NCBI GenBank assembly: GCA_963740085.1
Contig: CAVUCU010000007.1
Coordinates: 128,001-192,000, forward strand
DNA length: 64,000 bases
Direction of reading: 5' to 3'
Source of the DNA: Nitrospirota bacterium
GTDB lineage: Bacteria; Nitrospirota; UBA9217
Shown piece after piece: positions 1-64,000 of this stretch; the stretch's first letter is position 1; the number at the start of each line of letters is the position of its first letter. Below the pieces are notes generated by a model, which did no database searches, was not told the DNA's origin, and saw nothing but the letters and a program-made list of their open reading frames with translations. A program made the position numbers and the translations under genes.

Positions 1-596
1 TGCCATCACCGATCGCTAAGGAAGAAAAGCACCGCTCCCGCATCCGGGACATTGCCCGTTTCCAGCAGAAAAACGGCAGGATGCCCAGTTTTTCAGAGCT
101 CGGCGAGATAACCGGTCTGCGGTCAAAGAACGCGGTATTCAAGCTTGTAGGCAAGCTGGAAAAGCTCAAGGTCGTGGCGCGGGACAAGAAGGGCAGGCTT
201 ATTCCCGGTTCGATCGCCTGCCCTGTCAAGGTGCTGGGAACGGTCGAGGCAGGCTTCCCCTCTCCCGCGGAAGAAGAGCTGGTTGATACCCTTTCCCTTG
301 ATGATTTCCTGATCCAGAACCGGGAGGCAACCTTTTTGCTCAAGGTATCCGGCGATTCCATGTCCGGCGCGGGGATACTTGCGGGTGATATGGTCATCGT
401 GGATAAGGGCCGGACGCCAAAGAGCGGCGATATTGTGATCGCCCAGGTGGACGGTGAGTGGACCATGAAGTACTTACGGAAGCGTGGTGACAACGTGACC
501 CTCGTAGCCGCAAACCCCAAATACCAGCCCATCAAACCGAAGCGTGAACTCAAGATCTCGGGGGTCGTGACAGCCGTGGTGAGAAAATATAAATAG
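1..596 (+). CDS. lexA: LexA-type repressor with UmuD-like S24 autopeptidase domain (start probably at the window edge)
   Basis: The frame is open from position 3 (PSPIAKEEKHRSRIRDIARFQQKNGRMPSFSEL), giving a winged-HTH N-terminus. It has the A-G cleavage site (EAGFPSPA), catalytic Ser (SGDSM) and Lys (TMKY). Confidence 0.8.
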   Translation, partial: PSPIAKEEKHRSRIRDIARFQQKNGRMPSFSELGEITGLRSKNAVFKLVGKLEKLKVVARDKKGRLIPGSIACPVKVLGTVEAGFPSPAEEELVDTLSLDDFLIQNREATFLLKVSGDSMSGAGILAGDMVIVDKGRTPKSGDIVIAQVDGEWTMKYLRKRGDNVTLVAANPKYQPIKPKRELKISGVVTAVVRKYK

Positions 597-617
597 GGCA
601 AGGCAAAAATGAATTAG

Positions 618-835
618 TCTCACACGAAGCCACAAAGCCACGAAGAAAGGCGGAACTCGCAAATGTCCATACAACACAAGGATGGAATGACCGAGATGAA
701 TTTCGGTGAAGGTATGATGAAAGATGGCATATCCCGTATTCTGAACGGACAGGTAACATAGTACGAAAAATCATATCTCACACGAAGCTACAAAGAAAAA
801 AGCTCCCCTTCGTGGCTTTGTGCCTTTGTGTGAGA
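618..835. mobile_element. Miniature element with 28-bp inverted repeats built from 9-bp units, enclosing a GxxExxY gene remnant
   Basis: TCTCACACGAAGCCACAAAGCCACGAAG (618-645) matches the reverse complement of 808-835 at 26/28 positions. A partial extra copy of the left arm lies at about 776-795. Confidence 0.65.
687..761 (+). pseudogene. Internally deleted GxxExxY (PD-(D/E)XK-like) gene remnant, 24 aa
   Basis: Translates to MTEMNFGEGMMKDGISRILNGQVT*. This resembles the N-terminal MTE plus the C-terminal NFGxxxMKDGIxRIxNG tail of GxxExxY proteins (from recall). A purine-rich RBS-like sequence lies upstream. Confidence 0.6.
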
Positions 836-1024
836 ACGATCTGTTTTTTACGAGGATCAAATTCCGTCTTGCGGAAAATTATGAACGATGTTAAGCTGAA
901 TGCGGATCGAAGCCGATGACATGCCGATACGGCTGCAGGCTAAAGCAGCACCTCTGGGAAAGCGCATACAGAGAGATGCTTCTTGTCCGAATAAATAAGT
1001 TAGGCTCTACTAAGGAGGAAATGA

Positions 1025-2104
1025 GTGGGCGTTGAGGAGAAAAACAGGAACGAAATCCTTTCCCGGGTAGTTGCCGCTCTCTTTGTGAAATCGAAGGGAG
1101 GGGAAGAGCTGTCATCCAATATCCATCGTCTCCGCGAGGAAATAAAGAAAGTGATCGAAGGTGAGGATACGATATTCGGAAAATTCCGTGGACTCGTGGA
1201 ATCGTTCCGGGACATCATTCCTGAGGAGAAACAGCGTTATCATGCCGCTATCCAGGCATTGTCGACAACTTCGAAGCTAAGCCAGCAAGAGATCGTTAAG
1301 GCCGTCAACAATCAGTTCGAGGAGCTTAAAATACTCGAGAAGGGTTTAATGCCTGCCCTCCCCGGTTGGCGCGACGAGCTTAAGGTCATGGAAACCAGAT
1401 CGCGGGAGATGCGGGACGAGATATCGAAACTGCGTGAAAAAATAGGGCAGCTTGAGAGCGAAGAAAAAGGGATACTCACTGGCATGGCGGCACGGGAAAA
1501 GGAAATGGCGCTCGTCGAGAAGGCAGTGACCGAACTTTTCACGGATTTGGGAGCGGAGATAACCTCTATCAAAAAAAAGGTTGAGGAATTTACTGCTGAA
1601 AGTGCGGCCTCTCAGCCAATCCCGGCCAAGGATTCTATGAAAAGTGATATTCCCCGCGAGGAAAAGGGAAGCGGCGAGCGGAAAAGCGAGATCCCCGAGT
1701 CTCCAGCACCGCAGGGTGCGGAATGGCAGAAAAAATGCCCTATGTGCGGGGGGCGAATGGACTTCTACAGTCAGGAGGAAATGTGGCAGTGTTATTCCTG
1801 CGCATACGAAGAACTAAAAAAGGATGAAGCTCCGGGTGAAAGCGAAGAGAAAAGTGAGCCTGCGAACGCACCTCAACCCGCTCCGGCTTCGAAGCCGGGT
1901 TCCGGTCCATCTCCGCGCCGTGCCGTCCATATGGGATCCCTGTCTTCCGACGAAAACCAGGAACCAAGAGAGGAATCATCACTGTCCATTAACCAGCCAT
2001 CGTCCAAAAAAAAGACCTGTCCGGTCTGCCGTAAAAAGATGGATTGGCACCAGAAGGAGAAGGCCTGGCGGTGCCCCTTCTGCGACTACGAGAGAAGTAT
2101 CTAA
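1025..2104 (+). CDS. Hypothetical protein: coiled-coil region plus two Zn-ribbon motifs
   Basis: AGGAGG RBS before GTG; heptad-rich middle; CPMC..WQCYSC and CPVC..WRCPFC motifs. Confidence 0.7.
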   Translation: MGVEEKNRNEILSRVVAALFVKSKGGEELSSNIHRLREEIKKVIEGEDTIFGKFRGLVESFRDIIPEEKQRYHAAIQALSTTSKLSQQEIVKAVNNQFEELKILEKGLMPALPGWRDELKVMETRSREMRDEISKLREKIGQLESEEKGILTGMAAREKEMALVEKAVTELFTDLGAEITSIKKKVEEFTAESAASQPIPAKDSMKSDIPREEKGSGERKSEIPESPAPQGAEWQKKCPMCGGRMDFYSQEEMWQCYSCAYEELKKDEAPGESEEKSEPANAPQPAPASKPGSGPSPRRAVHMGSLSSDENQEPREESSLSINQPSSKKKTCPVCRKKMDWHQKEKAWRCPFCDYERSI

Positions 2105-2115
2105 GAGGGCGCATC

Positions 2116-2937
2116 ATGTCTGAAATCTTCGGTTTCGATGCATTCTCCCCTAAAGAAATCGCTGCGCGGGTCCAAACAATCGGCGTGGTCAAGGCTCGCC
2201 TGCCGCTAATTCCCATGCTGATGCTGAGTGTGCTGGCCGGAGCCTTTATCGCCCTGGGTGCGCTCTACTTTGTGATTGTCAAATCTGACCCCTCCTTGGG
2301 CTTTGCCGCCAAACAGGTGCTCGGCGGCGTGACCTTCTCTTTGGGGTTGATTCTCGTGGTCGTCGCAGGTGCGGAGTTATTCACGGGAAATAATCTGCTG
2401 GCGATGGCCTGGGCTGATGGAAAGATTTCCACCCTCGAGCTGCTGCAGAACTGGGCAATTGTTTGCGTCGGCAATTTTATTGGCGCAGCCGGACTTGCGC
2501 TCTTGGTTTTTCTCTCCCATCACCCTGAAATGAACAATGGCGAAATTGCACAAGAGTATCTCAGGATTGCCTCAGCCAAGGTCGCCATGCCGTTCTGGAC
2601 GGCCTTCTTTAAGGGCATCCTCTGTAATGTCCTGGTGTGCATAGCGGTATGGATGGCGCTTGCCGGACGAAGCGTTATCGATAAGGCTGTGGCAATTATA
2701 TTTCCCGTGTCTGCTTTCGTTGCGGCAGGCTTCGAACATAGCGTCGCCAATATGTTCTTTATCCCGCTCGCGATGCTGCTGCAGAACTTCGACAACATAG
2801 GAGTGAACTCCAATACCATTACCTGGGTTGGTTTCTTCGGAAATCTGGTGCCGGTAATACTGGGTAATATTGTCGGCGGCAGCGTTCTGGTTGGATTAGT
2901 GTACCACCTCATCTACCGGCAAAAGCGGCATACATAA
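2116..2937 (+). CDS. Formate/nitrite transporter (FNT family)
   Basis: GAELFTGN, KGILCNVLVC and GFEHSVANMF motifs, about 6 TM helices. Start placed at MSEIFGFDAFSP. Confidence 0.92.
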   Translation: MSEIFGFDAFSPKEIAARVQTIGVVKARLPLIPMLMLSVLAGAFIALGALYFVIVKSDPSLGFAAKQVLGGVTFSLGLILVVVAGAELFTGNNLLAMAWADGKISTLELLQNWAIVCVGNFIGAAGLALLVFLSHHPEMNNGEIAQEYLRIASAKVAMPFWTAFFKGILCNVLVCIAVWMALAGRSVIDKAVAIIFPVSAFVAAGFEHSVANMFFIPLAMLLQNFDNIGVNSNTITWVGFFGNLVPVILGNIVGGSVLVGLVYHLIYRQKRHT

Positions 2938-3078
2938 ACACATAAAATTCCCGACCCGAAGGAACCTATAGGGCCTTTCTCCCTGAGTATACCCTGTTTG
3001 AGTTGCTGGAGGAGGGAATGCAACGAAAAATACCCGGCCCCAAAGACTCCTGCTCGGATTGTTCTAAACTCTGGCGCA

Positions 3079-3735
3079 ATGATGAAAAATAAAGCGGTCA
3101 TCTTTGATCTTGACGGTACACTGCTCGATACGCTTGAAGATATCGCATATGCGGCCAATCGGGTTCTGGCTTCGAGGGGTTTGCCTATCCGTCCGCTGGA
3201 TGTCCACAGGGCCGCAATCGGAAACGGGGCCCGCCAGTTGATGGAACGTGTGTTGCCGGAAGGCAACCGCGATCCGAAGACGATCGAGGAATGTTTCGCG
3301 GCTTTCCGTAAAGAGTACGGAGAACATTGGAACGTCAAAACCAAACCCTATCCCGGCGTACCGGAAACGCTGGATGCCTTACAAGCACGCGGATTGAAGA
3401 TGGCCGTCTTGTCCAACAAGCCGGCTGATTTTACGCGTAAATGTGTATATGGAATTCTATCGAAATGGAAGTTCGATCCTGTGGTTGGTGCAGAGCGTGG
3501 AATTCCGAGCAAACCAGATCCTGCCGGGGCCCTTGATATCGCCAAACGCCTTGGTATTTCGCCGGAAGAATTCGTCTATCTTGGTGACAGCGGAGTTGAC
3601 ATGAAAACGGCAACCGCGGCAGGCATGTTCGCCGTAGGAGCATTGTGGGGGTTTCGAAGTCGTGAAGAGTTACAACAAGAAGGGGCAAAGGTATTGCTGG
3701 AACGTCCTCAGGATATTATAAATTTGTTCGAGTGA
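3079..3735 (+). CDS. HAD-family hydrolase (phosphoglycolate phosphatase-like)
   Basis: FDLDGTLLDT, SNK, KPDP and YLGDSGVD motifs. Confidence 0.9.
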   Translation: MMKNKAVIFDLDGTLLDTLEDIAYAANRVLASRGLPIRPLDVHRAAIGNGARQLMERVLPEGNRDPKTIEECFAAFRKEYGEHWNVKTKPYPGVPETLDALQARGLKMAVLSNKPADFTRKCVYGILSKWKFDPVVGAERGIPSKPDPAGALDIAKRLGISPEEFVYLGDSGVDMKTATAAGMFAVGALWGFRSREELQQEGAKVLLERPQDIINLFE

Positions 3736-3829
3736 GGGTGAAAAGACCACGATCTATTGTACTTTTTTCGCCCTCCGTCTCCGCGTCCCCCCGTCACCGT
3801 GTCGGGTTTATCATCTATCGGAGTTGTTT

Positions 3830-5143
3830 ATGACCGACCAATTCATATCCCTCTCCTCCTGGCCGCAGGCGATCATGCATATCGACGCCGACGCCTTTTT
3901 TGCCTCCTGTGAGCAGGCGATCCATCCGGAACTTAAAGGGAGGCCGGTGATCTGCGGCAAGGAGCGCGGCATTGTCGCCGCCGCGAGCTATGAGGCAAAG
4001 GCCCGGGGAGTCACTCGCGGGGTGCGGCTTTCGGACGTGAAGAAGATCTGTCCCGATGCGGTCATTCTTCCGTCCGATTATGAGACCTACAGTCTCTTTT
4101 CCGTTCGCATGTTCGAGATCCTGCGGCGCTTTTCACCTGATGTCGAGGAGTACTCTATTGATGAGGCCTTTGTCGATCTGACCGGCCTGAGACGAAGCTA
4201 TCATGGCCCGTATGAAGTGATCGCCGAAAAAATGCGAACAGCGATCGAGACAGAGCTGGGGATCACCGTATCGGCCGGGGTAAGCCTTTCCAAGGTCCTG
4301 GCCAAGATCGGATCAAAGCACAATAAACCGAACGGTCTCACCATGATCCCGGGGAGAGATATTCATCGTTATCTGGAGAAACTGCCTGTCGAAAAGGTCT
4401 GGGGCATAGGGGCGAACACGGCGGCATTTCTGAGAAAGCACGGGATCACAACCGCTTTGCAGTTCACAAAAAAGGACGAGGGCTTCATAAAGAAGTTTCT
4501 GTCAAAACCCTACCAGGAGATCTGGCACGAGTTGAACGGCAGGAGCGTGTACCCGGTCACCACGGAGACAAAGAACAGCTACCAGTCGATAAGCAAGGCC
4601 AGGACCTTTACGCCGCCGTCCATGGATGAGGGTTTTGTATTTGCCCAGCTCTCCAAGAACCTGGAAAACGCATGCATCAAGGCAAGGAGGTACCGGCTGG
4701 CGGCCGCGCGGATCATTGTGTTCCTCAGGAAGCAGGATTTTACGAGCAGTGGAGTGGAAATTAAGCTGACCCGGCCTACCGCGTACCCGGTGGAACTGTT
4801 CGGGCTCCTGCGCCAGGGCTTTGAGCAGGTATTCGAATCCCGGGCCTTATACCGTCAGACAGGGGTCGTTCTTTCCGGCCTGGTCGCGGAGGGCGGGATC
4901 CAGTTCAGCCTTTTCGATGATACGACAAAGATAGAGAAGATGGCCAGGATCTACAGCGTCGTTGATGAGATCTCGGCGAAGTACGGAAAGCACACCATTC
5001 AGCACGCAGCGAGCCTGCCGACGAAGCTCCAGGCCCAGCACGAGGGAGAGCGGGGTGATGTCCCGGTAAGAAGAGCGGACCTGTTCAAAGGTGAGACCAG
5101 GCGACAGCGGCTGGGACTGCCCTTACTGCATATGAAGGTGTAA
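3830..5143 (+). CDS. dinB: Y-family DNA polymerase (DinB/Pol IV or UmuC-like)
   Basis: HIDADAFFASCEQ, AASYEAK, YSIDEAF and VWGIG motifs; QFSLF clamp-binding-like motif. Confidence 0.9.
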   Translation: MTDQFISLSSWPQAIMHIDADAFFASCEQAIHPELKGRPVICGKERGIVAAASYEAKARGVTRGVRLSDVKKICPDAVILPSDYETYSLFSVRMFEILRRFSPDVEEYSIDEAFVDLTGLRRSYHGPYEVIAEKMRTAIETELGITVSAGVSLSKVLAKIGSKHNKPNGLTMIPGRDIHRYLEKLPVEKVWGIGANTAAFLRKHGITTALQFTKKDEGFIKKFLSKPYQEIWHELNGRSVYPVTTETKNSYQSISKARTFTPPSMDEGFVFAQLSKNLENACIKARRYRLAAARIIVFLRKQDFTSSGVEIKLTRPTAYPVELFGLLRQGFEQVFESRALYRQTGVVLSGLVAEGGIQFSLFDDTTKIEKMARIYSVVDEISAKYGKHTIQHAASLPTKLQAQHEGERGDVPVRRADLFKGETRRQRLGLPLLHMKV

Positions 5144-5216
5144 CCGCTGCGCACGGCCGGTCCCCGGACATATCTGACACAGAAGCTGACACCCTTCACC
5201 CTGGAAAAGGCACTTG

Positions 5217-5349
5217 GACACGGAAGGGGCGGATTAAGATATGATAAAAGCGGATGAAAATCAAAAGAAGGAATTCAACCGGGGGGTGAAATATAATCCA
5301 AAGAAAAAAATCCGATTCTATCCGGTCCTTATCCGATTTGATCCGTGGC
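5217..5349. repeat. Periodic inverted-repeat element (CGGAT / ATCCG units)
   Basis: Left arm GACACGGAAGGGGCGGAT...AAGCGGAT; right arm ATCCG x4 ending ATCCGTGGC. Lies between convergent genes. Confidence 0.6.
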
Positions 5350-5441
5350 ACCTCTGTTGTCAGGTTCCCCCTCTCCCTGTCAGAGTGAATGCGTGGCTGA
5401 GATGAAAAGGCAAGGATAGATCAGCACAACAACTTCAGGCA

Positions 5442-6833
5442 TTATTTGTCGGGCCGGGTCTTTTTTTTCTTCTTTTTAACGAGGGTCGCTTTTTTTTCCG
5501 CCGGCGCGGCTCGCTTTTTATCCGGTTTAACTGCTCGCGGCGACGATGATGGTACGAACAGGGTCGTCGTGACCGAGGAGCTGACCAACGATGGTACGGG
5601 TACAGGAGAAGTCAAGCTCAACGATGAGCCGGCAGTGTCTTGCAGGAGCAGGGGCGCAGAATGAGTCAATCTAAGCGATGAACCCGGAGCATCCTGCTGG
5701 AGCGTTGTCTCCGGAGAGGTCGGTGTAATTGCCGTAGTTACAAGAGGCTGACTTACCAGGAAATTCGTCATCGATTGCTTTGCAGGAACAACGGTTTGAC
5801 GAGGGAGGGTTTCTTTGGTCGATTTCGCCTGGTAGTGATAGAGCGTGGCTCCGGCAATAAGGAGAAGCACCGCCGAGGCAACGAGGGCACTCCTGAGCCA
5901 TCCTCCACTCGTCGGCCTGCTGTTGATGATCCCGGCTTCCTGCTCCGGCATCGAGTCCAGGATATTCCGCGAGACGAGGTAGTCTGCAATGCGGCGAAGC
6001 GAGGCCGCCTTCGTGGTCCTGCCCGCAAGATATCTTCCCAGTTTTCTCTCGACCTCCAGCATTGAGCCGTAGCGCTGGTGTGGTTTTTTTCTGAGACACT
6101 TCTTGATGAGCCGCTGAAGTCGCCACGGAATTTCTTTGTTGACGCGGCGCGGAGCAAGGAACTTGTCTTTCAAGATCTTAACAGTGACCGAACGGGCATC
6201 CTCATCGCTAAAGGGCTTGACACCGGTAAACATCTCGTACAATACGACGCCGAAGGAAAAGATGTCCGATCGTACATCAAGCTGCTGACCGAGGATCTGC
6301 TCGGGTGACATATAGGCGGGCGTCCCGATGAGCGTGCCGGGCAAGGTCAGGGCCTCAAGGTTCCTGGTATGAGCGATGCCGAAATCCATGAGCTTGACCT
6401 CGCCGTTCCTCTTGATCATTATATTGCTCGGTTTGATGTCGCGGTGGATGAACCCGCGCATATGCGCATAATCCAGGGCATTGCTGACCTGAATGGCGAT
6501 CATGATCCCCACATCGACCGGCAGGGCCCCGATCTTCCCGATCACGTCGGCAAAGTTGGCGCCGTCAACGTATTCCATAACGATGCTGTAGGTCGGTTTG
6601 TTCCAGTAATCGTAGATGTGAACGATATTCTCGTGCTGGAGCGAAGCAGCAACCCTGCTTTCGCGCTCGAACCGCTTGACGATCTGGACATCAGCATGAT
6701 AGGCCTTCTTCAGTTCCTTGATGGCCACCGGCCGGCCAAGGGACTTCTGGACGGCCTTATACACTGTGGCCATGCCCCCGGCGCCGATCTCGCCCACGAC
6801 TTCATATTCATCTTTTATCTGTTGTCTCGGCAT
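5442..6833 (-). CDS. Hanks-type Ser/Thr protein kinase with TM helix and Pro/Ser/Thr-rich tail
   Basis: GAGGMATVY, VAIK, HRDIKPSN, DFG and GTPAYMSPE motifs. Start placed at MPRQQIKDEY because the longer ORF runs into the repeat. Confidence 0.93.
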   Translation of the reverse strand: MPRQQIKDEYEVVGEIGAGGMATVYKAVQKSLGRPVAIKELKKAYHADVQIVKRFERESRVAASLQHENIVHIYDYWNKPTYSIVMEYVDGANFADVIGKIGALPVDVGIMIAIQVSNALDYAHMRGFIHRDIKPSNIMIKRNGEVKLMDFGIAHTRNLEALTLPGTLIGTPAYMSPEQILGQQLDVRSDIFSFGVVLYEMFTGVKPFSDEDARSVTVKILKDKFLAPRRVNKEIPWRLQRLIKKCLRKKPHQRYGSMLEVERKLGRYLAGRTTKAASLRRIADYLVSRNILDSMPEQEAGIINSRPTSGGWLRSALVASAVLLLIAGATLYHYQAKSTKETLPRQTVVPAKQSMTNFLVSQPLVTTAITPTSPETTLQQDAPGSSLRLTHSAPLLLQDTAGSSLSLTSPVPVPSLVSSSVTTTLFVPSSSPRAVKPDKKRAAPAEKKATLVKKKKKKTRPDK

Positions 6834-6845
6834 AACGATATCCTT

Positions 6846-6983
6846 ATCCGGACAAGCCGGAACCAAATATGCCACAAAGACACGAAGGCACAAAGAAATT
6901 CATACAGAGGTTTGTGATTTACCGAGTCCCTAATTCTTCGTGTTCTCTTTGAAGCTTGGAGCCTTCGCGGCTGAATTTTGTTT
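6846..6983 (+). repeat. Dispersed intergenic repeat, copy 1 of 3
   Basis: ATCCGGACAAGCCGGAACCAAATATGCCAC...TAATTCTTCGTGTT...GGCTGAATTTTGTTT, shared with 17972-18162 and 48056-48220. Confidence 0.8.
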
Positions 6984-7011
6984 TATTTTAAGAAGATTGA
7001 TTTGTAACTGT

Positions 7012-7773
7012 CTAAACCTCCGTCACCCAAACCACGACCGCCGTGATATTGTCAATGCCCCCGCCGTCGTTTGCCGCGGCCAGCAGCTTGTGTACAGCGT
7101 CGCGGGGTCCCGTTGTTGACAGGAGACCGATGATCTCTGCATCATCAACCATTCCCGTCAGGCCGTCGGTGCACAGGAGCAGCCGGTCCTCCCGCTGCAG
7201 CGCGAGCGAGGTGATGTCCGCCTTCACCTCTTCATCGATGCCCAGGGCCCGGGTGATCACATGTCGGTAAGGACTCGTCCTCGCCTGCTCGGGCGTAAGT
7301 GCGCCGGCGCGGAGCTGCTCTGCCACGAAAGAATGGTCATTCGTCAGCTGCGTGAGCTTCCCGGACCGGAGGAGATAAGCACGGCTGTCACCGATATGAG
7401 CAATAAACATGCGGCCCTTCCGGAGCAGAAGTGCGGTAAGCGTGGTTGCCATACCTGCGAGCCCCGGATTGTGAGTGTGTACCGCGCGAATAGTACGGTT
7501 CGCGAGGTTGAGCGCATTCGTAAGCGCCATGGTTTCGGGATCTGCTCTGGACGTCACTCCTGCCGGAGGAGTCCTGTCCTTTTCTCCGAGCAGGTCCGGC
7601 ATGGAAGCCGCGAGTGTCTCAACGGCCATGCGGCTCGCGACCTCTCCTCCCTCGTTCCCCCCCACCCCGTCCGCAACAGCATAGAGGCAGAATTCGTCGT
7701 TCAGCAGATACGCGTCTTCGTTATTGGTTCTCTTTTTACCGGTATCGGTCCCGCCGAAGGAGGCTATCTTCAT
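7012..7773 (-). CDS. PP2C-family Ser/Thr phosphatase (Stp1/PrpC-like)
   Basis: RTNNED, VADGVGG, HIGDSRAY, LCTDGL and GGIDNIT motifs. Confidence 0.93.
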   Translation of the reverse strand: MKIASFGGTDTGKKRTNNEDAYLLNDEFCLYAVADGVGGNEGGEVASRMAVETLAASMPDLLGEKDRTPPAGVTSRADPETMALTNALNLANRTIRAVHTHNPGLAGMATTLTALLLRKGRMFIAHIGDSRAYLLRSGKLTQLTNDHSFVAEQLRAGALTPEQARTSPYRHVITRALGIDEEVKADITSLALQREDRLLLCTDGLTGMVDDAEIIGLLSTTGPRDAVHKLLAAANDGGGIDNITAVVVWVTEV

Positions 7774-8187
7774 TTACCCGATCTCGTATGTCCGGCTCTT
7801 ACCAATGTCTTCGAGTATAAACTGGAGAACAGTATCTCCAACGCTGAATTTATCGCCATGGTGCAAGGTGGTCTCTTTGATGAGCGTCCCACTCATCCGC
7901 GTACCGTTCGTACTCTCCATGTCTCTGAGCCGGTAATTTCCTTCACCATACTCGATGGCCGCATGCTGACGCGAGACCTGGGCGTCCTTCAGGGCAATGT
8001 CGGCGCCCGCATCCCTGCCGATCACCGTGTTCTCCTTGGTGATCAGGAATTCCATGCCCTCCCCGTATCCCTTTATGATAACCACGGAGGCTTGAAACCT
8101 TTCTGGTATTTTTTTCAACGGCTGAGATTGCTTCTTTATTTGGGTCTTGTCATTCCCGGATCTCGATCCTGTCATCTTCCCCTCCAA
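7774..8187 (-). CDS. Stand-alone FHA domain protein
   Basis: IGRD, VSRQHA and STNGT motifs; abuts the PP2C start. Confidence 0.9.
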   Translation of the reverse strand: MEGKMTGSRSGNDKTQIKKQSQPLKKIPERFQASVVIIKGYGEGMEFLITKENTVIGRDAGADIALKDAQVSRQHAAIEYGEGNYRLRDMESTNGTRMSGTLIKETTLHHGDKFSVGDTVLQFILEDIGKSRTYEIG

Positions 8188-8295
8188 CGTGACGTCATCA
8201 GCCTTCGAATATGATAGGGCAAACCCGGGAATACGTCAAGACCAAACCCGGTTTTAAGGATTATCATTCCCTTCGCATTGTGATACAATGTCCCC

Positions 8296-9645
8296 ATGAA
8301 AAAGAAGGACCAGGAAAATTCACCATCGCGGCGGACAACGAGCGACCAGACCAGGGCCCTGACCGGCCTGATCCGGAAGCCGCTTGTTCTGAAAAAAGCC
8401 CGCTTCGTGGTGAACCGTGGTCAGGACGAAGGCAAAGAGATGGTGCTCCAGGACCCCCGCGTCACGATCGGAACTCTCCGGGAGAACAATCTCGTGCTTA
8501 CCGACACCACGGTTTCGCGCCAGCACGCCATCGTGGAGGAAACGGCGAAGGGCTACCTGCTCCGCGATCTCGACAGTACCAACGGCACCTTCCTCAACGG
8601 CGTGCGCGTCCGCGAGGGATATCTAGCAGCCGGCTCCCTCATCCGTCTGGGACAGACCGAGCTGACCTTCTCGCCCCTGGAAGAGCATCTCGAGAACCTT
8701 CGCAGCTCAGCGGACCGCTTCGGCGCGCTTATCGGTTCCTCTCCTCCCATGCAGGAGGTCTACGGTATTCTCGAGCGCATCGCACCGACGGACGTCACGG
8801 TCCTTCTGGAAGGCGAGACCGGCACCGGCAAGGAGCTTGCCGCCCGTGCAATCCACGCCAACAGCCGAAGGGCCGACAGCCCTTTTATCGTGTTCGACTG
8901 CGGCGCTGTAGCGCCGAACCTCATCGAGAGCGAACTGTTCGGCCACGAGAAGGGCGCGTTCACCGATGCGGTCAAAGACCGTCAGGGTGCGTTCGAACTC
9001 GCGGACAAAGGCACCATCTTTCTTGACGAGATCGGGGAACTCTCCCTCGACCTCCAGCCGAAGCTCCTCCGCGCGCTGGACCAGCGCCAGACCAAGCGGG
9101 TGGGGGCCGACAAACCGGTCTCGATACACGTCCGGGTCATCTCCGCGACCAACAAGGACCTTGAAGAAGAAGTCAAGGCCGGACGATTCCGCGAGGACCT
9201 CTACTACCGCCTCTCGGTAGTGCGCGTAACCATGCCCCCGCTTCGGAAGAGGAAGGAAGACCTCGAAACCATCGCAGGGCTTTTGCTCGCGGAAATATCC
9301 GCGGAGATCAACAGGAAGATCACGGGCCTTTCTGCCGAGGCCTCTGCGGCGCTTGCCGCATATTCCTGGCCCGGCAATGTGCGCGAGCTCAAGAATGTCC
9401 TTGGGCGGGCCGCGGCGCTCTCCGACAGCGGGCGGATCGAGCCAAAGGACCTGTTCCTCTCCCAGGGGAAGAAGAACGTCACCCTCGAAGGTCTGAGCGG
9501 CAAAACACTGGAAGAGATCGAAAAGGCCGCTATCCATGCCACGCTCAAGTCAGTGAGCAACAATAAGACCGAGGCCGCCAGGGTGCTCGGCATCGCCTAT
9601 TCAACGCTGTACGAAAAGATGAAGAAGTACAGGATGAAGGAATAA
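8296..9645 (+). CDS. Sigma54-dependent enhancer-binding protein with N-terminal FHA domain
   Basis: FHA (VSRQHA, STNGT); Walker [30 protein letters not shown]; Fis-type HTH. Confidence 0.93.
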
Positions 9646-9661
9646 CATTATAACAAGAGGT

Positions 9662-9845
9662 AAACTCCCAGGTCGGTTGCGGAGCGCAGCAGCGATAAGA
9701 GCGCGATTGCCGGATCAAATGGCGGTCCTCCGATGCTCCAGGCGGCGCGGGCGAAGCGGAAGCGCCGCGAATGCTGTGCGTGTCCGGAAAATCGATGCCC
9801 CCTGCGCTCCTTGCGACTAAGCGAAGTAACTGACCTGAGTAATTT
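9662..9845. repeat. Structured MITE-like element between convergent genes
   Basis: Imperfect terminal inverted repeats (AAACTCCCAGGTCGGTTGC / GTAACTGACCTGAGTAATTT) plus nested IRs GGAGCGCAG/CTGCGCTCC and GCGGCGC/GCGCCGC. Confidence 0.5.
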
Positions 9846-9879
9846 CGAGAACAGTGTCTTTATCGAGGTAATCCAGAGA

Positions 9880-11082
9880 TCACCCTCCTATTCCCCGCTT
9901 CATCATCAGCACAGCGGCGATCGCACCGGCAATCACGAGCGTCTCTATAAAAAGCCATGGCCACTTTTTCTTGAACGCGAGCTTCGGTTTCAAGGTCCCC
10001 TCTTCCGTCTTTATCGTGATCTGCGGCCGATACTCCCGGCCAAGTTTCAGCTTTCTGTTTTCCACGCGGAATAAAAGCCGCGCAGCATCCGGCCCGAACG
10101 ACGCGGGCTTCGGCTTGATCCAGAGATCATCAGTTGACAAGGTCCCCGTTGATCCGCTGCACCCGAGAGCCATCACCGGAACGCTCACCCATGAGGTCTT
10201 TTTCCACCATGGTAGTCTTATCATTTTCCCCGGCTTGGCGTAAATGATCTTTCCCTTTCCCTTGACGGGCATGGACAGACCGAGCAAAACCTTCTGGATG
10301 GCAAGTTTCATAGCATTCGCGCTCTGGAAGCGCCTGTTCATGTCCGGTTCCAGTGCCTTCCTGATGATGGCAGCCGTCTCCCGGCTCAACCCCGGATTCA
10401 GCTGCCGCGGATCAGGAAAGTCAAGAGGATTTTCCGCAGGGTTCCGACCGGTGAGGCAATGATGCAGCGTGGCGCCGAGTGAAAAGATATCCGAGCGCAC
10501 GTCGGTCTGGGCCGTGCCGTACTGTTCAGGCGCTGCATACCCCGGTGTCCCGTATACATAGGTGTCTTTGATCTTGTCATCCTTGAAGAACCGGGCGATG
10601 CCGAAGTCGATGAGCTTCACGCGTCCGTTGCGGTCGATCATGATGTTCGACGGTTTGAGGTCCCGGAACACGATCGGCTGCGGCTTTTGCACGCTCAGAA
10701 AGTGCATGGCCCTGCAGACCTGGAGCGCCCAGGACAGCACCCGCAGCTCATCCATGGGTTTTCCTCTTTGCGCATCGAGCACCTGCTTCAGCGTATTGCC
10801 CCGGATGTATTCCATAACAATAGTGTAAGAGCCCAACCGGGAGAAGTAATCATACACTTTCGGAAGGTTCTGGTGCGTCAGACGCATGAGTATCCGGGCC
10901 TCGGTCTGGAACTGGGTGAGCGCTTCCCCGGGATTTTCCGCGGACTGGTTGCCCGGCGTCAATTCCTTTGCAGCGAGCACCGTGCCTCTTTGGAGGCGGT
11001 CCGAGACCTTATATACGCATCCCATTCCGCCTCTGCCGAGGACACCGACGACTTCATATCTTTTTTTGAGAAGACGTTTCAT
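9880..11082 (-). CDS. Ser/Thr protein kinase with C-terminal beta-rich domain and terminal TM helix
   Basis: GRGGMGCVY, FRDLKPSN, DFG and GTPGYAAPE motifs. Start placed at MKRLLKKRY. Confidence 0.92.
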   Translation of the reverse strand: MKRLLKKRYEVVGVLGRGGMGCVYKVSDRLQRGTVLAAKELTPGNQSAENPGEALTQFQTEARILMRLTHQNLPKVYDYFSRLGSYTIVMEYIRGNTLKQVLDAQRGKPMDELRVLSWALQVCRAMHFLSVQKPQPIVFRDLKPSNIMIDRNGRVKLIDFGIARFFKDDKIKDTYVYGTPGYAAPEQYGTAQTDVRSDIFSLGATLHHCLTGRNPAENPLDFPDPRQLNPGLSRETAAIIRKALEPDMNRRFQSANAMKLAIQKVLLGLSMPVKGKGKIIYAKPGKMIRLPWWKKTSWVSVPVMALGCSGSTGTLSTDDLWIKPKPASFGPDAARLLFRVENRKLKLGREYRPQITIKTEEGTLKPKLAFKKKWPWLFIETLVIAGAIAAVLMMKRGIGG

Positions 11083-11092
11083 TGTAACCACC

Positions 11093-11167
11093 AGTAAGAA
11101 GTAATAGGTAATAGGTGAGATGTAACCCATCACCATCACCCATTACTCATCACTCATTACTCATTAC
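11093..11167. repeat. Heptamer-periodic inverted repeat (GTAATAG / CATTACT-like)
   Basis: AGTAAGA AGTAATA GGTAATA GGTGAGA ... CCATTAC TCATCAC TCATTAC TCATTAC. Supplies the TAA stop of the upstream minus-strand gene. Confidence 0.7.
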
Positions 11168-13446
11168 GCTACTTTAACGCCGCACTTTGCGCAGAACTTC
11201 GCATTCGCTCTCATTGAAGAGCCGCAGCCGGCACAGAGCCGGCCGGTTCCCTCGCTGAACACGATCGTCGACTGTCCCATGTCTATGACATCACCGTCCG
11301 CAAGCACCTGCCTGCCCGTGACCTTCTTTTTGTTCACATAGGTCCCGGCAATTGAGCCTTTGTCTTCAATGATATAGCGCCCGTTCTCCTGGATGACCTC
11401 CGCATGGTGCTGCGCAATATCTTTGTCCTTGAACAGGCCGAGCATGTTCCGCTCGTCCCTGCCGATGGTCACGCTCGCGCCGATATCAATAGCCTTTTTC
11501 GTTCCCCTGCCCCGCACAAGGCTCAAGTGTCCGGTCTGATACTGCCGGTCCATCTTTCTGAGCGATATTGTCACGAACCCGGCGATGCTCATCAGGGGGA
11601 TGACGAAGGCCCAGCCAGGCGTCATGCCGCCCGCGCCAAAGAGCGACGATTCAGGCTGAAAGTACGTACGCGCAGTACGTGGTCCAGTACCGACTGCAAG
11701 CGATACGTTCCTGAGATAGTCGGCCCGCTTCCCGGTCTGATACGTGATGACATATTCGTTGCGCATCCGGTTGCTGATGGTCAAATAAATCTCCGAGAGG
11801 CCGTCCGCCTCGGGAGTGAAAAAATAGGAGCCGCCGGTCTCTTGCGCTATCCGTTCGAGCCTTGCTTTCCGCACGTCCTTTCCGAGACCGATCACCGTGA
11901 CCGAAACATAAGCCTTGGCGGCGGACTCGATCGCCTGGTCCATATCAAGCTCGCCGCGGTTTGCGATACCGTCGGTGAGGACGATCACGGCTTTTCTGCC
12001 AGAGACACCGCTGACCGCTTCAACTCCCCGGGCGATGCCGTCAAAGAGCGCGGTATGGCCTCCGGGTTGAATGGTCAGAACGGCCTGTCTCAGAATGTTT
12101 CGGCTGCCGGTCAGGGACTCGAGCGCGTCCACCTCGTCACTGAAGGCGAAAAGGGCCGCCCGGTCGCCGGAATCCATGAGCGATATAAAACGCAGCACCG
12201 ACTCTTTTGCGCGTTCAATTTTCTCTCCGGTCATGGACTCGCTCCGGTCCAGCACGATGGCAAGGTTGAGCGGCTCGCGAAGTCCGTTCGCCCCGGCCAT
12301 CTGCACACTGTCGATCAGGACAGGATAGTTGTTTTCCGTGATCGTTATATTTCCCCTGGTCAGCCCGAGCACCGGCTTGCCATGTTCATCAATACAGGAC
12401 AGGTAGGCCTTGACCAGGGGAAAACCGCCCAGATCAAACTGGGTGATCTGCACTGATGCCGGCTCGCCGGCCTGCGCCATCGTACCTCCTCCTGAAAAAA
12501 TCCCAAGCAGAAGCATCACGATTGCCGCCGTGACCGCTGCGGCTTTCGCAGGAACCTTGACCGTGGCTTTCTTCACCGCAGAGAACATGAGCAGGATACT
12601 GCCCACCCTGATGACATCGCCGTCGGCAAGCCTGCTGCTTCGCGTCATTTTCTGGTTGATGTATACGGCCTTGCCCTGTTCTTCGGTCTCAATGGAAAAG
12701 TGTCCGTTATTCCGCTTTATGACGGCATGCTGTATGTTCACGCCTTCCGCACCCGAGAGACAGACATCGGAACGGTCGTCCCTGCCCACCATATTCAGGT
12801 CCTTCAGGAGTGAAAACTCTCTGCCGGCATGCCTTCCTTTGATGACCGTGACCGTTGCCGATATCAAGGCCTCTTCAACAAGACTTATGCAAGAACCTAT
12901 GGACATTCCAAGCAGCGCAAGACCTGCAAGGGTGGACCATATCGATGTCACTGAAAGCGCGTTGAATATGCTCCCGCCGATCAGGCCGCCGAGCGAGCCG
13001 CCGATGAATCCATAGAGGGCCCGCTCGCGTGACCGGATCATCAGGCCGCCGCTCAGACCCACCGTGGCGCCGAGCATTGCCCATCCAAGGGCCACGGAAA
13101 GGGCTATGCCGACCGAAGCATTGAGTACCATGCCCTCGGCCACGATCAGTCCGAGCATGGTGAAGATCGTGTTGCCCAGGCCTGCTCCTGCTGCGCCTCC
13201 GAGCAGGCCGGCCATAGCGCCATAGAGAGAGCGCCTGAGCGCGGCCCTGAGCTGCCTGCCCGCTATCGCTTCGTGGCTCCAGATGAAGCCGCCGATGAAC
13301 ATCCCGGCGAGCGCCCCGCGCAAGATCTCCGCAAGCAATCCCGCTTCAGCAAAGTCCGAAGCCGAAAGGATGAAGAGCCAGGCAGCTGATCCACCGAGTG
13401 CGCCTGCCGCTCCGTACGAAAGGGTCTTATTTGAGAGCCTGATCAT
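11164..13446 (-). CDS. Membrane protein: Gly-rich multi-TM region, FHA, TM, vWA, TM, FHA, Zn-ribbon
   Basis: GxxxG-rich helices; FHA1 (VGRDD..QHA); vWA MIDAS DRSES, TALFD, LTDG; FHA2 (IGRD..HHA..GSIAGTYVN); CAGC..FCAKCG. Confidence 0.88.
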   Translation of the reverse strand: MIRLSNKTLSYGAAGALGGSAAWLFILSASDFAEAGLLAEILRGALAGMFIGGFIWSHEAIAGRQLRAALRRSLYGAMAGLLGGAAGAGLGNTIFTMLGLIVAEGMVLNASVGIALSVALGWAMLGATVGLSGGLMIRSRERALYGFIGGSLGGLIGGSIFNALSVTSIWSTLAGLALLGMSIGSCISLVEEALISATVTVIKGRHAGREFSLLKDLNMVGRDDRSDVCLSGAEGVNIQHAVIKRNNGHFSIETEEQGKAVYINQKMTRSSRLADGDVIRVGSILLMFSAVKKATVKVPAKAAAVTAAIVMLLLGIFSGGGTMAQAGEPASVQITQFDLGGFPLVKAYLSCIDEHGKPVLGLTRGNITITENNYPVLIDSVQMAGANGLREPLNLAIVLDRSESMTGEKIERAKESVLRFISLMDSGDRAALFAFSDEVDALESLTGSRNILRQAVLTIQPGGHTALFDGIARGVEAVSGVSGRKAVIVLTDGIANRGELDMDQAIESAAKAYVSVTVIGLGKDVRKARLERIAQETGGSYFFTPEADGLSEIYLTISNRMRNEYVITYQTGKRADYLRNVSLAVGTGPRTARTYFQPESSLFGAGGMTPGWAFVIPLMSIAGFVTISLRKMDRQYQTGHLSLVRGRGTKKAIDIGASVTIGRDERNMLGLFKDKDIAQHHAEVIQENGRYIIEDKGSIAGTYVNKKKVTGRQVLADGDVIDMGQSTIVFSEGTGRLCAGCGSSMRANAKFCAKCGVKVA

Positions 13447-13463
13447 TTTAATCCTCCCTTAAT

Positions 13464-13553
13464 CGATGGACGAGGGACGACCGCTCGCTTTCGCTCGCTC
13501 GGACGAAAGACGATTCTTTTGCGCGTCCGTCGTCCCTCGTCTCTCGTCCATCG
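13464..13553. repeat. Heptamer-periodic inverted repeat (GGACGAG / CTCGTCC-like) with nested insert
   Basis: CGATGGA CGAGGGA CGA [CCGCTCGCTTTCGCTCGCTCGG] ACGAAAGACGA ... TCGTCCC TCGTCTC TCGTCCA TCG. Confidence 0.65.
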
Positions 13554-13559
13554 TGATTG

Positions 13560-14003
13560 CTATGCCGCCTGGAGCGTCAATGCCAGCTTTCCGAATCTGA
13601 GCTCGTCGCCCGCTTTGACCATCTGTGGCGCATGGGGCTGGATCTTCTTCTTGTTGATATAGGTGCCGTTCGTGGAACCCATGTCCTCAACCGTGTAGTT
13701 TGCGCCCGACCGGTGAATGACCGCATGTTTGCGGGATACGCCCTTATCCATGCCGCCAAGATTGGTCAGGTCCAGATCCGGGAACACATCGCTGATGGGG
13801 TCCTCTCTGCCGATAATGATCTCGTCCTTAACAGGGATCTCGAGCGAGTTGCCATCGATGGACATGAGCACCAGACTTGTCCCTTCGCTGTCCATTTCAG
13901 CGGCCGTGTCCTTGCCTTCGATTACGGTTTCAAGCTTTGCTCCGCACTCTTCGCAGAAGAGCGCTCCTTCGATGTTTTCTATCTGACATGCTGTGCATTT
14001 CAT
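13560..14003 (-). CDS. Zn-ribbon plus FHA domain protein
   Basis: CTAC..FCEECG; IGRED, VSRKHA, GSTNGT. Confidence 0.9.
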   Translation of the reverse strand: MKCTACQIENIEGALFCEECGAKLETVIEGKDTAAEMDSEGTSLVLMSIDGNSLEIPVKDEIIIGREDPISDVFPDLDLTNLGGMDKGVSRKHAVIHRSGANYTVEDMGSTNGTYINKKKIQPHAPQMVKAGDELRFGKLALTLQAA

Positions 14004-14029
14004 GGTAATACCCTCCTTTTTTTAATTAT

Positions 14030-14101
14030 GCATGGCGCATAGCGCATGGTGCATAGGGTTATGTCTCTCTGACTCCTGACTCCTGACTCCTCACGCCTCA
14101 C
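14030..14101. repeat. Heptamer tandem repeats (GCATAGC-like x4, then CTGACTC x3)
   Basis: Read directly. Two non-complementary heptamer arms; a related GCATGG/GCATAG run occurs at 15387-15414. Confidence 0.65.
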
Positions 14102-15363
14102 TGCTTCATCGCCTGCGTCATTGCCTGGGTAAGCTTCCGTGTGCCGTACTCGAGTTTCTTGGTTCCTGCCGAGGTGAGCGCTCCGGTCTTCTTGAGCGAG
14201 AAGATCTCCCGCTCTGCTGCCTCAGCCAGGTCATCCTCGCCCAGGTTCAGGAGCACGGTTGCCGCCGACTGGAGCTTCTGCGTGGCTGCCGCGATATTCC
14301 CCGCCTCCACCTCGGTGAGCGCCCTGGTCTGGAGCTTGAAGGCGCTCACCTTCTCTACCAGGTTCATCACCTCGGCGTTCACCTTCGCTGCGGCTGCAGC
14401 GTCCTTGGTAAAGGTGACGAACAAATCCGTCTTGACGGAGCGGTCCTTGCTGTTCTGCGAGGGGAGGTCATAGCTGACCTCCACCTGCCCAAGTCGGAAC
14501 TGACCCGCCTTTTGTGCGGGAATTCGCGCTTCTATCAAAATTGACTGGCCTTTCCTGCCGTCAAGAGCACCGAGCTCGGTCATGACCGCGCCATTGCGCA
14601 CGGCCCTCGTGCTCACATCGACGATCAGGGGAGAGGTGACATATACTTTGTACGGCTTCACACCCCGGCTCATGCGGGCCGTTACCCTGAGGTTCATCGC
14701 TGCAACGGCCTGCATGCCCTCCACTTCCTGTTGAAACGCATCAAGGATAGCGATGGGGTTCTGGATCCAGTGCGAGTTTCCCCGGGATTGCTCGGCAAGC
14801 CGGAGCAGGAGTTTCTCGTTCCATTCATTACCGATGCCGATGCTCGTTATCGCGATGCCCTGCTTTCCTGCCTCTTCAGCAAGTTTGAGACACACGTCTT
14901 CGTCATCCCACGTCTGTCCGTCCGTAAGCAGAAGGATCCGGTTCACGCGGTCCTTTGCATGGCCCTTCTTCACCTCTGCCAGACCTGCCTTGAGCCCATC
15001 AGAGATCTGGGTGCCGCCGCGTGCGATCACGTTCGCGAGCTTGCCCTTGATCTCCTCGCGATTCTGCGCCGGTTGGCTCGGTATCAGCGTCTCGACCTGA
15101 TCGTCAAAGATCGTGACGGAGATGAGGTCGTCATCGCTCAAATGGTCCACCACGTATCCCACCGCTTCTTTTAAATTGTCCAGTTTCTCGCCATCCATGG
15201 AACCGCTCCGGTCGAGCACCAGGCTGAAGTTCGCCGGCATGTTGCCTGAAACCGGCCCGCTCCCGGCTTTGATGTCAACGAGAGCATAGATTGCCTGTTC
15301 CGTCTCTGTGGCCAGCACCGTGTCCTTGCTCATAATGCATCGTACCTCTAATCCGTTCTTCAT
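14098..15363 (-). CDS. Cytoplasmic vWA domain protein (YfbK/CLCA-like bacterial type)
   Basis: LVLDRSGSM MIDAS, GGTQI, LLLTDG; helical C-terminus ending KKLEYGTRKLT. Confidence 0.9.
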   Translation of the reverse strand: MKNGLEVRCIMSKDTVLATETEQAIYALVDIKAGSGPVSGNMPANFSLVLDRSGSMDGEKLDNLKEAVGYVVDHLSDDDLISVTIFDDQVETLIPSQPAQNREEIKGKLANVIARGGTQISDGLKAGLAEVKKGHAKDRVNRILLLTDGQTWDDEDVCLKLAEEAGKQGIAITSIGIGNEWNEKLLLRLAEQSRGNSHWIQNPIAILDAFQQEVEGMQAVAAMNLRVTARMSRGVKPYKVYVTSPLIVDVSTRAVRNGAVMTELGALDGRKGQSILIEARIPAQKAGQFRLGQVEVSYDLPSQNSKDRSVKTDLFVTFTKDAAAAAKVNAEVMNLVEKVSAFKLQTRALTEVEAGNIAAATQKLQSAATVLLNLGEDDLAEAAEREIFSLKKTGALTSAGTKKLEYGTRKLTQAMTQAMKQ

Positions 15364-15431
15364 TGTCTATTCCTCCTTTGTCATTCGCATGGTGTCTAAG
15401 GCATGGAGCATAGGGTGCTGTCCTCCGCCCT

Positions 15432-16388
15432 CTATCCCACCGTAACCACTACCGCGGTAATATTGTCCTTGCCGCCATGTGCGTTCGCCAACCGAACCAG
15501 TTCCTCACTCGCTGACCGTGCATCTTTTCCGGATAAAACGGCCTGGTGAATGTCCTTATCTCTCACCTCTCCCCAGAGTCCATCCGTGCACAGCATGAGA
15601 TGACCGCCCTTTTTCAGCTCCACCCGGAATGTATCCACGGTGATATTCTCATCAGTCCCGATCGTGCGATAGAGCAGATTGGACTTGGGGTGGCCCCTTG
15701 CCTCTTCTTTCGTCATTTTCCCAATGGCAACCAGCTTTGCAACCAGGGAATGGTCCCGGGTGATCTGGGTGATGGACCGTTCTTCTATCCAGTAGACCCT
15801 GCTGTCCCCGACATTCGCGATATAGGCGGTATTGTCAATTACCAGCGCGAGACTGATCGTAGTCCCCATGTTCGATCCCCTGTGCGCGCCCTCTTTTTTC
15901 ACTTCGCTGTTTGCCTTCCGCACGACATGCTCGATGAGCTTGAGTGGGTTCTCGTTCTGCTCCAGATGTTCTTCTATTTCCCTGCAAGCGGTCTCCACCG
16001 CGATCCTGCTTGCAACTTCTCCTGCGTCGTGTCCGCCCATACCGTCAGCCACGACATACAAAGACGCTTTCCCGAAAGAAACACAGGAGAAGCTGTCCTC
16101 GTTCTGGGGCCTGACCATGCCCGTGTTCGTCAGACCATGCCAGGCATCGGACACTGGTACGGGCACAGGACATCCGGCGTCAAGATCAGCCGCTGCACCT
16201 GTCTCAGGCCTCAGCCTCCGCGTATAGGCCGGTTGGAGCACCTGAGTCATTGATCTGGGTGTCTCTACGAAGGGAAATATTGCCCTTGCTTCAAGAACCT
16301 CGTCTGTCAATGTATGCTTTGCAGTTGCCTCCATCTTCTCGCCCCTTGTAAACATATTTTTCATCCAGTTTATCCAACCATGTGCCAT
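15432..16388 (-). CDS. PP2C-family Ser/Thr phosphatase with N-terminal extension
   Basis: RPQNED, VADGMGG, NVGDSRVY, LCTDGL, GGKDNIT; AGGAG RBS upstream. Confidence 0.92.
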   Translation of the reverse strand: MAHGWINWMKNMFTRGEKMEATAKHTLTDEVLEARAIFPFVETPRSMTQVLQPAYTRRLRPETGAAADLDAGCPVPVPVSDAWHGLTNTGMVRPQNEDSFSCVSFGKASLYVVADGMGGHDAGEVASRIAVETACREIEEHLEQNENPLKLIEHVVRKANSEVKKEGAHRGSNMGTTISLALVIDNTAYIANVGDSRVYWIEERSITQITRDHSLVAKLVAIGKMTKEEARGHPKSNLLYRTIGTDENITVDTFRVELKKGGHLMLCTDGLWGEVRDKDIHQAVLSGKDARSASEELVRLANAHGGKDNITAVVVTVG

Positions 16389-16444
16389 GGTCAGCTCCTG
16401 TTCTTTTCATCCGATTCTCAGCTCGCCATCTTGGTCTACTCATT

Positions 16445-16460
16445 TGCATCTGCCATGCCA
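16445..16460 (-). promoter_or_regulatory. Sigma54 (-24/-12) promoter of the PP2C-vWA-FHA-kinase operon
   Basis: Minus strand reads TGGCATGGCAGATGCA, an exact GG-N10-GC, about 55 bp upstream of the ATG at 16388. Confidence 0.75.
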
Positions 16461-16589
16461 GAATTGAAATGAACGATCGCGACGGCACACGGGCAGACAG
16501 AAGTCTTTACGATACAGACGGTTGTGGGTATTGATGCTGCGGGTGTATTGCTCGGGTGGGGGGGATGATTCGCTGGAAATTATATGGTT

Positions 16590-16616
16590 ATCGAAAGGGG
16601 GTATTCGATTTTCGAA
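16590..16616. promoter_or_regulatory. Candidate enhancer (UAS) palindromes
   Basis: ATCGAA-N8-TTCGAT overlapping TTCGA-TTT-TCGAA, about 130-155 bp upstream of the -24 element. Confidence 0.4.
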
Positions 16617-16733
16617 GACTAGTGCACGGTAAAACTAATTCTTGATTATATTGCACACATATTTATCGTTTATTACCTTGGCATGATTTTAGTTACAGCT
16701 AAGTCAATGCATACCTAAAAGGGAAGAATATTT

Positions 16734-16866
16734 AACCGCGAAGGCGCCAAGTACGCGAAGAAAATCTATGGGCTTTTGTTTTAAACACGAAAGCTTTTTT
16801 GACGTCCTTTGCGACCCTGGCGCCTTTGCGGTTCAAAGACTTTGGTTTCGGCTTTTCCGGGTTAGG
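16734..16866. repeat. Nonamer-periodic inverted repeat followed by the reverse-strand CCGGAxAAGCCGxAACCAAA end motif
   Basis: AACCGCGAAGGCGCCAAGTACGCGAAG versus CTTTGCGACCCTGGCGCCTTTGCGGTT (22/27), then TTTGGTTTCGGCTTTTCCGGGTTAGG. Confidence 0.65.
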
Positions 16867-16910
16867 TAACATGACGGTTCGGAACCATCAACAATTAATT
16901 TTATGAGGTA

Positions 16911-17414
16911 CTAGTGTTCTTTGAGAAGGACTTCGGTGACAGCCTTGCGGCTCGATGCATGTTTCTGTGCCTTGGGATGACCGACGGCAACGACTGCCAT
17001 GAGCTCCATCTCTTTTGGCAAACCGAGAAGCGTGCGCACCGCCTCGGCATTCTTGAGGATCTCCCCAAGCCAGACCGCACCCAACCCCATCGCGTGAGCC
17101 GCGAGAAGCATGTTCTGGATGCAGGCACCCATGGCCTGGTGATCCTTTACGTCGTTATACATTACCGTCCTGTCAACGAAAACGGCAATGCAGGCCGGCG
17201 CCCGTTCGATAACAAAGCCGTAGTTTGTCTGCTTGCCAAGCTCCTTCTTGACGTCTGTCTTCTGAACGATCACGAACCGCCACGGCTGGTTGTTCAACCC
17301 CGACGGCGCCCATGTCCCGGCCTTGATGATCTCGAGCAACCGATCCCGCTCAACAGTCTGTTCAGTAAATTCCCGAACGCTCCGGCGCGTATATATTCCT
17401 TCGAGAATATCCAT
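16911..17414 (-). CDS. Nitroreductase family protein
   Basis: RRSVREF, APSGLNNQPWRF, IQNMLLAAHAMGLG. Confidence 0.92.
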   Translation of the reverse strand: MDILEGIYTRRSVREFTEQTVERDRLLEIIKAGTWAPSGLNNQPWRFVIVQKTDVKKELGKQTNYGFVIERAPACIAVFVDRTVMYNDVKDHQAMGACIQNMLLAAHAMGLGAVWLGEILKNAEAVRTLLGLPKEMELMAVVAVGHPKAQKHASSRKAVTEVLLKEH

Positions 17415-17417
17415 TCG

Positions 17418-17936
17418 TTATGGCTTCACCTGCTCGACAAATCTTCCCCGATAGGTGGCATGACCATCGCATTTTTCAAATACGAACTGGCAGATCCTGG
17501 TGCCCGGATAGAGCGCTAACGGACCATGTCCCAAATTCACCATTTCCAGGACCTGATGGTTGGCAATGCCGGGATGCATAAAACCAGCGGTCACATGAAC
17601 TGCCAGTCCAAAACGCGCAAATCTGCTTCTTCCTTCAAGACGGCCGGATATGTTGTCGGCAAGCGTGATCTTTTCTTTCGTGATACCCAGGATCATCTCA
17701 TCCGGCTTGATAACGATATAATCGCCGTCTTTCACGTGGACACCCCTGGTTATGTCCTGAAAATGAGAATCGTTTTTTATGTGATAGATCTTTGATCGCT
17801 TTTTAAAGATCCTGAAATCATTGCCGAGGGAAAGATCGATTGAACCCGGTCCGATCTGCGATCTGTCGAGCGGTTCAACAATTATCGATCTCTTCTTTAA
17901 AGCCTTCTCTATTTCTTTTCCGATCAAGACGCTCAT
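17418..17936 (-). CDS. dcd: dCTP deaminase
   Basis: PGSIDLSLG, GRSRFARFGL, TAGFMHPG, LEMVN, RICQFVF. Confidence 0.88.
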   Translation of the reverse strand: MSVLIGKEIEKALKKRSIIVEPLDRSQIGPGSIDLSLGNDFRIFKKRSKIYHIKNDSHFQDITRGVHVKDGDYIVIKPDEMILGITKEKITLADNISGRLEGRSRFARFGLAVHVTAGFMHPGIANHQVLEMVNLGHGPLALYPGTRICQFVFEKCDGHATYRGRFVEQVKP

Positions 17937-17971
17937 GGTATGTTAGCCCCTTTGGTCATTATTTTTTCCTG

Positions 17972-18162
17972 ACCCGGACAGGCTTGAACCAAATATGCCA
18001 CAATGGCCAAAAAGAGGGCCACACTGAGACACCCTCGACAGATTCGTTCGAGGGCAGGCTTCGGCACGAAGAAGTTCAAATATAGGTTTGTGATTTAAAC
18101 TCCTTAATTCTTCGTGTTTTCTTTGTGCCTTAGAGCCGTCGTGGCTGAATTTTGTTTCCATT
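17972..18162 (+). repeat. Dispersed intergenic repeat, copy 2 of 3, with nested hairpin insert
   Basis: Same ends as copy 1; additionally carries CCCTCGACAGATTCGTTCGAGGGCAGGC. Confidence 0.8.
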
Positions 18163-18253
18163 GAGTTGCCCGGGTAATCAGGTTGTCGCAGCCACGGGAA
18201 GGAAGATAGGCCGGGATGTATTTTTGTTTGAAAAGCCGGCGCACCCGGCAGAA

Positions 18254-19060
18254 CTACTTCACCAGTTCGCCGTACTCGCCGGGCTTGCGATTCCTGAGGA
18301 ACCCCCAGGTCTCCGTGGCAGCTGCGCGCTCCGCAATGTCGATATCGGCAAGAACGATCGCCTCCTTGCTGCCGGCAAGCTCGGATGCCATCTCGCCCCA
18401 GGGGTCCACACAGAAGCTCCTGCCGTAGAACGAGACGCCATCCTCCTGACCCACACGGTTGACCCGGAAGATGTACATATTGTTGGCGAAGGCGTTGGCG
18501 CATATGGCCCGCTCCCAGAGGCTGTGCGTATTGAGCGACGCGGCAGTCGGCGCGAACACGATCTCGGCGCCCTTGAGAGCGAGGACCCGGCTGCCCTCGG
18601 GGAAAAGGTTGTCCCAGCAGATCTGGACACCGATCCTGCCCTGCGACGTCTCGAACACGGGGATCCCGGAATCTCCGGGAGAAAAGTAGAATTGTTCGCG
18701 GTACAGGGGGAGATCGGGAATGTGCAATTTGCGATAGACGCCGAGCAGCTTGCCGCGATCAAAGACCGCCGCGCTGTTATAATACGTGCCGCTGACGGAC
18801 TCGAAGAACGGGACGATGAGCACGGTCCCGGTCTTCTCGGAAACCTTCTGAAACCGGCCGAGCGTCTCGCCGAGAGAGCTGATCGCCCAGGAAAAGAGCG
18901 ACTTGTTTTCCTGTTTCGGGAACCAGGTTGTAAGGAACAGCTCGGGATAACAGATGACACTGGCATCCTTTTCAGCCGCCACTTCGGCCATTTCCACGGC
19001 GCGCTGGATATTCCTTCCGACATCCTGACCAGCGCTGATTTGTATTCCGGCTATTCGCAT
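18254..19060 (-). CDS. Nitrilase/carbon-nitrogen hydrolase (N-carbamoyl amidohydrolase-like)
   Basis: Catalytic triad motifs YPEL, YRKLHIP and ICWD. Confidence 0.9.
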   Translation of the reverse strand: MRIAGIQISAGQDVGRNIQRAVEMAEVAAEKDASVICYPELFLTTWFPKQENKSLFSWAISSLGETLGRFQKVSEKTGTVLIVPFFESVSGTYYNSAAVFDRGKLLGVYRKLHIPDLPLYREQFYFSPGDSGIPVFETSQGRIGVQICWDNLFPEGSRVLALKGAEIVFAPTAASLNTHSLWERAICANAFANNMYIFRVNRVGQEDGVSFYGRSFCVDPWGEMASELAGSKEAIVLADIDIAERAAATETWGFLRNRKPGEYGELVK

Positions 19061-19166
19061 GGAGATCTCATTTGCCTTGATGCACCAGATTCAGGGTTGG
19101 TCGCCTTGGAAGACAGGCCCTTCCTTCATGCTGTCAGACCCTTCAGACAACGTGCGGCTGCGGTAT

Positions 19167-19799
19167 CTACAGAATCAGTTCCATAATCTCATCAAGCGGT
19201 TTTCTATTCCGTGCAGGAGGGTCCTCATCCGGCACGCCGATGGGCAACAGCGCAGCAATGAAGGTATCCTTGCCGTAACCCAATAATTTTTCGAAAGTTT
19301 CCTGCGCCACGAGCGGTCCGGTCATCCAGCAGGAACCATAACCGAGCGCGTGGACCGCGAGCAGCATGTTCTGGATCGCGGCGGAAACGCTCTGCAAACC
19401 GGGCTGGGGCCGGAGCCGCATGATATCACCGGCTGAATAGCCCATCCTGGCAAGCAGACGGTCAGTTCCCGCGCTGTATTTTGCCATGAACACGGCGATC
19501 ACGAGCGGGGCATTCTCAAAAAAAGTATAAAAGCTGCTCTTGTACGCGGCAAGCCGCTGCGCCTGCTTCTCGTTCTCGGCATAAGGGAGCATCCGGTCGA
19601 CCATCTCCCGCGCCGCATCAGCCATCCTCTTGAGAAGCGCCTTGTCCCTGATGATGACGAACCTCCACGGCTGGGAGTTATTCGCGCTCGGCGCAAATCT
19701 CCCTGCATCGAGAATTTTGTTCAGGTCCTCATCAGGAACCAACGTCTGCTTGAACCGGCGGATGCTTTTTCTTCCCTGAATTGCGTCGAAGAGATCCAT
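19167..19799 (-). CDS. Nitroreductase family protein
   Basis: RKSIRRF, APSANNSQPWRF, IQNMLLAVHALGYG. Confidence 0.92.
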   Translation of the reverse strand: MDLFDAIQGRKSIRRFKQTLVPDEDLNKILDAGRFAPSANNSQPWRFVIIRDKALLKRMADAAREMVDRMLPYAENEKQAQRLAAYKSSFYTFFENAPLVIAVFMAKYSAGTDRLLARMGYSAGDIMRLRPQPGLQSVSAAIQNMLLAVHALGYGSCWMTGPLVAQETFEKLLGYGKDTFIAALLPIGVPDEDPPARNRKPLDEIMELIL

Positions 19800-19810
19800 A
19801 AGTTAGTACG

Positions 19811-19894
19811 GTTCACCGTTCAGAGTTCAAAGTTCAGAGTAGTTTTCAATTGATGGTGTTAGAACTACGAACTTTGAACTATGTACTCTGAACT
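19811..19894. repeat. Heptamer-periodic inverted repeat (GTTCAGA / GAACTxx)
   Basis: GTTCACC GTTCAGA GTTCAAA GTTCAGA ... GAACTAC GAACTTT GAACTAT GTACTCT GAACT. Confidence 0.7.
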
Positions 19895-19902
19895 CGGCTT
19901 TT

Positions 19903-20931
19903 CTACACCATCCCCGCCAGGTCCCGGATCAGCTTTTCCGAATCCTTCCATCCAAGGCACGGATCGGTGATGGACTTGCCATACACGTTCTCCGTTACCT
20001 TCTGCGTACCTTCTTCGATAAAACTCTCGATCATGAAACCCCTGACCATGTTCTTGAGCAGCGAAGAATGGCGGCGGCTCTGCATCACTTCCATTGCGAT
20101 CCGGGGCTGTTCGGCGAACTTTTTGTCGGAATTCGCATGGTTCGTGTCAACGATGATCGCCGGGTTTGTGAGTCCGCGCTTCTGGTAGGACTCGGCGAAT
20201 AGCTTGAGGTCCTCATAGTGATAATTGGGGACCGCGAGGCCATGATAGTCAACTGCGCCACGAAGGACGGCGTGCGTGAGCGGATTGCCGGGGGTCTTCA
20301 CTTCCCACCGGTTGTAGCTGAAAACATGGGGCGCCTGGGCTGCCTGGATGGAATTAAGCGTCACTTCCATGTCGCCCGATGTCGGGTTCTTCATGCCCAC
20401 GGGAATATCGAGACCGCTGCACGTCAGCCGGTGCGCCTGATTCTCAACCGAGCGTGCGCCCACGGCAACATAGCTCAGGACATCCTCGAGGTAGGGATAG
20501 TTTCCGGGGTAGAGCATCTCGTCGGCTGCGGGAATATGGGATTCCCTGAGCGCCCGGATATGCATCTTCCTGATCGCCTTGATCCCTTCGACGATGTTCG
20601 GCTTTTCCTGGAGTTTCGGCTGATGGGCCATGCCCTTGTACCCGATCCCGGTTGTGCGCGGCTTGTTGGTGTAGATGCGCGGGATGATGATGATCCTGTC
20701 CTTCACCTCGGCCTGGACCTTTGCCAGCCGCGCGATGTAATCGCACACCGCCTCTTCATCGTGGGCCGAGCACGGCCCGATGATCAGGATGAACTTGTTG
20801 TTCTCGCCGCTGAACGCCGCCTTGATGTCCTGGTCGCGCTTTTTCTTGATTTCCACCAGCTCCGGGGAAAGTGGCATCGCTGCAAGGACCTCCTGGGGCG
20901 GAGGAATTTCTTGAACATATTCAAAGCTCAT
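19903..20931 (-). CDS. aroG: DAHP synthase, class I-alpha
   Basis: IIGPCSAH, KPRTTG, VGARS, GMKNPTSG, DTNHANS, GKSITDPCLGW. Confidence 0.9.
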   Translation of the reverse strand: MSFEYVQEIPPPQEVLAAMPLSPELVEIKKKRDQDIKAAFSGENNKFILIIGPCSAHDEEAVCDYIARLAKVQAEVKDRIIIIPRIYTNKPRTTGIGYKGMAHQPKLQEKPNIVEGIKAIRKMHIRALRESHIPAADEMLYPGNYPYLEDVLSYVAVGARSVENQAHRLTCSGLDIPVGMKNPTSGDMEVTLNSIQAAQAPHVFSYNRWEVKTPGNPLTHAVLRGAVDYHGLAVPNYHYEDLKLFAESYQKRGLTNPAIIVDTNHANSDKKFAEQPRIAMEVMQSRRHSSLLKNMVRGFMIESFIEEGTQKVTENVYGKSITDPCLGWKDSEKLIRDLAGMV

Positions 20932-21121
20932 ATCCGGTTCATCCCTTCTCTGCTCAGTTCGTTATGAGTGTGAGCGCGTGGCATGCAGTATAAAATCCAA
21001 CCCCGAGTAAGTCAAGCCAAAAAACATAAAAAGGCCCCTCCTTCGGCACGAACATCCCTTGCCGGCGTGATCGACAAAAAACATCTGGCCTTTTTTGCCG
21101 TAATATTGTATAAATCTTGCC

Positions 21122-22048
21122 ATGGCAAAGAAATTCTGGGCAAAATTCAAAGGCGGCAAGTTCGACCGCTCCGTCATCATCGGGATCATCATTGCCGTGC
21201 TCGTGATAGCGCTCACGCTCTGGGGCCCGCTCCGCAAATTCCGTGTGGCGGAGGAACGGAAACCCGCTGCACAGGCGCAGAAACAGGAATTGATCAAGAA
21301 AAAATCCGGGAAGAAAGTCAAGAAAGAAGCCCAAGCATTAAAAAATCAGGCTGAAAGTCTCGTTGCAGGGTCTTATGAAAGAACGGTCCCCGTCGCCATT
21401 GTGATCGACGATCTGGGGCAGGACGTAAAACTGGCGAAAGAGGTCCTCGCGCTGCCCGGAAAGCTCACCCTTGCTGTTATGCCGGGACTTGCGCAGTCAA
21501 CTGCTATTGCCGAACTGGCAAAGCAGTCCGGCCGGGAGGTCCTTCTCCACCTGCCCATGGAACCCTTGAAGAACCATGAAAAAACACGATCTCCAGGCAC
21601 CTTGAGCGTGGATATGACCCCCATGGCGTTCCTGAATACCGTGAACGACGATGTGGCGTCGGTACCCGGAGCTGTCGGCGTGAACAACCATGAAGGCTCG
21701 GCGCTGACGGAGAACCTTGAGGCCATGAAATTCCTGATGGCGGAGCTCAAATCACGCAATCTTTTTTTCCTCGACAGCATGACCACCCCGAAAAGCGTTG
21801 CCTATGCGACGGCCATCGAGTTTGGCATGAACGCCGCCAGGCGCGACGTATTTCTGGACAATGAAGGCGACAACCCGTTATATATCCGCGGACAGCTTGA
21901 AAAGCTGATAGAAATTGCCCGCAATCATGGCAAGGCCATCGGCATCGGGCATCCGCATCCGGCAACGCTCAGCGAACTCAGAAAGTGGCTTGCTGAGACC
22001 GGCGCCGAGGGGATCGAGATCGTGCCGGTATCAAGATTGATGCAGTAG
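21122..22048 (+). CDS. Divergent polysaccharide deacetylase (YibQ-like)
   Basis: N-terminal TM; IVIDDLG, LHLPMEP, NNHEGS, RDVFLDN, IGHP. Confidence 0.9.
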   Translation: MAKKFWAKFKGGKFDRSVIIGIIIAVLVIALTLWGPLRKFRVAEERKPAAQAQKQELIKKKSGKKVKKEAQALKNQAESLVAGSYERTVPVAIVIDDLGQDVKLAKEVLALPGKLTLAVMPGLAQSTAIAELAKQSGREVLLHLPMEPLKNHEKTRSPGTLSVDMTPMAFLNTVNDDVASVPGAVGVNNHEGSALTENLEAMKFLMAELKSRNLFFLDSMTTPKSVAYATAIEFGMNAARRDVFLDNEGDNPLYIRGQLEKLIEIARNHGKAIGIGHPHPATLSELRKWLAETGAEGIEIVPVSRLMQ

Positions 22049-22055
22049 AAGAACA

Positions 22056-22137
22056 GGGTCATGGGACATGGGTCATGGGTCAAAAAGCACTTATGCTTTC
22101 CTTGATCTTCGCCCCCTGACCCCTGCCCCGTGCCCCT
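22056..22137. repeat. Heptamer-periodic inverted repeat (GGGTCAT / TGxCCCy)
   Basis: GGGTCAT GGGACAT GGGTCAT GGGTCAA ... CGCCCCC TGACCCC TGCCCCG TGCCCCT. Confidence 0.7.
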
Positions 22138-22149
22138 TTCTTTAAACCC

Positions 22150-23154
22150 ATGTATACCCTCGGAATAGAAACCTCATGCGATGAAACCGCGGCTGCGGTG
22201 CTGCAGGACGAAAAGGTACTGTCAAACATAGTATCCTCGCAGATCGACATCCACAAAAAATTCGGCGGCGTGGTCCCCGAACTCGCATCACGTGAGCACC
22301 TTAAGAACCTGATGCCTGTTATCCGCGAGGCGCTTACCTCCGCATCGGTTACACTCAAGGACATCAACCTCATCGCGGTCACGTACACGCCCGGCCTGAT
22401 CGGCGCGCTGCTCGTGGGAGTGTCCGCTGCCAAGGCCATTGCGTATGCGAGCGGCATCCCCTTCATCGGCGTGCACCACGGTGAAGGGCACATCCTCGCG
22501 GCGCATATCGAGTATCCGGGTATCGGTTATCCTTACATTGCCCTCCTCGTGTCGGGTGGACATACAGCGATCTACCACGTCAAGGGCCTCGGCGAATACC
22601 GTCTCCTTGGCCAGACGCGGGACGACGCAGCGGGCGAAGCCTATGATAAGGTAGCTAAGCTGCTTGGTCTCGAATACCCCGGCGGTCCGGTGCTCGACAA
22701 ACTCGCCCAGGAGGGCAATCCAGGGACAGTCAAATTTCCACGAGGCCATCTGGAGGGCTGCGACTTCAGCTTCAGCGGGCTCAAGACCGCGGTCAGAAAC
22801 CACCTTGCCCTCTTCAGGAGCAAAGACAAGGGACTCGACCCGGGCCTGAACATCAAGGACATTGCGGCCAGTTTTCAGGCTGCGGTCGTGGACACGCTCG
22901 TTAACAAGACCATGCAGGCGGCAAGCGGAACGGGCGTGGACAAGATCGTGGTTGCCGGCGGCGTGGCTGCGAACAGTCTGCTCCGGAAAAGAATGCTGGA
23001 TGAAGCGGGGAAGCACGGCGCCACACTCTATCTCCCGGCTATGGGCCTCTGCATCGACAACGCCGCCATGATCGCCCTCGCGGGATATCTCCACCATCAA
23101 CGCGGCGAGAACTCAAACCTTGACCTGAATCCCCGACCCGGCATGCCGCTGTGA
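22150..23154 (+). CDS. tsaD: tRNA N6-adenosine threonylcarbamoyltransferase
   Basis: LGIETSCDET, GGVVPELASR, HHGEGH, SGGHT, FSFSGLKTA, DNAAMI. Confidence 0.96.
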   Translation: MYTLGIETSCDETAAAVLQDEKVLSNIVSSQIDIHKKFGGVVPELASREHLKNLMPVIREALTSASVTLKDINLIAVTYTPGLIGALLVGVSAAKAIAYASGIPFIGVHHGEGHILAAHIEYPGIGYPYIALLVSGGHTAIYHVKGLGEYRLLGQTRDDAAGEAYDKVAKLLGLEYPGGPVLDKLAQEGNPGTVKFPRGHLEGCDFSFSGLKTAVRNHLALFRSKDKGLDPGLNIKDIAASFQAAVVDTLVNKTMQAASGTGVDKIVVAGGVAANSLLRKRMLDEAGKHGATLYLPAMGLCIDNAAMIALAGYLHHQRGENSNLDLNPRPGMPL

Positions 23155-23519
23155 ATTATTCTCACATAGGCTGTTTGAAAACACCTAATTTATTCGCGCA
23201 CTGCCACAATGCCATTTTCTTGTCGTGCGGTGCTGAGATTTTACCAACTTCACCTACTAGTCCGCAATTGCAGATAGACGAAACTATCGTTAAATACGGA
23301 TTGTAAAGTGCACACATCGCCCGTAAATTTTTTTCATCTTTTGCGTCGAATGCCGTCCGCCGTATTGGCGCTAGTCGCGGTATCCTTCCGATGTCTGGTC
23401 TGTTCGAAGCTTGTCAGATCCGAAGAGCGGAAGTCGGTAGGATAGCACGTATACAACTATTCAAGCTCTCTGTTTGATACAACAAGGGAAGTCGCCCAGC
23501 CGCCGGGCAACCGAGGTTG

Positions 23520-24389
23520 TTAAGAGGTGGTTGATGACAAATTCAAGATCTTGGATTTCACTACATTTTTACCGGTTTCCCTGGCCGAATTCATAAGATC
23601 TTCGGCCATAGCGATCAGTTCATCTAATGTGCATGTCGGGCCGTCGCAGGTAACGACACCTGTACTGAATGCTACCGGCCAGCCCTTTTTTTTCACCATA
23701 TCCAGAAGACGTTCCTGAACTTTATAAATGATAACCGTGGCGTTCTCATTATTTGTTTCCGGCATAAGAACAGCGAATTTGGAACCCCCAAGTCTCGAAA
23801 TTATATCTGTGAGCCGCAATGTTGACCCCATGATCTGGGCTAATTCATGGAGGAGGTAATCGCCTGCAATATGGCCGAGGGTGTCATTTACCTGTCGTAA
23901 ATTATCTATATCGATATATGCTAGAGTGAGAGGTAGTTTAGATATAGTCGATCTGCTGATTTCAATACGTGCCTGCTCATAAAAGAATTTGATATTAGCT
24001 ACGCCCGTCAAATCGTCGGTGTCGGCATGTTCATGTTCCTTTATCAATGATTTTTTTAAGGTTGCAATGGAATAGGCAACGATTAAAAACATACTTAGCA
24101 CCAGTGTGGCGTTCCAAATGCGAACAGTGATATGAGAATAATTATGTCCAGACATCAGGTCAGACGTTGCCCAGGTGATAGCACTGAAAATTGATACCAG
24201 GACGGTAGGCATTCCTCCCACGTACCAAGCGATCAGTATGATGGGAAGAAGATAGAGCACATCTAGGGAAATATCATAGCTCGCTATAGTATCAAGACCG
24301 CCGATTGCCAATACGAGGAGCAATCCGAAAATCGTAAGAATTGATTTTGGGAGTTTTTCAGGGAATTCTATGATTTTCTTTATCCGCAT
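23520..24389 (-). CDS. Membrane-anchored GGDEF-domain protein with degenerate active site
   Basis: N-terminal TM helices; DDLTG, DIDN..VNDTLGH..GD; SRLGGSKF in place of GGDEF. Confidence 0.85.
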   Translation of the reverse strand: MRIKKIIEFPEKLPKSILTIFGLLLVLAIGGLDTIASYDISLDVLYLLPIILIAWYVGGMPTVLVSIFSAITWATSDLMSGHNYSHITVRIWNATLVLSMFLIVAYSIATLKKSLIKEHEHADTDDLTGVANIKFFYEQARIEISRSTISKLPLTLAYIDIDNLRQVNDTLGHIAGDYLLHELAQIMGSTLRLTDIISRLGGSKFAVLMPETNNENATVIIYKVQERLLDMVKKKGWPVAFSTGVVTCDGPTCTLDELIAMAEDLMNSARETGKNVVKSKILNLSSTTS

Positions 24390-24626
24390 AACAGCCGATG
24401 CTTGCAGTGGTAGATAATATTAAATGATCTTCTTTGGCCCGCCCTGTAAGCTAGACCTCGGGTAACGGGATGAGCATTTTCTGTAAAATAGCACTCATCC
24501 TTATAGCTATTATTTCTTTGCAGATAATAGCTTATGCCTATAAAAATTACTAGTTGAACTATGTACATGAATAGCGTGTTGAAAAAGTACAGGTTACAGG
24601 ACGTTATATATGCTGCACTCTTCACG

Positions 24627-25427
24627 TTAGGTTCGACCCTCTGGTTGTTCACCTTCTCGTGCGACGCTGTTTTTCATTCTTACCCACTGGTCTATGAACG
24701 TTTGGAGCAACGTTTTATCCTTGTCCGTCAGATCGACAAACTCCGACCCTATATCATAGTGTGTTTGCCCCTTGTTTTCCTTCATGTGGCATGAAGCAAT
24801 TCGTCCGATAAAATTGACCGCGGTGCCATCATTCAGAGACAATTCCATGGGGACCTTGCTTTCTATTGCCAGAGCCTGATCAGTCTGGATGAGCATGCCG
24901 CTGAGACTGATTGTTTTCACATTAAAATTCGCGGGATAGCTCAAAACATGCTCATTCAGACCGGTAATTTGAAATCTGACATTGAGCCTCCGCTCCTCCG
25001 GTAATGGCGCTTTTTCTTTTTGGTTTTGCACTATTGATTTAAGAAAATCGGCGACCTGATCCGCTGAGCTCTCTTTAAACTGCATGCCTACAGCGTATAT
25101 GGAGACACTTTCCCCGTTGTCTCTTGCCTCTATTCCCTTGAGCTCGGAACGGACTATAATGCCCGTTACATTGAGAGTCTTCCCTTTATCCTGGAGCTTG
25201 ATCGTATATTCCCTGCCGGGATTCAGTCTCCGGTCCGATTTCAAGGCAACTCCGCCGAGACCGATATCAAGGATCTCCACTTTATCGGATAAACTCATCT
25301 TGCCCTTTAAGTCATTTAACTCCAGGTAGTATCTTTTATGTCGTCTCGTGTTGTTCATGATAGGTTTCTTCTCAATTGACAAGTTGTCAGAATACTCATT
25401 CTGAGAGCTCATGTCTACAAAAGCCAT
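24627..25427 (-). CDS. Double PilZ domain protein
   Basis: RRHKR..DIGLGG and RRLNVR..TISLSG motifs. Confidence 0.82.
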   Translation of the reverse strand: MAFVDMSSQNEYSDNLSIEKKPIMNNTRRHKRYYLELNDLKGKMSLSDKVEILDIGLGGVALKSDRRLNPGREYTIKLQDKGKTLNVTGIIVRSELKGIEARDNGESVSIYAVGMQFKESSADQVADFLKSIVQNQKEKAPLPEERRLNVRFQITGLNEHVLSYPANFNVKTISLSGMLIQTDQALAIESKVPMELSLNDGTAVNFIGRIASCHMKENKGQTHYDIGSEFVDLTDKDKTLLQTFIDQWVRMKNSVAREGEQPEGRT

Positions 25428-25484
25428 GGATTACTCCTGGCTTAATCAGTCTTGACCTGCGCAATCTATTCATGGTTCCATCCC

Positions 25485-25922
25485 TTACGTCATGATCGTG
25501 ACGTTTTCGATCGCGCTCCCCACGACAAAGACCCTTTTGTTATTGCTATCTTCGTCAACGGGGATGAGGAAAAACCCCTTGGCCCCCTTGCCCAGCTTGG
25601 ATAGGGAAAACCCCTTGTCCCAGGGGATCTCACCCTCGATGAACCCGACCAGCGATTCTTTATCGATGAACTTAACAAAAACCTTTCGGCCAAGGTTCTT
25701 CCTGCTCCCGAAAACCTTCCGTTCGACATATCGACTGGAGCCCTCAAAGCTCTTGACGAAAAAAATCGCCTTCAGCTCTTCCATCGGGACGCGGTTTTCC
25801 TTGTTTGTCTGGTCACTCATGATGAGCGTGTCCGATTCTATACTGAAATTTCTCACGAAGCCCTTCAAAAGTCTTCCGTCCCTGAACCTGGCGACGATCT
25901 TTTCTCCTTCATTATTTTTCAA
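25485..25922 (-). CDS. Conserved hypothetical protein with two internal repeats (DUF6982-like)
   Basis: KIVARFRDGRLLKG and KVFVKFIDKESLVG repeats; LKAIFFVKSF; GGAGG before the TTG at 25922. Confidence 0.7.
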   Translation of the reverse strand: MKNNEGEKIVARFRDGRLLKGFVRNFSIESDTLIMSDQTNKENRVPMEELKAIFFVKSFEGSSRYVERKVFGSRKNLGRKVFVKFIDKESLVGFIEGEIPWDKGFSLSKLGKGAKGFFLIPVDEDSNNKRVFVVGSAIENVTIMT

Positions 25923-25979
25923 ACAGTCACCTCCGGAGCACCGATTAATTGTTCCCAGGATACTCAATCTGGGAATAAT

Positions 25980-26309
25980 TCAACCAACAAACCGGCCAAG
26001 CAGTATATCCTCAAGATTGCGTCTTGCATCGAGGACGGCGAGAACATATACAGTTTGGCCGGATATTCTGCAAATCATTCTCCAGGGGGCAATGATTATT
26101 TCCCGATAGAGAATAATGCCCTGTTCCTTCAACTCAGGCACAACAACGCGGCCTCTTTCCGGCAGGACATGCAAGCCAACCGCCTTCTTGCGCATTCTTT
26201 CCACTATCTTCAGCGCCTCATCGATACTGTCTTCGGCGATAAATCCGATGATTGAATCCAAATCATACTCAGCGGTGGCCGTCCATTTGACGGTAAAGTT
26301 ACGACTCAT
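25980..26309 (-). CDS. RelE/ParE family toxin
   Basis: VKWTATAEYDL, PERGRVVVPEL, VLAVLDARRNL; overlaps the antitoxin stop. Confidence 0.85.
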   Translation of the reverse strand: MSRNFTVKWTATAEYDLDSIIGFIAEDSIDEALKIVERMRKKAVGLHVLPERGRVVVPELKEQGIILYREIIIAPWRMICRISGQTVYVLAVLDARRNLEDILLGRFVG

Positions 26310-26598
26310 CGGCATTTCGCTGTTTCCTGGCCTTCAGCTTGTGCTCAAGACGTTTGAAAATATCCTCCTGTTCACTGGTCCTTCCAAGACGAATATCCTC
26401 TTCTCCCTGAGCAAGGACCTTCATCAAACCTATTGCGGACTTCATGCGCTCATACGATTCAGGGTCTTGCAGAACGGCGCGTGGTTCCCCGTTTTGCGTG
26501 ATAATGACCGGCCTGTGCGTTTCATTGATCTGCAGCAATATATCCGCGGCCTTTGATTTGAGATACGTCACGGGTCGAATGTCTTCACTGATTTTCAT
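26299..26598 (-). CDS. Phd/YefM family antitoxin
   Basis: IRPVTYLK..PVIITQNGEPRAVL; AGGAGG RBS. Confidence 0.88.
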   Translation of the reverse strand: MKISEDIRPVTYLKSKAADILLQINETHRPVIITQNGEPRAVLQDPESYERMKSAIGLMKVLAQGEEDIRLGRTSEQEDIFKRLEHKLKARKQRNADES

Positions 26599-26780
26599 TC
26601 TCCACCTCCTGTCCGAATAACGTACCATAAAAGGTCCTTTAACGCAAGCGGCTTTTTCGGTCATCAAATGACTTTACGCCCATGGGTTAAACTTTAAGCG
26701 TGGCGATATCTCCAGCCTTGACCTGAACCCCCGCCCCAGCATGCCGCTGTGAGTTATTCTCAATTAATGCAAAATAGTTC

Positions 26781-26808
26781 TTGCTATTCCCTCATAATAC
26801 TGTATTAT
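26781..26808 (+). promoter_or_regulatory. Candidate sigma70 promoter for the DEAD-box helicase, implying a long 5' leader
   Basis: TTGCTA-N16-TATTAT about 300 bp upstream of the ATG at 27108. Confidence 0.4.
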
Positions 26809-27107
26809 GCACGTCGACTGTTTAACATTGCGGCAGGATTTGACTGAAGTACACACACACGTCATCATCTCTCTGCCCTTCATATCATCGATCTCTAACC
26901 CCCCTTGTTTTCAGCCCCCGCTCTGAAATCACAGCAGCACGTATGGTTGGCGAACGATGTAGTTATGCCGGTCATATTTGTGCTGGCGTCGTCTTCGCTC
27001 TCAGGGATACCTTTGTGCCCCTGCGGCCCGCACGCAAACCCTTAACGGGATTTCTGTTTCCGGAATGAATATATCTTCATTTCGGCGTAAGAGATCAAAG
27101 GAGTCGT

Positions 27108-28499
27108 ATGTCTTTTTCAAAATTGCAGCTCATCGAACCGATCCTGAAAGCAATAAAACTGTGCGGCTACACCACGCCCACGCCCATCCAGGAGCAGGCT
27201 ATTCCCAAGGCACTGGCGGGTCAAGACCTGATCGCAACAGCCCAGACCGGGACCGGCAAAACCGCGGCCTTCGTGTTGCCGGCGCTCCAGCGTTTGAGCG
27301 TACCCTCCATAGCAGCGGGACGGTCCAAAGGACCCCGCGTACTCGTACTGACACCCACGCGCGAACTGGCCAATCAGATAACCGAGGCGGTCAGAACCTA
27401 CGGCAAGTTCATGCGCATCCGGAGCGGCGCGATCCTCGGCGGCATGCCCTACTTCGAACAGCAGCGTCTTCTGTCCCAGCCGGTGGATCTGATCGTAGCC
27501 ACACCCGGACGTCTCATGGACCATATGGAGCGGGGACAGATCAATTTCTCGCGCCTCGAACTGCTCGTGCTCGATGAGGCTGATCGCATGCTCGACATGG
27601 GATTCAGCGAGGCAGTGGACACCATCGCGGCCGCGACCCCGGCCACGCGCCAGACCATGATGTTCACCGCAACCATGGACAATTCGATGGCTAGGCTTGC
27701 CCAGCGTCTGCTCAAGGACCCGGTACGGGTCGAGATCGCCGGCAAGAAGACCACCCTTGAAACGATCGAACAGCGCCTTCACGCGGCCGACGACATGCAG
27801 CATAAGAACCGCATGCTCAAACACCTGATCTCGGACAGCGGCATGACCAGGGCGATCATCTTCTCGGGCACCAAACGAAACGCCGACCAGCTGGCGAACG
27901 AACTGCACGCCCAGGGCCACTCAGCCGCGGCGCTGCACGGCGACATGAGCCAGAACGCCCGCAACCGCACCATCATGAACATGAAGCGCGGCAAGATCCG
28001 GCTGCTCGTTGCAACAGACGTGGCCGCACGCGGGCTTGACGTCATCGGCATCACCCATATCATCAATTACGACCTTCCGAAGAATGCCGAGGACTACGTA
28101 CATCGCATCGGTCGCACCGGGCGTGCAGGTGCAACAGGCATCGCCATCTCCTTCGCGTCGTCCAGGGAAGTGGACTCCCTGCGCAGTATCGAACGCTATA
28201 TCGGACAAAGCATTCCCCAGCAGATCATTGCGGGACTGGAACCGGCGCGCCCCTTACGCCGGTCAAGCAGCGGGGGCAGTCCGACGCCGTCATCGGGGAA
28301 ACGATGGCAGGGCGCCTCGACCGGCAAACGGTATGGCCAGAACGCCGCACCCCGAAGTCCCTTTGGTTCGAAAACCACCCGTCGCTCGGATTCTGATGGC
28401 CGATTCTTCAGAGACGAGAAGAAGAGTGTCAAGCAGGATGGCGGGAAGTTTGGGGATTTCCGCAAGCCAAAGCAATACAGTCAGAGCCGGTGGACCTAG
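27108..28499 (+). CDS. rhlE: DEAD-box RNA helicase (RhlE-like)
   Basis: AQTGTGKT, PTRELA, DEAD, HRIGRTGRAG; basic tail. Confidence 0.9.
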   Translation: MSFSKLQLIEPILKAIKLCGYTTPTPIQEQAIPKALAGQDLIATAQTGTGKTAAFVLPALQRLSVPSIAAGRSKGPRVLVLTPTRELANQITEAVRTYGKFMRIRSGAILGGMPYFEQQRLLSQPVDLIVATPGRLMDHMERGQINFSRLELLVLDEADRMLDMGFSEAVDTIAAATPATRQTMMFTATMDNSMARLAQRLLKDPVRVEIAGKKTTLETIEQRLHAADDMQHKNRMLKHLISDSGMTRAIIFSGTKRNADQLANELHAQGHSAAALHGDMSQNARNRTIMNMKRGKIRLLVATDVAARGLDVIGITHIINYDLPKNAEDYVHRIGRTGRAGATGIAISFASSREVDSLRSIERYIGQSIPQQIIAGLEPARPLRRSSSGGSPTPSSGKRWQGASTGKRYGQNAAPRSPFGSKTTRRSDSDGRFFRDEKKSVKQDGGKFGDFRKPKQYSQSRWT

Positions 28500-28526
28500 T
28501 CAAGATCAGGATATATCATTGCTCGG

Positions 28527-28558
28527 AAGGCGCCTCACCTTGAGGCGCCTTTTTTTTT
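28527..28558 (+). terminator. Rho-independent terminator
   Basis: AAGGCGCCTCA-CCT-TGAGGCGCCTT followed by a T-run. Confidence 0.85.
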
Positions 28559-28752
28559 ACGATCATCTCCCTTTATTATTGTAGTGAGCGCCGTAAGCCT
28601 TCGGGTCGCCTCTCGATGCCTCTCCCTTTATTTCAGTAGAAACCTGGCGCACAGAACATTTTTTTGCATTCTTTAAAATTCGATCCGATATTTTCTCATC
28701 TTTGCAAAGCAACTTACTCCCCGCTTCTAAATAAATTCAACCAGTTGCGTTT

Positions 28753-28768
28753 TGGCATGCTAGATGCA
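28753..28768 (+). promoter_or_regulatory. Sigma54 (-24/-12) promoter
   Basis: TGGCATGCTAGATGCA (GG-N10-GC), 40 bp upstream of the ATG at 28808. Confidence 0.75.
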
Positions 28769-28807
28769 ATAACCAAAGCAAGACACTGCGAAAAGGAGGA
28801 AACGAAA

Positions 28808-29131
28808 ATGAAAAACACACTTGCAAGAAAAACAGCGTACATCGGGGCCGGTGCGGGTTTGGTGCTCTTCGCGATCTTCGGACTTCTCCCGGGCAGTTTG
28901 ATTGGCGGAGCGGCCGGACTAAAATTAGTTGGTATGCTCTTCAACCAGACTCTTGAGGCGGGGATCATCTCGCGGGGCATCGTACTGGCATCCATGCTCA
29001 TGGGCGTCGTGGTCTCAGGTATCGCCGTCGTGACGGCTACGTCAACCACAGGATGGCTTCTGGGAAGAGTGATAGAGGCATCGGTACACCAAGCCGATCC
29101 GGAAGCAGCAGTTGTCGTCAGAAATCAATAA
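28808..29131 (+). CDS. Small Gly-rich membrane protein, paralog 1
   Basis: AGGAGG RBS; MKNTLARKTAYIGAGAGLVLFAIFGLLPG. Confidence 0.8.
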   Translation: MKNTLARKTAYIGAGAGLVLFAIFGLLPGSLIGGAAGLKLVGMLFNQTLEAGIISRGIVLASMLMGVVVSGIAVVTATSTTGWLLGRVIEASVHQADPEAAVVVRNQ

Positions 29132-29185
29132 TCGGTCAAGAAGATCGAGATTAAACTAAACAGCTGAGGCTGGAAGGAGATTATC

Positions 29186-29503
29186 ATGAAGAACGAAACG
29201 GTAAAAGCGGGTATGAAGATCGGTGCAACGGTAGGTGGTTTGGTTTTCCTGGTGTTTGGCATCATGCCGGGGTTCTATTTCGGCAGCTTCGGAACTCTGG
29301 TCCTGCTCCAGAAGTTGATGGGAGGCCCGGTTGAGCCGACCCTCTTCGTCAGGGCCGCCGTGGTGATGGGAATCGTGGTTGGGATCGCCTGTGCAGCGAC
29401 AGTGAGCGTTGTGATAGGAGGACTCGCCGGCACGGTCGCCGGGTATGTGGTATCGGCGCCTGCTGCATTGCGGGGGAAACAAGCTGCTGAGGAAAAAGCC
29501 TAA
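29186..29503 (+). CDS. Small Gly-rich membrane protein, paralog 2
   Basis: AAGGAG RBS; IGATVGGLVFLVFGIMPG, collinear with paralog 1. Confidence 0.8.
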   Translation: MKNETVKAGMKIGATVGGLVFLVFGIMPGFYFGSFGTLVLLQKLMGGPVEPTLFVRAAVVMGIVVGIACAATVSVVIGGLAGTVAGYVVSAPAALRGKQAAEEKA

Positions 29504-29602
29504 GTGCGACAGGGGAATCAATCGCCAGGAGTCATGAGGACACCGGGAAACGAGCGCAGCACAGTAAACAACCAATAGCTATCAGCTATGAAGCTGAAAC
29601 AG

Positions 29603-29629
29603 AAGGCGGTGAGCAATCACCGCCTTTTT
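29603..29629 (+). terminator. Rho-independent terminator between convergent genes
   Basis: AAGGCGGTGA-GCAA-TCACCGCCTT followed by Ts. Confidence 0.8.
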
Positions 29630-29646
29630 ATTTTTAGAGAGACCAC

Positions 29647-30993
29647 TTAGCGACCGGTAACACGCGGACGGCTCGGTTTAAACGTTCGCGTACCGGAGGG
29701 ACGGGACGTACCAAAAGAACGCGGGGAAGCATCATGCGGTCTTGCCCCGGCGTGTGCCGGTTTGTGGGTTTCCGCAACCTTACCCCTTGCAGGCTTTGTA
29801 ACGGGACGCTCCCGGCGGCGCTGCGGTTCGCGCGGCGGGCGGGCAAACTCGGAATCCCGTGTCGGCGCGGCTTTTCTGTAATCAAAGTCTTTCAGGAACC
29901 GGCGCTCGACCTTCTCGCCGAGCACGCGCTCGATGCTCCTGACCAGGGGCTCGTCTTCACGGGTAACAAAGGTGAATGCGTCGCCGGTTTTCGCGGCCCG
30001 GCCGGTCCGGCCGATACGGTGCGTATAAGCATCCGTGGTGTCGGGAATGTCGTAGTTGATGACATGGGATATGCTCGAAACATCGATTCCGCGGGCCGCG
30101 ATATCGGTTGCCACAAGGATCTGATACGATCCGTCTCTGAACCCGTCGAGCGCCGCCTGGCGCTTGTTCTGCGACAAGTTGCCCTGGAGCGATGCGGCCC
30201 TGAAACCCGCCTTTTCCAGCTGTTGTCCAATGCGCTTGGCCCGGTGCTTCGTCCGCGTAAAGATCAGGATGGATTCCGTATCCGTATGTTTGAGGAGTTC
30301 CATGAGAAGCGCTGTCTTAAGATGCTGTTCGACCGGATAGAGCGCGTGCGATACCGTGTTCGCCGGTGCCGCATGGCCGATCTGCACCGTGACCGGGTCG
30401 TGCTGTACTTCGCGCACCAGTTTCCGGATGTCATCGGGCATCGTGGCCGAGAACAACAGGGTCTGTCTTTTTGCCGGTACCTGCTTGATGATCTTCCGGA
30501 TATCGGGCAGGAAACCCATATCGAACATGCGATCCGCCTCGTCCAACACAAGCACCTCCACATGCGACAAGTCGATCGTTTTCTGATTGAGGTGGTCGAG
30601 CAAACGGCCCGGGCAGGCCACGACGATCTCGACACCGGCACGCAGTTTCTGTATCTGGGGGTTTACGCCTACGCCGCCGTAAATGGTCGCGCTGCGCAAT
30701 TTCGTGTCGCGGCCGAGCGCGACAATGGCCACGTGCGTCTGCTCGGCAAGTTCCCGAGTCGGAGCTATGATCAGTGCGCGGACACGGCCGCGCGGTCCCT
30801 TCAACAGGTGTTCAAGGATCGGCAGAACAAAAGCGGCCGTCTTCCCGGTCCCCGTCTGCGCCAGACCCATGACATCGCGCCCCTGCAGGACCGGCGGGAT
30901 CGCCTCGTTCTGAATTGGCGTCGGGGTGGTATAGCCGAGCGCCTTAATGCCGGCTGAGATGCTCGGATGGAACTTGAATGGCTCGAATTTCAA
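29647..30993 (-). CDS. rhlE: DEAD-box RNA helicase (RhlE-like), second copy
   Basis: AQTGTGKT, PTRELA, DEAD, SAT, HRIGRTGRA. Confidence 0.9.
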   Translation of the reverse strand: MKFEPFKFHPSISAGIKALGYTTPTPIQNEAIPPVLQGRDVMGLAQTGTGKTAAFVLPILEHLLKGPRGRVRALIIAPTRELAEQTHVAIVALGRDTKLRSATIYGGVGVNPQIQKLRAGVEIVVACPGRLLDHLNQKTIDLSHVEVLVLDEADRMFDMGFLPDIRKIIKQVPAKRQTLLFSATMPDDIRKLVREVQHDPVTVQIGHAAPANTVSHALYPVEQHLKTALLMELLKHTDTESILIFTRTKHRAKRIGQQLEKAGFRAASLQGNLSQNKRQAALDGFRDGSYQILVATDIAARGIDVSSISHVINYDIPDTTDAYTHRIGRTGRAAKTGDAFTFVTREDEPLVRSIERVLGEKVERRFLKDFDYRKAAPTRDSEFARPPREPQRRRERPVTKPARGKVAETHKPAHAGARPHDASPRSFGTSRPSGTRTFKPSRPRVTGR

Positions 30994-31088
30994 TGTGGCT
31001 CCTTACGATAAATGCTACAACATACTTCCGGGAACACAAAACCGCCTGACAGCAGATAGCTTAATGTACACTCGTGTAGCTGGTTAAT

Positions 31089-31119
31089 AAAAAAGGCCCC
31101 GGATCGCTCCGGGGCCTTT
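31089..31119 (-). terminator. Terminator/attenuator between the cold-shock gene and the helicase
   Basis: AAAGGCCCCGGA-loop-TCCGGGGCCTTT with a T-run on the minus strand. Confidence 0.8.
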
Positions 31120-31155
31120 GGAGTGGTTATATAAATATTTTTTTTAGAGTCGCTC

Positions 31156-31356
31156 TTAGGCTTTGGCTACATTCGCCGCCTGAAGACCCTTGGGACCCTT
31201 TACGACTTCGAAGGTCACCTTGTCACCCTCGTTCAGGGACTTGAAACCGTCGCCCGAAATTGCCGAAAAGTGCACAAACACATCCTCACCGTTCTCCTGC
31301 GTGATAAAACCGAACCCCTTGCTGTTGTTGAACCACTTCACTACACCGTTTGCCAT
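31156..31356 (-). CDS. Cold-shock protein (CspA family)
   Basis: [28 protein letters not shown]. Confidence 0.96.
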
Positions 31357-31502
31357 TTCTGTTTCTCCTCTGTTTCTAAATTGAAATTGTCCGGGAATTT
31401 TCCGCGGATAGGTAAGAATACCGTTTTCCCCGTACTATGTCAAGCTGATAATTGCAAAAAACGACCCCTATAAAAAAGTTACCAGAACGGTGAACGTGCA
31501 AT

Positions 31503-34500
31503 TCAGCTTGCCGTTTTTTTTCTAGGCGTACCTCGCGACGTCCTGGCCTCCTTATATGACTTTGCCTGATGCATGAATGCCTCGATCCGGGTCAGTGTCT
31601 GGGAGTCGCCCTGTCCTTCGTAGGCGATATTCAGGAGGGGGATGTTATTGTGATCTTCGCGCACACGCTTCAACACGGCGCTCGCAATGGTGCCGGGCAT
31701 GCACGTGAAAGGCATCACGTTCACAATGCCCGAAACGCCGCGGTTGATGTAGTCGATGGCCTTTCCCACGGACAGCACGGCCTCCCCCTCGAATGAATAG
31801 TGGATGTAGGGTGCTGCAGTACGCAGGGTCTGTTCTATGCTCGGCTCGTGCAGGCTCCGGAGGTTGCCATTGAAACCGCTCAGGAGCCGGCGCTCGTCCT
31901 TGCTCTGAATCATACCGGTCATATATGCCTTGAGCAATGCATTCCATGACCGGTTCATCTTTGCCGACACCTTGGCCGTTGCGTTCACGTACAGGAGCCA
32001 CTCGGAGATCGGCGCGACCCAGGCCTCGCCGCCAAGCCTCTCGATCTGCCGTACCACGTCCTCATTGCTGAACCGGTTGGAGCGGATATAGATCTCGCCC
32101 ACCACGCCGATCACCGGCCTGGTACGCTCGGCGATCTCGATGGCGGAGAAGTCCTCATAGACGTTACGCAGCACGGGAAGGAGGTCCGCCCTTCGCTCGA
32201 TGGCAACGCTCACCGTATTCAGCGCGGTCTGATAGACCCGGTCCGTCTGACCCTTCCGCTTTTCGTAAGGCCGATATTCCCAAAGCGCCTTCTGGAGCAT
32301 GTCCACGGCGAACACACCCCGCCAGCACATAAGCACAAAATCCTTATCAAGCACCCGGACGTCATTATGGAGCGACTCATCCTGCATGGGAGAGAGGACC
32401 TCCACGCGGTCGAGCCCCAGGTTGTCGAGTACCTGGCGGTGGTAGCGGTTATATTGTCCGAAGCGGCAGGGTCCTTTTCCCGAAGGCATGAAGAAGGCGC
32501 TCCTGTCAGGATCGAAGCCGGGCCTGCGTGTTGCCTTGATCATATCGCCGGTCGTGAGGGCAAGGGGATAGCACTCGCGGCCCGAGCTGTGTTTTCTGCC
32601 GATCCGCACCGTCTCGTCGTCCGACTCGGGCAGCACCTCGGTATCCACGCCGCAGGCACGGAACGCGGCAGAGAGCGCATGCGCGTGATCGGTCATCGGA
32701 GGGAAATAGACCTTTTTCGTGCGAAGCGTTCCCTTGCTCCGACTTTGGACCGAGAAGGGCCCGCGCGGTTTGCCCTGTCCCGCATTCTTGAGGCTGTCCA
32801 GGAACGCCTCGATCCTCGTGATCGCCCCGGCATCTGCGCTGTGCTCATCGATCTCGAGTTGGAGAAAGGGCTTGCCTGACATCTCATGCCTGAAGAAGTG
32901 AGTGATGAATGAATCCGGTCCGCACCCGAAGTTCGTGATATAGAGCGGGTAGAGGTTTGGATGTTCCCGGATGATCCTCCCCGCAGCCATGATCTTCTGC
33001 CCGGACAACCAGTACATGTTCTCAAGGCCAATACTGTCCACGCTGTGGAGGGGCAGAAAATCCATGGGAATGGCCTGGATACCCAGATCGCGGATCTTGG
33101 AAGGCAGGTTCATGTTCACACCGGGGTCGCAGGTGTTATAGCTCCGGCCAATGAGCACGACTGCCTTTTCTCCGGGCTTGATCGCTGAAAGGACGGCACG
33201 ACCATGCTCCTCAACGGCATGCAGAAATTTTTCCTGTGCCTGATGGGCGACCTGCTGCGCCCTCTTCACCGCCGCCCTGCCCTTGCCGAGCGATGCACCC
33301 AGCATCTGCATGCTCTTGTTGAAATGACGCTCGTCCTGCAGATAGAGAACCGGCTCGACCGTCTTGATGTCGCCGACGAGGACCGATGACCTGGCAATAT
33401 ACGGTAAAGCCTGGGCATAGGGACAGGCCTGTGCGTTCTTGTCCTGGTCCCCGGAGGCGGGAACACGGATAAAGCTCGGCAGGAACAAGATGTCCACTTT
33501 TTTATCGATAAGATCCTGAATATGCCCGAGCGCGACCTTGGCGGGAAAGCAGGTCTCGGCCACAGTGACCTCGAGCGCCCGGTTGATCAGCGTCCGGTTC
33601 GTGCGATCCGACAGCACCACGCGGTAACCAAGCTCGGCAAAGAAGGTCTGAAAGAACGGCATGAAATCGTTCACATACAGCATGCGTGGAATGCCGATGC
33701 TCGGTGCATTCAGAGCCGGCTGCCGGTGTGCTGTTGCAGTGATGAGGAGGTCCTCGCGCTGCGCGAAAAGGTCCGTTGCCGCGCCGGAAGACGCCGTCTT
33801 TTTCTTTACGTCATACTTCTCGCACCGGCTGCCGTAAAAGAGCGGCTTCTCTCCGTCAAAGAGCACCCTGCGGATATTACAACGGTTCGGGCACTCGGCG
33901 CACTCGAAGGTCGTGACACGGTAATCACGCTTGCTCAGGTCAAAACCCTTAAAGGTACTTGCCCCCGAGCGTTCGCGCATGGCCAGGATAGCTACGCCGA
34001 TCGCGCCGGTGACCTCATAATGCGGCGGAACCGTGATGGGCTTGTTCGTGATCGTCTCAAAGGCGGATACGACGGCCCTGTTCGCGGCAACGCCTCCCTG
34101 GAAGAAGATGCGGTCCCCAACGCGCTTGCCGGCCACCACTTTATTGAGATAGTTGTAGACAATCGAGTACGCGAGTCCGGCGGTTAGCTCTTCCACACCC
34201 GAGCCGGTGTTCATGGAGTGTACCAGGTCGGACTCCATGAACACGGTGCAGCGCTCCCCGAACCTGCAGGGCGACTCTGCCTGGAACGCCCTGTTCTCAA
34301 ACTCCTTCTTGATGTTTATGCCGAGCCGCTCTGCCTGCTCTTCCAGGAACGAACCCGTGCCCGCGGCGCAGGCCTTGTTCATTTCGAAGTCGACCACCGC
34401 TCCATCACGGAGGCTGATAAACTTCGAGTCCTGTCCTCCGATCTCGAAGATGGTGTCCACCGCAGGATCAATGGCAGCAGCGGCGGTTGCCTGGGCGGTG

Positions 34501-35711
34501 ATCTCGTTCCTGACCACGTCGGCGCCTATCATATCGCCCGTTAAATACCGTCCGGAACCCGTGGTGCCTGCCCCGAGGATCTTGACCCGTGAACCTATCT
34601 CCTCACCCACTTCTGCTAGGCCCAGCTTAACCGCTTCGATCGGCCTGCCTGCCGTAGGAAGATATCGTTTGGACAGCACCCGCATGTTCTTGTCGATCAC
34701 GACCACATTGGTCGAGACGGACCCCACGTCCACTCCCAGATAGACCTCGATCAGACCATCCACGTCCGGTGAAGCATCGCAGTCCGGATTCGGCATGATG
34801 CCACGGGGCCTGGCAAGGGGTCTTACGCCGGAGTGGGCAATCTTTTCTCCCGAGGAGAGGTAGGCGTCAAGCGCGGACAAGCCGCGGTACTTAACATGAT
34901 GACCGGACGGCTCCATGACCATGAGCCCCGCGCCTATCGCGCCCGAGGTGGTGAAGTGGCCGGGTACACGGATATCGGATTCCGACAGGGCAAGTACTTC
35001 GCGGAAGGCCCTGCGCATGCCGAGGTTCGCGGCAACACCGCCCAGGAACAAGAGAGGCGTAAGGAACTTTTTGCCCTTGCCCACGGTGGCCTTGAAGTTC
35101 CTGGCCATGGCAAAACAGAGCCCCGCCACAATATCGTAGTCCGGAGTGGCGCTCTGCTGGAGGTGGATCATGTCGCTCTTGGCGAAAACGCTGCACCGAC
35201 CCGCGACACGCGGCGGCGACTTGGATTCGAGGGCGATGGCGCTGAACTCTTCGATGGTGAGGTGGAGACGTGAAGCCTGCTGATCGAGAAATGATCCGGT
35301 GCCCGCTGCGCAGGCTGCGTTCATGGAGAAGTCTTCGATCCTGACCCCCTGAGTGACCGCATCGCGGGCGAGGGTGATGAGCTTCGCGTCCTCACCGCCC
35401 ATCTCGATGATGGTGCGCGCATCAGGATGATAACGGCCGGCGAAGGCGGACTGAGCAAGGATCTCATTGATGAACAAAGCCCCCAGGGTTCCGGCAACCT
35501 GCTTCCCGCCGCTCCCGGTAATACCGGCAGCGATGATTCCGTTCTCGGGAAATTGTGACGTCAGCGCCTGAAGCTCGTTCTTGAGAGAATTGAGCGGGTC
35601 CCCCTTGATGCGGGTGTACGTCTCGGAGAGCAGCGTCTTGTCCGCACGAAGGAGCGCGGTCTTGATGGTCACCGAACCGATATCGATACCGAGGAAGAGG
35701 TCTTTTTGCAT
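31503..35711 (-). CDS. Fused CoA-dehydratase-activator-type protein (two activase ATPase domains plus DUF2229/HgdB-like domains), PlsA/Ger-like
   Basis: GIDIGS and GVDVGS; CAAGTGSFL twice; CSVF and CTVF; CAECPNRC; ETCFPAK; NFGCGPDS; ECYP; GPCRFGQY; PFTCMPG. Confidence 0.85.
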   Translation of the reverse strand: MQKDLFLGIDIGSVTIKTALLRADKTLLSETYTRIKGDPLNSLKNELQALTSQFPENGIIAAGITGSGGKQVAGTLGALFINEILAQSAFAGRYHPDARTIIEMGGEDAKLITLARDAVTQGVRIEDFSMNAACAAGTGSFLDQQASRLHLTIEEFSAIALESKSPPRVAGRCSVFAKSDMIHLQQSATPDYDIVAGLCFAMARNFKATVGKGKKFLTPLLFLGGVAANLGMRRAFREVLALSESDIRVPGHFTTSGAIGAGLMVMEPSGHHVKYRGLSALDAYLSSGEKIAHSGVRPLARPRGIMPNPDCDASPDVDGLIEVYLGVDVGSVSTNVVVIDKNMRVLSKRYLPTAGRPIEAVKLGLAEVGEEIGSRVKILGAGTTGSGRYLTGDMIGADVVRNEITAQATAAAAIDPAVDTIFEIGGQDSKFISLRDGAVVDFEMNKACAAGTGSFLEEQAERLGINIKKEFENRAFQAESPCRFGERCTVFMESDLVHSMNTGSGVEELTAGLAYSIVYNYLNKVVAGKRVGDRIFFQGGVAANRAVVSAFETITNKPITVPPHYEVTGAIGVAILAMRERSGASTFKGFDLSKRDYRVTTFECAECPNRCNIRRVLFDGEKPLFYGSRCEKYDVKKKTASSGAATDLFAQREDLLITATAHRQPALNAPSIGIPRMLYVNDFMPFFQTFFAELGYRVVLSDRTNRTLINRALEVTVAETCFPAKVALGHIQDLIDKKVDILFLPSFIRVPASGDQDKNAQACPYAQALPYIARSSVLVGDIKTVEPVLYLQDERHFNKSMQMLGASLGKGRAAVKRAQQVAHQAQEKFLHAVEEHGRAVLSAIKPGEKAVVLIGRSYNTCDPGVNMNLPSKIRDLGIQAIPMDFLPLHSVDSIGLENMYWLSGQKIMAAGRIIREHPNLYPLYITNFGCGPDSFITHFFRHEMSGKPFLQLEIDEHSADAGAITRIEAFLDSLKNAGQGKPRGPFSVQSRSKGTLRTKKVYFPPMTDHAHALSAAFRACGVDTEVLPESDDETVRIGRKHSSGRECYPLALTTGDMIKATRRPGFDPDRSAFFMPSGKGPCRFGQYNRYHRQVLDNLGLDRVEVLSPMQDESLHNDVRVLDKDFVLMCWRGVFAVDMLQKALWEYRPYEKRKGQTDRVYQTALNTVSVAIERRADLLPVLRNVYEDFSAIEIAERTRPVIGVVGEIYIRSNRFSNEDVVRQIERLGGEAWVAPISEWLLYVNATAKVSAKMNRSWNALLKAYMTGMIQSKDERRLLSGFNGNLRSLHEPSIEQTLRTAAPYIHYSFEGEAVLSVGKAIDYINRGVSGIVNVMPFTCMPGTIASAVLKRVREDHNNIPLLNIAYEGQGDSQTLTRIEAFMHQAKSYKEARTSRGTPRKKTAS

Positions 35712-36046
35712 GAGCCTTTCCTTATGACGAACTTCAGGATTTGCGTGTTACGGCAATAAATAATTTACCACCCTGCCCGAAGAGATCGAAGATCAGGCTT
35801 GATGACGACCATGGATATTCTGAGAACCATCTCTGGTGTTCCATCGAGTGAACGGCAGACGATCTCGAACGGGGCAAAACCGGGATAGTATACTTTTATT
35901 ATAGAAAGAACCGGGACGTTAGTCAATGCCCTGTGAGTAAAAGTCGGGTACTTTAATTGCGTCCGCATATTTGAGACATAAAAAGTAAATAGTAATGTGC
36001 CCGCGGTTAAAATAATGCTATAATATCTCGTTATTTTACCGGGAAA

Positions 36047-36406
36047 GTGCACGTGTCTGCCCGCGCTCAGTACAACGAGGGAATGAAGCAGTTTAGCCAG
36101 AGAAACTTTTGGGGCGCAGAAGAGGCCTTCGAGTGGGCAATTCGCCTTGACCCCGGGAATGCGGAATACGTTTTTCGCAGGAGAATGACGCTCGCACGCA
36201 TTCCGCGCAGGGGGCACGAAGCAGAAGAGCACCTGGTGGCGGCGATCGAGCAACAGCCGAAAAGAAGCGAGTACCATCTGGAACTTGGGCACTTCTACGC
36301 GAGAAGCGGACTGAAAGTGAAGGCGATCACCGCATACCAGAATGCTCTGCAACTCGACCCGGATTCTGACAAGATCACCAAGGCCATTCAGAAAATCAGC
36401 GGATAG
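36047..36406 (+). CDS. TPR-repeat protein (possibly a fragment)
   Basis: AIRLDPGNAEY and AYQNALQLDPD TPR motifs; start uncertain. Confidence 0.55.
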   Translation: MHVSARAQYNEGMKQFSQRNFWGAEEAFEWAIRLDPGNAEYVFRRRMTLARIPRRGHEAEEHLVAAIEQQPKRSEYHLELGHFYARSGLKVKAITAYQNALQLDPDSDKITKAIQKISG

Positions 36407-36427
36407 AAAATCCCCACCTCCGTCATA

Positions 36428-37189
36428 TCATCCCCTCGCGGACATCCTCACCATCCCGACGGGATTCGGAGAAGGACGCTTGTAACCTTTTTCCTGGACC
36501 ACGACGTCCAGGGGCAGGCTCATCAGGTCGGCAAGATCCGGCGTCATGCGGCCGAGCAGTTTCCCGTCCACCGTCTTGACATATGATTTGCACGAATCAC
36601 AGGCACGGACCGTAAATCCTTTTTCATTCCTGACAAAGAAGGTGTTCAACAGTTTCGTATCCTTGTTGTGACAAACAGCACAACCGCCGGCATCACCCCG
36701 TCCTTTCGTACCGCAAAAAGAACAGTGCAGCTGGTGCAGGCCTTCCCTTGAGACGGACAACAGAGATGGCCGCGCGGCGCACACAGGACACCTTCCTTCT
36801 TCCCAAAAGCGGCCATCGCGCTGCAGGACCTCATGCATCCCGAGAAAGTACGGCCTGCTTAAGAGAAAGAGAAGCATCATGAGATCGTCCTCGGGATAGG
36901 GGAGCGAGAAGGCCGGCACTTCGAGCAACGGGAGTCTCGTAAAATCGACCTCGCCAAGCTCCAGGGCCTGTTTCAGGGGGGACAGGCTGCCTTCGGGCAG
37001 ATCAATGACAGGCTGGAAGCGCTCAACGATCCTGCCAACGAACTCCGGCGGATAAGCTTTCAGACCCGGTCTCGAAGGCATACCGAGTGTTTTCACCGCC
37101 TCCGCGAATTGGACGGACCTTTCATAGAACCTCAGTGTGTCCTCGAGATGCGGCTTTTTCGCGATAATTGATTCGATGATTGGGTCCAC
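36428..37189 (-). CDS. fdhE: Formate dehydrogenase accessory protein FdhE-like
   Basis: WEEGRCPVC, CSFC, CAVC, CDSCKSYVK, DLMSLPLD. Confidence 0.85.
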   Translation of the reverse strand: MDPIIESIIAKKPHLEDTLRFYERSVQFAEAVKTLGMPSRPGLKAYPPEFVGRIVERFQPVIDLPEGSLSPLKQALELGEVDFTRLPLLEVPAFSLPYPEDDLMMLLFLLSRPYFLGMHEVLQRDGRFWEEGRCPVCAARPSLLSVSREGLHQLHCSFCGTKGRGDAGGCAVCHNKDTKLLNTFFVRNEKGFTVRACDSCKSYVKTVDGKLLGRMTPDLADLMSLPLDVVVQEKGYKRPSPNPVGMVRMSARG

Positions 37190-37355
37190 AGACGTCCTTC
37201 TTACAAGAATAAACTTGTTGAGAATTGCGGCGGTCCGGACCAGGAAAAAGACAAGACCGAGATACGTGCGCGGACTTATACGCCCGTAAATTTGTTCTCC
37301 GTCTCCTTGTCAGGGCTCATAAGGGATACAAGTAACAGCCTATCTCCGAGAGGGG

Positions 37356-38621
37356 TCAATGCAGGAGGATGTACGAAATCGCACCACCTATATAGCCTAT
37401 GAGGGCAAGAAAACTGATCCTTCGAACATACCAGAAAAACTCAATCTTTTCTATTCCCATGGCGGCAACACCGGCTGCTGATCCGATTATCAGGATCGAA
37501 CCGCCTGTCCCTGCCGCGTAGGCAAGGAACTCCCAAAGGAACGAATCCGGTGGGAACTGCGTCATAGAATACATCCCCATGGAAGCGGCAACAAGCGGCA
37601 CGTTGTCCACAATAGCGCTGACAAGTCCAAAAATGGAAACAATAATCGCCTGGTTGCCCACCATCTTGTCGAGCCATTGGGCAAGCGAAGCCAGGATGTG
37701 CGAATGCTCGAGCGCCGCCACGGCGAGCAAGATCCCGATAAAGAACACCAGTGATGCCATGTCGATCCTTTGAAGTGCCGCCACCAGCGTCAAGTGCTGC
37801 TTCTCAAAGGCATTTTTACTGCGGTGAATCAGCTCTCCAGCCAGCCAGAGCAGGCCAAGACCGAACAAAATGCCCATAAACGGAGGTAAATGCGTCAGGG
37901 TCTTGAAGACAGGAACGGCGCATAATATGCCGATGCCTGCGAAGAACATAAATCTCCTTTCAAATGAGGTTGTCTCATATTTGCCGCGGTTTTCCTCTGT
38001 CTTCGTAGGGATGACAATAGGTTTTCCACGAAGGAGATAACTGATTACAACCAACGGTACCATCAAATTGACCGTTGAGGGGATAAAAACGCCTTTTATG
38101 ATCGCGAGAGCGGTAATCTGTCCTCCTATCCAGAGCATGGTAGTGGTCACGTCTCCTATGGGCGACCACGCACCACCGGCATTGGCAGCGATGACAATGA
38201 TCCCCCCGAAGAACAACCTGTCTTCTCTCCGACCAAGCAGCTTCCGGTTTAAAGACATCATCACGATGGTGGTCGTCAGGTTGTCGAGCACGGCGCTGAG
38301 GAAGAACGTGACGAATCCTATCAGCCACAGGAGGGTAGTCATCCTGGTCGTCTTTATTTTTTCCGTAATGACGTTAAAGCCGTCATGGGCATCAACCACC
38401 TCAACGATCGTCATTGCTCCCATGAGGAAAAAAACGATCTGCGCGGTCGCGGAAAGGGACTCATTCAATTGTTCGGTAACATGGCCGGTGAAGACTGCAT
38501 AGATCGTCCATAACAGGCCGGCGCCTACCAGGGCAGGCGCGCTCTTATTGACCTTGAGCGGATGCTCGAGCGCGATTGCTGCATAGGCTATCACAAAAAC
38601 AATAATCAGTACTGCGTTCAT
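37356..38621 (-). CDS. nhaD: Na+/H+ antiporter, NhaD family
   Basis: LDNLTTT, ANAGGAWSPIGDVTT, SAIVDNVP, GTGGSILIIGSAAG. Confidence 0.92.
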   Translation of the reverse strand: MNAVLIIVFVIAYAAIALEHPLKVNKSAPALVGAGLLWTIYAVFTGHVTEQLNESLSATAQIVFFLMGAMTIVEVVDAHDGFNVITEKIKTTRMTTLLWLIGFVTFFLSAVLDNLTTTIVMMSLNRKLLGRREDRLFFGGIIVIAANAGGAWSPIGDVTTTMLWIGGQITALAIIKGVFIPSTVNLMVPLVVISYLLRGKPIVIPTKTEENRGKYETTSFERRFMFFAGIGILCAVPVFKTLTHLPPFMGILFGLGLLWLAGELIHRSKNAFEKQHLTLVAALQRIDMASLVFFIGILLAVAALEHSHILASLAQWLDKMVGNQAIIVSIFGLVSAIVDNVPLVAASMGMYSMTQFPPDSFLWEFLAYAAGTGGSILIIGSAAGVAAMGIEKIEFFWYVRRISFLALIGYIGGAISYILLH

Positions 38622-39204
38622 GGTGTAAAACCCTTTTCACGGTAGACAGAGATCGTTTACGTTCAGCGTTCTCACCGAGCGAATTATCCAGTGCGTCAGC
38701 ATGAGACAATGGAGCAATAAAAAACTATATCAAGAAGAAACAATCATGAAGCATGGAGGGCTGATCAGACCGCTCGGACATTCTCCGGAACAGATCGGAC
38801 GATCTGGCATTTGCAGGTAGATCGCCGGTAAGAGGAGTGAGCGCATACCGCGAGAAGAAACCACCATGAAAAGTTTTCGGATCCGTTGTCTCTTCATCAA
38901 TGCCTCCTCATTTACTATAACAGCAAAAGTCAGTCGACTACAATGTCATGAACCAGCTCGCGCACAAAGGTAGTGATCCCTTTGGAAAACCGATCTGTCA
39001 CAGGAGTACACTCCCTTCCCCGAAAAAAGGAGTTTCTTCACAACTGCCGGCCATATTCCCGCATGGGCATTTCGACTTGTTGCTTGATGACGCAGCTAGT
39101 GATCCGGGTCGTCTGCGTCTCAGGAATCTGTTAAAAAATAAGGAGCCGCCATTACTGACCGGCCCCCCTGAGGAGAGCGTTCAGAATATTTATTGAGAAG
39201 GACC

Positions 39205-41181
39205 TTACAGTTTTCCCTTCACCAGGTTATTCACCACCGATGGATCAGCCAGCGTCGAGGTATCGCCGAGTTCATCTATCTGGCCGTGCGCGATCTTCCG
39301 CAGGATGCGGCGCATGATCTTGCCGCTCCGCGTCTTCGGGAGTCCGGGCGCGAACTGCAGCTTGTCCGGAGTGGCGATCGGCCCGATGACCGAACGGACA
39401 TGACCGGTGAGTATCTTCTTGAGCTCATCGGTCGGCTTGAATCCGTCCTTGAGTGTCACGTAAACATAGATCCCTTCGCCCTTGATGTCATGCGGATAGC
39501 CGACCACTGCGGCCTCGGCGACCGCTTCGTGGCTGACGAGCGCGGACTCGACCTCGGCCGTGCCGAGCCGGTGTCCGGACACGTTGATCACATCATCTAC
39601 GCGGCCCATGAGCCAGTAATCGCCGCTCTCGTCCACCCGCGCGCCGTCACCGGTAAAGTACTTGCCCGGGAACCTGCTGAAGTAGACCTCTTTGATGCGC
39701 TTGTTCTCGGGATCGCCGTAGGTGCCGCGTAGCATGCCGGGCCAGGGCTTATTGATGCATAGGTATCCGCCCTCGTTTGCACCGGCCGGCGAACCGTCTT
39801 CTTTTACTACCTGGGGTACGACCCCGGGGAACGGTCTCGTTGCCGAACCTGGCTTAGCCGTGATCGCGCCGGGAAGCCCGGTGATCAGGATTCCGCCGGT
39901 CTCGGTCTGCCACCACGTGTCAACGATCGGTACTTTTTCCCTGCCCACAAACTTATGGTACCACATCCACGCCTCGGGATTGATGGGCTCGCCCACGCTT
40001 CCAAGGACCTTCAGGGACGACAACTCGTGGCTGGTCACCCACTTATCCCCTTCTTTCATCAGGGCGCGGATCGCCGTGGGTGCGGTATAGAAGATATTCA
40101 CCCGATGTTTGTCCACAATGTCCCAGAACCTGCCCGGATCGGGATAGCTCGGGATGCCCTCGAACATGAGCGACGTCGCTCCGTTCGAAAGCGGTCCGTA
40201 GAGGATATAGCTGTGGCCCGTGACCCATCCGATGTCGGCGGTGCAGAAGTGGATGTCCTCATCATGGTAGTCGAAGATCCACCGGAAGCTCAAATTGGTA
40301 TAGAGCATGTAACCAGCCGTGGTGTGCAGCACTCCCTTGGGTTTTCCCGTGGAGCCGGAGGTGTAGAGGATGAAGAGCGGGTCCTCAGCGTCCATCTTCT
40401 CGGGCTCGCAATAATTGGCGATGTCCTTCCCTGCCATCTCCTCATGCCACCAGGTGTCCCTGCCCGGTTCCATGTTTATCTTGCCCGTGCCTGCCCGCTG
40501 AACCACGATCATGTCCTTGACCGTCGGGCATTCAAGGATCGCCTCATCGGCGTTCGCCTTCAAAGGCACGTACCGGCCGCCACGGACCCCTTCGTCCGCG
40601 GTGATGACCATGGATGACTGGCAATCCTGGATGCGGTCACGCATTGCCTTCGCGGAAAAACCGCCAAACACCACGCTGTGTATCGCGCCCACCCGGGCGC
40701 AGGCCAGCATGGAGATGGCAAGCTCCGGGATCATCGGCAAATAGATGGTGACCCGGTCTCCCTTCTTGATGCCCTTCTTCTTGAGAACGTTGGCGAAGCG
40801 GTTCACCTCGGTGTAAAGCTGCTGGTAGGTGAAGGTCTTGTATTCCCCGCCATCTGACTCCCAGATGAGCGCCGCCTTGTTGCGCGTCGTAGTATTGATG
40901 AACCGGTCAAGGCAGTTCACCGAGGCATTCAACTTACCACCGCTGAACCACTTGATATACGGCTTGTGAAAATCATAGTCCAGGACCTTGTCCCACTTTT
41001 TGTACCACGTGAGGTTCTTCTCAGCCATCTCGGCCCAGAACTTGTCGGGCTCGTCTATGGACCTCTTGTAGATCTTTTCGTACTCCTTCATGCTCTTGAT
41101 ATGAGCTTTTGCGCTGAACTCCTTTGATGGGGGAAACTCTCTTTTTTCCGTTGATAGGACCTGGATGCTTTCATCAGCCAT
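39205..41181 (-). CDS. acs: Acetyl-CoA synthetase
   Basis: [31 protein letters not shown]; AGGAG RBS before MADES. Confidence 0.96.
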
Positions 41182-41308
41182 GAAGAATTCTCCTTTCAAA
41201 ATGGGGGGAATAAATAAAAAGCGGTGAAGCGGGAGATTGAATGGTCCTGTTCCCCGTTCACCGATACACCGATGCAAGTATAGCAATATTTTCCGCAGTT
41301 GTCCTGAA

Positions 41309-41342
41309 AAAACCGGACACCCTGTTTCCAGGGCATCCGGTT
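41309..41342 (-). terminator. Hairpin/terminator after the symporter gene
   Basis: AACCGGAxxCCCTG / CAGGGxxTCCGGTT stem with an A-run on the plus strand. Confidence 0.55.
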
Positions 41343-41349
41343 GAACTGA

Positions 41350-43161
41350 TCATTTAAAATGTTCGATCTCTCTGGGATACCGGAGGTTCTGCACCATCTC
41401 CTGAACCTGCTGCGGCGGTTCCTTCGTCACCATCGAGATGACGAACATGACAATGAAGTTGATGCACATACCGATGGTGCCGATGCCTTCAGGCGAGATG
41501 CCCCAAAGCCAGTTGCTGGCATTGTTCGCCCCAGGATTGACGAACTTGAAGTAAATGATATACGCGGCGGTAAAGGCAATCCCGCTCAGCATGCCGAGCA
41601 TGGCGCCTTCCTTGGTTGCCCGCTTCCAGAAGATGCCCATGATGATCACCGGGAAGAAGGATGATGCCGCAAGACCGAAGGCAAAGGCCACGACCTGCGC
41701 CACGAATCCCGGAGGGTGGATGCCGAAATAACCGGCGATAACGACTGCCCCACCGGCCGAGGCCCTGGCCCAGATCAGTTCGCCTTTCTCCGAAATGTCC
41801 TTCTTTGCTATGGACTTGACAAGGTCATGTGAAATGGCCGCAGCGATAACGAGAAGCAGTCCGGCGGCAGTCGAAAGAGCAGCGGCCAGACCTCCCGCAG
41901 CAACAAGGGCGATGACCCATGCGGGGAGCTTCGCAATCTCAGGGTTGGCAAGCACCATGATATCATTATCGATATACAACTCGTTCGTACTTTTATCGTC
42001 TAGGGGCGTCGTAACAATGTTCTCGCCGTACTGGCCGACCTTAAATGCGCCAGCCGCGTCCTTCTCAAATGCGACCTTGCCCTTGAAGGCATTGCCTTTT
42101 GCATACTGGATCTTGCCGTCGTTGTTCTTGTCCTTCCAGGCGACCAAACCGGTTTTCTCCCAGTTCTTGAACCAGGACGGGGCCTCAGCATAGGTCTTGT
42201 TGTTCAACGTGTTTATCATGTTGATCCGGGCAAAGGAAGCAACTGCCGGTGCCGTGGTGTACAGGATTGCGATGAAAAGCAGTGCCCAGCCGGCCGAAGC
42301 GCGGGCGCCCTTGATCGTCGGTGTCGTGAAGAAGCGGATGATGATGTGAGGAAGACCGGCGGTTCCGACCATGAGCGCGAAGGTGATCATGAACACGTCG
42401 ATCGTGCTCTTCGCGCCTCCCGCAGTATAGGCCCTGAAACCGAGATCTATCTGGATCTGGTTAAGCTTTTCAAGCAGATAGCCACTGCCGGTCCCCAGAA
42501 TCTTCATGCCGTTCTCGCTCAGACTGCTGCCGTAGCCGAACTGTGGGATCGGGTTGCCGGTGAGCATGATCGAAATGAAGATCGCCGGGATCATGTATGC
42601 CATGATCAGCACGCAGTACTGCGCCACCTGTGTATAGGTAATGCCCTTCATGCCTCCCAGCACGGCATAGAAGAAGACGATGGCCATACCGATCAGAACG
42701 CCGGTGTTGATGTCCACTTCGAGGAAGCGCGAGAACACCACGCCCACGCCGCGCATCTGACCGGCGACATAGGTGAATGAAACGAAGATCGCACAGACCA
42801 AGGCTACGACTCTCGCGGACTGCGAATAATATCGTTCACCCACGAACATGGGGACCGTGTATTTCCCGTATTTGCGCAGGTAGGGGGCCAGGAGCATGGC
42901 AAGCAGCACGTAGCCGCCTGTCCAGCCCATGAGATACATGGAGCCGTCCCTGCCCATGAACGAGATAAGGCCCGCCATGGAAATAAAGGAAGCCGCCGAC
43001 ATCCAGTCGGCGCCGGTGGCCATACCGTTCAGTACCGGATGTATCTGCTTGGCAGCAACATAGAACTCACCCGTCGTCTTGGCCTTCGCCCAGAAAGCGA
43101 TGCCGATATAGAGGGCAAAGGATGCCCCCACAATAATCCACGTCCATGTTAATATATTCAT
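41350..43161 (-). CDS. Sodium:solute symporter (ActP-like, probable acetate permease)
   Basis: DWMSAASFISMAG, GTAGLPH, GGLAAALSTAAGLL; adjacent to acs. Confidence 0.9.
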   Translation of the reverse strand: MNILTWTWIIVGASFALYIGIAFWAKAKTTGEFYVAAKQIHPVLNGMATGADWMSAASFISMAGLISFMGRDGSMYLMGWTGGYVLLAMLLAPYLRKYGKYTVPMFVGERYYSQSARVVALVCAIFVSFTYVAGQMRGVGVVFSRFLEVDINTGVLIGMAIVFFYAVLGGMKGITYTQVAQYCVLIMAYMIPAIFISIMLTGNPIPQFGYGSSLSENGMKILGTGSGYLLEKLNQIQIDLGFRAYTAGGAKSTIDVFMITFALMVGTAGLPHIIIRFFTTPTIKGARASAGWALLFIAILYTTAPAVASFARINMINTLNNKTYAEAPSWFKNWEKTGLVAWKDKNNDGKIQYAKGNAFKGKVAFEKDAAGAFKVGQYGENIVTTPLDDKSTNELYIDNDIMVLANPEIAKLPAWVIALVAAGGLAAALSTAAGLLLVIAAAISHDLVKSIAKKDISEKGELIWARASAGGAVVIAGYFGIHPPGFVAQVVAFAFGLAASSFFPVIIMGIFWKRATKEGAMLGMLSGIAFTAAYIIYFKFVNPGANNASNWLWGISPEGIGTIGMCINFIVMFVISMVTKEPPQQVQEMVQNLRYPREIEHFK

Positions 43162-43251
43162 TCAATTCTCCTTTCAAGATACAGTGTCATCCACTGAGAA
43201 GGGCAGAAAGCTCTGCCGTATTCCGGCGGACACGGCCGCCGGGCGCCCACC

Positions 43252-43512
43252 CTACTTTTCGTGTACGTCGTATTTGATATCCAGATGGTTCATGAGCTTC
43301 ACATAGACGAGGATGAGGATCACGAAGATGACCTCTGATCCCTGGTTCGCGAACCAGAACCCCAGCGGGAAGCCGGCAATCTTGATAGTGTCCAGCGCGT
43401 CGGCAAAAATAATACCGCAGAGATAGGAAACAGTGAACCAGATGCTGAGCAGGATCACAATGTACGTCAGATTCTCCTTCCAGTACGCTGCTTGATTCAA
43501 TTTTGTAGCCAT
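43252..43512 (-). CDS. Symporter small subunit (DUF4212-like)
   Basis: YWKEN, GFPLGFWFANQGS, two TM helices. Confidence 0.88.
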   Translation of the reverse strand: MATKLNQAAYWKENLTYIVILLSIWFTVSYLCGIIFADALDTIKIAGFPLGFWFANQGSEVIFVILILVYVKLMNHLDIKYDVHEK

Positions 43513-43652
43513 ACGATTCCTCCTTTATACTCGCTTAGATTATGATCTTGCATATAGTCGCTGATAGTTCATACCTTGCTGATGCAATATCGTTTCTTCC
43601 CGTCACCCCCCTCCTGAAGAAAAAACATCCTATACAAGCTTCATGGACACTC

Positions 43653-44378
43653 TCACGGGCTTCCTATTCTGAGCAGATCGTCCACGGTCCTTATGCCCCA
43701 CTGCGGCAGTTCGCCGAGCATGCGCTGCAAGAGCTGAGCGGTAATGAACGCATCGCTCAGAGCATTGTGTGCATTCTGCACGGTTATATTATATTCTGCG
43801 GCGATCGAGAAGAGATCGCCCCTGTCCGGAGAACCGCCGTGATAGGCGCAACGGTCTTCTTTCCTGGCAGCGATCCAATTGTAGAGTTTGTACGTATCAA
43901 CCACCCGGTTCCTCAACGGCTTCCCGTACAGTTCCTTCATCTCCCGGTTCAGGAACTGGAGATCGATGGACACGACATGGCCTGCCATAAGCGAGTCATC
44001 GCAGAACTCAAGGAACTGCGGGAGCAGGGTGTCGATCCGGGGCGATCCAGCCGCTTCCGTGGGCGTGATCCCGTGGATGATCACGCTCCCCGCGGTCAGT
44101 GCCGTGCGGGGATCGACCTGGCCGTAGAACGTTTCTCCCAGGAGTATCCTCCCGCCGCGTACCTTCACGGCTCCGATCGAGACAATGGAATCCTTTTTTG
44201 CCTTGAGTCCGGTGAGCTCCGTATCGAAGACCACAAAGTTCGCGTTACGCAGGTCTTCAGCTTTATCTCCGGAGCGAAGCCCTGCGGACGACGTCCCTTG
44301 CCGCTGATCGGACTGACCTGCACCCGCCCCGTCCCTGCCGAAGAATGTGCTCGTATAGTGGATGAATGAACTTATCAT
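43653..44378 (-). CDS. DEDDh 3'-5' exonuclease-fold protein (DnaQ-like)
   Basis: FDTELTGL, GH..IDL, HNALSDA. Confidence 0.88.
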   Translation of the reverse strand: MISSFIHYTSTFFGRDGAGAGQSDQRQGTSSAGLRSGDKAEDLRNANFVVFDTELTGLKAKKDSIVSIGAVKVRGGRILLGETFYGQVDPRTALTAGSVIIHGITPTEAAGSPRIDTLLPQFLEFCDDSLMAGHVVSIDLQFLNREMKELYGKPLRNRVVDTYKLYNWIAARKEDRCAYHGGSPDRGDLFSIAAEYNITVQNAHNALSDAFITAQLLQRMLGELPQWGIRTVDDLLRIGSP

Positions 44379-46318
44379 TACATCACGGTCCCGGGACTAT
44401 ACTGCTTCGTAACAGCGTCCTGCATGCGGCTGAGGAACTGGCATGTTTCTTTCAGCGTTCTCTTCTCGAGGTTGGACAAGGCATCGGGATTGATGAAGTT
44501 ATCGGGTTCCTTGCCGTTCTCGATCTGTTCATACTGGTGATGGATCCTGAGGAGTATCAGAAAATCGAAGGCCTGCTTCATTTCTTCGCCGAACTCCTTC
44601 ACGACGGGATGGTTTTCCATGAGCGCGTCGATGCGCTCAAGCGTGGACGTTTGCGGCACTCCCTTCTCAAGACTATAAAGCCGGACAATGTCGAGGAAGG
44701 GGGCGATGCATTTGAACTTGAGGTTCAATTCATCCTTGTGCTCTCCCGTCTTTTCCACCACAAAGGTCTTGAAGAACCCGAGGGGCGGGTGAAGCATCAC
44801 CGCCATGTCCGCCATGCGCTTCAGGAAAATGTCATGCCCCTTCAGCGTCTCGCTCAAATGGCCCCGCAATGTTTCCGAAAGTACGGTATCGCCGTGGAGC
44901 CCCCGGAAATCGAACAGGATGGCAGAAAGCAAAATGGCCTCTGACGTGGGGGTGTAGATCCATTCCCGGAAATACTCCTTCCAGACGCTGAGCGGTTTCC
45001 TCCATTTGGGGTTGCTCGCCATGTAGCCGCCCGGGCAGGGGGGAAATCCGCACTGGACGAGCGATTCGATCACGAGGGCGGAAAATTTCTCAAAATACTC
45101 CTCAGCAGCCCGGGCCTCATCATCGGTTCCCGGGTCCGCATAAATGAGCCCGTTGTCCTGGTCCGTTTTGAATGTCTGTTCCTTACGACCCTCGCTGCCG
45201 TACACCAGCCAGCAGTAGGCGAGCGGCGGCGGTCCCAGTTTCCTCTCGGCGAGTTCGAGCACTTTCCGAACCAGCCGGTCATTTATTTCCGTAAAGACCT
45301 TGGAGATATTGCTCGCCTTGGCCCCTTCCTTCAGCAGGAGTCCCACGATGCCGTTGATCTTCTTCGAAACCGGGACCAGTCCCTCGATGGTCTGCTGGCT
45401 CTCAATGTCCTTGGTGAGCGAGAGCGGAGAGGTGCCCTGGAGCATCATCAGATCGTGGTTCGTGATCACACCCATAAGCCGGCCGTCCTTGATCACGAGG
45501 ATGTGGTGAATGTTATATTTGATCATTTTAAGGACTGCCTCAAAACAGTAGTCCTGCGCATCCACCCGGATGAGGGTAGTGCTCATGATGTTCTTCACCT
45601 TTTCTCCAATGTCCCTGCCTTTCGCGACGATCTTCTCCCGCAAATCACGGTCGGTCAAAACTCCCAATGGCAATTTGTTTCTGTCCATGATAATAATGGA
45701 ACTTATCCGGTTCTCGGACATGATGGCGGCCGCCTCCTGAACCGTCGTGTCCTCCTGCGTGGAAACCACGTTCTTGATCGCCAGGTCCCCCACCCGCGTC
45801 GTGAACAGAATGCGGTCGCTGCTGCTGTAAAACATGCTCTTGTCCTGCATTTCGCGGTAGGTTTTGTCGAGGTAACGGGTGATATGGGATTGAAGGAAGA
45901 ATTCAGTGAAGGAGAGATGCTGATCGAGCAGTTTCAAAACCATTTCCTGCCCCAGGAGGTAGCAGATCGTGTCATCGACAGCCACGACGTTGGTGCGCAC
46001 CCGGTCTTTGCCGACCATGGACAGGAAACCGAAGGTGTCCCCCTCCCCCCGATAATCGATGATAATCTCTCCGCCGTCTTCCGAAACCAGGACGATCTTC
46101 ACGCCTCCCTTTTTGATGATACGGAGCGCATCGCTCGGTGATCCGTCCTGTTTCAGAATCACCATGTACCTGGGGTAGAACTCCATGGACAGGTTTCGGG
46201 CAACGGCCTGGAGATCCGCATCGTCGAGGAACTGGAATGGCGGGACCTTCTTCAGGAAGGCAATCGCATCTTCAAGGATAATATTGTTTCCATGATTCGA
46301 CGTTGCGTGGGATTTCAT
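44378..46318 (-). CDS. cNMP-binding, CBS pair, DUF294 nucleotidyltransferase-like protein
   Basis: PPFQFL, LTDRDLR, GSEGRKEQTFKTDQDN, ILFDFR; start uncertain. Confidence 0.9.
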   Translation of the reverse strand: MKSHATSNHGNNIILEDAIAFLKKVPPFQFLDDADLQAVARNLSMEFYPRYMVILKQDGSPSDALRIIKKGGVKIVLVSEDGGEIIIDYRGEGDTFGFLSMVGKDRVRTNVVAVDDTICYLLGQEMVLKLLDQHLSFTEFFLQSHITRYLDKTYREMQDKSMFYSSSDRILFTTRVGDLAIKNVVSTQEDTTVQEAAAIMSENRISSIIIMDRNKLPLGVLTDRDLREKIVAKGRDIGEKVKNIMSTTLIRVDAQDYCFEAVLKMIKYNIHHILVIKDGRLMGVITNHDLMMLQGTSPLSLTKDIESQQTIEGLVPVSKKINGIVGLLLKEGAKASNISKVFTEINDRLVRKVLELAERKLGPPPLAYCWLVYGSEGRKEQTFKTDQDNGLIYADPGTDDEARAAEEYFEKFSALVIESLVQCGFPPCPGGYMASNPKWRKPLSVWKEYFREWIYTPTSEAILLSAILFDFRGLHGDTVLSETLRGHLSETLKGHDIFLKRMADMAVMLHPPLGFFKTFVVEKTGEHKDELNLKFKCIAPFLDIVRLYSLEKGVPQTSTLERIDALMENHPVVKEFGEEMKQAFDFLILLRIHHQYEQIENGKEPDNFINPDALSNLEKRTLKETCQFLSRMQDAVTKQYSPGTVM

Positions 46319-46848
46319 GTTCTCTACGTAAGCAAAATAAAGACCATATTTATGAATTGTAGAAAACTGTTTCCATTTCATTAGTTCCAATTATGCATGC
46401 TCACTGACTTACGGAAATTACAAGAAAATGCTGTTATTTACCTTTTCACGTTTTACTCGGCGACAATGCGATAAATTACATAAAATCAATATGTTTTGTT
46501 GTCTTCTCTGTAGCCTGTGACAAAAATAGCAGTAGAATGCATTATGGTGCATAATGGGAATTTATAGAGGTTCACACTTTATAAATATGGACTAAAAAAA
46601 ATTCTTCACCGCGAATTCATATGATGAAGTCATATACTTTAAGGCAGCCATCTCATCCGTAACTAATAGTAATATGCGCCGTGCAGGCAGGCTACTAAAG
46701 GTAACCGGGATGGCCGCCAGTAATTTCACACAGTATACTTAAACTATGCTTATAATAAATCATCGTGATCACGCATCTGTCCAATTCACTTAACAACGGC
46801 TCGATCATTTGTTAGTATTGAACGAACCAATTATTTGGGAAAGGTCAT

Positions 46849-47460
46849 ATGGCGGGAATAAACAAGTCTGGTGAAGACAAGGCGTGGGAGATACTTTCGA
46901 CGCTGAAGCCGGCGGATGTCTGTAAAGCAGCATCAGTTGTCTATGATGCGACGTCCATAAGTTACCAGGTGACGTCATTCGGCATGAACTTTATCGTTTC
47001 CGAGCGAGACAAAAGGTTCTCAAGCCCGGCTTCGGAGAGCGATGTGCTGCTCGGAAGGCTCGGTTCCTTCTTCCGGCTCTCTGTCCTTTGGTATCTGGTT
47101 AGTGCCAAGGACATTGCCTGCACCAACAGGACCGTGAAACTCGAACACATCAGGGGCGGCGAGATATTCACCAGGGGATCACATGTCCTGCCGCTCGACA
47201 GTGTCGCGAACAAGTATGGGAACAACCGGGAAGGATTTTTTGCAAAAGGGAAAGATCTTGGTGGTGAGATCATGACTTACGGGGACGCTTCGCTCCGGCT
47301 TGCGCCTTTGCCACGAATACCCGTCACCCTGGTGCTCTGGCTGGAGAACAACGAATTTCCCGCCCGTCTTGACCTGCTGTTCGATTCAACCTGTGTTATG
47401 CAATTGCCCACGGACATCATCTGGTCCATTGCCATGATGAGCGTACTGATCATGCTCTGA
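46849..47460 (+). CDS. DUF3786-like hypothetical protein
   Basis: PLPRIPVTLVLW..EFPARLDLLFD pattern. Confidence 0.7.
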   Translation: MAGINKSGEDKAWEILSTLKPADVCKAASVVYDATSISYQVTSFGMNFIVSERDKRFSSPASESDVLLGRLGSFFRLSVLWYLVSAKDIACTNRTVKLEHIRGGEIFTRGSHVLPLDSVANKYGNNREGFFAKGKDLGGEIMTYGDASLRLAPLPRIPVTLVLWLENNEFPARLDLLFDSTCVMQLPTDIIWSIAMMSVLIML

Positions 47461-47572
47461 TCCGGTCCGGTTTGAACTTACCCCCGTGAAGATCCGGATG
47501 GAAAACGCTGATGGACTTCCCGTACATCCTCCTCTGGTTTTTTGCGTGCACGCACCGGCCGGTCCGATACCG

Positions 47573-48043
47573 TCATCGATTGTTGTTCTTTTCAATTATC
47601 TGCTTCGCCATGGACGCGAGTACACCATCCGGGCTCACGGTAAATGGCTCGACGGCCTGAATCGCCCTCGGTCCGCCTATCTGTCCCAAGCTGCGGATCG
47701 CGCTCTTCATCACGACGGGCGACTGATCAACAGCAAGCAACTGTATGAGAGGCGAGATCGCCTCGCGGGAACCGATCATGCCCAGCGCTTTTACCGCGCT
47801 CTTCCGCACCCGCTCTTCCGGGTCGCTGAACATGGCGATAAGCCGCGGCACAGCCTCATGCGAACCAAGCTCCCCGAGGGAATAGGCGGCGTTGTTCCTG
47901 ACCGCCATGATTTTGTCGTCGAGCGCCTCTATCAAAGCCTTCTCGGCCCCCTTGCCCTTAAGCTTCCCGAGTTCGGCGGCGGCGTTCACCCGGACCATCC
48001 CGAGACCGTTCTTCAGATCATTGATCAAACGCTCAAGACTCAT
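47573..48043 (-). CDS. HEAT-repeat (PBS lyase-like) protein
   Basis: Repeated VRxxAAxxLGxLG; GGAGG RBS. Confidence 0.88.
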   Translation of the reverse strand: MSLERLINDLKNGLGMVRVNAAAELGKLKGKGAEKALIEALDDKIMAVRNNAAYSLGELGSHEAVPRLIAMFSDPEERVRKSAVKALGMIGSREAISPLIQLLAVDQSPVVMKSAIRSLGQIGGPRAIQAVEPFTVSPDGVLASMAKQIIEKNNNR

Positions 48044-48055
48044 CGCCTCCTCCTA

Positions 48056-48220
48056 ATCCGGACAAACCGGAACCAAATATGCCACACTGGCCAAGAAGAG
48101 GGCCACACTGAGACACGAAGACGCGAAGAAATTCATGCGGAGGTTGTAATTCAATAATTCCTTAATTCTTCGTGTTTTCTTTGAGTCTTGGAGCCTTCGT
48201 GGCTGAATTTTGTTTCCATT
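48056..48220 (+). repeat. Dispersed intergenic repeat, copy 3 of 3
   Basis: ATCCGGACAAACCGGAACCAAATATGCCAC...GAGCCTTCGTGGCTGAATTTTGTTTCCATT. Confidence 0.8.
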
Positions 48221-48252
48221 TTGAGAAGTTTTTTTATGTGCGGCGCGCATCC

Positions 48253-49602
48253 CTACCGTTCCCTCGGGATCCCCCACTTCTTTCTCTTCTCCCAGAGCGA
48301 TTTCCGGGTGATCCAGAGCATGTCCGCAAGCTGCTGTTCGTTGAACTGGCCCTGGTATCTCTGGATGAATGCCTTGGTGTATTCCTCGATGGAAAGCTTT
48401 TTGTCAAAGACCTCCGCCTCGAACGATGCCGCCGCCGTGAGCCCCGCGGGCAGATGTGCGGGGGCGATGACGTCGCCGTCGGAAACAAGGATGGCGCGCT
48501 CGATGACGTTCTGGAGCTCACGGACGTTCCCCGCCCACTCGTAGTTCATCATGAGCTCCAGGGAATCGGGCGCGAGCTCTTTGACGGGTCTCCCCATCTC
48601 GTGAGAGTATTTCTCCAGATAGTGCGTTACCAGCGCCTTGATGTCTTCTTTCCGTTCCCGGAGCGGCGGGATCTGGAGCGAGATGACATTGATCCGGTAA
48701 TAGAGGTCCTCGCGGAAGGCGTTCTGCTTTACCGCTGTCTTCAGGTCCTTGTTCGTCGCGGTGATGAACCGGATGTCGACCTTGCTGCCTTTGGTGCTGC
48801 CGACGGGGCGGATCACCTGGTCTTCGATGACCCGGAGCAGTTTGGCCTGGAGCGAGAGGCTCATGTCGCCGATCTCGTCGAGGAACACGGTGCCGCCCTC
48901 GGCTTCTTCGAGGATGCCTTTCTTGGTGGCGACCGCGCCGGTAAAGGCCCCGCGCACGTGGCCGAAAAGCTCGGTCTCGAGCAGGTTCTCGGGGATCGCG
49001 GAGCAGTTGATGGGGACAAAGGGCATGTCGCGGCGGGAGCTGTTGTGGTGGATGACCCGGGCAAAGAGCTCCTTGCCGGTGCCGGTCTCGCCGAGCAGCA
49101 GGACGCTGCTCTTGGCGTCCGTGACCTTCCGGACCTCGTCGAGGATGGCCCGAAGCGCCGGGCTCTCGCCGATGATGCTGCTGAAGTCGTGCTCCTTCCC
49201 GATCTCGCGCTTGAGCAGCACGTTCTCGGCCTGGAGGCTCTTCTGACGGAGGGCGTTCCGGACGACCTGCTTGATCTCTTCGTGGATGACCGGCTTCATG
49301 ATGTAGTCGTAGGCGCCCGCGCGGAGCGCTTTGATGGAGGTGTCGAGCGACGCATAGGCGGTGACGACGATGACGATCTGGTCCGGGTCCTGTTCCCGCA
49401 CCCGGGTGAGCATCTCGATGCCGTCCATGCCCGGCAGGATGATGTCCGTCAGGATGACGTCGTACACGCCGGTTTCAAGGAGGGCAAGGCCCTTCTCCGC
49501 CGACTCGGCCCCGTCCACCGTGTACCCTTCCTTGACAAAGATGCGCTTGATGGACTCACGCAGCGTCTCTTCGTCTTCTACGATCAAGATGTTCCTGGAC
49601 AT
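48253..49602 (-). CDS. Sigma54-dependent response regulator, CbrB-like
   Basis: REC domain (LIVED, TDI), [14 protein letters not shown]; C-terminal TRKSLWEKRKKWGIPR. Confidence 0.9.
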   Translation of the reverse strand: MSRNILIVEDEETLRESIKRIFVKEGYTVDGAESAEKGLALLETGVYDVILTDIILPGMDGIEMLTRVREQDPDQIVIVVTAYASLDTSIKALRAGAYDYIMKPVIHEEIKQVVRNALRQKSLQAENVLLKREIGKEHDFSSIIGESPALRAILDEVRKVTDAKSSVLLLGETGTGKELFARVIHHNSSRRDMPFVPINCSAIPENLLETELFGHVRGAFTGAVATKKGILEEAEGGTVFLDEIGDMSLSLQAKLLRVIEDQVIRPVGSTKGSKVDIRFITATNKDLKTAVKQNAFREDLYYRINVISLQIPPLRERKEDIKALVTHYLEKYSHEMGRPVKELAPDSLELMMNYEWAGNVRELQNVIERAILVSDGDVIAPAHLPAGLTAAASFEAEVFDKKLSIEEYTKAFIQRYQGQFNEQQLADMLWITRKSLWEKRKKWGIPRER

Positions 49603-49751
49603 CGAAGCCTCAATCAGAATAAAATGCAAAAGTCAAAATGCGAAAGGTAAAGTGCACCACCACATGAGACGCGGATGACAGGATTTCGTTCGGAGAAATC
49701 TTTTTGAGTTTCCTAAGCGGCCCTTTTCCTATAAGGCATGTGCCTCAGCGG

Positions 49752-52709
49752 TTAATTCTGATCATTAGTTTCAATGGGTATTTTAATAATAAACCGCGTC
49801 CCCTTGTCCTTTTCCGAATCGATCTCTATCGTCCCGCCGTGGTCCTTGATAATGCTATAACAGATGCTGAGTCCCAGACCCGTACCCTTCGTCGGCCCTT
49901 TGGTGCTGAAGAAGGGATCAAAAACCGCGTCCCTCGCCTCCGCGTCTATACCGTGTCCCGTGTCGGCAAAGCGCACCTCAACATGACTGTCCAGCTGTTT
50001 AATTGAGATATCGAGGTCCCCGCCGTCAGGCATTGCATCGCGCGCGTTCAGGATCAGGTTCAGGAAGACCTGCTGGATCTGGTCGGGGTCGATCTTGAGC
50101 TTCGGGGTATCCTGCACTTCCGTGCGAATCATCACCTTCCGGAAGTTTTTGTCGTAGCGAACGAGGTTCAGCGTGTTCTCAAGGATGTCCTGAAGGCTCG
50201 TCGGCAATTTCTGGCGCGGGTAAAGCCGGGCGAAATCGCCGAGGTTCCGCACGATCCGCGCGATCCGGTGTACGTGCTGATTGATCGTGCCGAGCGAATC
50301 CTTCTCAAAGGACGACAGGTCCTCGGTCAACAGCTCCTGAACCAGGGACGAGATGGACGCAAGCGGGTTGCCGACCTCATGGGCCACGCCCGCAGCAAGC
50401 CTGCCCACGCTTGCGTGCTTGGTGGCGCGGAACAGTTCCTCTTCGATCTTCTTCTTCTCGGTGATGTCCTCAAGAACGAGAACGTATCCCTTTTGCGCTC
50501 CCGTTAGCCTGCTGAGGTAGCCCTTCAGAGTGATCTGGGGATCGAAGTTCCGACTGCAGGTAATTTCGCCCTCATGTACGTCAGGGTTGAATAGCCGCGG
50601 CTCCAGACACTTCAGCAGGTCTTTGGCCTGTTTGTTCAAAGCGTCGGACCTCTCCACGTCCGTTATCATGGTCATGCCGCTGTTCCAGTAGGTAACCTGC
50701 AGCGCCTCATCGAGGGTCGCCACGCCGAGCGGAAGACTTTCGATGATGTTCTCGCTGAACTCCTTGAGCATGGCAAGCTGCCGGTTCGCCTCGGCGAGTT
50801 CCTGTCGCGACAGCCGCAGGCTCCGGGATATCTGCCGAATAGAGTCCGAGACGCGGAGTGCGTCATCGTGCGTCAGGACCGTCTGGTCCTGGAAGACCAG
50901 GGTGCTGATGGACGGGCCGAGAGCGCCTGACAGGATGCGTTCGGCCTCTTCCCTGAGCTTCAAAAGCCACTCGTTCGATATCGATTTGCGAGCTATGCTG
51001 TTCTTTTTCAAAAAACCGTCCACAGCTTCGCTCGCTTCGTGCTTGCCGATGTACTGACCCAGGATGTCCTCGATCTTTGCAATATCAGCGGGCCGGTGGG
51101 CCTGAGAGAACTGGAGCGGCGAATAGGAGTCAACGAAGATTATGGCCTGGCGGGTCTCGGCATCGGACTGACGGGTGAAGATCGATACACCCACGAAGGA
51201 GAGGAGGTTCAGCAGCAGGCCCCAGAACAGTGAGTGGGTCCATCGGTCGAGGCCTGTGAGGCCGAAGAGAGCCGTGGGGTTCAGGAGCCTTGATCTGAAG
51301 ATCTCTCCCATGACGCCTCCGGGTTCGATGATCCCGGCGCGCATGAGCGCAGGGATGAGAAGCGTGTATATCCAGACGCTGAAGCCGGCAATGATCCCGG
51401 CGATAGCGCCCTTCTTGTTGCCGCCTTTCCAGTAAAGGCCGAGCAGGATCGATGGGGCAAAGATCGTGACCGCCTCGAAGGACTTGAGCCCGATGTCCAC
51501 AAGGGTGTAGTACTCACCGATGTAGACGGCAAAAGTATACCCGAGGAACACCAACCCCAGGATGACGGCCCGCTTGATGTTCAGCATCACCGCCGAAAAG
51601 TTCTTGAACGCCCTCAAATTCCATAACGTGGGCATCACAAAACTGTTCATGACCATGGTGGACAGCGCCACGGACTCCACAATGATCATGGCCGTGGCAG
51701 CCGAGAATCCGCCGATGAACACAAAGATCGCCAGCAGCGGTTGGCCGTGGTGCAGGGGGATGCTCAGTACGAAATAGTCCGCTGTGGATTGGATATCCCC
51801 GAGCAGCAGCCCGCCGTAGGCGATGGGCAGCACGAAAATATTTATCAGGAACAGATAGAGGGGAAAGAGCCACATCGCCTTTTTGATGTGGTCAGCCGAA
51901 TAATTTTCCACAACAGCCACGTGGAATTGTCGCGGCAGGAACATGATGGCCATCATGGACAGGAAGGTGAGGGATGTCCATTCAAGGAAGCTGACCGGCG
52001 ATCCCTCGCCGATCTTCGTCAGTGAAGCATACTGCGTATGTGCAATTTTCTGGAAAATATCTCCGAAGCCGTTAAAGATCCCATACGTCACAAAAAATCC
52101 GACGCTCATGAATGCTACCAGCTTGATCGCCGATTCAAAAGCCACGGCGAAGACCAGACCGCCGTGGCGCTCACTTGCATCGAGCTTTCGCGCACCGAAG
52201 ATAACGGCAAACACGCCAAGGAGCAGCGAGATGAACCAGCCCATAAAGTGGATGTCTTCGGGCCTGCCCGAGAGCAGGGAGAACGTCGATGTGATGGCCT
52301 TGAGCTGGAGCCCGAGATAGGGGGTGATGCCGATAACTGCCACGATCGTGACCAGGACGGAGAGACCGACGGATTTGCCGTAGCGCGACGAAATGAAATC
52401 AGAGATCGTGGTGATCCGATTTTCCTTGGAAAGGTACACGATCTTCCTGAGCACGATCCACCAGAGCGCGGCCATGAGCGTGGGACCGATGTAGGTCGTG
52501 AGAAAGCTCAAACCCGAATTCGCCGCCCTGCCCACGCTGCCGTAAAAGGTCCAGGAGGTGCAGTAAACAGCGAGGGAGAGCGAATAGATATAGGGGTTTG
52601 AAACCAGGCTCCTCCCCTGCTCTTCCTTTAGTTCCGCAAAATAGGCAACGGAAAAGAGGAGCAGGAGGTAGCCAAAGATGATGGTGAGCAGGATCCAGGG
52701 CGAGAACAC
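49752..52709 (-). CDS. SLC5/SSS transporter-fused histidine kinase (CbrA/CrbS family, no receiver domain)
   Basis: YSLSLAVYCTSWTFYG, LPRQFHV, STAC-like region, PAS, AHEVGNPL, NARDAM, GTGLGL. Confidence 0.92.
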   Translation of the reverse strand: MFSPWILLTIIFGYLLLLFSVAYFAELKEEQGRSLVSNPYIYSLSLAVYCTSWTFYGSVGRAANSGLSFLTTYIGPTLMAALWWIVLRKIVYLSKENRITTISDFISSRYGKSVGLSVLVTIVAVIGITPYLGLQLKAITSTFSLLSGRPEDIHFMGWFISLLLGVFAVIFGARKLDASERHGGLVFAVAFESAIKLVAFMSVGFFVTYGIFNGFGDIFQKIAHTQYASLTKIGEGSPVSFLEWTSLTFLSMMAIMFLPRQFHVAVVENYSADHIKKAMWLFPLYLFLINIFVLPIAYGGLLLGDIQSTADYFVLSIPLHHGQPLLAIFVFIGGFSAATAMIIVESVALSTMVMNSFVMPTLWNLRAFKNFSAVMLNIKRAVILGLVFLGYTFAVYIGEYYTLVDIGLKSFEAVTIFAPSILLGLYWKGGNKKGAIAGIIAGFSVWIYTLLIPALMRAGIIEPGGVMGEIFRSRLLNPTALFGLTGLDRWTHSLFWGLLLNLLSFVGVSIFTRQSDAETRQAIIFVDSYSPLQFSQAHRPADIAKIEDILGQYIGKHEASEAVDGFLKKNSIARKSISNEWLLKLREEAERILSGALGPSISTLVFQDQTVLTHDDALRVSDSIRQISRSLRLSRQELAEANRQLAMLKEFSENIIESLPLGVATLDEALQVTYWNSGMTMITDVERSDALNKQAKDLLKCLEPRLFNPDVHEGEITCSRNFDPQITLKGYLSRLTGAQKGYVLVLEDITEKKKIEEELFRATKHASVGRLAAGVAHEVGNPLASISSLVQELLTEDLSSFEKDSLGTINQHVHRIARIVRNLGDFARLYPRQKLPTSLQDILENTLNLVRYDKNFRKVMIRTEVQDTPKLKIDPDQIQQVFLNLILNARDAMPDGGDLDISIKQLDSHVEVRFADTGHGIDAEARDAVFDPFFSTKGPTKGTGLGLSICYSIIKDHGGTIEIDSEKDKGTRFIIKIPIETNDQN

Positions 52710-52886
52710 TTAACCTCCTCCGTCCTCTCGTTTTGAATATGTAGACGCAAGGAAAATGAGCCCGATAAAAACGAGCCAGATTATAAAGAGGTAGTAGGAC
52801 AGGCTGTCGCGGAAGATAGAGAGGAAGGGCCCGCCGAAGAGCAAGACCCCTAGGCTGAACAAAAAGACCCAGATATCACGTTTCAT
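52710..52886 (-). CDS. 58-aa two-TM peptide coupled to the kinase (CbrX-like)
   Basis: MKRDIWVFLFSLG...; its stop directly abuts the kinase GTG, and its last codons supply GGAGG. Confidence 0.7.
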   Translation of the reverse strand: MKRDIWVFLFSLGVLLFGGPFLSIFRDSLSYYLFIIWLVFIGLIFLASTYSKREDGGG

Positions 52887-53096
52887 CCCTTCACGTTCCT
52901 TTCCCTGATCGGCACTCGATATACTATCACAAATTATCGTCAAATTCCATACGGGAAACAGGTCATTCATGACGGCGCAGGCTATCAACCGCCTTGATTT
53001 TGTAATGCACATCTGATAAGGTTGTGAGACTGCATGTCACTATCCTTTTGTGCACGACCGCAGATAATCTACAGAGACACGAGGGGGTAACAAGCC

Positions 53097-53684
53097 ATGG
53101 CTGAAACAGACCTTCCCGATCCTGAAGACCTCGAAAAATTGGGCGCAAAGACCTTCACCAGACGTATTGCGTTGACCACGGCGGTCTTTGCCGTGCTTCT
53201 CGCCATCGCCTCCCTTGGCGGCAACAACGCCGCCAGGGAGATGATGCTCGCCCAGCAGCAGGCATCCGACCAATGGGCGCTCTACCAGGCAAAGACCATG
53301 CGTGAAAATCTGTACAAAATGAACGGCCTTCGCATGGAGGCGGACCTCCTTGACCGGGGCCCGGCCATGAAACCGAACAGCAGGAAACTGTATGCATCCA
53401 TGCTGAAGGACAGTAAAGTTGAAGAGGCAGGGTACCGGGAGGGAAAAAAGAAGATCGAGGAGGAGGCGAGGCACCTTGAAGCGGAGCGGGACAAGAACCG
53501 CGCCAAAGACGCTTACTTCGATTATGCCGGGGTCCTCCTGCAGATATCCATCGTCATGGCATCTATCTCGATCCTCGCCGCCTCGCGTCAGATCTTCTCT
53601 TTCGCCATAGGCAGCGCTGCCCTCGGCACGCTCTTCATGCTGAACGGCTTTTTCCTGATATTTAAGCTCCCGTTTTTTCATTAA
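53097..53684 (+). CDS. DUF4337-like membrane protein
   Basis: IALTTAVFAV, ASDQWALYQAK, LQISIVMAS. Confidence 0.8.
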   Translation: MAETDLPDPEDLEKLGAKTFTRRIALTTAVFAVLLAIASLGGNNAAREMMLAQQQASDQWALYQAKTMRENLYKMNGLRMEADLLDRGPAMKPNSRKLYASMLKDSKVEEAGYREGKKKIEEEARHLEAERDKNRAKDAYFDYAGVLLQISIVMASISILAASRQIFSFAIGSAALGTLFMLNGFFLIFKLPFFH

Positions 53685-53904
53685 GTGATGCTGCGACGAG
53701 AGACGTCATCCAGCGTATCGCCGCCATGCGGTGCGCTTCACCCTAACACATCCCTTTCAGGTCTTCGTACTGTAATAGTGCTATACTTATAAAGGTAAAG
53801 GCGGAATTTAATCTTTCGTTCAAGTCTAATTCGCTATCGCTCATGGCTTAATGCCCTGTTAGACCTGTGCGGAGGGGAAAATAATAAACAGGGAGGAAAC
53901 GGAT

Positions 53905-54366
53905 ATGAAAGCACAGATGGCAATCAACGGGATTCTAGTCAGTTTTTCATTTGTAGTATTATTGTCAGGATTCAACAGTGTAGCTTTGGGAAAATCACCG
54001 GCGGATAATTTAGCCATAAAGGGGTACGATACCGTAGCATATTTCCAGGCCGGCCAGGCACTAAAAGGCAATGGGTCATTTACCGTCCAGTGGCATGACA
54101 TGACCTGGTATTTCTCAACCAAAGAGAACAGGGATCTGTTTGCGGCCAGTCCGGAGAAATACGCCCCGCAATATGACGGTTACTGTGCCTGGGCCATGAC
54201 GGAGTCACGGAAGGCCATAACCGATCCTGAAGTATGGAAGATCGTTGACGGAAAGCTTTACCTGAATTGCAGCAAGTCGGCGTTTGAAAAATGGAGCAGG
54301 GATATTCCCGGCAACATCAAAAAGGCCGATATGATCTGGTCAAAAATTGAGGGCGGAAAAAATTGA
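53905..54366 (+). CDS. Exported YHS-domain protein
   Basis: Signal peptide; GYDTVAYF, PQYDGYCAW, VDGKLYLN. Confidence 0.85.
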   Translation: MKAQMAINGILVSFSFVVLLSGFNSVALGKSPADNLAIKGYDTVAYFQAGQALKGNGSFTVQWHDMTWYFSTKENRDLFAASPEKYAPQYDGYCAWAMTESRKAITDPEVWKIVDGKLYLNCSKSAFEKWSRDIPGNIKKADMIWSKIEGGKN

Positions 54367-54393
54367 TCGCATGCCTTCTCAGATGAAAGCGGC

Positions 54394-54834
54394 ATGAATA
54401 CGCGAAGCGAGGTATGGCCAAACGGAATTCCGGTGGTCAGCCAAAAAGCGCAACGGTCAAGAACAGTCACCGCCCGCGACATCGAGTTATTCACTGAGAT
54501 AAGCGGCGACCACAATCCTTTGCATTATGATGAAGAGGTTGCCCGAACCACCCGCTTTGGAAGCATTGTTGTCCAGGGCGGCGTTACCAGCGCAATACTC
54601 AATGCGGTCGTGGCGGAGGACCTCCCCGGCCCGGGCACCGTATTCTTGCACGTTAACTGGGAATTCAAGGCGCCCGTTCGGCCCGGCGACACCCTCACCG
54701 GTGAAGTGACAATTAACAAGGTGCGTGAAGACAAGCCGATAACAGAGCTGGAGACCCGCGTAGTTCTCGCCGACGGCACCGTTGTCCTGGAAGGAACTGC
54801 TGTCTGTTACACGTTCCCCATTAAAAAGAAATAG
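54394..54834 (+). CDS. MaoC-like dehydratase
   Basis: SGDHNPLH, LPGPG, FKAPVRPGD. Confidence 0.9.
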   Translation: MNTRSEVWPNGIPVVSQKAQRSRTVTARDIELFTEISGDHNPLHYDEEVARTTRFGSIVVQGGVTSAILNAVVAEDLPGPGTVFLHVNWEFKAPVRPGDTLTGEVTINKVREDKPITELETRVVLADGTVVLEGTAVCYTFPIKKK

Positions 54835-54937
54835 GTACTATGAACCACAACCGGACATGCGATGTCGCTGTGCGATTTGCCCACCTGCTCATCGGTTCTT
54901 TCTTTACATTCTTGCCCTGTTGTGATAAAAATCCCTC

Positions 54938-57688
54938 ATGAAATCACTACACTGGCTGGCAGGTTGCGCCTTCGTTCTGCTGCTCCTCTCCCCTGCCTAC
55001 TCATCCTCTTCCTCCTTTTCCGGGATGACGATAACCCGGATCGATTTCAAGGACGATCTCGGCCAGCCCTGGCCCAATCCCGGACAAGTGTTGCCGCTCA
55101 TCCTGTTGAAGCCCGGGGACCGGTTCGCCGGTTCTACGATCCGCGACGGGATCGCGACGCTTTATCTGAAAAGGATCTTCAAGGATATCCGGGTCGAGGC
55201 CTTCCCTGACAACGGCGGTGTGCGGCTTGAATATATCGTGACGCCGATATCGATCGTGGATGAGATAGACATCCACGGCAACAGTACGGTCCCCTCGGGT
55301 ACGATCCTGGACGCGCTCGCCGGTATCGAAGGGAAAGAACCGCGCGACGAGAAGCTTTTCTCGCTCAGGTCAGACATCCTCGCCCTCTACCAGGTAGAGG
55401 GATTTTATCATGCGACCGTGGCCTTCCGCACCACGCCTCTCAAAGAACCGCATCGTGTTGCCCTCCATGTCTATATCCAGGAGTCAAGACCGACGCTGAT
55501 CGCAGATATCGCCTTTTCCGGCAATGTCGTGTTCACGGACAAACAACTCATCAGGGTCATGAAAAGCAAAAAAGGGTCGCGGCTGCGGCGAGATATCCTT
55601 CTGGACTCGGATATGAAAGCGATCATCAATAAATATACCGACAAAGGATATCCCGCGGCAAAGGCCGGACCTGTTGAATTGAGTTTCACGGAAAACAAGG
55701 TCATGGTGCATGTCCCGGTGAGCGAGGGCCCGCTCGTAACGGTCAGTTTCATCGGCAACCGCGAGTTCGGATCCAAAAAGCTGAAGCAAACCCTCCTGAT
55801 CTGGACGGAACATGACATCTCGGACTCCGTTGTCGACAGCAGCATGGACAAGATAAAGGGCCTGTACCGTGAAAAGGGTTATGCCGATGTGGCCATGGAA
55901 GTTAAAAAATCCGGGCAGCCGGGCCGGCTCGACCTTGAGTTCACGGTCCATGAGGGGCCGCGGGTGATGGTGAAGGAGATCACGATCCGCGGAAATACCC
56001 TGTTTTCTGCCAAAGAGATCAAGAAGCAAATGGCCCTGCGGGAGCCGGGCTGGTTCACCTCACCTCCCTTTCAGGAGGACCTTCTGGACAGGGATGTTGA
56101 AGACCTCCGCAATCGATATCTTGATGCCGGCTACTTGTCCGCAACCGTGAACCAGAACACGGTCAGAAACAAGGACCAGAGCGAGGCAACAGTAACCATC
56201 GAGATCATTGAAGGACCGCAGACAAGAACGGGCAGTGTCTCCTTCGACGGGAACACCGCCTTCACCACGGCGGAGCTTCAGAAAAACACCTATCTGAAAC
56301 AGGGCGCGCCATTCAACGAACGTCTCATCGACGAGGACAAATACCGGATACTGATGATGTACTCTAACAAAGCCTACCTTTATGCCAGGGTGGAAGTGGA
56401 AAAAACCCCTCATGACGGGACCGTGGATGTTCGCTTCCGGATCACCGAGGATAGGCCGGTCAAGATCGGCAAGATCATTCTGCGGGGGAACATACGGACC
56501 AGGGATGACGTGATCATGCGCGAACTGCTCGTGAAACCGGGGGACCCTTACAACTACAGCGCCATTCTCAAGAGCCAGCAGCAGATCTACCGCTTCGGCT
56601 ATTTCCGGGTTGCCCGGTTCGACCCCGTCCATCCGGGCGAAAAAGAATATATCATAGACTTGTTGTTCACGGTCGAGGAAAGGCCTGCGGGAGCTGTGGA
56701 GGTCAGCGTGGGTTACGGCGACCTGGACCGGCTCCGGGGTTCCGTGGAGGTCTCGTATCGGAACCTCTGGGGTACGGCACGGTACTCGAGCCTTCGGTAC
56801 GAGCAAAGCGACATACTCAAGCGCGCGATCTTTAATTTTCAGGAACCCTGGATCCTGGGCTATAAACTTGAGAACAAGTTCAGCCTCGTGTGGTCGGATT
56901 CAGAGAAACTGAACTCCGATACCCGCGAGATCTATTATAAAACGCGCAAAACCGTGGCCTCCTTCGGCGTTGAAAAGACCTACGAGCATCTGAAGCCTTC
57001 GCTGACATACCAGTTCGAGAATGTCGTCAATTATGACGTGCTGCAGGCGGCTCAGCTCACCCCGGAAGACAGCGGCCGCGTTCTGGTGAGCAGTCTCAGC
57101 CCGGCCGTAGTCCTGGACCTGCGCGATGATGTGTTCAATCCGAGAAAGGGTGCGCTCTACGGCATCGTCCTGAAAGAGGCGCTCCGGGAACTGTGGTCGC
57201 AGGCGGACTTCTCAAAGCTTACGGTCCAGGGCAGCTGGTTCTTTCCGCTTGGCACTGCCGTCGTGGCCCTGTCCGCTCGGGCGGGCATGGCCTGGCCGTT
57301 CCGCGATACCGCCGAGGTCCCGATCCATGAGCGGTTCTACGTGGGCGGAAGCACCACGGTTCGGGGCTACAAACAGGACGCCGTGGGGCCGAGCGTGGTG
57401 GGGCCGGACGGTCAACCGATCCCGACGGGAGGCTCGAGCATGATGGTGCTGAATCTCGAACTTCGATTGAACCCCGGGGAGGGATTCGGCGTCGTCTTCT
57501 TTACCGACGCAGGCAATGTGTGGCAAGGTCAGGAGATCAACGTAAAAGACCTCCGGTCCTCCTACGGCGCCGGGATCCGGTACGGAACTCCCGTAGGCCC
57601 CCTCAGGATCGATTACGGACAAAAGATACACCGGCTTCCCGGGGAAAGTCCGGGAGAACTTCATTTCAATATTGGCAATACCTTCTGA
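54938..57688 (+). CDS. Omp85 family outer-membrane protein (BamA/TamA-like) with many POTRA domains
   Basis: Signal peptide; repeated GN..F/EGP POTRA motifs; ERFYVGG..VRGY; TPVGPLRIDYG; terminal Phe. Confidence 0.88.
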   Translation: MKSLHWLAGCAFVLLLLSPAYSSSSSFSGMTITRIDFKDDLGQPWPNPGQVLPLILLKPGDRFAGSTIRDGIATLYLKRIFKDIRVEAFPDNGGVRLEYIVTPISIVDEIDIHGNSTVPSGTILDALAGIEGKEPRDEKLFSLRSDILALYQVEGFYHATVAFRTTPLKEPHRVALHVYIQESRPTLIADIAFSGNVVFTDKQLIRVMKSKKGSRLRRDILLDSDMKAIINKYTDKGYPAAKAGPVELSFTENKVMVHVPVSEGPLVTVSFIGNREFGSKKLKQTLLIWTEHDISDSVVDSSMDKIKGLYREKGYADVAMEVKKSGQPGRLDLEFTVHEGPRVMVKEITIRGNTLFSAKEIKKQMALREPGWFTSPPFQEDLLDRDVEDLRNRYLDAGYLSATVNQNTVRNKDQSEATVTIEIIEGPQTRTGSVSFDGNTAFTTAELQKNTYLKQGAPFNERLIDEDKYRILMMYSNKAYLYARVEVEKTPHDGTVDVRFRITEDRPVKIGKIILRGNIRTRDDVIMRELLVKPGDPYNYSAILKSQQQIYRFGYFRVARFDPVHPGEKEYIIDLLFTVEERPAGAVEVSVGYGDLDRLRGSVEVSYRNLWGTARYSSLRYEQSDILKRAIFNFQEPWILGYKLENKFSLVWSDSEKLNSDTREIYYKTRKTVASFGVEKTYEHLKPSLTYQFENVVNYDVLQAAQLTPEDSGRVLVSSLSPAVVLDLRDDVFNPRKGALYGIVLKEALRELWSQADFSKLTVQGSWFFPLGTAVVALSARAGMAWPFRDTAEVPIHERFYVGGSTTVRGYKQDAVGPSVVGPDGQPIPTGGSSMMVLNLELRLNPGEGFGVVFFTDAGNVWQGQEINVKDLRSSYGAGIRYGTPVGPLRIDYGQKIHRLPGESPGELHFNIGNTF

Positions 57689-57842
57689 TGAACAGGCCCC
57701 GGCAAAGCCTCTCCGTGATCTGTTGTCCGGACATGGCACTCTGTACTTCCCTTCGTGCCGTCCGCTGTGGTATTATTCCCGCAGAAAACAGAGCGGCCCG
57801 GTATTATATATACGCCGAGCGCACGGAAAACCCGGACAACAC

Positions 57843-59081
57843 ATGAAAAAACACAAAAAGAGCGGCGCCCGGTCTGAGGCGCAATTTACGGAGAGCGCCG
57901 TCAAGCTTAAACGCTCATCCCCTGAGCTGGAGCAAAAGCCGTTCGAGGGCACGAATGAATTAGCCGCCATTGACGCGGTCGCCCTCACGTTGAGCGAGGC
58001 CGGCAACCTCACGGACGTCCTTGCCAGGTCGCTTGACAGGATCATCACCAGCCTGTCCGGCCTGAAGCCCCGGGGAGGCGTGTTCCTGTGCGATCCCGAC
58101 GGCGAGGTCCTGCGCCTGGTGACGCACAAGGGTCTCCCGCCGGAATTTGCGCGGCACGAGGAGACGATCAGGATGGGGGAATGTCTGTGCGGCATGGTTG
58201 CCCGGACCGGAGAGTTGCTGTTTACGCGGGATGGATGCTCGGACCCTCGTCATGTGCGCAACAGGGGCGCAGAGGACCATGGCCACATCATCATTCCCAT
58301 GAAATCGAGGGGTATTGTCCTGGGGGTCATGTTCCTCTACACGACCATGGATTTTGAGCTCAAGCCGACGGATATCCAGATGCTCGATGCGATCGGGGCA
58401 CAACTCGGCCTGGCAGTCGAGAACTTCCGTTTTTATACTGAGGTGAAGCAGTCAAGCGAGAAATACTGGGACCTCTTTGAGAACGCCCGGGATATCCTTT
58501 TTACCATGGACACCGGCTGCAGGTTTACCGCGGTGAACCGGACAGCGGAATTGTTTTCCGGTTATTCGAAGATGGAACTCATCGGGATGAATGTCAAGGA
58601 TTTTCTCACTCCGTCGGCGGCCGCGATGGGGAAGGAACTGCTTGGCGGAGAAGAGATCAAATCGCGCCGGTTGATCGAGTTCGAGGTCATCAAGCGGGAT
58701 ACGAACCACGCGTTCCTTGAGGTGAGCCTCCGAAAGCTGTTTGTGAACCAGGTTCTGACGGGTTTCCAGGTTTCCGCGCGCGACATAACCGAGCAGAAGA
58801 ACATGAGGGCAATGATCGTCAAGGCCGAACGCCTGGGCGCTATCGGGCAGGTAGGGATCGCCGTCCGGCATGAGATCAACAACCCTCTCACGACCGTCAT
58901 TGGCAACGTCGAACTGCTCATCGAGCGCTATGAGCACAAGGACAAGGAACTCACTGCGCGGCTGGAGGTGATTCTGAACAATGCCCTCAGGATAGCCGAG
59001 ATAACCAAACGGCTGCAGGAGATCAAAAAGGAAAATATCGTGGACTATCGCACCGGCGTAAAAATGACGGATTTAAAGTAA
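57843..59081 (+). CDS. GAF-PAS-HisKA protein lacking an HATPase domain
   Basis: GECLCG GAF, PAS (ARDITE), HEINNPL; ends about 65 aa later. Confidence 0.82.
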   Translation: MKKHKKSGARSEAQFTESAVKLKRSSPELEQKPFEGTNELAAIDAVALTLSEAGNLTDVLARSLDRIITSLSGLKPRGGVFLCDPDGEVLRLVTHKGLPPEFARHEETIRMGECLCGMVARTGELLFTRDGCSDPRHVRNRGAEDHGHIIIPMKSRGIVLGVMFLYTTMDFELKPTDIQMLDAIGAQLGLAVENFRFYTEVKQSSEKYWDLFENARDILFTMDTGCRFTAVNRTAELFSGYSKMELIGMNVKDFLTPSAAAMGKELLGGEEIKSRRLIEFEVIKRDTNHAFLEVSLRKLFVNQVLTGFQVSARDITEQKNMRAMIVKAERLGAIGQVGIAVRHEINNPLTTVIGNVELLIERYEHKDKELTARLEVILNNALRIAEITKRLQEIKKENIVDYRTGVKMTDLK

Positions 59082-59096
59082 GGCAGAAAGGCATTC

Positions 59097-59780
59097 ATGA
59101 AGTCATCTTTCACCACCGCCTCTATCCAATTCCCGACAAACCGCGTGCGGTACAGGAGCCGCCTGGGTGCGGGAATAAGCCTGTGCCTTTGCATCCTCCT
59201 GCTCTCCTCCCCGGTCCGGGCGGAGCTGGTGGACCGCATCGTAGCAGCGGTCAACAATGACGTGATCACCGCGAGCGACCTTGCCCATGCGGTCGCGCTG
59301 AATATGCGGCTCGGCGGCACCTATGAAGACCGGAAGACGCTTGAATCGGACACCCTCGAAGGGCTCATCACCAGACGGCTGCTCGTCCAGGAGGCGCGCC
59401 GCCTCCGGTTCGTCGAGGTCTCCGATGAGGAGATCAGCGCCGAGAGCGACAAGCTCAGGAAGCAATTCGGCTCCGACAAGGCCTTTGAAGACTTCCTGAA
59501 AGAACAGGACATGACCGGGCAGGAACTCCGCAGGATGCTTGGCGAACGGCTTCTGGTCGAGCGGTTCGTGGAAAAGAAGGTCGGGATCTTCGTACGGGTG
59601 AACAGGGACGAAGCACGGAGTTATTTTGAATCGCATGCCGCTGAGTACAAGGACAAACGTTTTGAGGATCTTCAGAAGACCATCATTGCGCTGCTGACCG
59701 ATCAAAAAATCAAGCAGCAGTTAGACCAGTACGTAGCCGAGCTTCGCAGCAGGGCGGACATCAGGATCAACGCGCACTGA
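59097..59780 (+). CDS. SurA N-terminal domain chaperone-like protein
   Basis: VDRIVAAVNNDVIT..LRSRADIRI. Confidence 0.82.
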   Translation: MKSSFTTASIQFPTNRVRYRSRLGAGISLCLCILLLSSPVRAELVDRIVAAVNNDVITASDLAHAVALNMRLGGTYEDRKTLESDTLEGLITRRLLVQEARRLRFVEVSDEEISAESDKLRKQFGSDKAFEDFLKEQDMTGQELRRMLGERLLVERFVEKKVGIFVRVNRDEARSYFESHAAEYKDKRFEDLQKTIIALLTDQKIKQQLDQYVAELRSRADIRINAH

Positions 59781-59894
59781 GAGGGTGATATCGGTCCGAA
59801 GCGGGCCGGCATGCGTATTGTATTTTACCGTATGATGAGTTGACAGTAGGACAACGATTATGCTATGGTAATCACATTAAGAGAGGAGGCGGCA

Positions 59895-60344
59895 ATGGCA
59901 TATACCCGATCACTGATCTTTGTTCTTACAGTCTTGGTGGGAATGATCGCTGCACCTGCATATCCGGCGGACGAGCTCTTCGATACCGCAGCAGCATCAA
60001 AGCATATGGACCAGGGAATTTCCTGTTTGAAGGCAAAGGATTTTGATGCGGCCATAAAAGAATTCAATGAATCAGCATCCATCGCCCCCGAAGCGGAAGC
60101 CTACTATTACCTCGGGTACGCATATTATATGAAAAGCAGAAAAGTCGACGGGGAAAGTCGAAGAATGTCCCGGGAAAATTTCGAACAAGCATACGAAATA
60201 GACCCGAACTTCTCTCCGACCCGATATAAACCGTCCGAACCGGCACTTCAGCAGACAACCGAGGAGCCGTCTGCGGCAGCGGTACCTGTCGTCCCGCAAC
60301 CGGCCGAGCAGCAGCCGCCGACGCCGGAGCAGCCGAACCCATAA
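59895..60344 (+). CDS. Exported TPR protein with Pro/Gln-rich tail
   Basis: GGAGG RBS, signal peptide, AEAYYYLGYAY. Confidence 0.8.
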   Translation: MAYTRSLIFVLTVLVGMIAAPAYPADELFDTAAASKHMDQGISCLKAKDFDAAIKEFNESASIAPEAEAYYYLGYAYYMKSRKVDGESRRMSRENFEQAYEIDPNFSPTRYKPSEPALQQTTEEPSAAAVPVVPQPAEQQPPTPEQPNP

Positions 60345-60370
60345 GCTGCTAAAAACGCCCTCAACGATAC

Positions 60371-60398
60371 AAGCCACCGTCAGCAGCCGGTGGCTTTT
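60371..60398 (+). terminator. Rho-independent terminator
   Basis: AAGCCACCG-loop-CGGTGGCTTTT. Confidence 0.65.
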
Positions 60399-60476
60399 CT
60401 CAATGGTGGATCACCGTTCCAGCAATGGCTTTCCCGACTGCCTCTTTCGACCTGCTATACTCGCAGGTGAAAAAGG

Positions 60477-60755
60477 TCACCCGCTTGTCATCAACTCAAG
60501 CTCTTCCAGAAACCGCAGCGCATGCTCCCGGTTCGTTCCGCAGGATTCCGACGCCTGGTAAGAACGACAAATTGCGGGCCGTCCGAGCTGGCCGTAGATT
60601 CCACAGAGGTTGTCCGGGGTAAGTTGGATGCACCGGACGCCCGCGGGTTTTCCTTCCGGCATGCCCGGAATCCGCGACGAAAGCGAGGGCGCAATGCAGC
60701 AGGCGCCGCACCCGATGCGGCAAGAGATTTGTTCTCTCTCGTGGATACTGTTCAT
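60477..60755 (-). CDS. YkgJ family cysteine-cluster protein
   Basis: CRIGCGACC, GKPAGVRC, RPAIC. Confidence 0.85.
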   Translation of the reverse strand: MNSIHEREQISCRIGCGACCIAPSLSSRIPGMPEGKPAGVRCIQLTPDNLCGIYGQLGRPAICRSYQASESCGTNREHALRFLEELELMTSG

Positions 60756-60900
60756 AATAAGAAGTCGGTGTTCTTCATAAAAGTGGATGGTCCATGCGTG
60801 AATAAAGTGAATGCCAATGGATGACCACGGAGACACTGAGACCGGGGAAAGGCGCGGGAAACTCGGGTTCCGGAATCACGGTCGTACTCGGGGGGCATGA

Positions 60901-61929
60901 TCATAGGCCCGGAAGCTTACGCTTCTTGAACGTGGCGAGGCTCTTGACCTGCGCGAGCAACCTCTCGAATTCCCTGAAGTGAAGCGATTGGGCCCCGTCG
61001 GAAAGCGCATGCTCCGGATCAGGATGGATCTCAACCATGGCCCCGTGGGCTCCCACCACAACAGCGGCCAGCGCAGTGGGAAGCACGAGGTCTCTCTTTC
61101 CTGTTGCATGGCTCGGATCGAAGATGACCGGAAGATGGGTCATTTTTTTTACCAGGGGAATAATGGCAAGGTCCGCCGTATTCCTTGTCGCGGTTTCAAA
61201 TGTCCGTATACCTCGCTCGCACAGGACCACGTTGGGATTGCCGTGAAGCAGAATGTACTCGGCCGAACCAAACCACTCCTCGACCGTTGCCGAGAGACCG
61301 CGCTTCAGGATGACCGGTTTCCTGGTCTTGCCGACCTCGGTCAGAAGATCAAAGTTCTGCATGTTCCGCGCCCCGATCTGGAGGATATCGACTTTTTTCG
61401 CGACACGCTCCACGTGCTCGGGACTCACGATCTCGGTAACGACGAGCATGCCCGTCTCCTTCCTCACCTCATCGAGCAGTTCAAGTCCCCCCTCGCGGAG
61501 CCCCTGAAAGCTGTGCGGGCTCGTCCTCGGCTTGTACGCCCCGCCGCGCAGTACCGCAACTCCTCGCTTCCTGAGGAACTTTGCCGTTTTCATGAGCTGC
61601 TCTCTGCTCTCGACCGCGCAGGGACCTGCGATCATGAGGAAGGGCGATCTCCCGCCGACCGTGACCGTTCCGCCGAGGGAAACCACCGAATCCCTTGGAT
61701 GGAAGTCGCGGCTCACGAGCTTGTACGGCTTGGTTACATGAATGATCTCCCGGATCGCCTTGTTGTCCCGCAGCGGTGAATCGTCCACCCACCCCTGGTT
61801 CCCGATCACGCCGATGGCCGTACGCACGGCCCCGGGAATGGCAACGGGCTTGAGTCCCATCGTCGTGATGGTCTTCTTTATCTGTGAGATATCCCTGGCA
61901 CTCGCCGAATGATGGAGAACGATAAGCAT
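60901..61929 (-). CDS. aroF: DAHP synthase, class I-beta, with N-terminal regulatory domain
   Basis: IAGPCAVE, GGAYKPRTSP, QIGARNMQN, CERGIRTFE, DPSH. Confidence 0.93.
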   Translation of the reverse strand: MLIVLHHSASARDISQIKKTITTMGLKPVAIPGAVRTAIGVIGNQGWVDDSPLRDNKAIREIIHVTKPYKLVSRDFHPRDSVVSLGGTVTVGGRSPFLMIAGPCAVESREQLMKTAKFLRKRGVAVLRGGAYKPRTSPHSFQGLREGGLELLDEVRKETGMLVVTEIVSPEHVERVAKKVDILQIGARNMQNFDLLTEVGKTRKPVILKRGLSATVEEWFGSAEYILLHGNPNVVLCERGIRTFETATRNTADLAIIPLVKKMTHLPVIFDPSHATGKRDLVLPTALAAVVVGAHGAMVEIHPDPEHALSDGAQSLHFREFERLLAQVKSLATFKKRKLPGL

Positions 61930-61930
61930 A

Positions 61931-62155
61931 TCAAGATTCCCCTTTTTTTGATGATCGTTCCCGCATTCTGCGCACGGTTATGCTTTCGCCGCCGATCCCC
62001 CAGTTGTCGGTATCGACCTCTTCAATGACCACGACCGTGGTCCGCGGATCCTTGCCCAGCACATCCTTCAGCATTTTGGTAACGCCCTGGATCAGGCTCG
62101 CCTTCTGGTCCGCTGTTGCGCCTTCTCTGGTTATCTTGATATTGACGTACGGCAT
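61931..62155 (-). CDS. 4-oxalocrotonate tautomerase family protein
   Basis: N-terminal MP, NWGIGG. Confidence 0.9.
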   Translation of the reverse strand: MPYVNIKITREGATADQKASLIQGVTKMLKDVLGKDPRTTVVVIEEVDTDNWGIGGESITVRRMRERSSKKGES

Positions 62156-62185
62156 CGACACCTCCCGCGATTCTTCATGCGATCC

Positions 62186-62797
62186 TTAAATCGGGAGCTT
62201 GATTTTATACCGGATCGCGAACATCCGCAAGGTGAATGTTACCACGATGCAGGCCGTGACCGCCATGATCTCGTTTCCCGCGCCACGCACGACTGCAAGG
62301 TAGCACCAGGCCCCGATGAACGAGCACGTGGCGTACAGCTCCGTTCGCTGAAACACATAGGGGACCTCGTTGCAAACAATATCACGCATCACGCCGCCGA
62401 ATACCGCGGTGGTCACGCCGAGCAGGGTCGAGACGAATGCGGCGCAACCGAGTTTATCGGCAACTGACGCGCCCGAGGCGCTGAAAAATCCGAGGCCCAG
62501 CGCGTCAAGAACGAGTACGACCATGATCATCTTACTGTCCTTGAACTGCCCGGCGATCACCCCCGATGCCAGAAGTGACATGATCAGCAGCAGGACCGCA
62601 TATTCATAATGCTCGATCCAGAACAGCGGATGACGGTTCAGGATAAGGTCGCGCAGGGACCCGCCGCCGAAGGCCGTGATCATGGCCACAGAATAGACGC
62701 CGACAATGTCCATCCCCTTCTTCCGGGCTGCAGAGATGCCCGTAAGAGCGAAGGCGATGATGCCGAAGACCTCGACTGTTTTGATGAGCGTATTCAT
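62186..62797 (-). CDS. UPF0126/TRIC family membrane protein
   Basis: TAFGGGSLRD and TAVFGGVMRD repeats. Confidence 0.9.
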   Translation of the reverse strand: MNTLIKTVEVFGIIAFALTGISAARKKGMDIVGVYSVAMITAFGGGSLRDLILNRHPLFWIEHYEYAVLLLIMSLLASGVIAGQFKDSKMIMVVLVLDALGLGFFSASGASVADKLGCAAFVSTLLGVTTAVFGGVMRDIVCNEVPYVFQRTELYATCSFIGAWCYLAVVRGAGNEIMAVTACIVVTFTLRMFAIRYKIKLPI

Positions 62798-62955
62798 TGC
62801 GCGCCGGACAACTACGGGCGAGTATTGCAAAAAGCACAGGTCACGTCAAGTGATATTTCTTGAAATGAGATCGACGTCGCGGTGAGAAAAAAGGTTGGTC
62901 GCGATACTGAGTTCTGCTGATCAGCCTGATGGGTAAGCCCAGGCCGCCGTTTATC

Positions 62956-64000
62956 CTACCGGTCTTCCTGGTGTTCGTCCTCGACGGAATGCCCTTTGAT
63001 CCCCAGTTCCTTGATCTTTTTCCGGAGGGTATTCCGGTTGATGCCCAGCAGGCTCGCTGCCCGCACCTGGTTTCCTTCGGTCTTCTTGAGCACCAGGGTG
63101 ATGAGCGGCTTCTCCACGCGCTGAAGCACCATGGAGTAAATGTCTCCCCGCTCGAGCCCGCCCATGCGTTCCACAAGATCAGCGAGCTTCTCTTCGAGAA
63201 AATTCTCGAACGAGAGGTGGGCGCCCTGTCCCGGCTTGAAGATCTGAGGCGGCAGCGCGTCGGGGAATATCTTGTCGCCCTGTGACAGGGTGATGGCCCG
63301 CTGGATCGCGTTCTCAAGCTCGCGCACGTTGCCCGGCCAGTCGTACGCACGCAGGATCTTGATTGTCTCCGGGGTCAAAACCTTTTTTGTCACCCCGCTC
63401 GCCTGATATTTCTCCATGAAATATTCAGCAAGCTGAAGGATGTCATCTTTGCGTTTTCTGAGAGGCGGGATGTTGATCTGGATCACGTTGAGGCGATAGA
63501 ACAGGTCTTCCCGGAACCGCTTGTCGCGCACCGCTCTCTCGAGGTTGTGGTGGGTGGCCGCGAGGACGCGGACATCGGTCTTGATCGGCTCCGTACCGCC
63601 GACGCGCTCGAGCTCCTTTTCCTGGAGAACGCGCAGGAGCTTTCCCTGGAGCGGCAGGTCCATGTCGCCGATCTCGTCGAGGAACAGGGTCCCGCCTGCT
63701 GCGGCCTCGAACTTGCCGATCTTGCGGCCGATCGCTCCGGTAAACGCGCCCTTCTCGTGTCCGAACAGTTCGCTCTCGAGCAGCTCTGAAGGAATGGCTG
63801 CTGAATTCACGGGCACGAAAGGCCGGCCCGCTCGCTTGCTGTGATAGTGGATCGCGCGCGCAACCAATTCCTTGCCCGTGCCGCTTTCCCCGTGGATCAG
63901 GACCGTGGCATCGCTTTCCGCCACGCGGCCGATCGTCTTGTAGATCTCCTGCATGGAAGCCGTATTGCCGACAAGCCCTCCCTCATATTTCTCCCGCACC
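62956..64000 (-). CDS. NtrC-like sigma54 activator (5' part outside the window)
   Basis: [33 protein letters not shown]. Confidence 0.92.
   Translation of the reverse strand, partial: VREKYEGGLVGNTASMQEIYKTIGRVAESDATVLIHGESGTGKELVARAIHYHSKRAGRPFVPVNSAAIPSELLESELFGHEKGAFTGAIGRKIGKFEAAAGGTLFLDEIGDMDLPLQGKLLRVLQEKELERVGGTEPIKTDVRVLAATHHNLERAVRDKRFREDLFYRLNVIQINIPPLRKRKDDILQLAEYFMEKYQASGVTKKVLTPETIKILRAYDWPGNVRELENAIQRAITLSQGDKIFPDALPPQIFKPGQGAHLSFENFLEEKLADLVERMGGLERGDIYSMVLQRVEKPLITLVLKKTEGNQVRAASLLGINRNTLRKKIKELGIKGHSVEDEHQEDR

Follow-up and report, generated by a model that had tools for sequence, protein, structure and literature searches.

The locus described here bears on a poorly resolved question: by what mechanism sigma54 activators with an FHA domain are switched, and which kinase is responsible. 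The window (the whole stretch of 64,000 nucleotides of Nitrospirota DNA analysed) holds a cluster of Ser/Thr kinase, PP2C phosphatase, FHA and vWA genes around such an activator (EBP), which the sequence-only reading had taken for a two-tier circuit. The genome offers a pair each of kinases and phosphatases, a single FHA activator with a predicted phospho-site at Thr19, a predicted enhancer and promoter, and a vWA protein (V) that keeps a conserved Thr cluster. On balance we favour the view that these parts form a two-tier, self-contained pThr signalling regulon, most likely one that reports on the cell envelope.

Organization of the gene cluster

An ORF check bore out the nine contiguous genes in the layout and at the positions first described. 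The features are as follows.

5144..17413, no strand: block of 12.3 kb, the nine genes plus a nitroreductase gene, between dinB and dcd; absent as a unit in three congeners
5442..6833, minus strand: K1, Hanks Ser/Thr kinase of tier 1 (ORF 5442-6893, likely ATG start at 6833; Pfam Pkinase 1e-59, motifs, hydropathy)
7012..7773, minus strand: P1, PP2C phosphatase of the Stp1/IreP type, tier 1 (NCBIfam NF033484 above cut-off; motifs)
7774..8175, minus strand: F1, small canonical FHA protein (ORF 7774-8187, likely ATG start at 8175)
8211..8239, minus strand: sigma70-type -35/-10 promoter for F1-P1-K1 (10/12 match)
8281..8289, plus strand: extended -10 element, probable leaderless sigma70-type EBP promoter, 6 nt 5' of the EBP start codon, no Shine-Dalgarno
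8296..9645, plus strand: EBP, FHA-sigma54 activator (FHA-AAA+-HTH)
9880..11082, minus strand: K2, Hanks kinase, last gene of the sigma54 operon (ORF 9880-11139, likely ATG start at 11082; motifs, hydropathy)
11164..13446, minus strand: TMV, membrane FHA-vWA-FHA protein
13560..14003, minus strand: ZF, zinc ribbon plus canonical FHA (ZnR-FHA), ArnA-like
14098..15363, minus strand: V, vWA protein, ArnB-like
15432..16388, minus strand: P2, PP2C phosphatase, first gene of the sigma54 operon
16445..16460, minus strand: sigma54 -24/-12 promoter of P2-V-ZF-TMV-K2
16583..16618, minus strand: tandem palindromic upstream activator sequence, predicted EBP enhancer, 157 bp upstream of the sigma54 promoter

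Kinase, PP2C, MIDAS and AAA motifs are all intact in the cluster proteins when compared with the established patterns. A phmmer search of all genome ORFs placed the full complement of Hanks kinases, PP2C phosphatases and FHA proteins inside the cluster; outside it there was no other PP2C or FHA gene and no other strong kinase, only a single weak match (E 3e-6). Judged from its ORFs, the genome holds just two kinases, two phosphatases and one FHA activator. The five FHA domains in four proteins that had been counted as pThr readers are present, with canonical residues in two of the five: F1 and ZF retain G-R, S-R-x-H and S-T-N-G (invariant among ZF orthologues), the EBP domain lacks one Arg, and both TMV domains are degenerate, the Ser of S-x-x-H and the N-G pair being absent from the window protein as well as from the orthologue rows inspected. 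A set of five functional pThr readers is therefore not supported.

A conserved sigma54 promoter and its predicted enhancer

The sigma54 promoter proposed upstream of P2 proved to be conserved, being found in 27/29 related loci scored vs 2.5% in shuffles; four loci whose upstream DNA was too short were excluded, and the two misses are one locus without P2 and one without upstream DNA. The upstream palindrome consists of a strong site (16602-16618) and a weaker site (about 16583-16597). It occurs in 32/64 family genomes (reversed-pattern control, 0), in its strict form in 12/61 genomes, every one a carrier of the cluster (control, 0), and together with the promoter in 28 loci; locus L038 lost P2, yet promoter and palindrome remain with the operon. 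Among the 187 sigma54-like sites of the genome, the palindrome site is unique, scoring 47 bits vs 15 for the runner-up. An IHF-like site, scored with the general IHF consensus, lies between enhancer and promoter in 21/29 loci vs 45% in shuffles, and there is none in the window. Palindrome and promoter are separated by 113, 134-137, 144-147 or 153-159 bp, in steps of about 11 bp. The accessible text of PMC7910581 describes sigma54 enhancers as tandem upstream sites about 80-150 bp from the promoter, and we counted the measured spacing of 113-159 bp as fitting this range.

EBP carries the hallmarks of a sigma54 activator, namely an AAA+ core with Walker A/B, a GAFTGA-type loop (GAFTDA here, GAFTGA in EBPs of a second family) and an HTH, and the genome contains a sigma54 gene. 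The HTH recognition helix is nearly invariant across the two families, and the second family combines this same helix with a variant palindrome. EBP is the predicted and very probable partner of the palindrome. The genome encodes 18 other full-length sigma54-activator ORFs, so the case for this partner is joint occurrence in relatives that are not independent of one another, with genome G031 as an exception. FHA-EBPs of Myxococcus xanthus share the FHA-AAA+-HTH architecture, the comparison covering domain layout. Different here is that the genome has a single FHA-EBP, along with two kinases, a single predicted enhancer and a single target operon. One Myxococcus example is MXAN4899, as given in the accessible parts of PMC11980068 and PMC7910581.

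The EBP gene and the divergent left unit have sigma70-type promoters. The extended -10 element ahead of EBP recurs in 20/23 loci vs 7.6% in shuffles, some of these loci coming from the same genome, and on the divergent strand TTGAC-N16..19-TAnnnT was found in 14/23 loci, a count that includes some without a divergent kinase operon.

A candidate phospho-tail on the activator

The N-terminal tail of EBP reads D-x-T19-x-x-L, with T19, the acidic residue at -2 and the hydrophobic residue at +3 present in 14/14 sequences; the three second-family EBPs have a shorter tail that does not align to T19. F1, which has a GarA/OdhI-like layout, carries an invariant Thr near its N-terminus (ORF residue T15, 8/8) with an acidic residue at -2 in 7/8, and an invariant C-terminal tail T-Y-E-[IL]. 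K1 has by hydropathy a single TM helix and an S/T/P-rich C-terminal stalk. P1 or F1 is missing from several related loci (F1 from L038, L042 and L050), and F1 is doubled in certain others.

An N-terminal Thr tail ahead of an FHA domain, complete in EBP and partial in F1, is also the arrangement of Bdellovibrio DgcB and of GarA/OdhI, and the rule given for the DgcB tail in the accessible text is likewise acidic at -2 and hydrophobic at +3 (PMC6733907). Unlike DgcB, whose output is a GGDEF domain, EBP has an AAA+ sigma54-activator output, and it has lost the equivalent of R61, through which DgcB contacts the phosphate (PMC6733907): the first Arg of the EBP FHA is replaced in 21/21 sequences, while S-R-x-H and S-[TS]-N-G are kept, as are the counterparts of the other DgcB pocket residues S75, R76, T96 and N97.

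We propose that in tier 1, driven by sigma70-type promoters, K1, P1 and F1 would set the phosphorylation of the Thr19 tail. The tail would dock on EBP's own FHA, as in DgcB/GarA, and control AAA+ activity, with F1 and its similar tail as an optional buffer. Bound to the tandem palindrome, EBP would then reach the sigma54 promoter of P2-V-ZF-TMV-K2 through looping of the DNA and fire it. That K1 and P1 act on Thr19, the sign of the effect left unspecified, we regard as slightly better than an even chance. The two-tier circuit as first suggested agrees with the co-occurrence of its units, the conserved enhancer, the left promoters and the candidate phospho-tail; the setting of EBP activity by the left module is a part that we infer.

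The operon encodes an ArnAB-like pair

V combines a vWA domain, a split beta-sandwich and a C-terminal helical bundle (model pLDDT 87), with an intact MIDAS and 63-80% identity between genera. Its best PDB sequence match is 8S05_A, and Foldseek gave TM scores of 0.76 to 4FX5 and 0.66 to 8S05_A. Fourteen Thr residues are conserved, seven of them inside the helical bundle (346-412), with a hydrophobic residue at +3 in 84-100%; the motifs are basic (T-R/K-K-L), where the EBP and F1 tails have D-x-T instead. The best PDB matches of the ZF profile are ArnA 5A8I/8S05_C (E 4e-14), with zinc ribbon and FHA both aligned. P2 carries an N-terminal extension with a conserved double T-x-x-L motif (T48 29/32, T56 31/32), and K2 has a membrane anchor at its C-terminus.

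The closest known relatives, missed at first, are archaeal ArnA/ArnB and Deinococcus DRA0331-0334. In the accessible text on Sulfolobus acidocaldarius, the ArnA/ArnB network includes the kinase ArnC and the phosphatase PP2A (PMC6509490; PMC12852372), and phosphorylation of Thr residues in the ArnB bundle drives FHA binding; the authors call the mechanism that acts downstream of ArnAB unresolved and say that ArnB-like folds elsewhere are mostly without a role in multi-phosphorylation (PMC12852372). The likeness to ArnA/ArnB (PDB 8S05, 5A8I) extends to the adjacent ZnF-FHA and vWA/beta-sandwich/helical-bundle genes, the intact MIDAS, the Thr cluster of the bundle, and a kinase and phosphatase in the network. 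Unlike the archaeal pair, the system described here is bacterial, a PP2C replaces PP2A, kinase and phosphatase lie inside the same operon, the membrane protein TMV is added, control is by sigma54 with its own FHA activator, and no flagellin was found. The V/ZF pair would work like ArnAB but is not the arn network, its phosphatases being of the PP2C and not the PP2A type and no flagellin domain pointing to an archaellum output.

In the accessible part of its preprint, the Deinococcus radiodurans operon DRA0331-DRA0334 is described as vWA-STPK-FHA-PP2C (bioRxiv 10.64898/2026.01.23.701218). It holds homologues of four genes here (V, 28%, E 1e-25; K2, E 1e-31; P2, E 1e-31; ZF, E 2e-4 for the ZnR and 3e-16 for the FHA) in another gene order. 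Neither TMV nor an FHA activator nor a further kinase-phosphatase unit lies in the 13-kb Deinococcus region compared, and by eye no sigma54 motif was seen upstream of the operon.

TMV runs from six N-terminal TM helices through a degenerate FHA, a signal-peptide-like helix, a periplasmic vWA with intact MIDAS, a TM helix and a degenerate FHA to a C-terminal zinc ribbon (AlphaFold model pLDDT 75.5, hydropathy). An A-x-A motif is present in 22/26 orthologues. The protein is a fusion whose two halves also occur stand-alone elsewhere; Foldseek returned generic vWA matches, nothing more specific.

In tier 2, K2 would phosphorylate the Thr-rich bundle of V, ZF would bind phospho-V in an ArnA/ArnB-type loose-to-tight switch, and P2 would reset V phosphorylation. 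In TMV the periplasmic metal-binding vWA would be tied to docking domains in the cytoplasm, which probably do not read pThr. The proposed V-ZF phospho-switch we regard as quite likely. The circuit is small enough to rebuild in E. coli, which makes EBP switching and the questions downstream of ArnAB directly testable, and it gives a regulatory frame for the wider class of vWA-kinase-FHA-PP2C operons. The parts are known singly; the wiring proposed here was not met in print. The literature search, covering mainly openly available main texts, likewise yielded no description of this gene combination; ArnAB Fig. S12 (bacterial structural orthologues) and Fig. S1 of the Deinococcus preprint may contain related operons.

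Distribution of the block and extra copies of the enhancer

The three units co-occur in other genomes, as had been predicted. TMV and K1 orthologues are found in the same 21/36 same-family genomes and EBP in 18 of those 21, while 15 have none; no EBP orthologue was found in three carriers, whose genomes are 63-86% complete. In the second family all three occur in 3/3 genomes. Co-occurrence holds even when the units are unlinked: they are adjacent in only 6/21 carriers, in fragmented assemblies, and the EBP gene adjoins the operon in 10/18 and K1 in 10/18.

The distribution is patchy and the block is lost as a unit, dinB and dcd abutting within about 130-220 bp in the congeners G001, G003 and G006. 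A recent horizontal insertion is unsupported: the 20 largest repeat families inspected include none that is att-like and flanks the block, GC3 of the block matches the flanks, and the same upstream neighbours occur in other genera. In a quick V tree the window protein groups with those of its family, and the tree is silent on direction.

Extra copies of palindrome plus promoter precede envelope-type ORFs only: a 111-aa two-TM protein (G031, G113, G121, G173, L119), hydrophobic peptides of 37-39 aa (G019, G174) and a signal-peptide protein (G098). The 111-aa family is represented at 20 loci, among them some duplicates, and the enhancer accompanies just 4 of these. That the regulon output is envelope-related we consider a little short of an even chance.

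Alternative explanations

The same regulon might be controlled otherwise, with EBP set by feedback from tier 2 (phospho-V or the P2 T-x-x-L tail binding the EBP FHA in competition with ZF) or independently of phosphorylation, and K1-P1-F1 a parallel co-occurring module. The conserved T-x-x-L motifs of V and P2 would fit an FHA cleft, the EBP FHA is non-canonical, and its gene lies next to the operon as often as next to K1; against this, the distribution of K1 is identical to that of the operon, the D-x-T tail common to EBP and F1 differs from the basic motifs of V, and the EBP gene and the K1 unit form a divergent pair. We judge this alternative unlikely, though not negligible. A switch that governs surface appendages in response to nutrients or lifestyle, comparable to ArnAB and the archaellum, would agree with the homology of V and ZF and with the frequent sigma54 control of appendage genes. 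The genome gave no flagellin-domain match, the 21 carriers gave 3 weak and 0 strong (the check covered the flagellin domain), and no enhancer copy precedes an appendage gene, which makes such a switch improbable.

An inducible anti-phage or conflict system, TerY-P-like or based on other kinases, had been suggested by analogy. TerY-P and E. coli YegL-PphC(YegK)-YegI are defined by a TerY-type short vWA, a YegI-type kinase and a PphC-type phosphatase, the same three domain classes as here from different families in all three positions. The analogy failed: V matches YegL, a 219-aa vWA-only protein, with E 8e-5 over the vWA core only, K2-YegI and P2-PphC gave no significant match, and V had no PADLOC hit. 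Patchiness and block loss would suit defence, as would kinase-PP2C-vWA triads in predicted conflict systems (PMC7159879, accessible text) and the PADLOC kinase models matched by both kinases. These matches cover the generic kinase domain alone, and V, TMV, ZF and F1 match nothing; nuclease or other effector domains are absent, V is well conserved between genera, and the recurrent neighbours are housekeeping genes at a stable locus. Defence therefore has a low probability, and envelope signalling is likelier in view of the envelope proteins encoded behind the additional enhancer copies of relatives. A T6SS/T7SS phospho-regulatory module of the PpkA-PppA-Fha type was also rejected, in line with the original remark that no secretion system explains the cluster: a search of the 98.5% complete genome for VipB (T6SS sheath) and WXG100 found neither, and the 22 largest neighbour clusters of related loci include no secretion-system genes.

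Returning to the two-tier regulon, a fuller, bacterial ArnAB-type pathway that includes an input as well as a transcriptional step can be drawn, which we regard as rather improbable in its entirety. An envelope kinase cascade would turn on the FHA-sigma54 activator through its self phospho-tail; the C-terminal zinc ribbon of the induced TMV receptor, resembling that of ZF/ArnA, would recruit the Sec23/24-core-like V to the inner membrane under phosphorylation gating. A ligand of the periplasmic MIDAS would in this way be linked to an assembly in the cytoplasm, and signal peptidase may first cut TMV into two membrane proteins.

The 111-aa family was not found in the window's genome. The 111-aa target and a 263-aa target match no Pfam family above cut-off, and in the Atlas the 111-aa protein falls in its own cluster alone, at 0.97, with low recognition. 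G031 (97% complete) retains the palindrome, promoter and 111-aa gene but no TMV, K1 or EBP orthologue. Proteins of the 111-aa family open with the D-x-T motif already described, and a bacterial SH3 domain is present in the longer paralogues of the family.

Gene content and conservation

The nine open reading frames, with the domains and layout proposed in the sequence-only reading, were all borne out, and their catalytic motifs are intact. When all ORFs of the genome (3.46 Mb, 98.5% complete) were searched for kinase, PP2C and FHA genes, the only PP2C, FHA and strong kinase genes found were those of the cluster, which by sequence is the whole phospho-threonine (pThr) toolkit of this genome. 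The five proposed FHA readers stood in part: the zinc-ribbon FHA protein ZF and the small FHA protein F1 have canonical pockets, the sigma54 activator has lost the first Arg of its FHA domain (21/21 sequences), and in both FHA domains of the membrane FHA-vWA-FHA protein TMV the signature Ser and Asn are missing. The first FHA domain of TMV is strongly conserved and is probably a protein-docking surface.

The nine-gene cluster is real and conserved. Related loci are labelled Nitrospirota, and the operon order P2-V-ZF-TMV-K2 (PP2C, vWA protein, ZF, TMV, kinase) is complete in 25 of 35 close loci; nine of the 35 are truncated by contig or locus ends and a single one, L038, is without P2. The activator lies next to the operon, convergent, in 17 of these loci, and all nine genes stand in order in six. 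Co-occurrence counts are not a statistical test, because kin are not independent, and were as follows: TMV in 21 of 36 same-family genomes, an orthologue of the left-hand kinase K1 in those same 21, and the activator in 18 of the 21 (the three without it being 63-86% complete); all three genes absent from 15 of the 36, including all 8 congeners, and present together in 3/3 genomes of a second family. At a cut-off of E 1e-25, ZF orthologues were found in 22/36 genomes of the first family and 3/3 of the second; the 111 genomes from 22 other families yielded no orthologue.

In the congeners G001, G003 and G006 dinB adjoins dcd, and 12.3 kb lie between them in this genome. The upstream neighbours are common to other genera and GC3 matches that of the flanks, which favours loss of the block over recent insertion as its probable history. 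Neighbours recurring at related loci are housekeeping genes. To the left of the cluster lie a LexA/UmuD-like S24 peptidase (81-596) and a Y-family (DinB/UmuC-like) polymerase (3824-5143), which may be there by chance or may point to an SOS link; published papers connect Deinococcus and archaeal relatives with DNA damage. Short tandem heptamer-like repeats and imperfect inverted repeats occupy intergenic positions 13440-13555, 14030-14100, 15387-15422 and 16731-16836, and similar repeats fill the empty site of congeners.

Several variants were seen among relatives. F1 is duplicated in tandem before P1-K1 (PP2C and kinase) in five genomes (L078, L106-L109), where the unit does not adjoin the activator. 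In the second family (L061, L062, L064), P2 has about 525 aa (L061:1503-3074) with an N-terminal pseudokinase/zinc-ribbon-like region replacing the T-x-x-L tail, and K1 carries a C-terminal PEGA-like beta domain, both judged by eye. A Bacteroidetes-labelled contig (L047, JAGDMJ010000493.1) holds a Nitrospirota-type operon at 73% identity, nested in the tree; its label is probably a binning error.

The sigma54 promoter and its palindrome

Two elements precede the operon:

16445-16460, sigma54 element upstream of P2
16583-16618, tandem palindrome (TATTCGA-N3-TCGAATA, then a weaker site), predicted enhancer

Of the 29 loci scored, 27 have the sigma54 element upstream of P2; in shuffles the rate is 2.5%. 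In 28 loci the palindrome accompanies the promoter at spacings of 113, 134-137, 144-147 or 153-159 bp, groups that differ by roughly one turn of the DNA helix; these spacings lie near the 80-150 bp at which enhancer sites are usually found (PMC7910581). With a matrix trained on related loci, the window left out, the palindrome stands alone in this genome: it scores 47 bits, and the runner-up among 187 sigma54-like sites scores 15. A strict pattern matched in 12 of 61 genomes, all carriers of system genes, and palindrome plus promoter occurred in 32 of 64 family genomes (reversed control, 0). The second family has a variant palindrome, and its activator has the same HTH helix. Against pairing the activator with the palindrome stand 18 other full-length activators in the genome, and a relative (G031, 97% complete) that has palindrome and promoter without system genes. 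A sigma54-like element without palindrome lies at 28753-28768 (+).

The left genes look sigma70-driven: a predicted -35/-10 pair lies upstream of K1-P1-F1, and an extended -10, unaccompanied by a Shine-Dalgarno, lies six bases ahead of the activator's start codon (20/23 loci versus 7.6% in shuffles).

Further copies of palindrome plus promoter were found in relatives:

G031:C77:4158-4722 (L217/L220), before a 111-aa two-TM protein
L213, L214, L218 and L119:5110-5734, before the same 111-aa protein (five cases in all)
L094:6195-6466 (G019) and L215:1059-1403 (G174), before 37-39-aa hydrophobic peptides
L216:1049-2067 (G098), before a 263-aa signal-peptide protein

The 111-aa family occurs in 14/64 family genomes and was not found in the genome studied here; it has the same N-terminal D-x-T motif as the activator, and its longer paralogues carry a bacterial SH3 domain. 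In G031 the gene and its enhancer are orphaned, no activator orthologue having been found there. The 37-39-aa ORFs are unannotated, with good ribosome-binding sites and a mutual likeness by eye. The 263-aa protein has no Pfam match and ends in Phe, a C-terminal residue typical of outer-membrane beta-barrels. The identified targets are thus far all predicted envelope proteins or part of the membrane operon.

Relation to known systems and proposed mechanism

The best PDB sequence match of V was ArnB (8S05), and the closest matches of its model (pLDDT 87) were 4FX5 and 8S05, with Sec23/24 a weaker one; the best matches of ZF were ArnA, spanning both domains. Of the 14 conserved Thr residues of V, seven sit in its C-terminal bundle and have a hydrophobic residue at +3. 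This resembles ArnB, in which a zinc-finger contact that is loose at first becomes tight binding through the FHA domain as the bundle is phosphorylated step by step (PMC12852372). Homologues of V, K2, ZF and P2 are all present in a Deinococcus vWA-kinase-FHA-PP2C operon (bioRxiv 10.64898/2026.01.23.701218), and these four genes are therefore a core of known kind. In the TMV model, six TM helices come first, followed by an FHA domain, a hydrophobic helix, a vWA unit, another TM helix, a second FHA domain and, at the C-terminus, a zinc ribbon; the predicted hydrophobic helix ends in a signal-peptidase-like A-x-A motif (22/26). Its halves each occur elsewhere as separate genes, and similar fusions, 28-36% identical to it, occur in other lineages. 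The activator tail carries D-x-T19-x-x-L in 14/14 first-family orthologues, which fits the rule for self-tails known from DgcB and GarA (PMC6733907); F1 has a similar tail.

We favour, with some reserve, an envelope-sensing two-tier pThr circuit with an ArnAB-type switch as the most likely reading. K1 would sense envelope change; K1, P1 and F1 would set Thr19 of the activator, which, acting at the palindrome, would fire the sigma54 operon; K2, P2, V and ZF would then operate the membrane-located switch, for which TMV would serve as a periplasmic receptor or scaffold. Feedback control from the second tier, the operon itself, is a rather doubtful alternative. A defence function appears improbable; the analogy to TerY-P/YegLKI drawn in the sequence-only reading failed, the system being found not to be of that type. 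Control of an appendage seems equally improbable. Searches of this genome for a T6SS sheath, WXG100 and a flagellin domain found none of them. The parts of the system are all known, from the ArnAB switch and the Deinococcus-type operon to activators with FHA domains and FHA control by a self-tail; their wiring as in the two-tier circuit was not found in the open literature searched.

Elsewhere in the window, a cNMP-CBS-DUF294 nucleotidyltransferase, an SSF transporter, an acetyl-CoA synthetase and an SSF-histidine kinase/sigma54 response regulator pair (44378-52709) form an apparent acetate-uptake regulatory locus.
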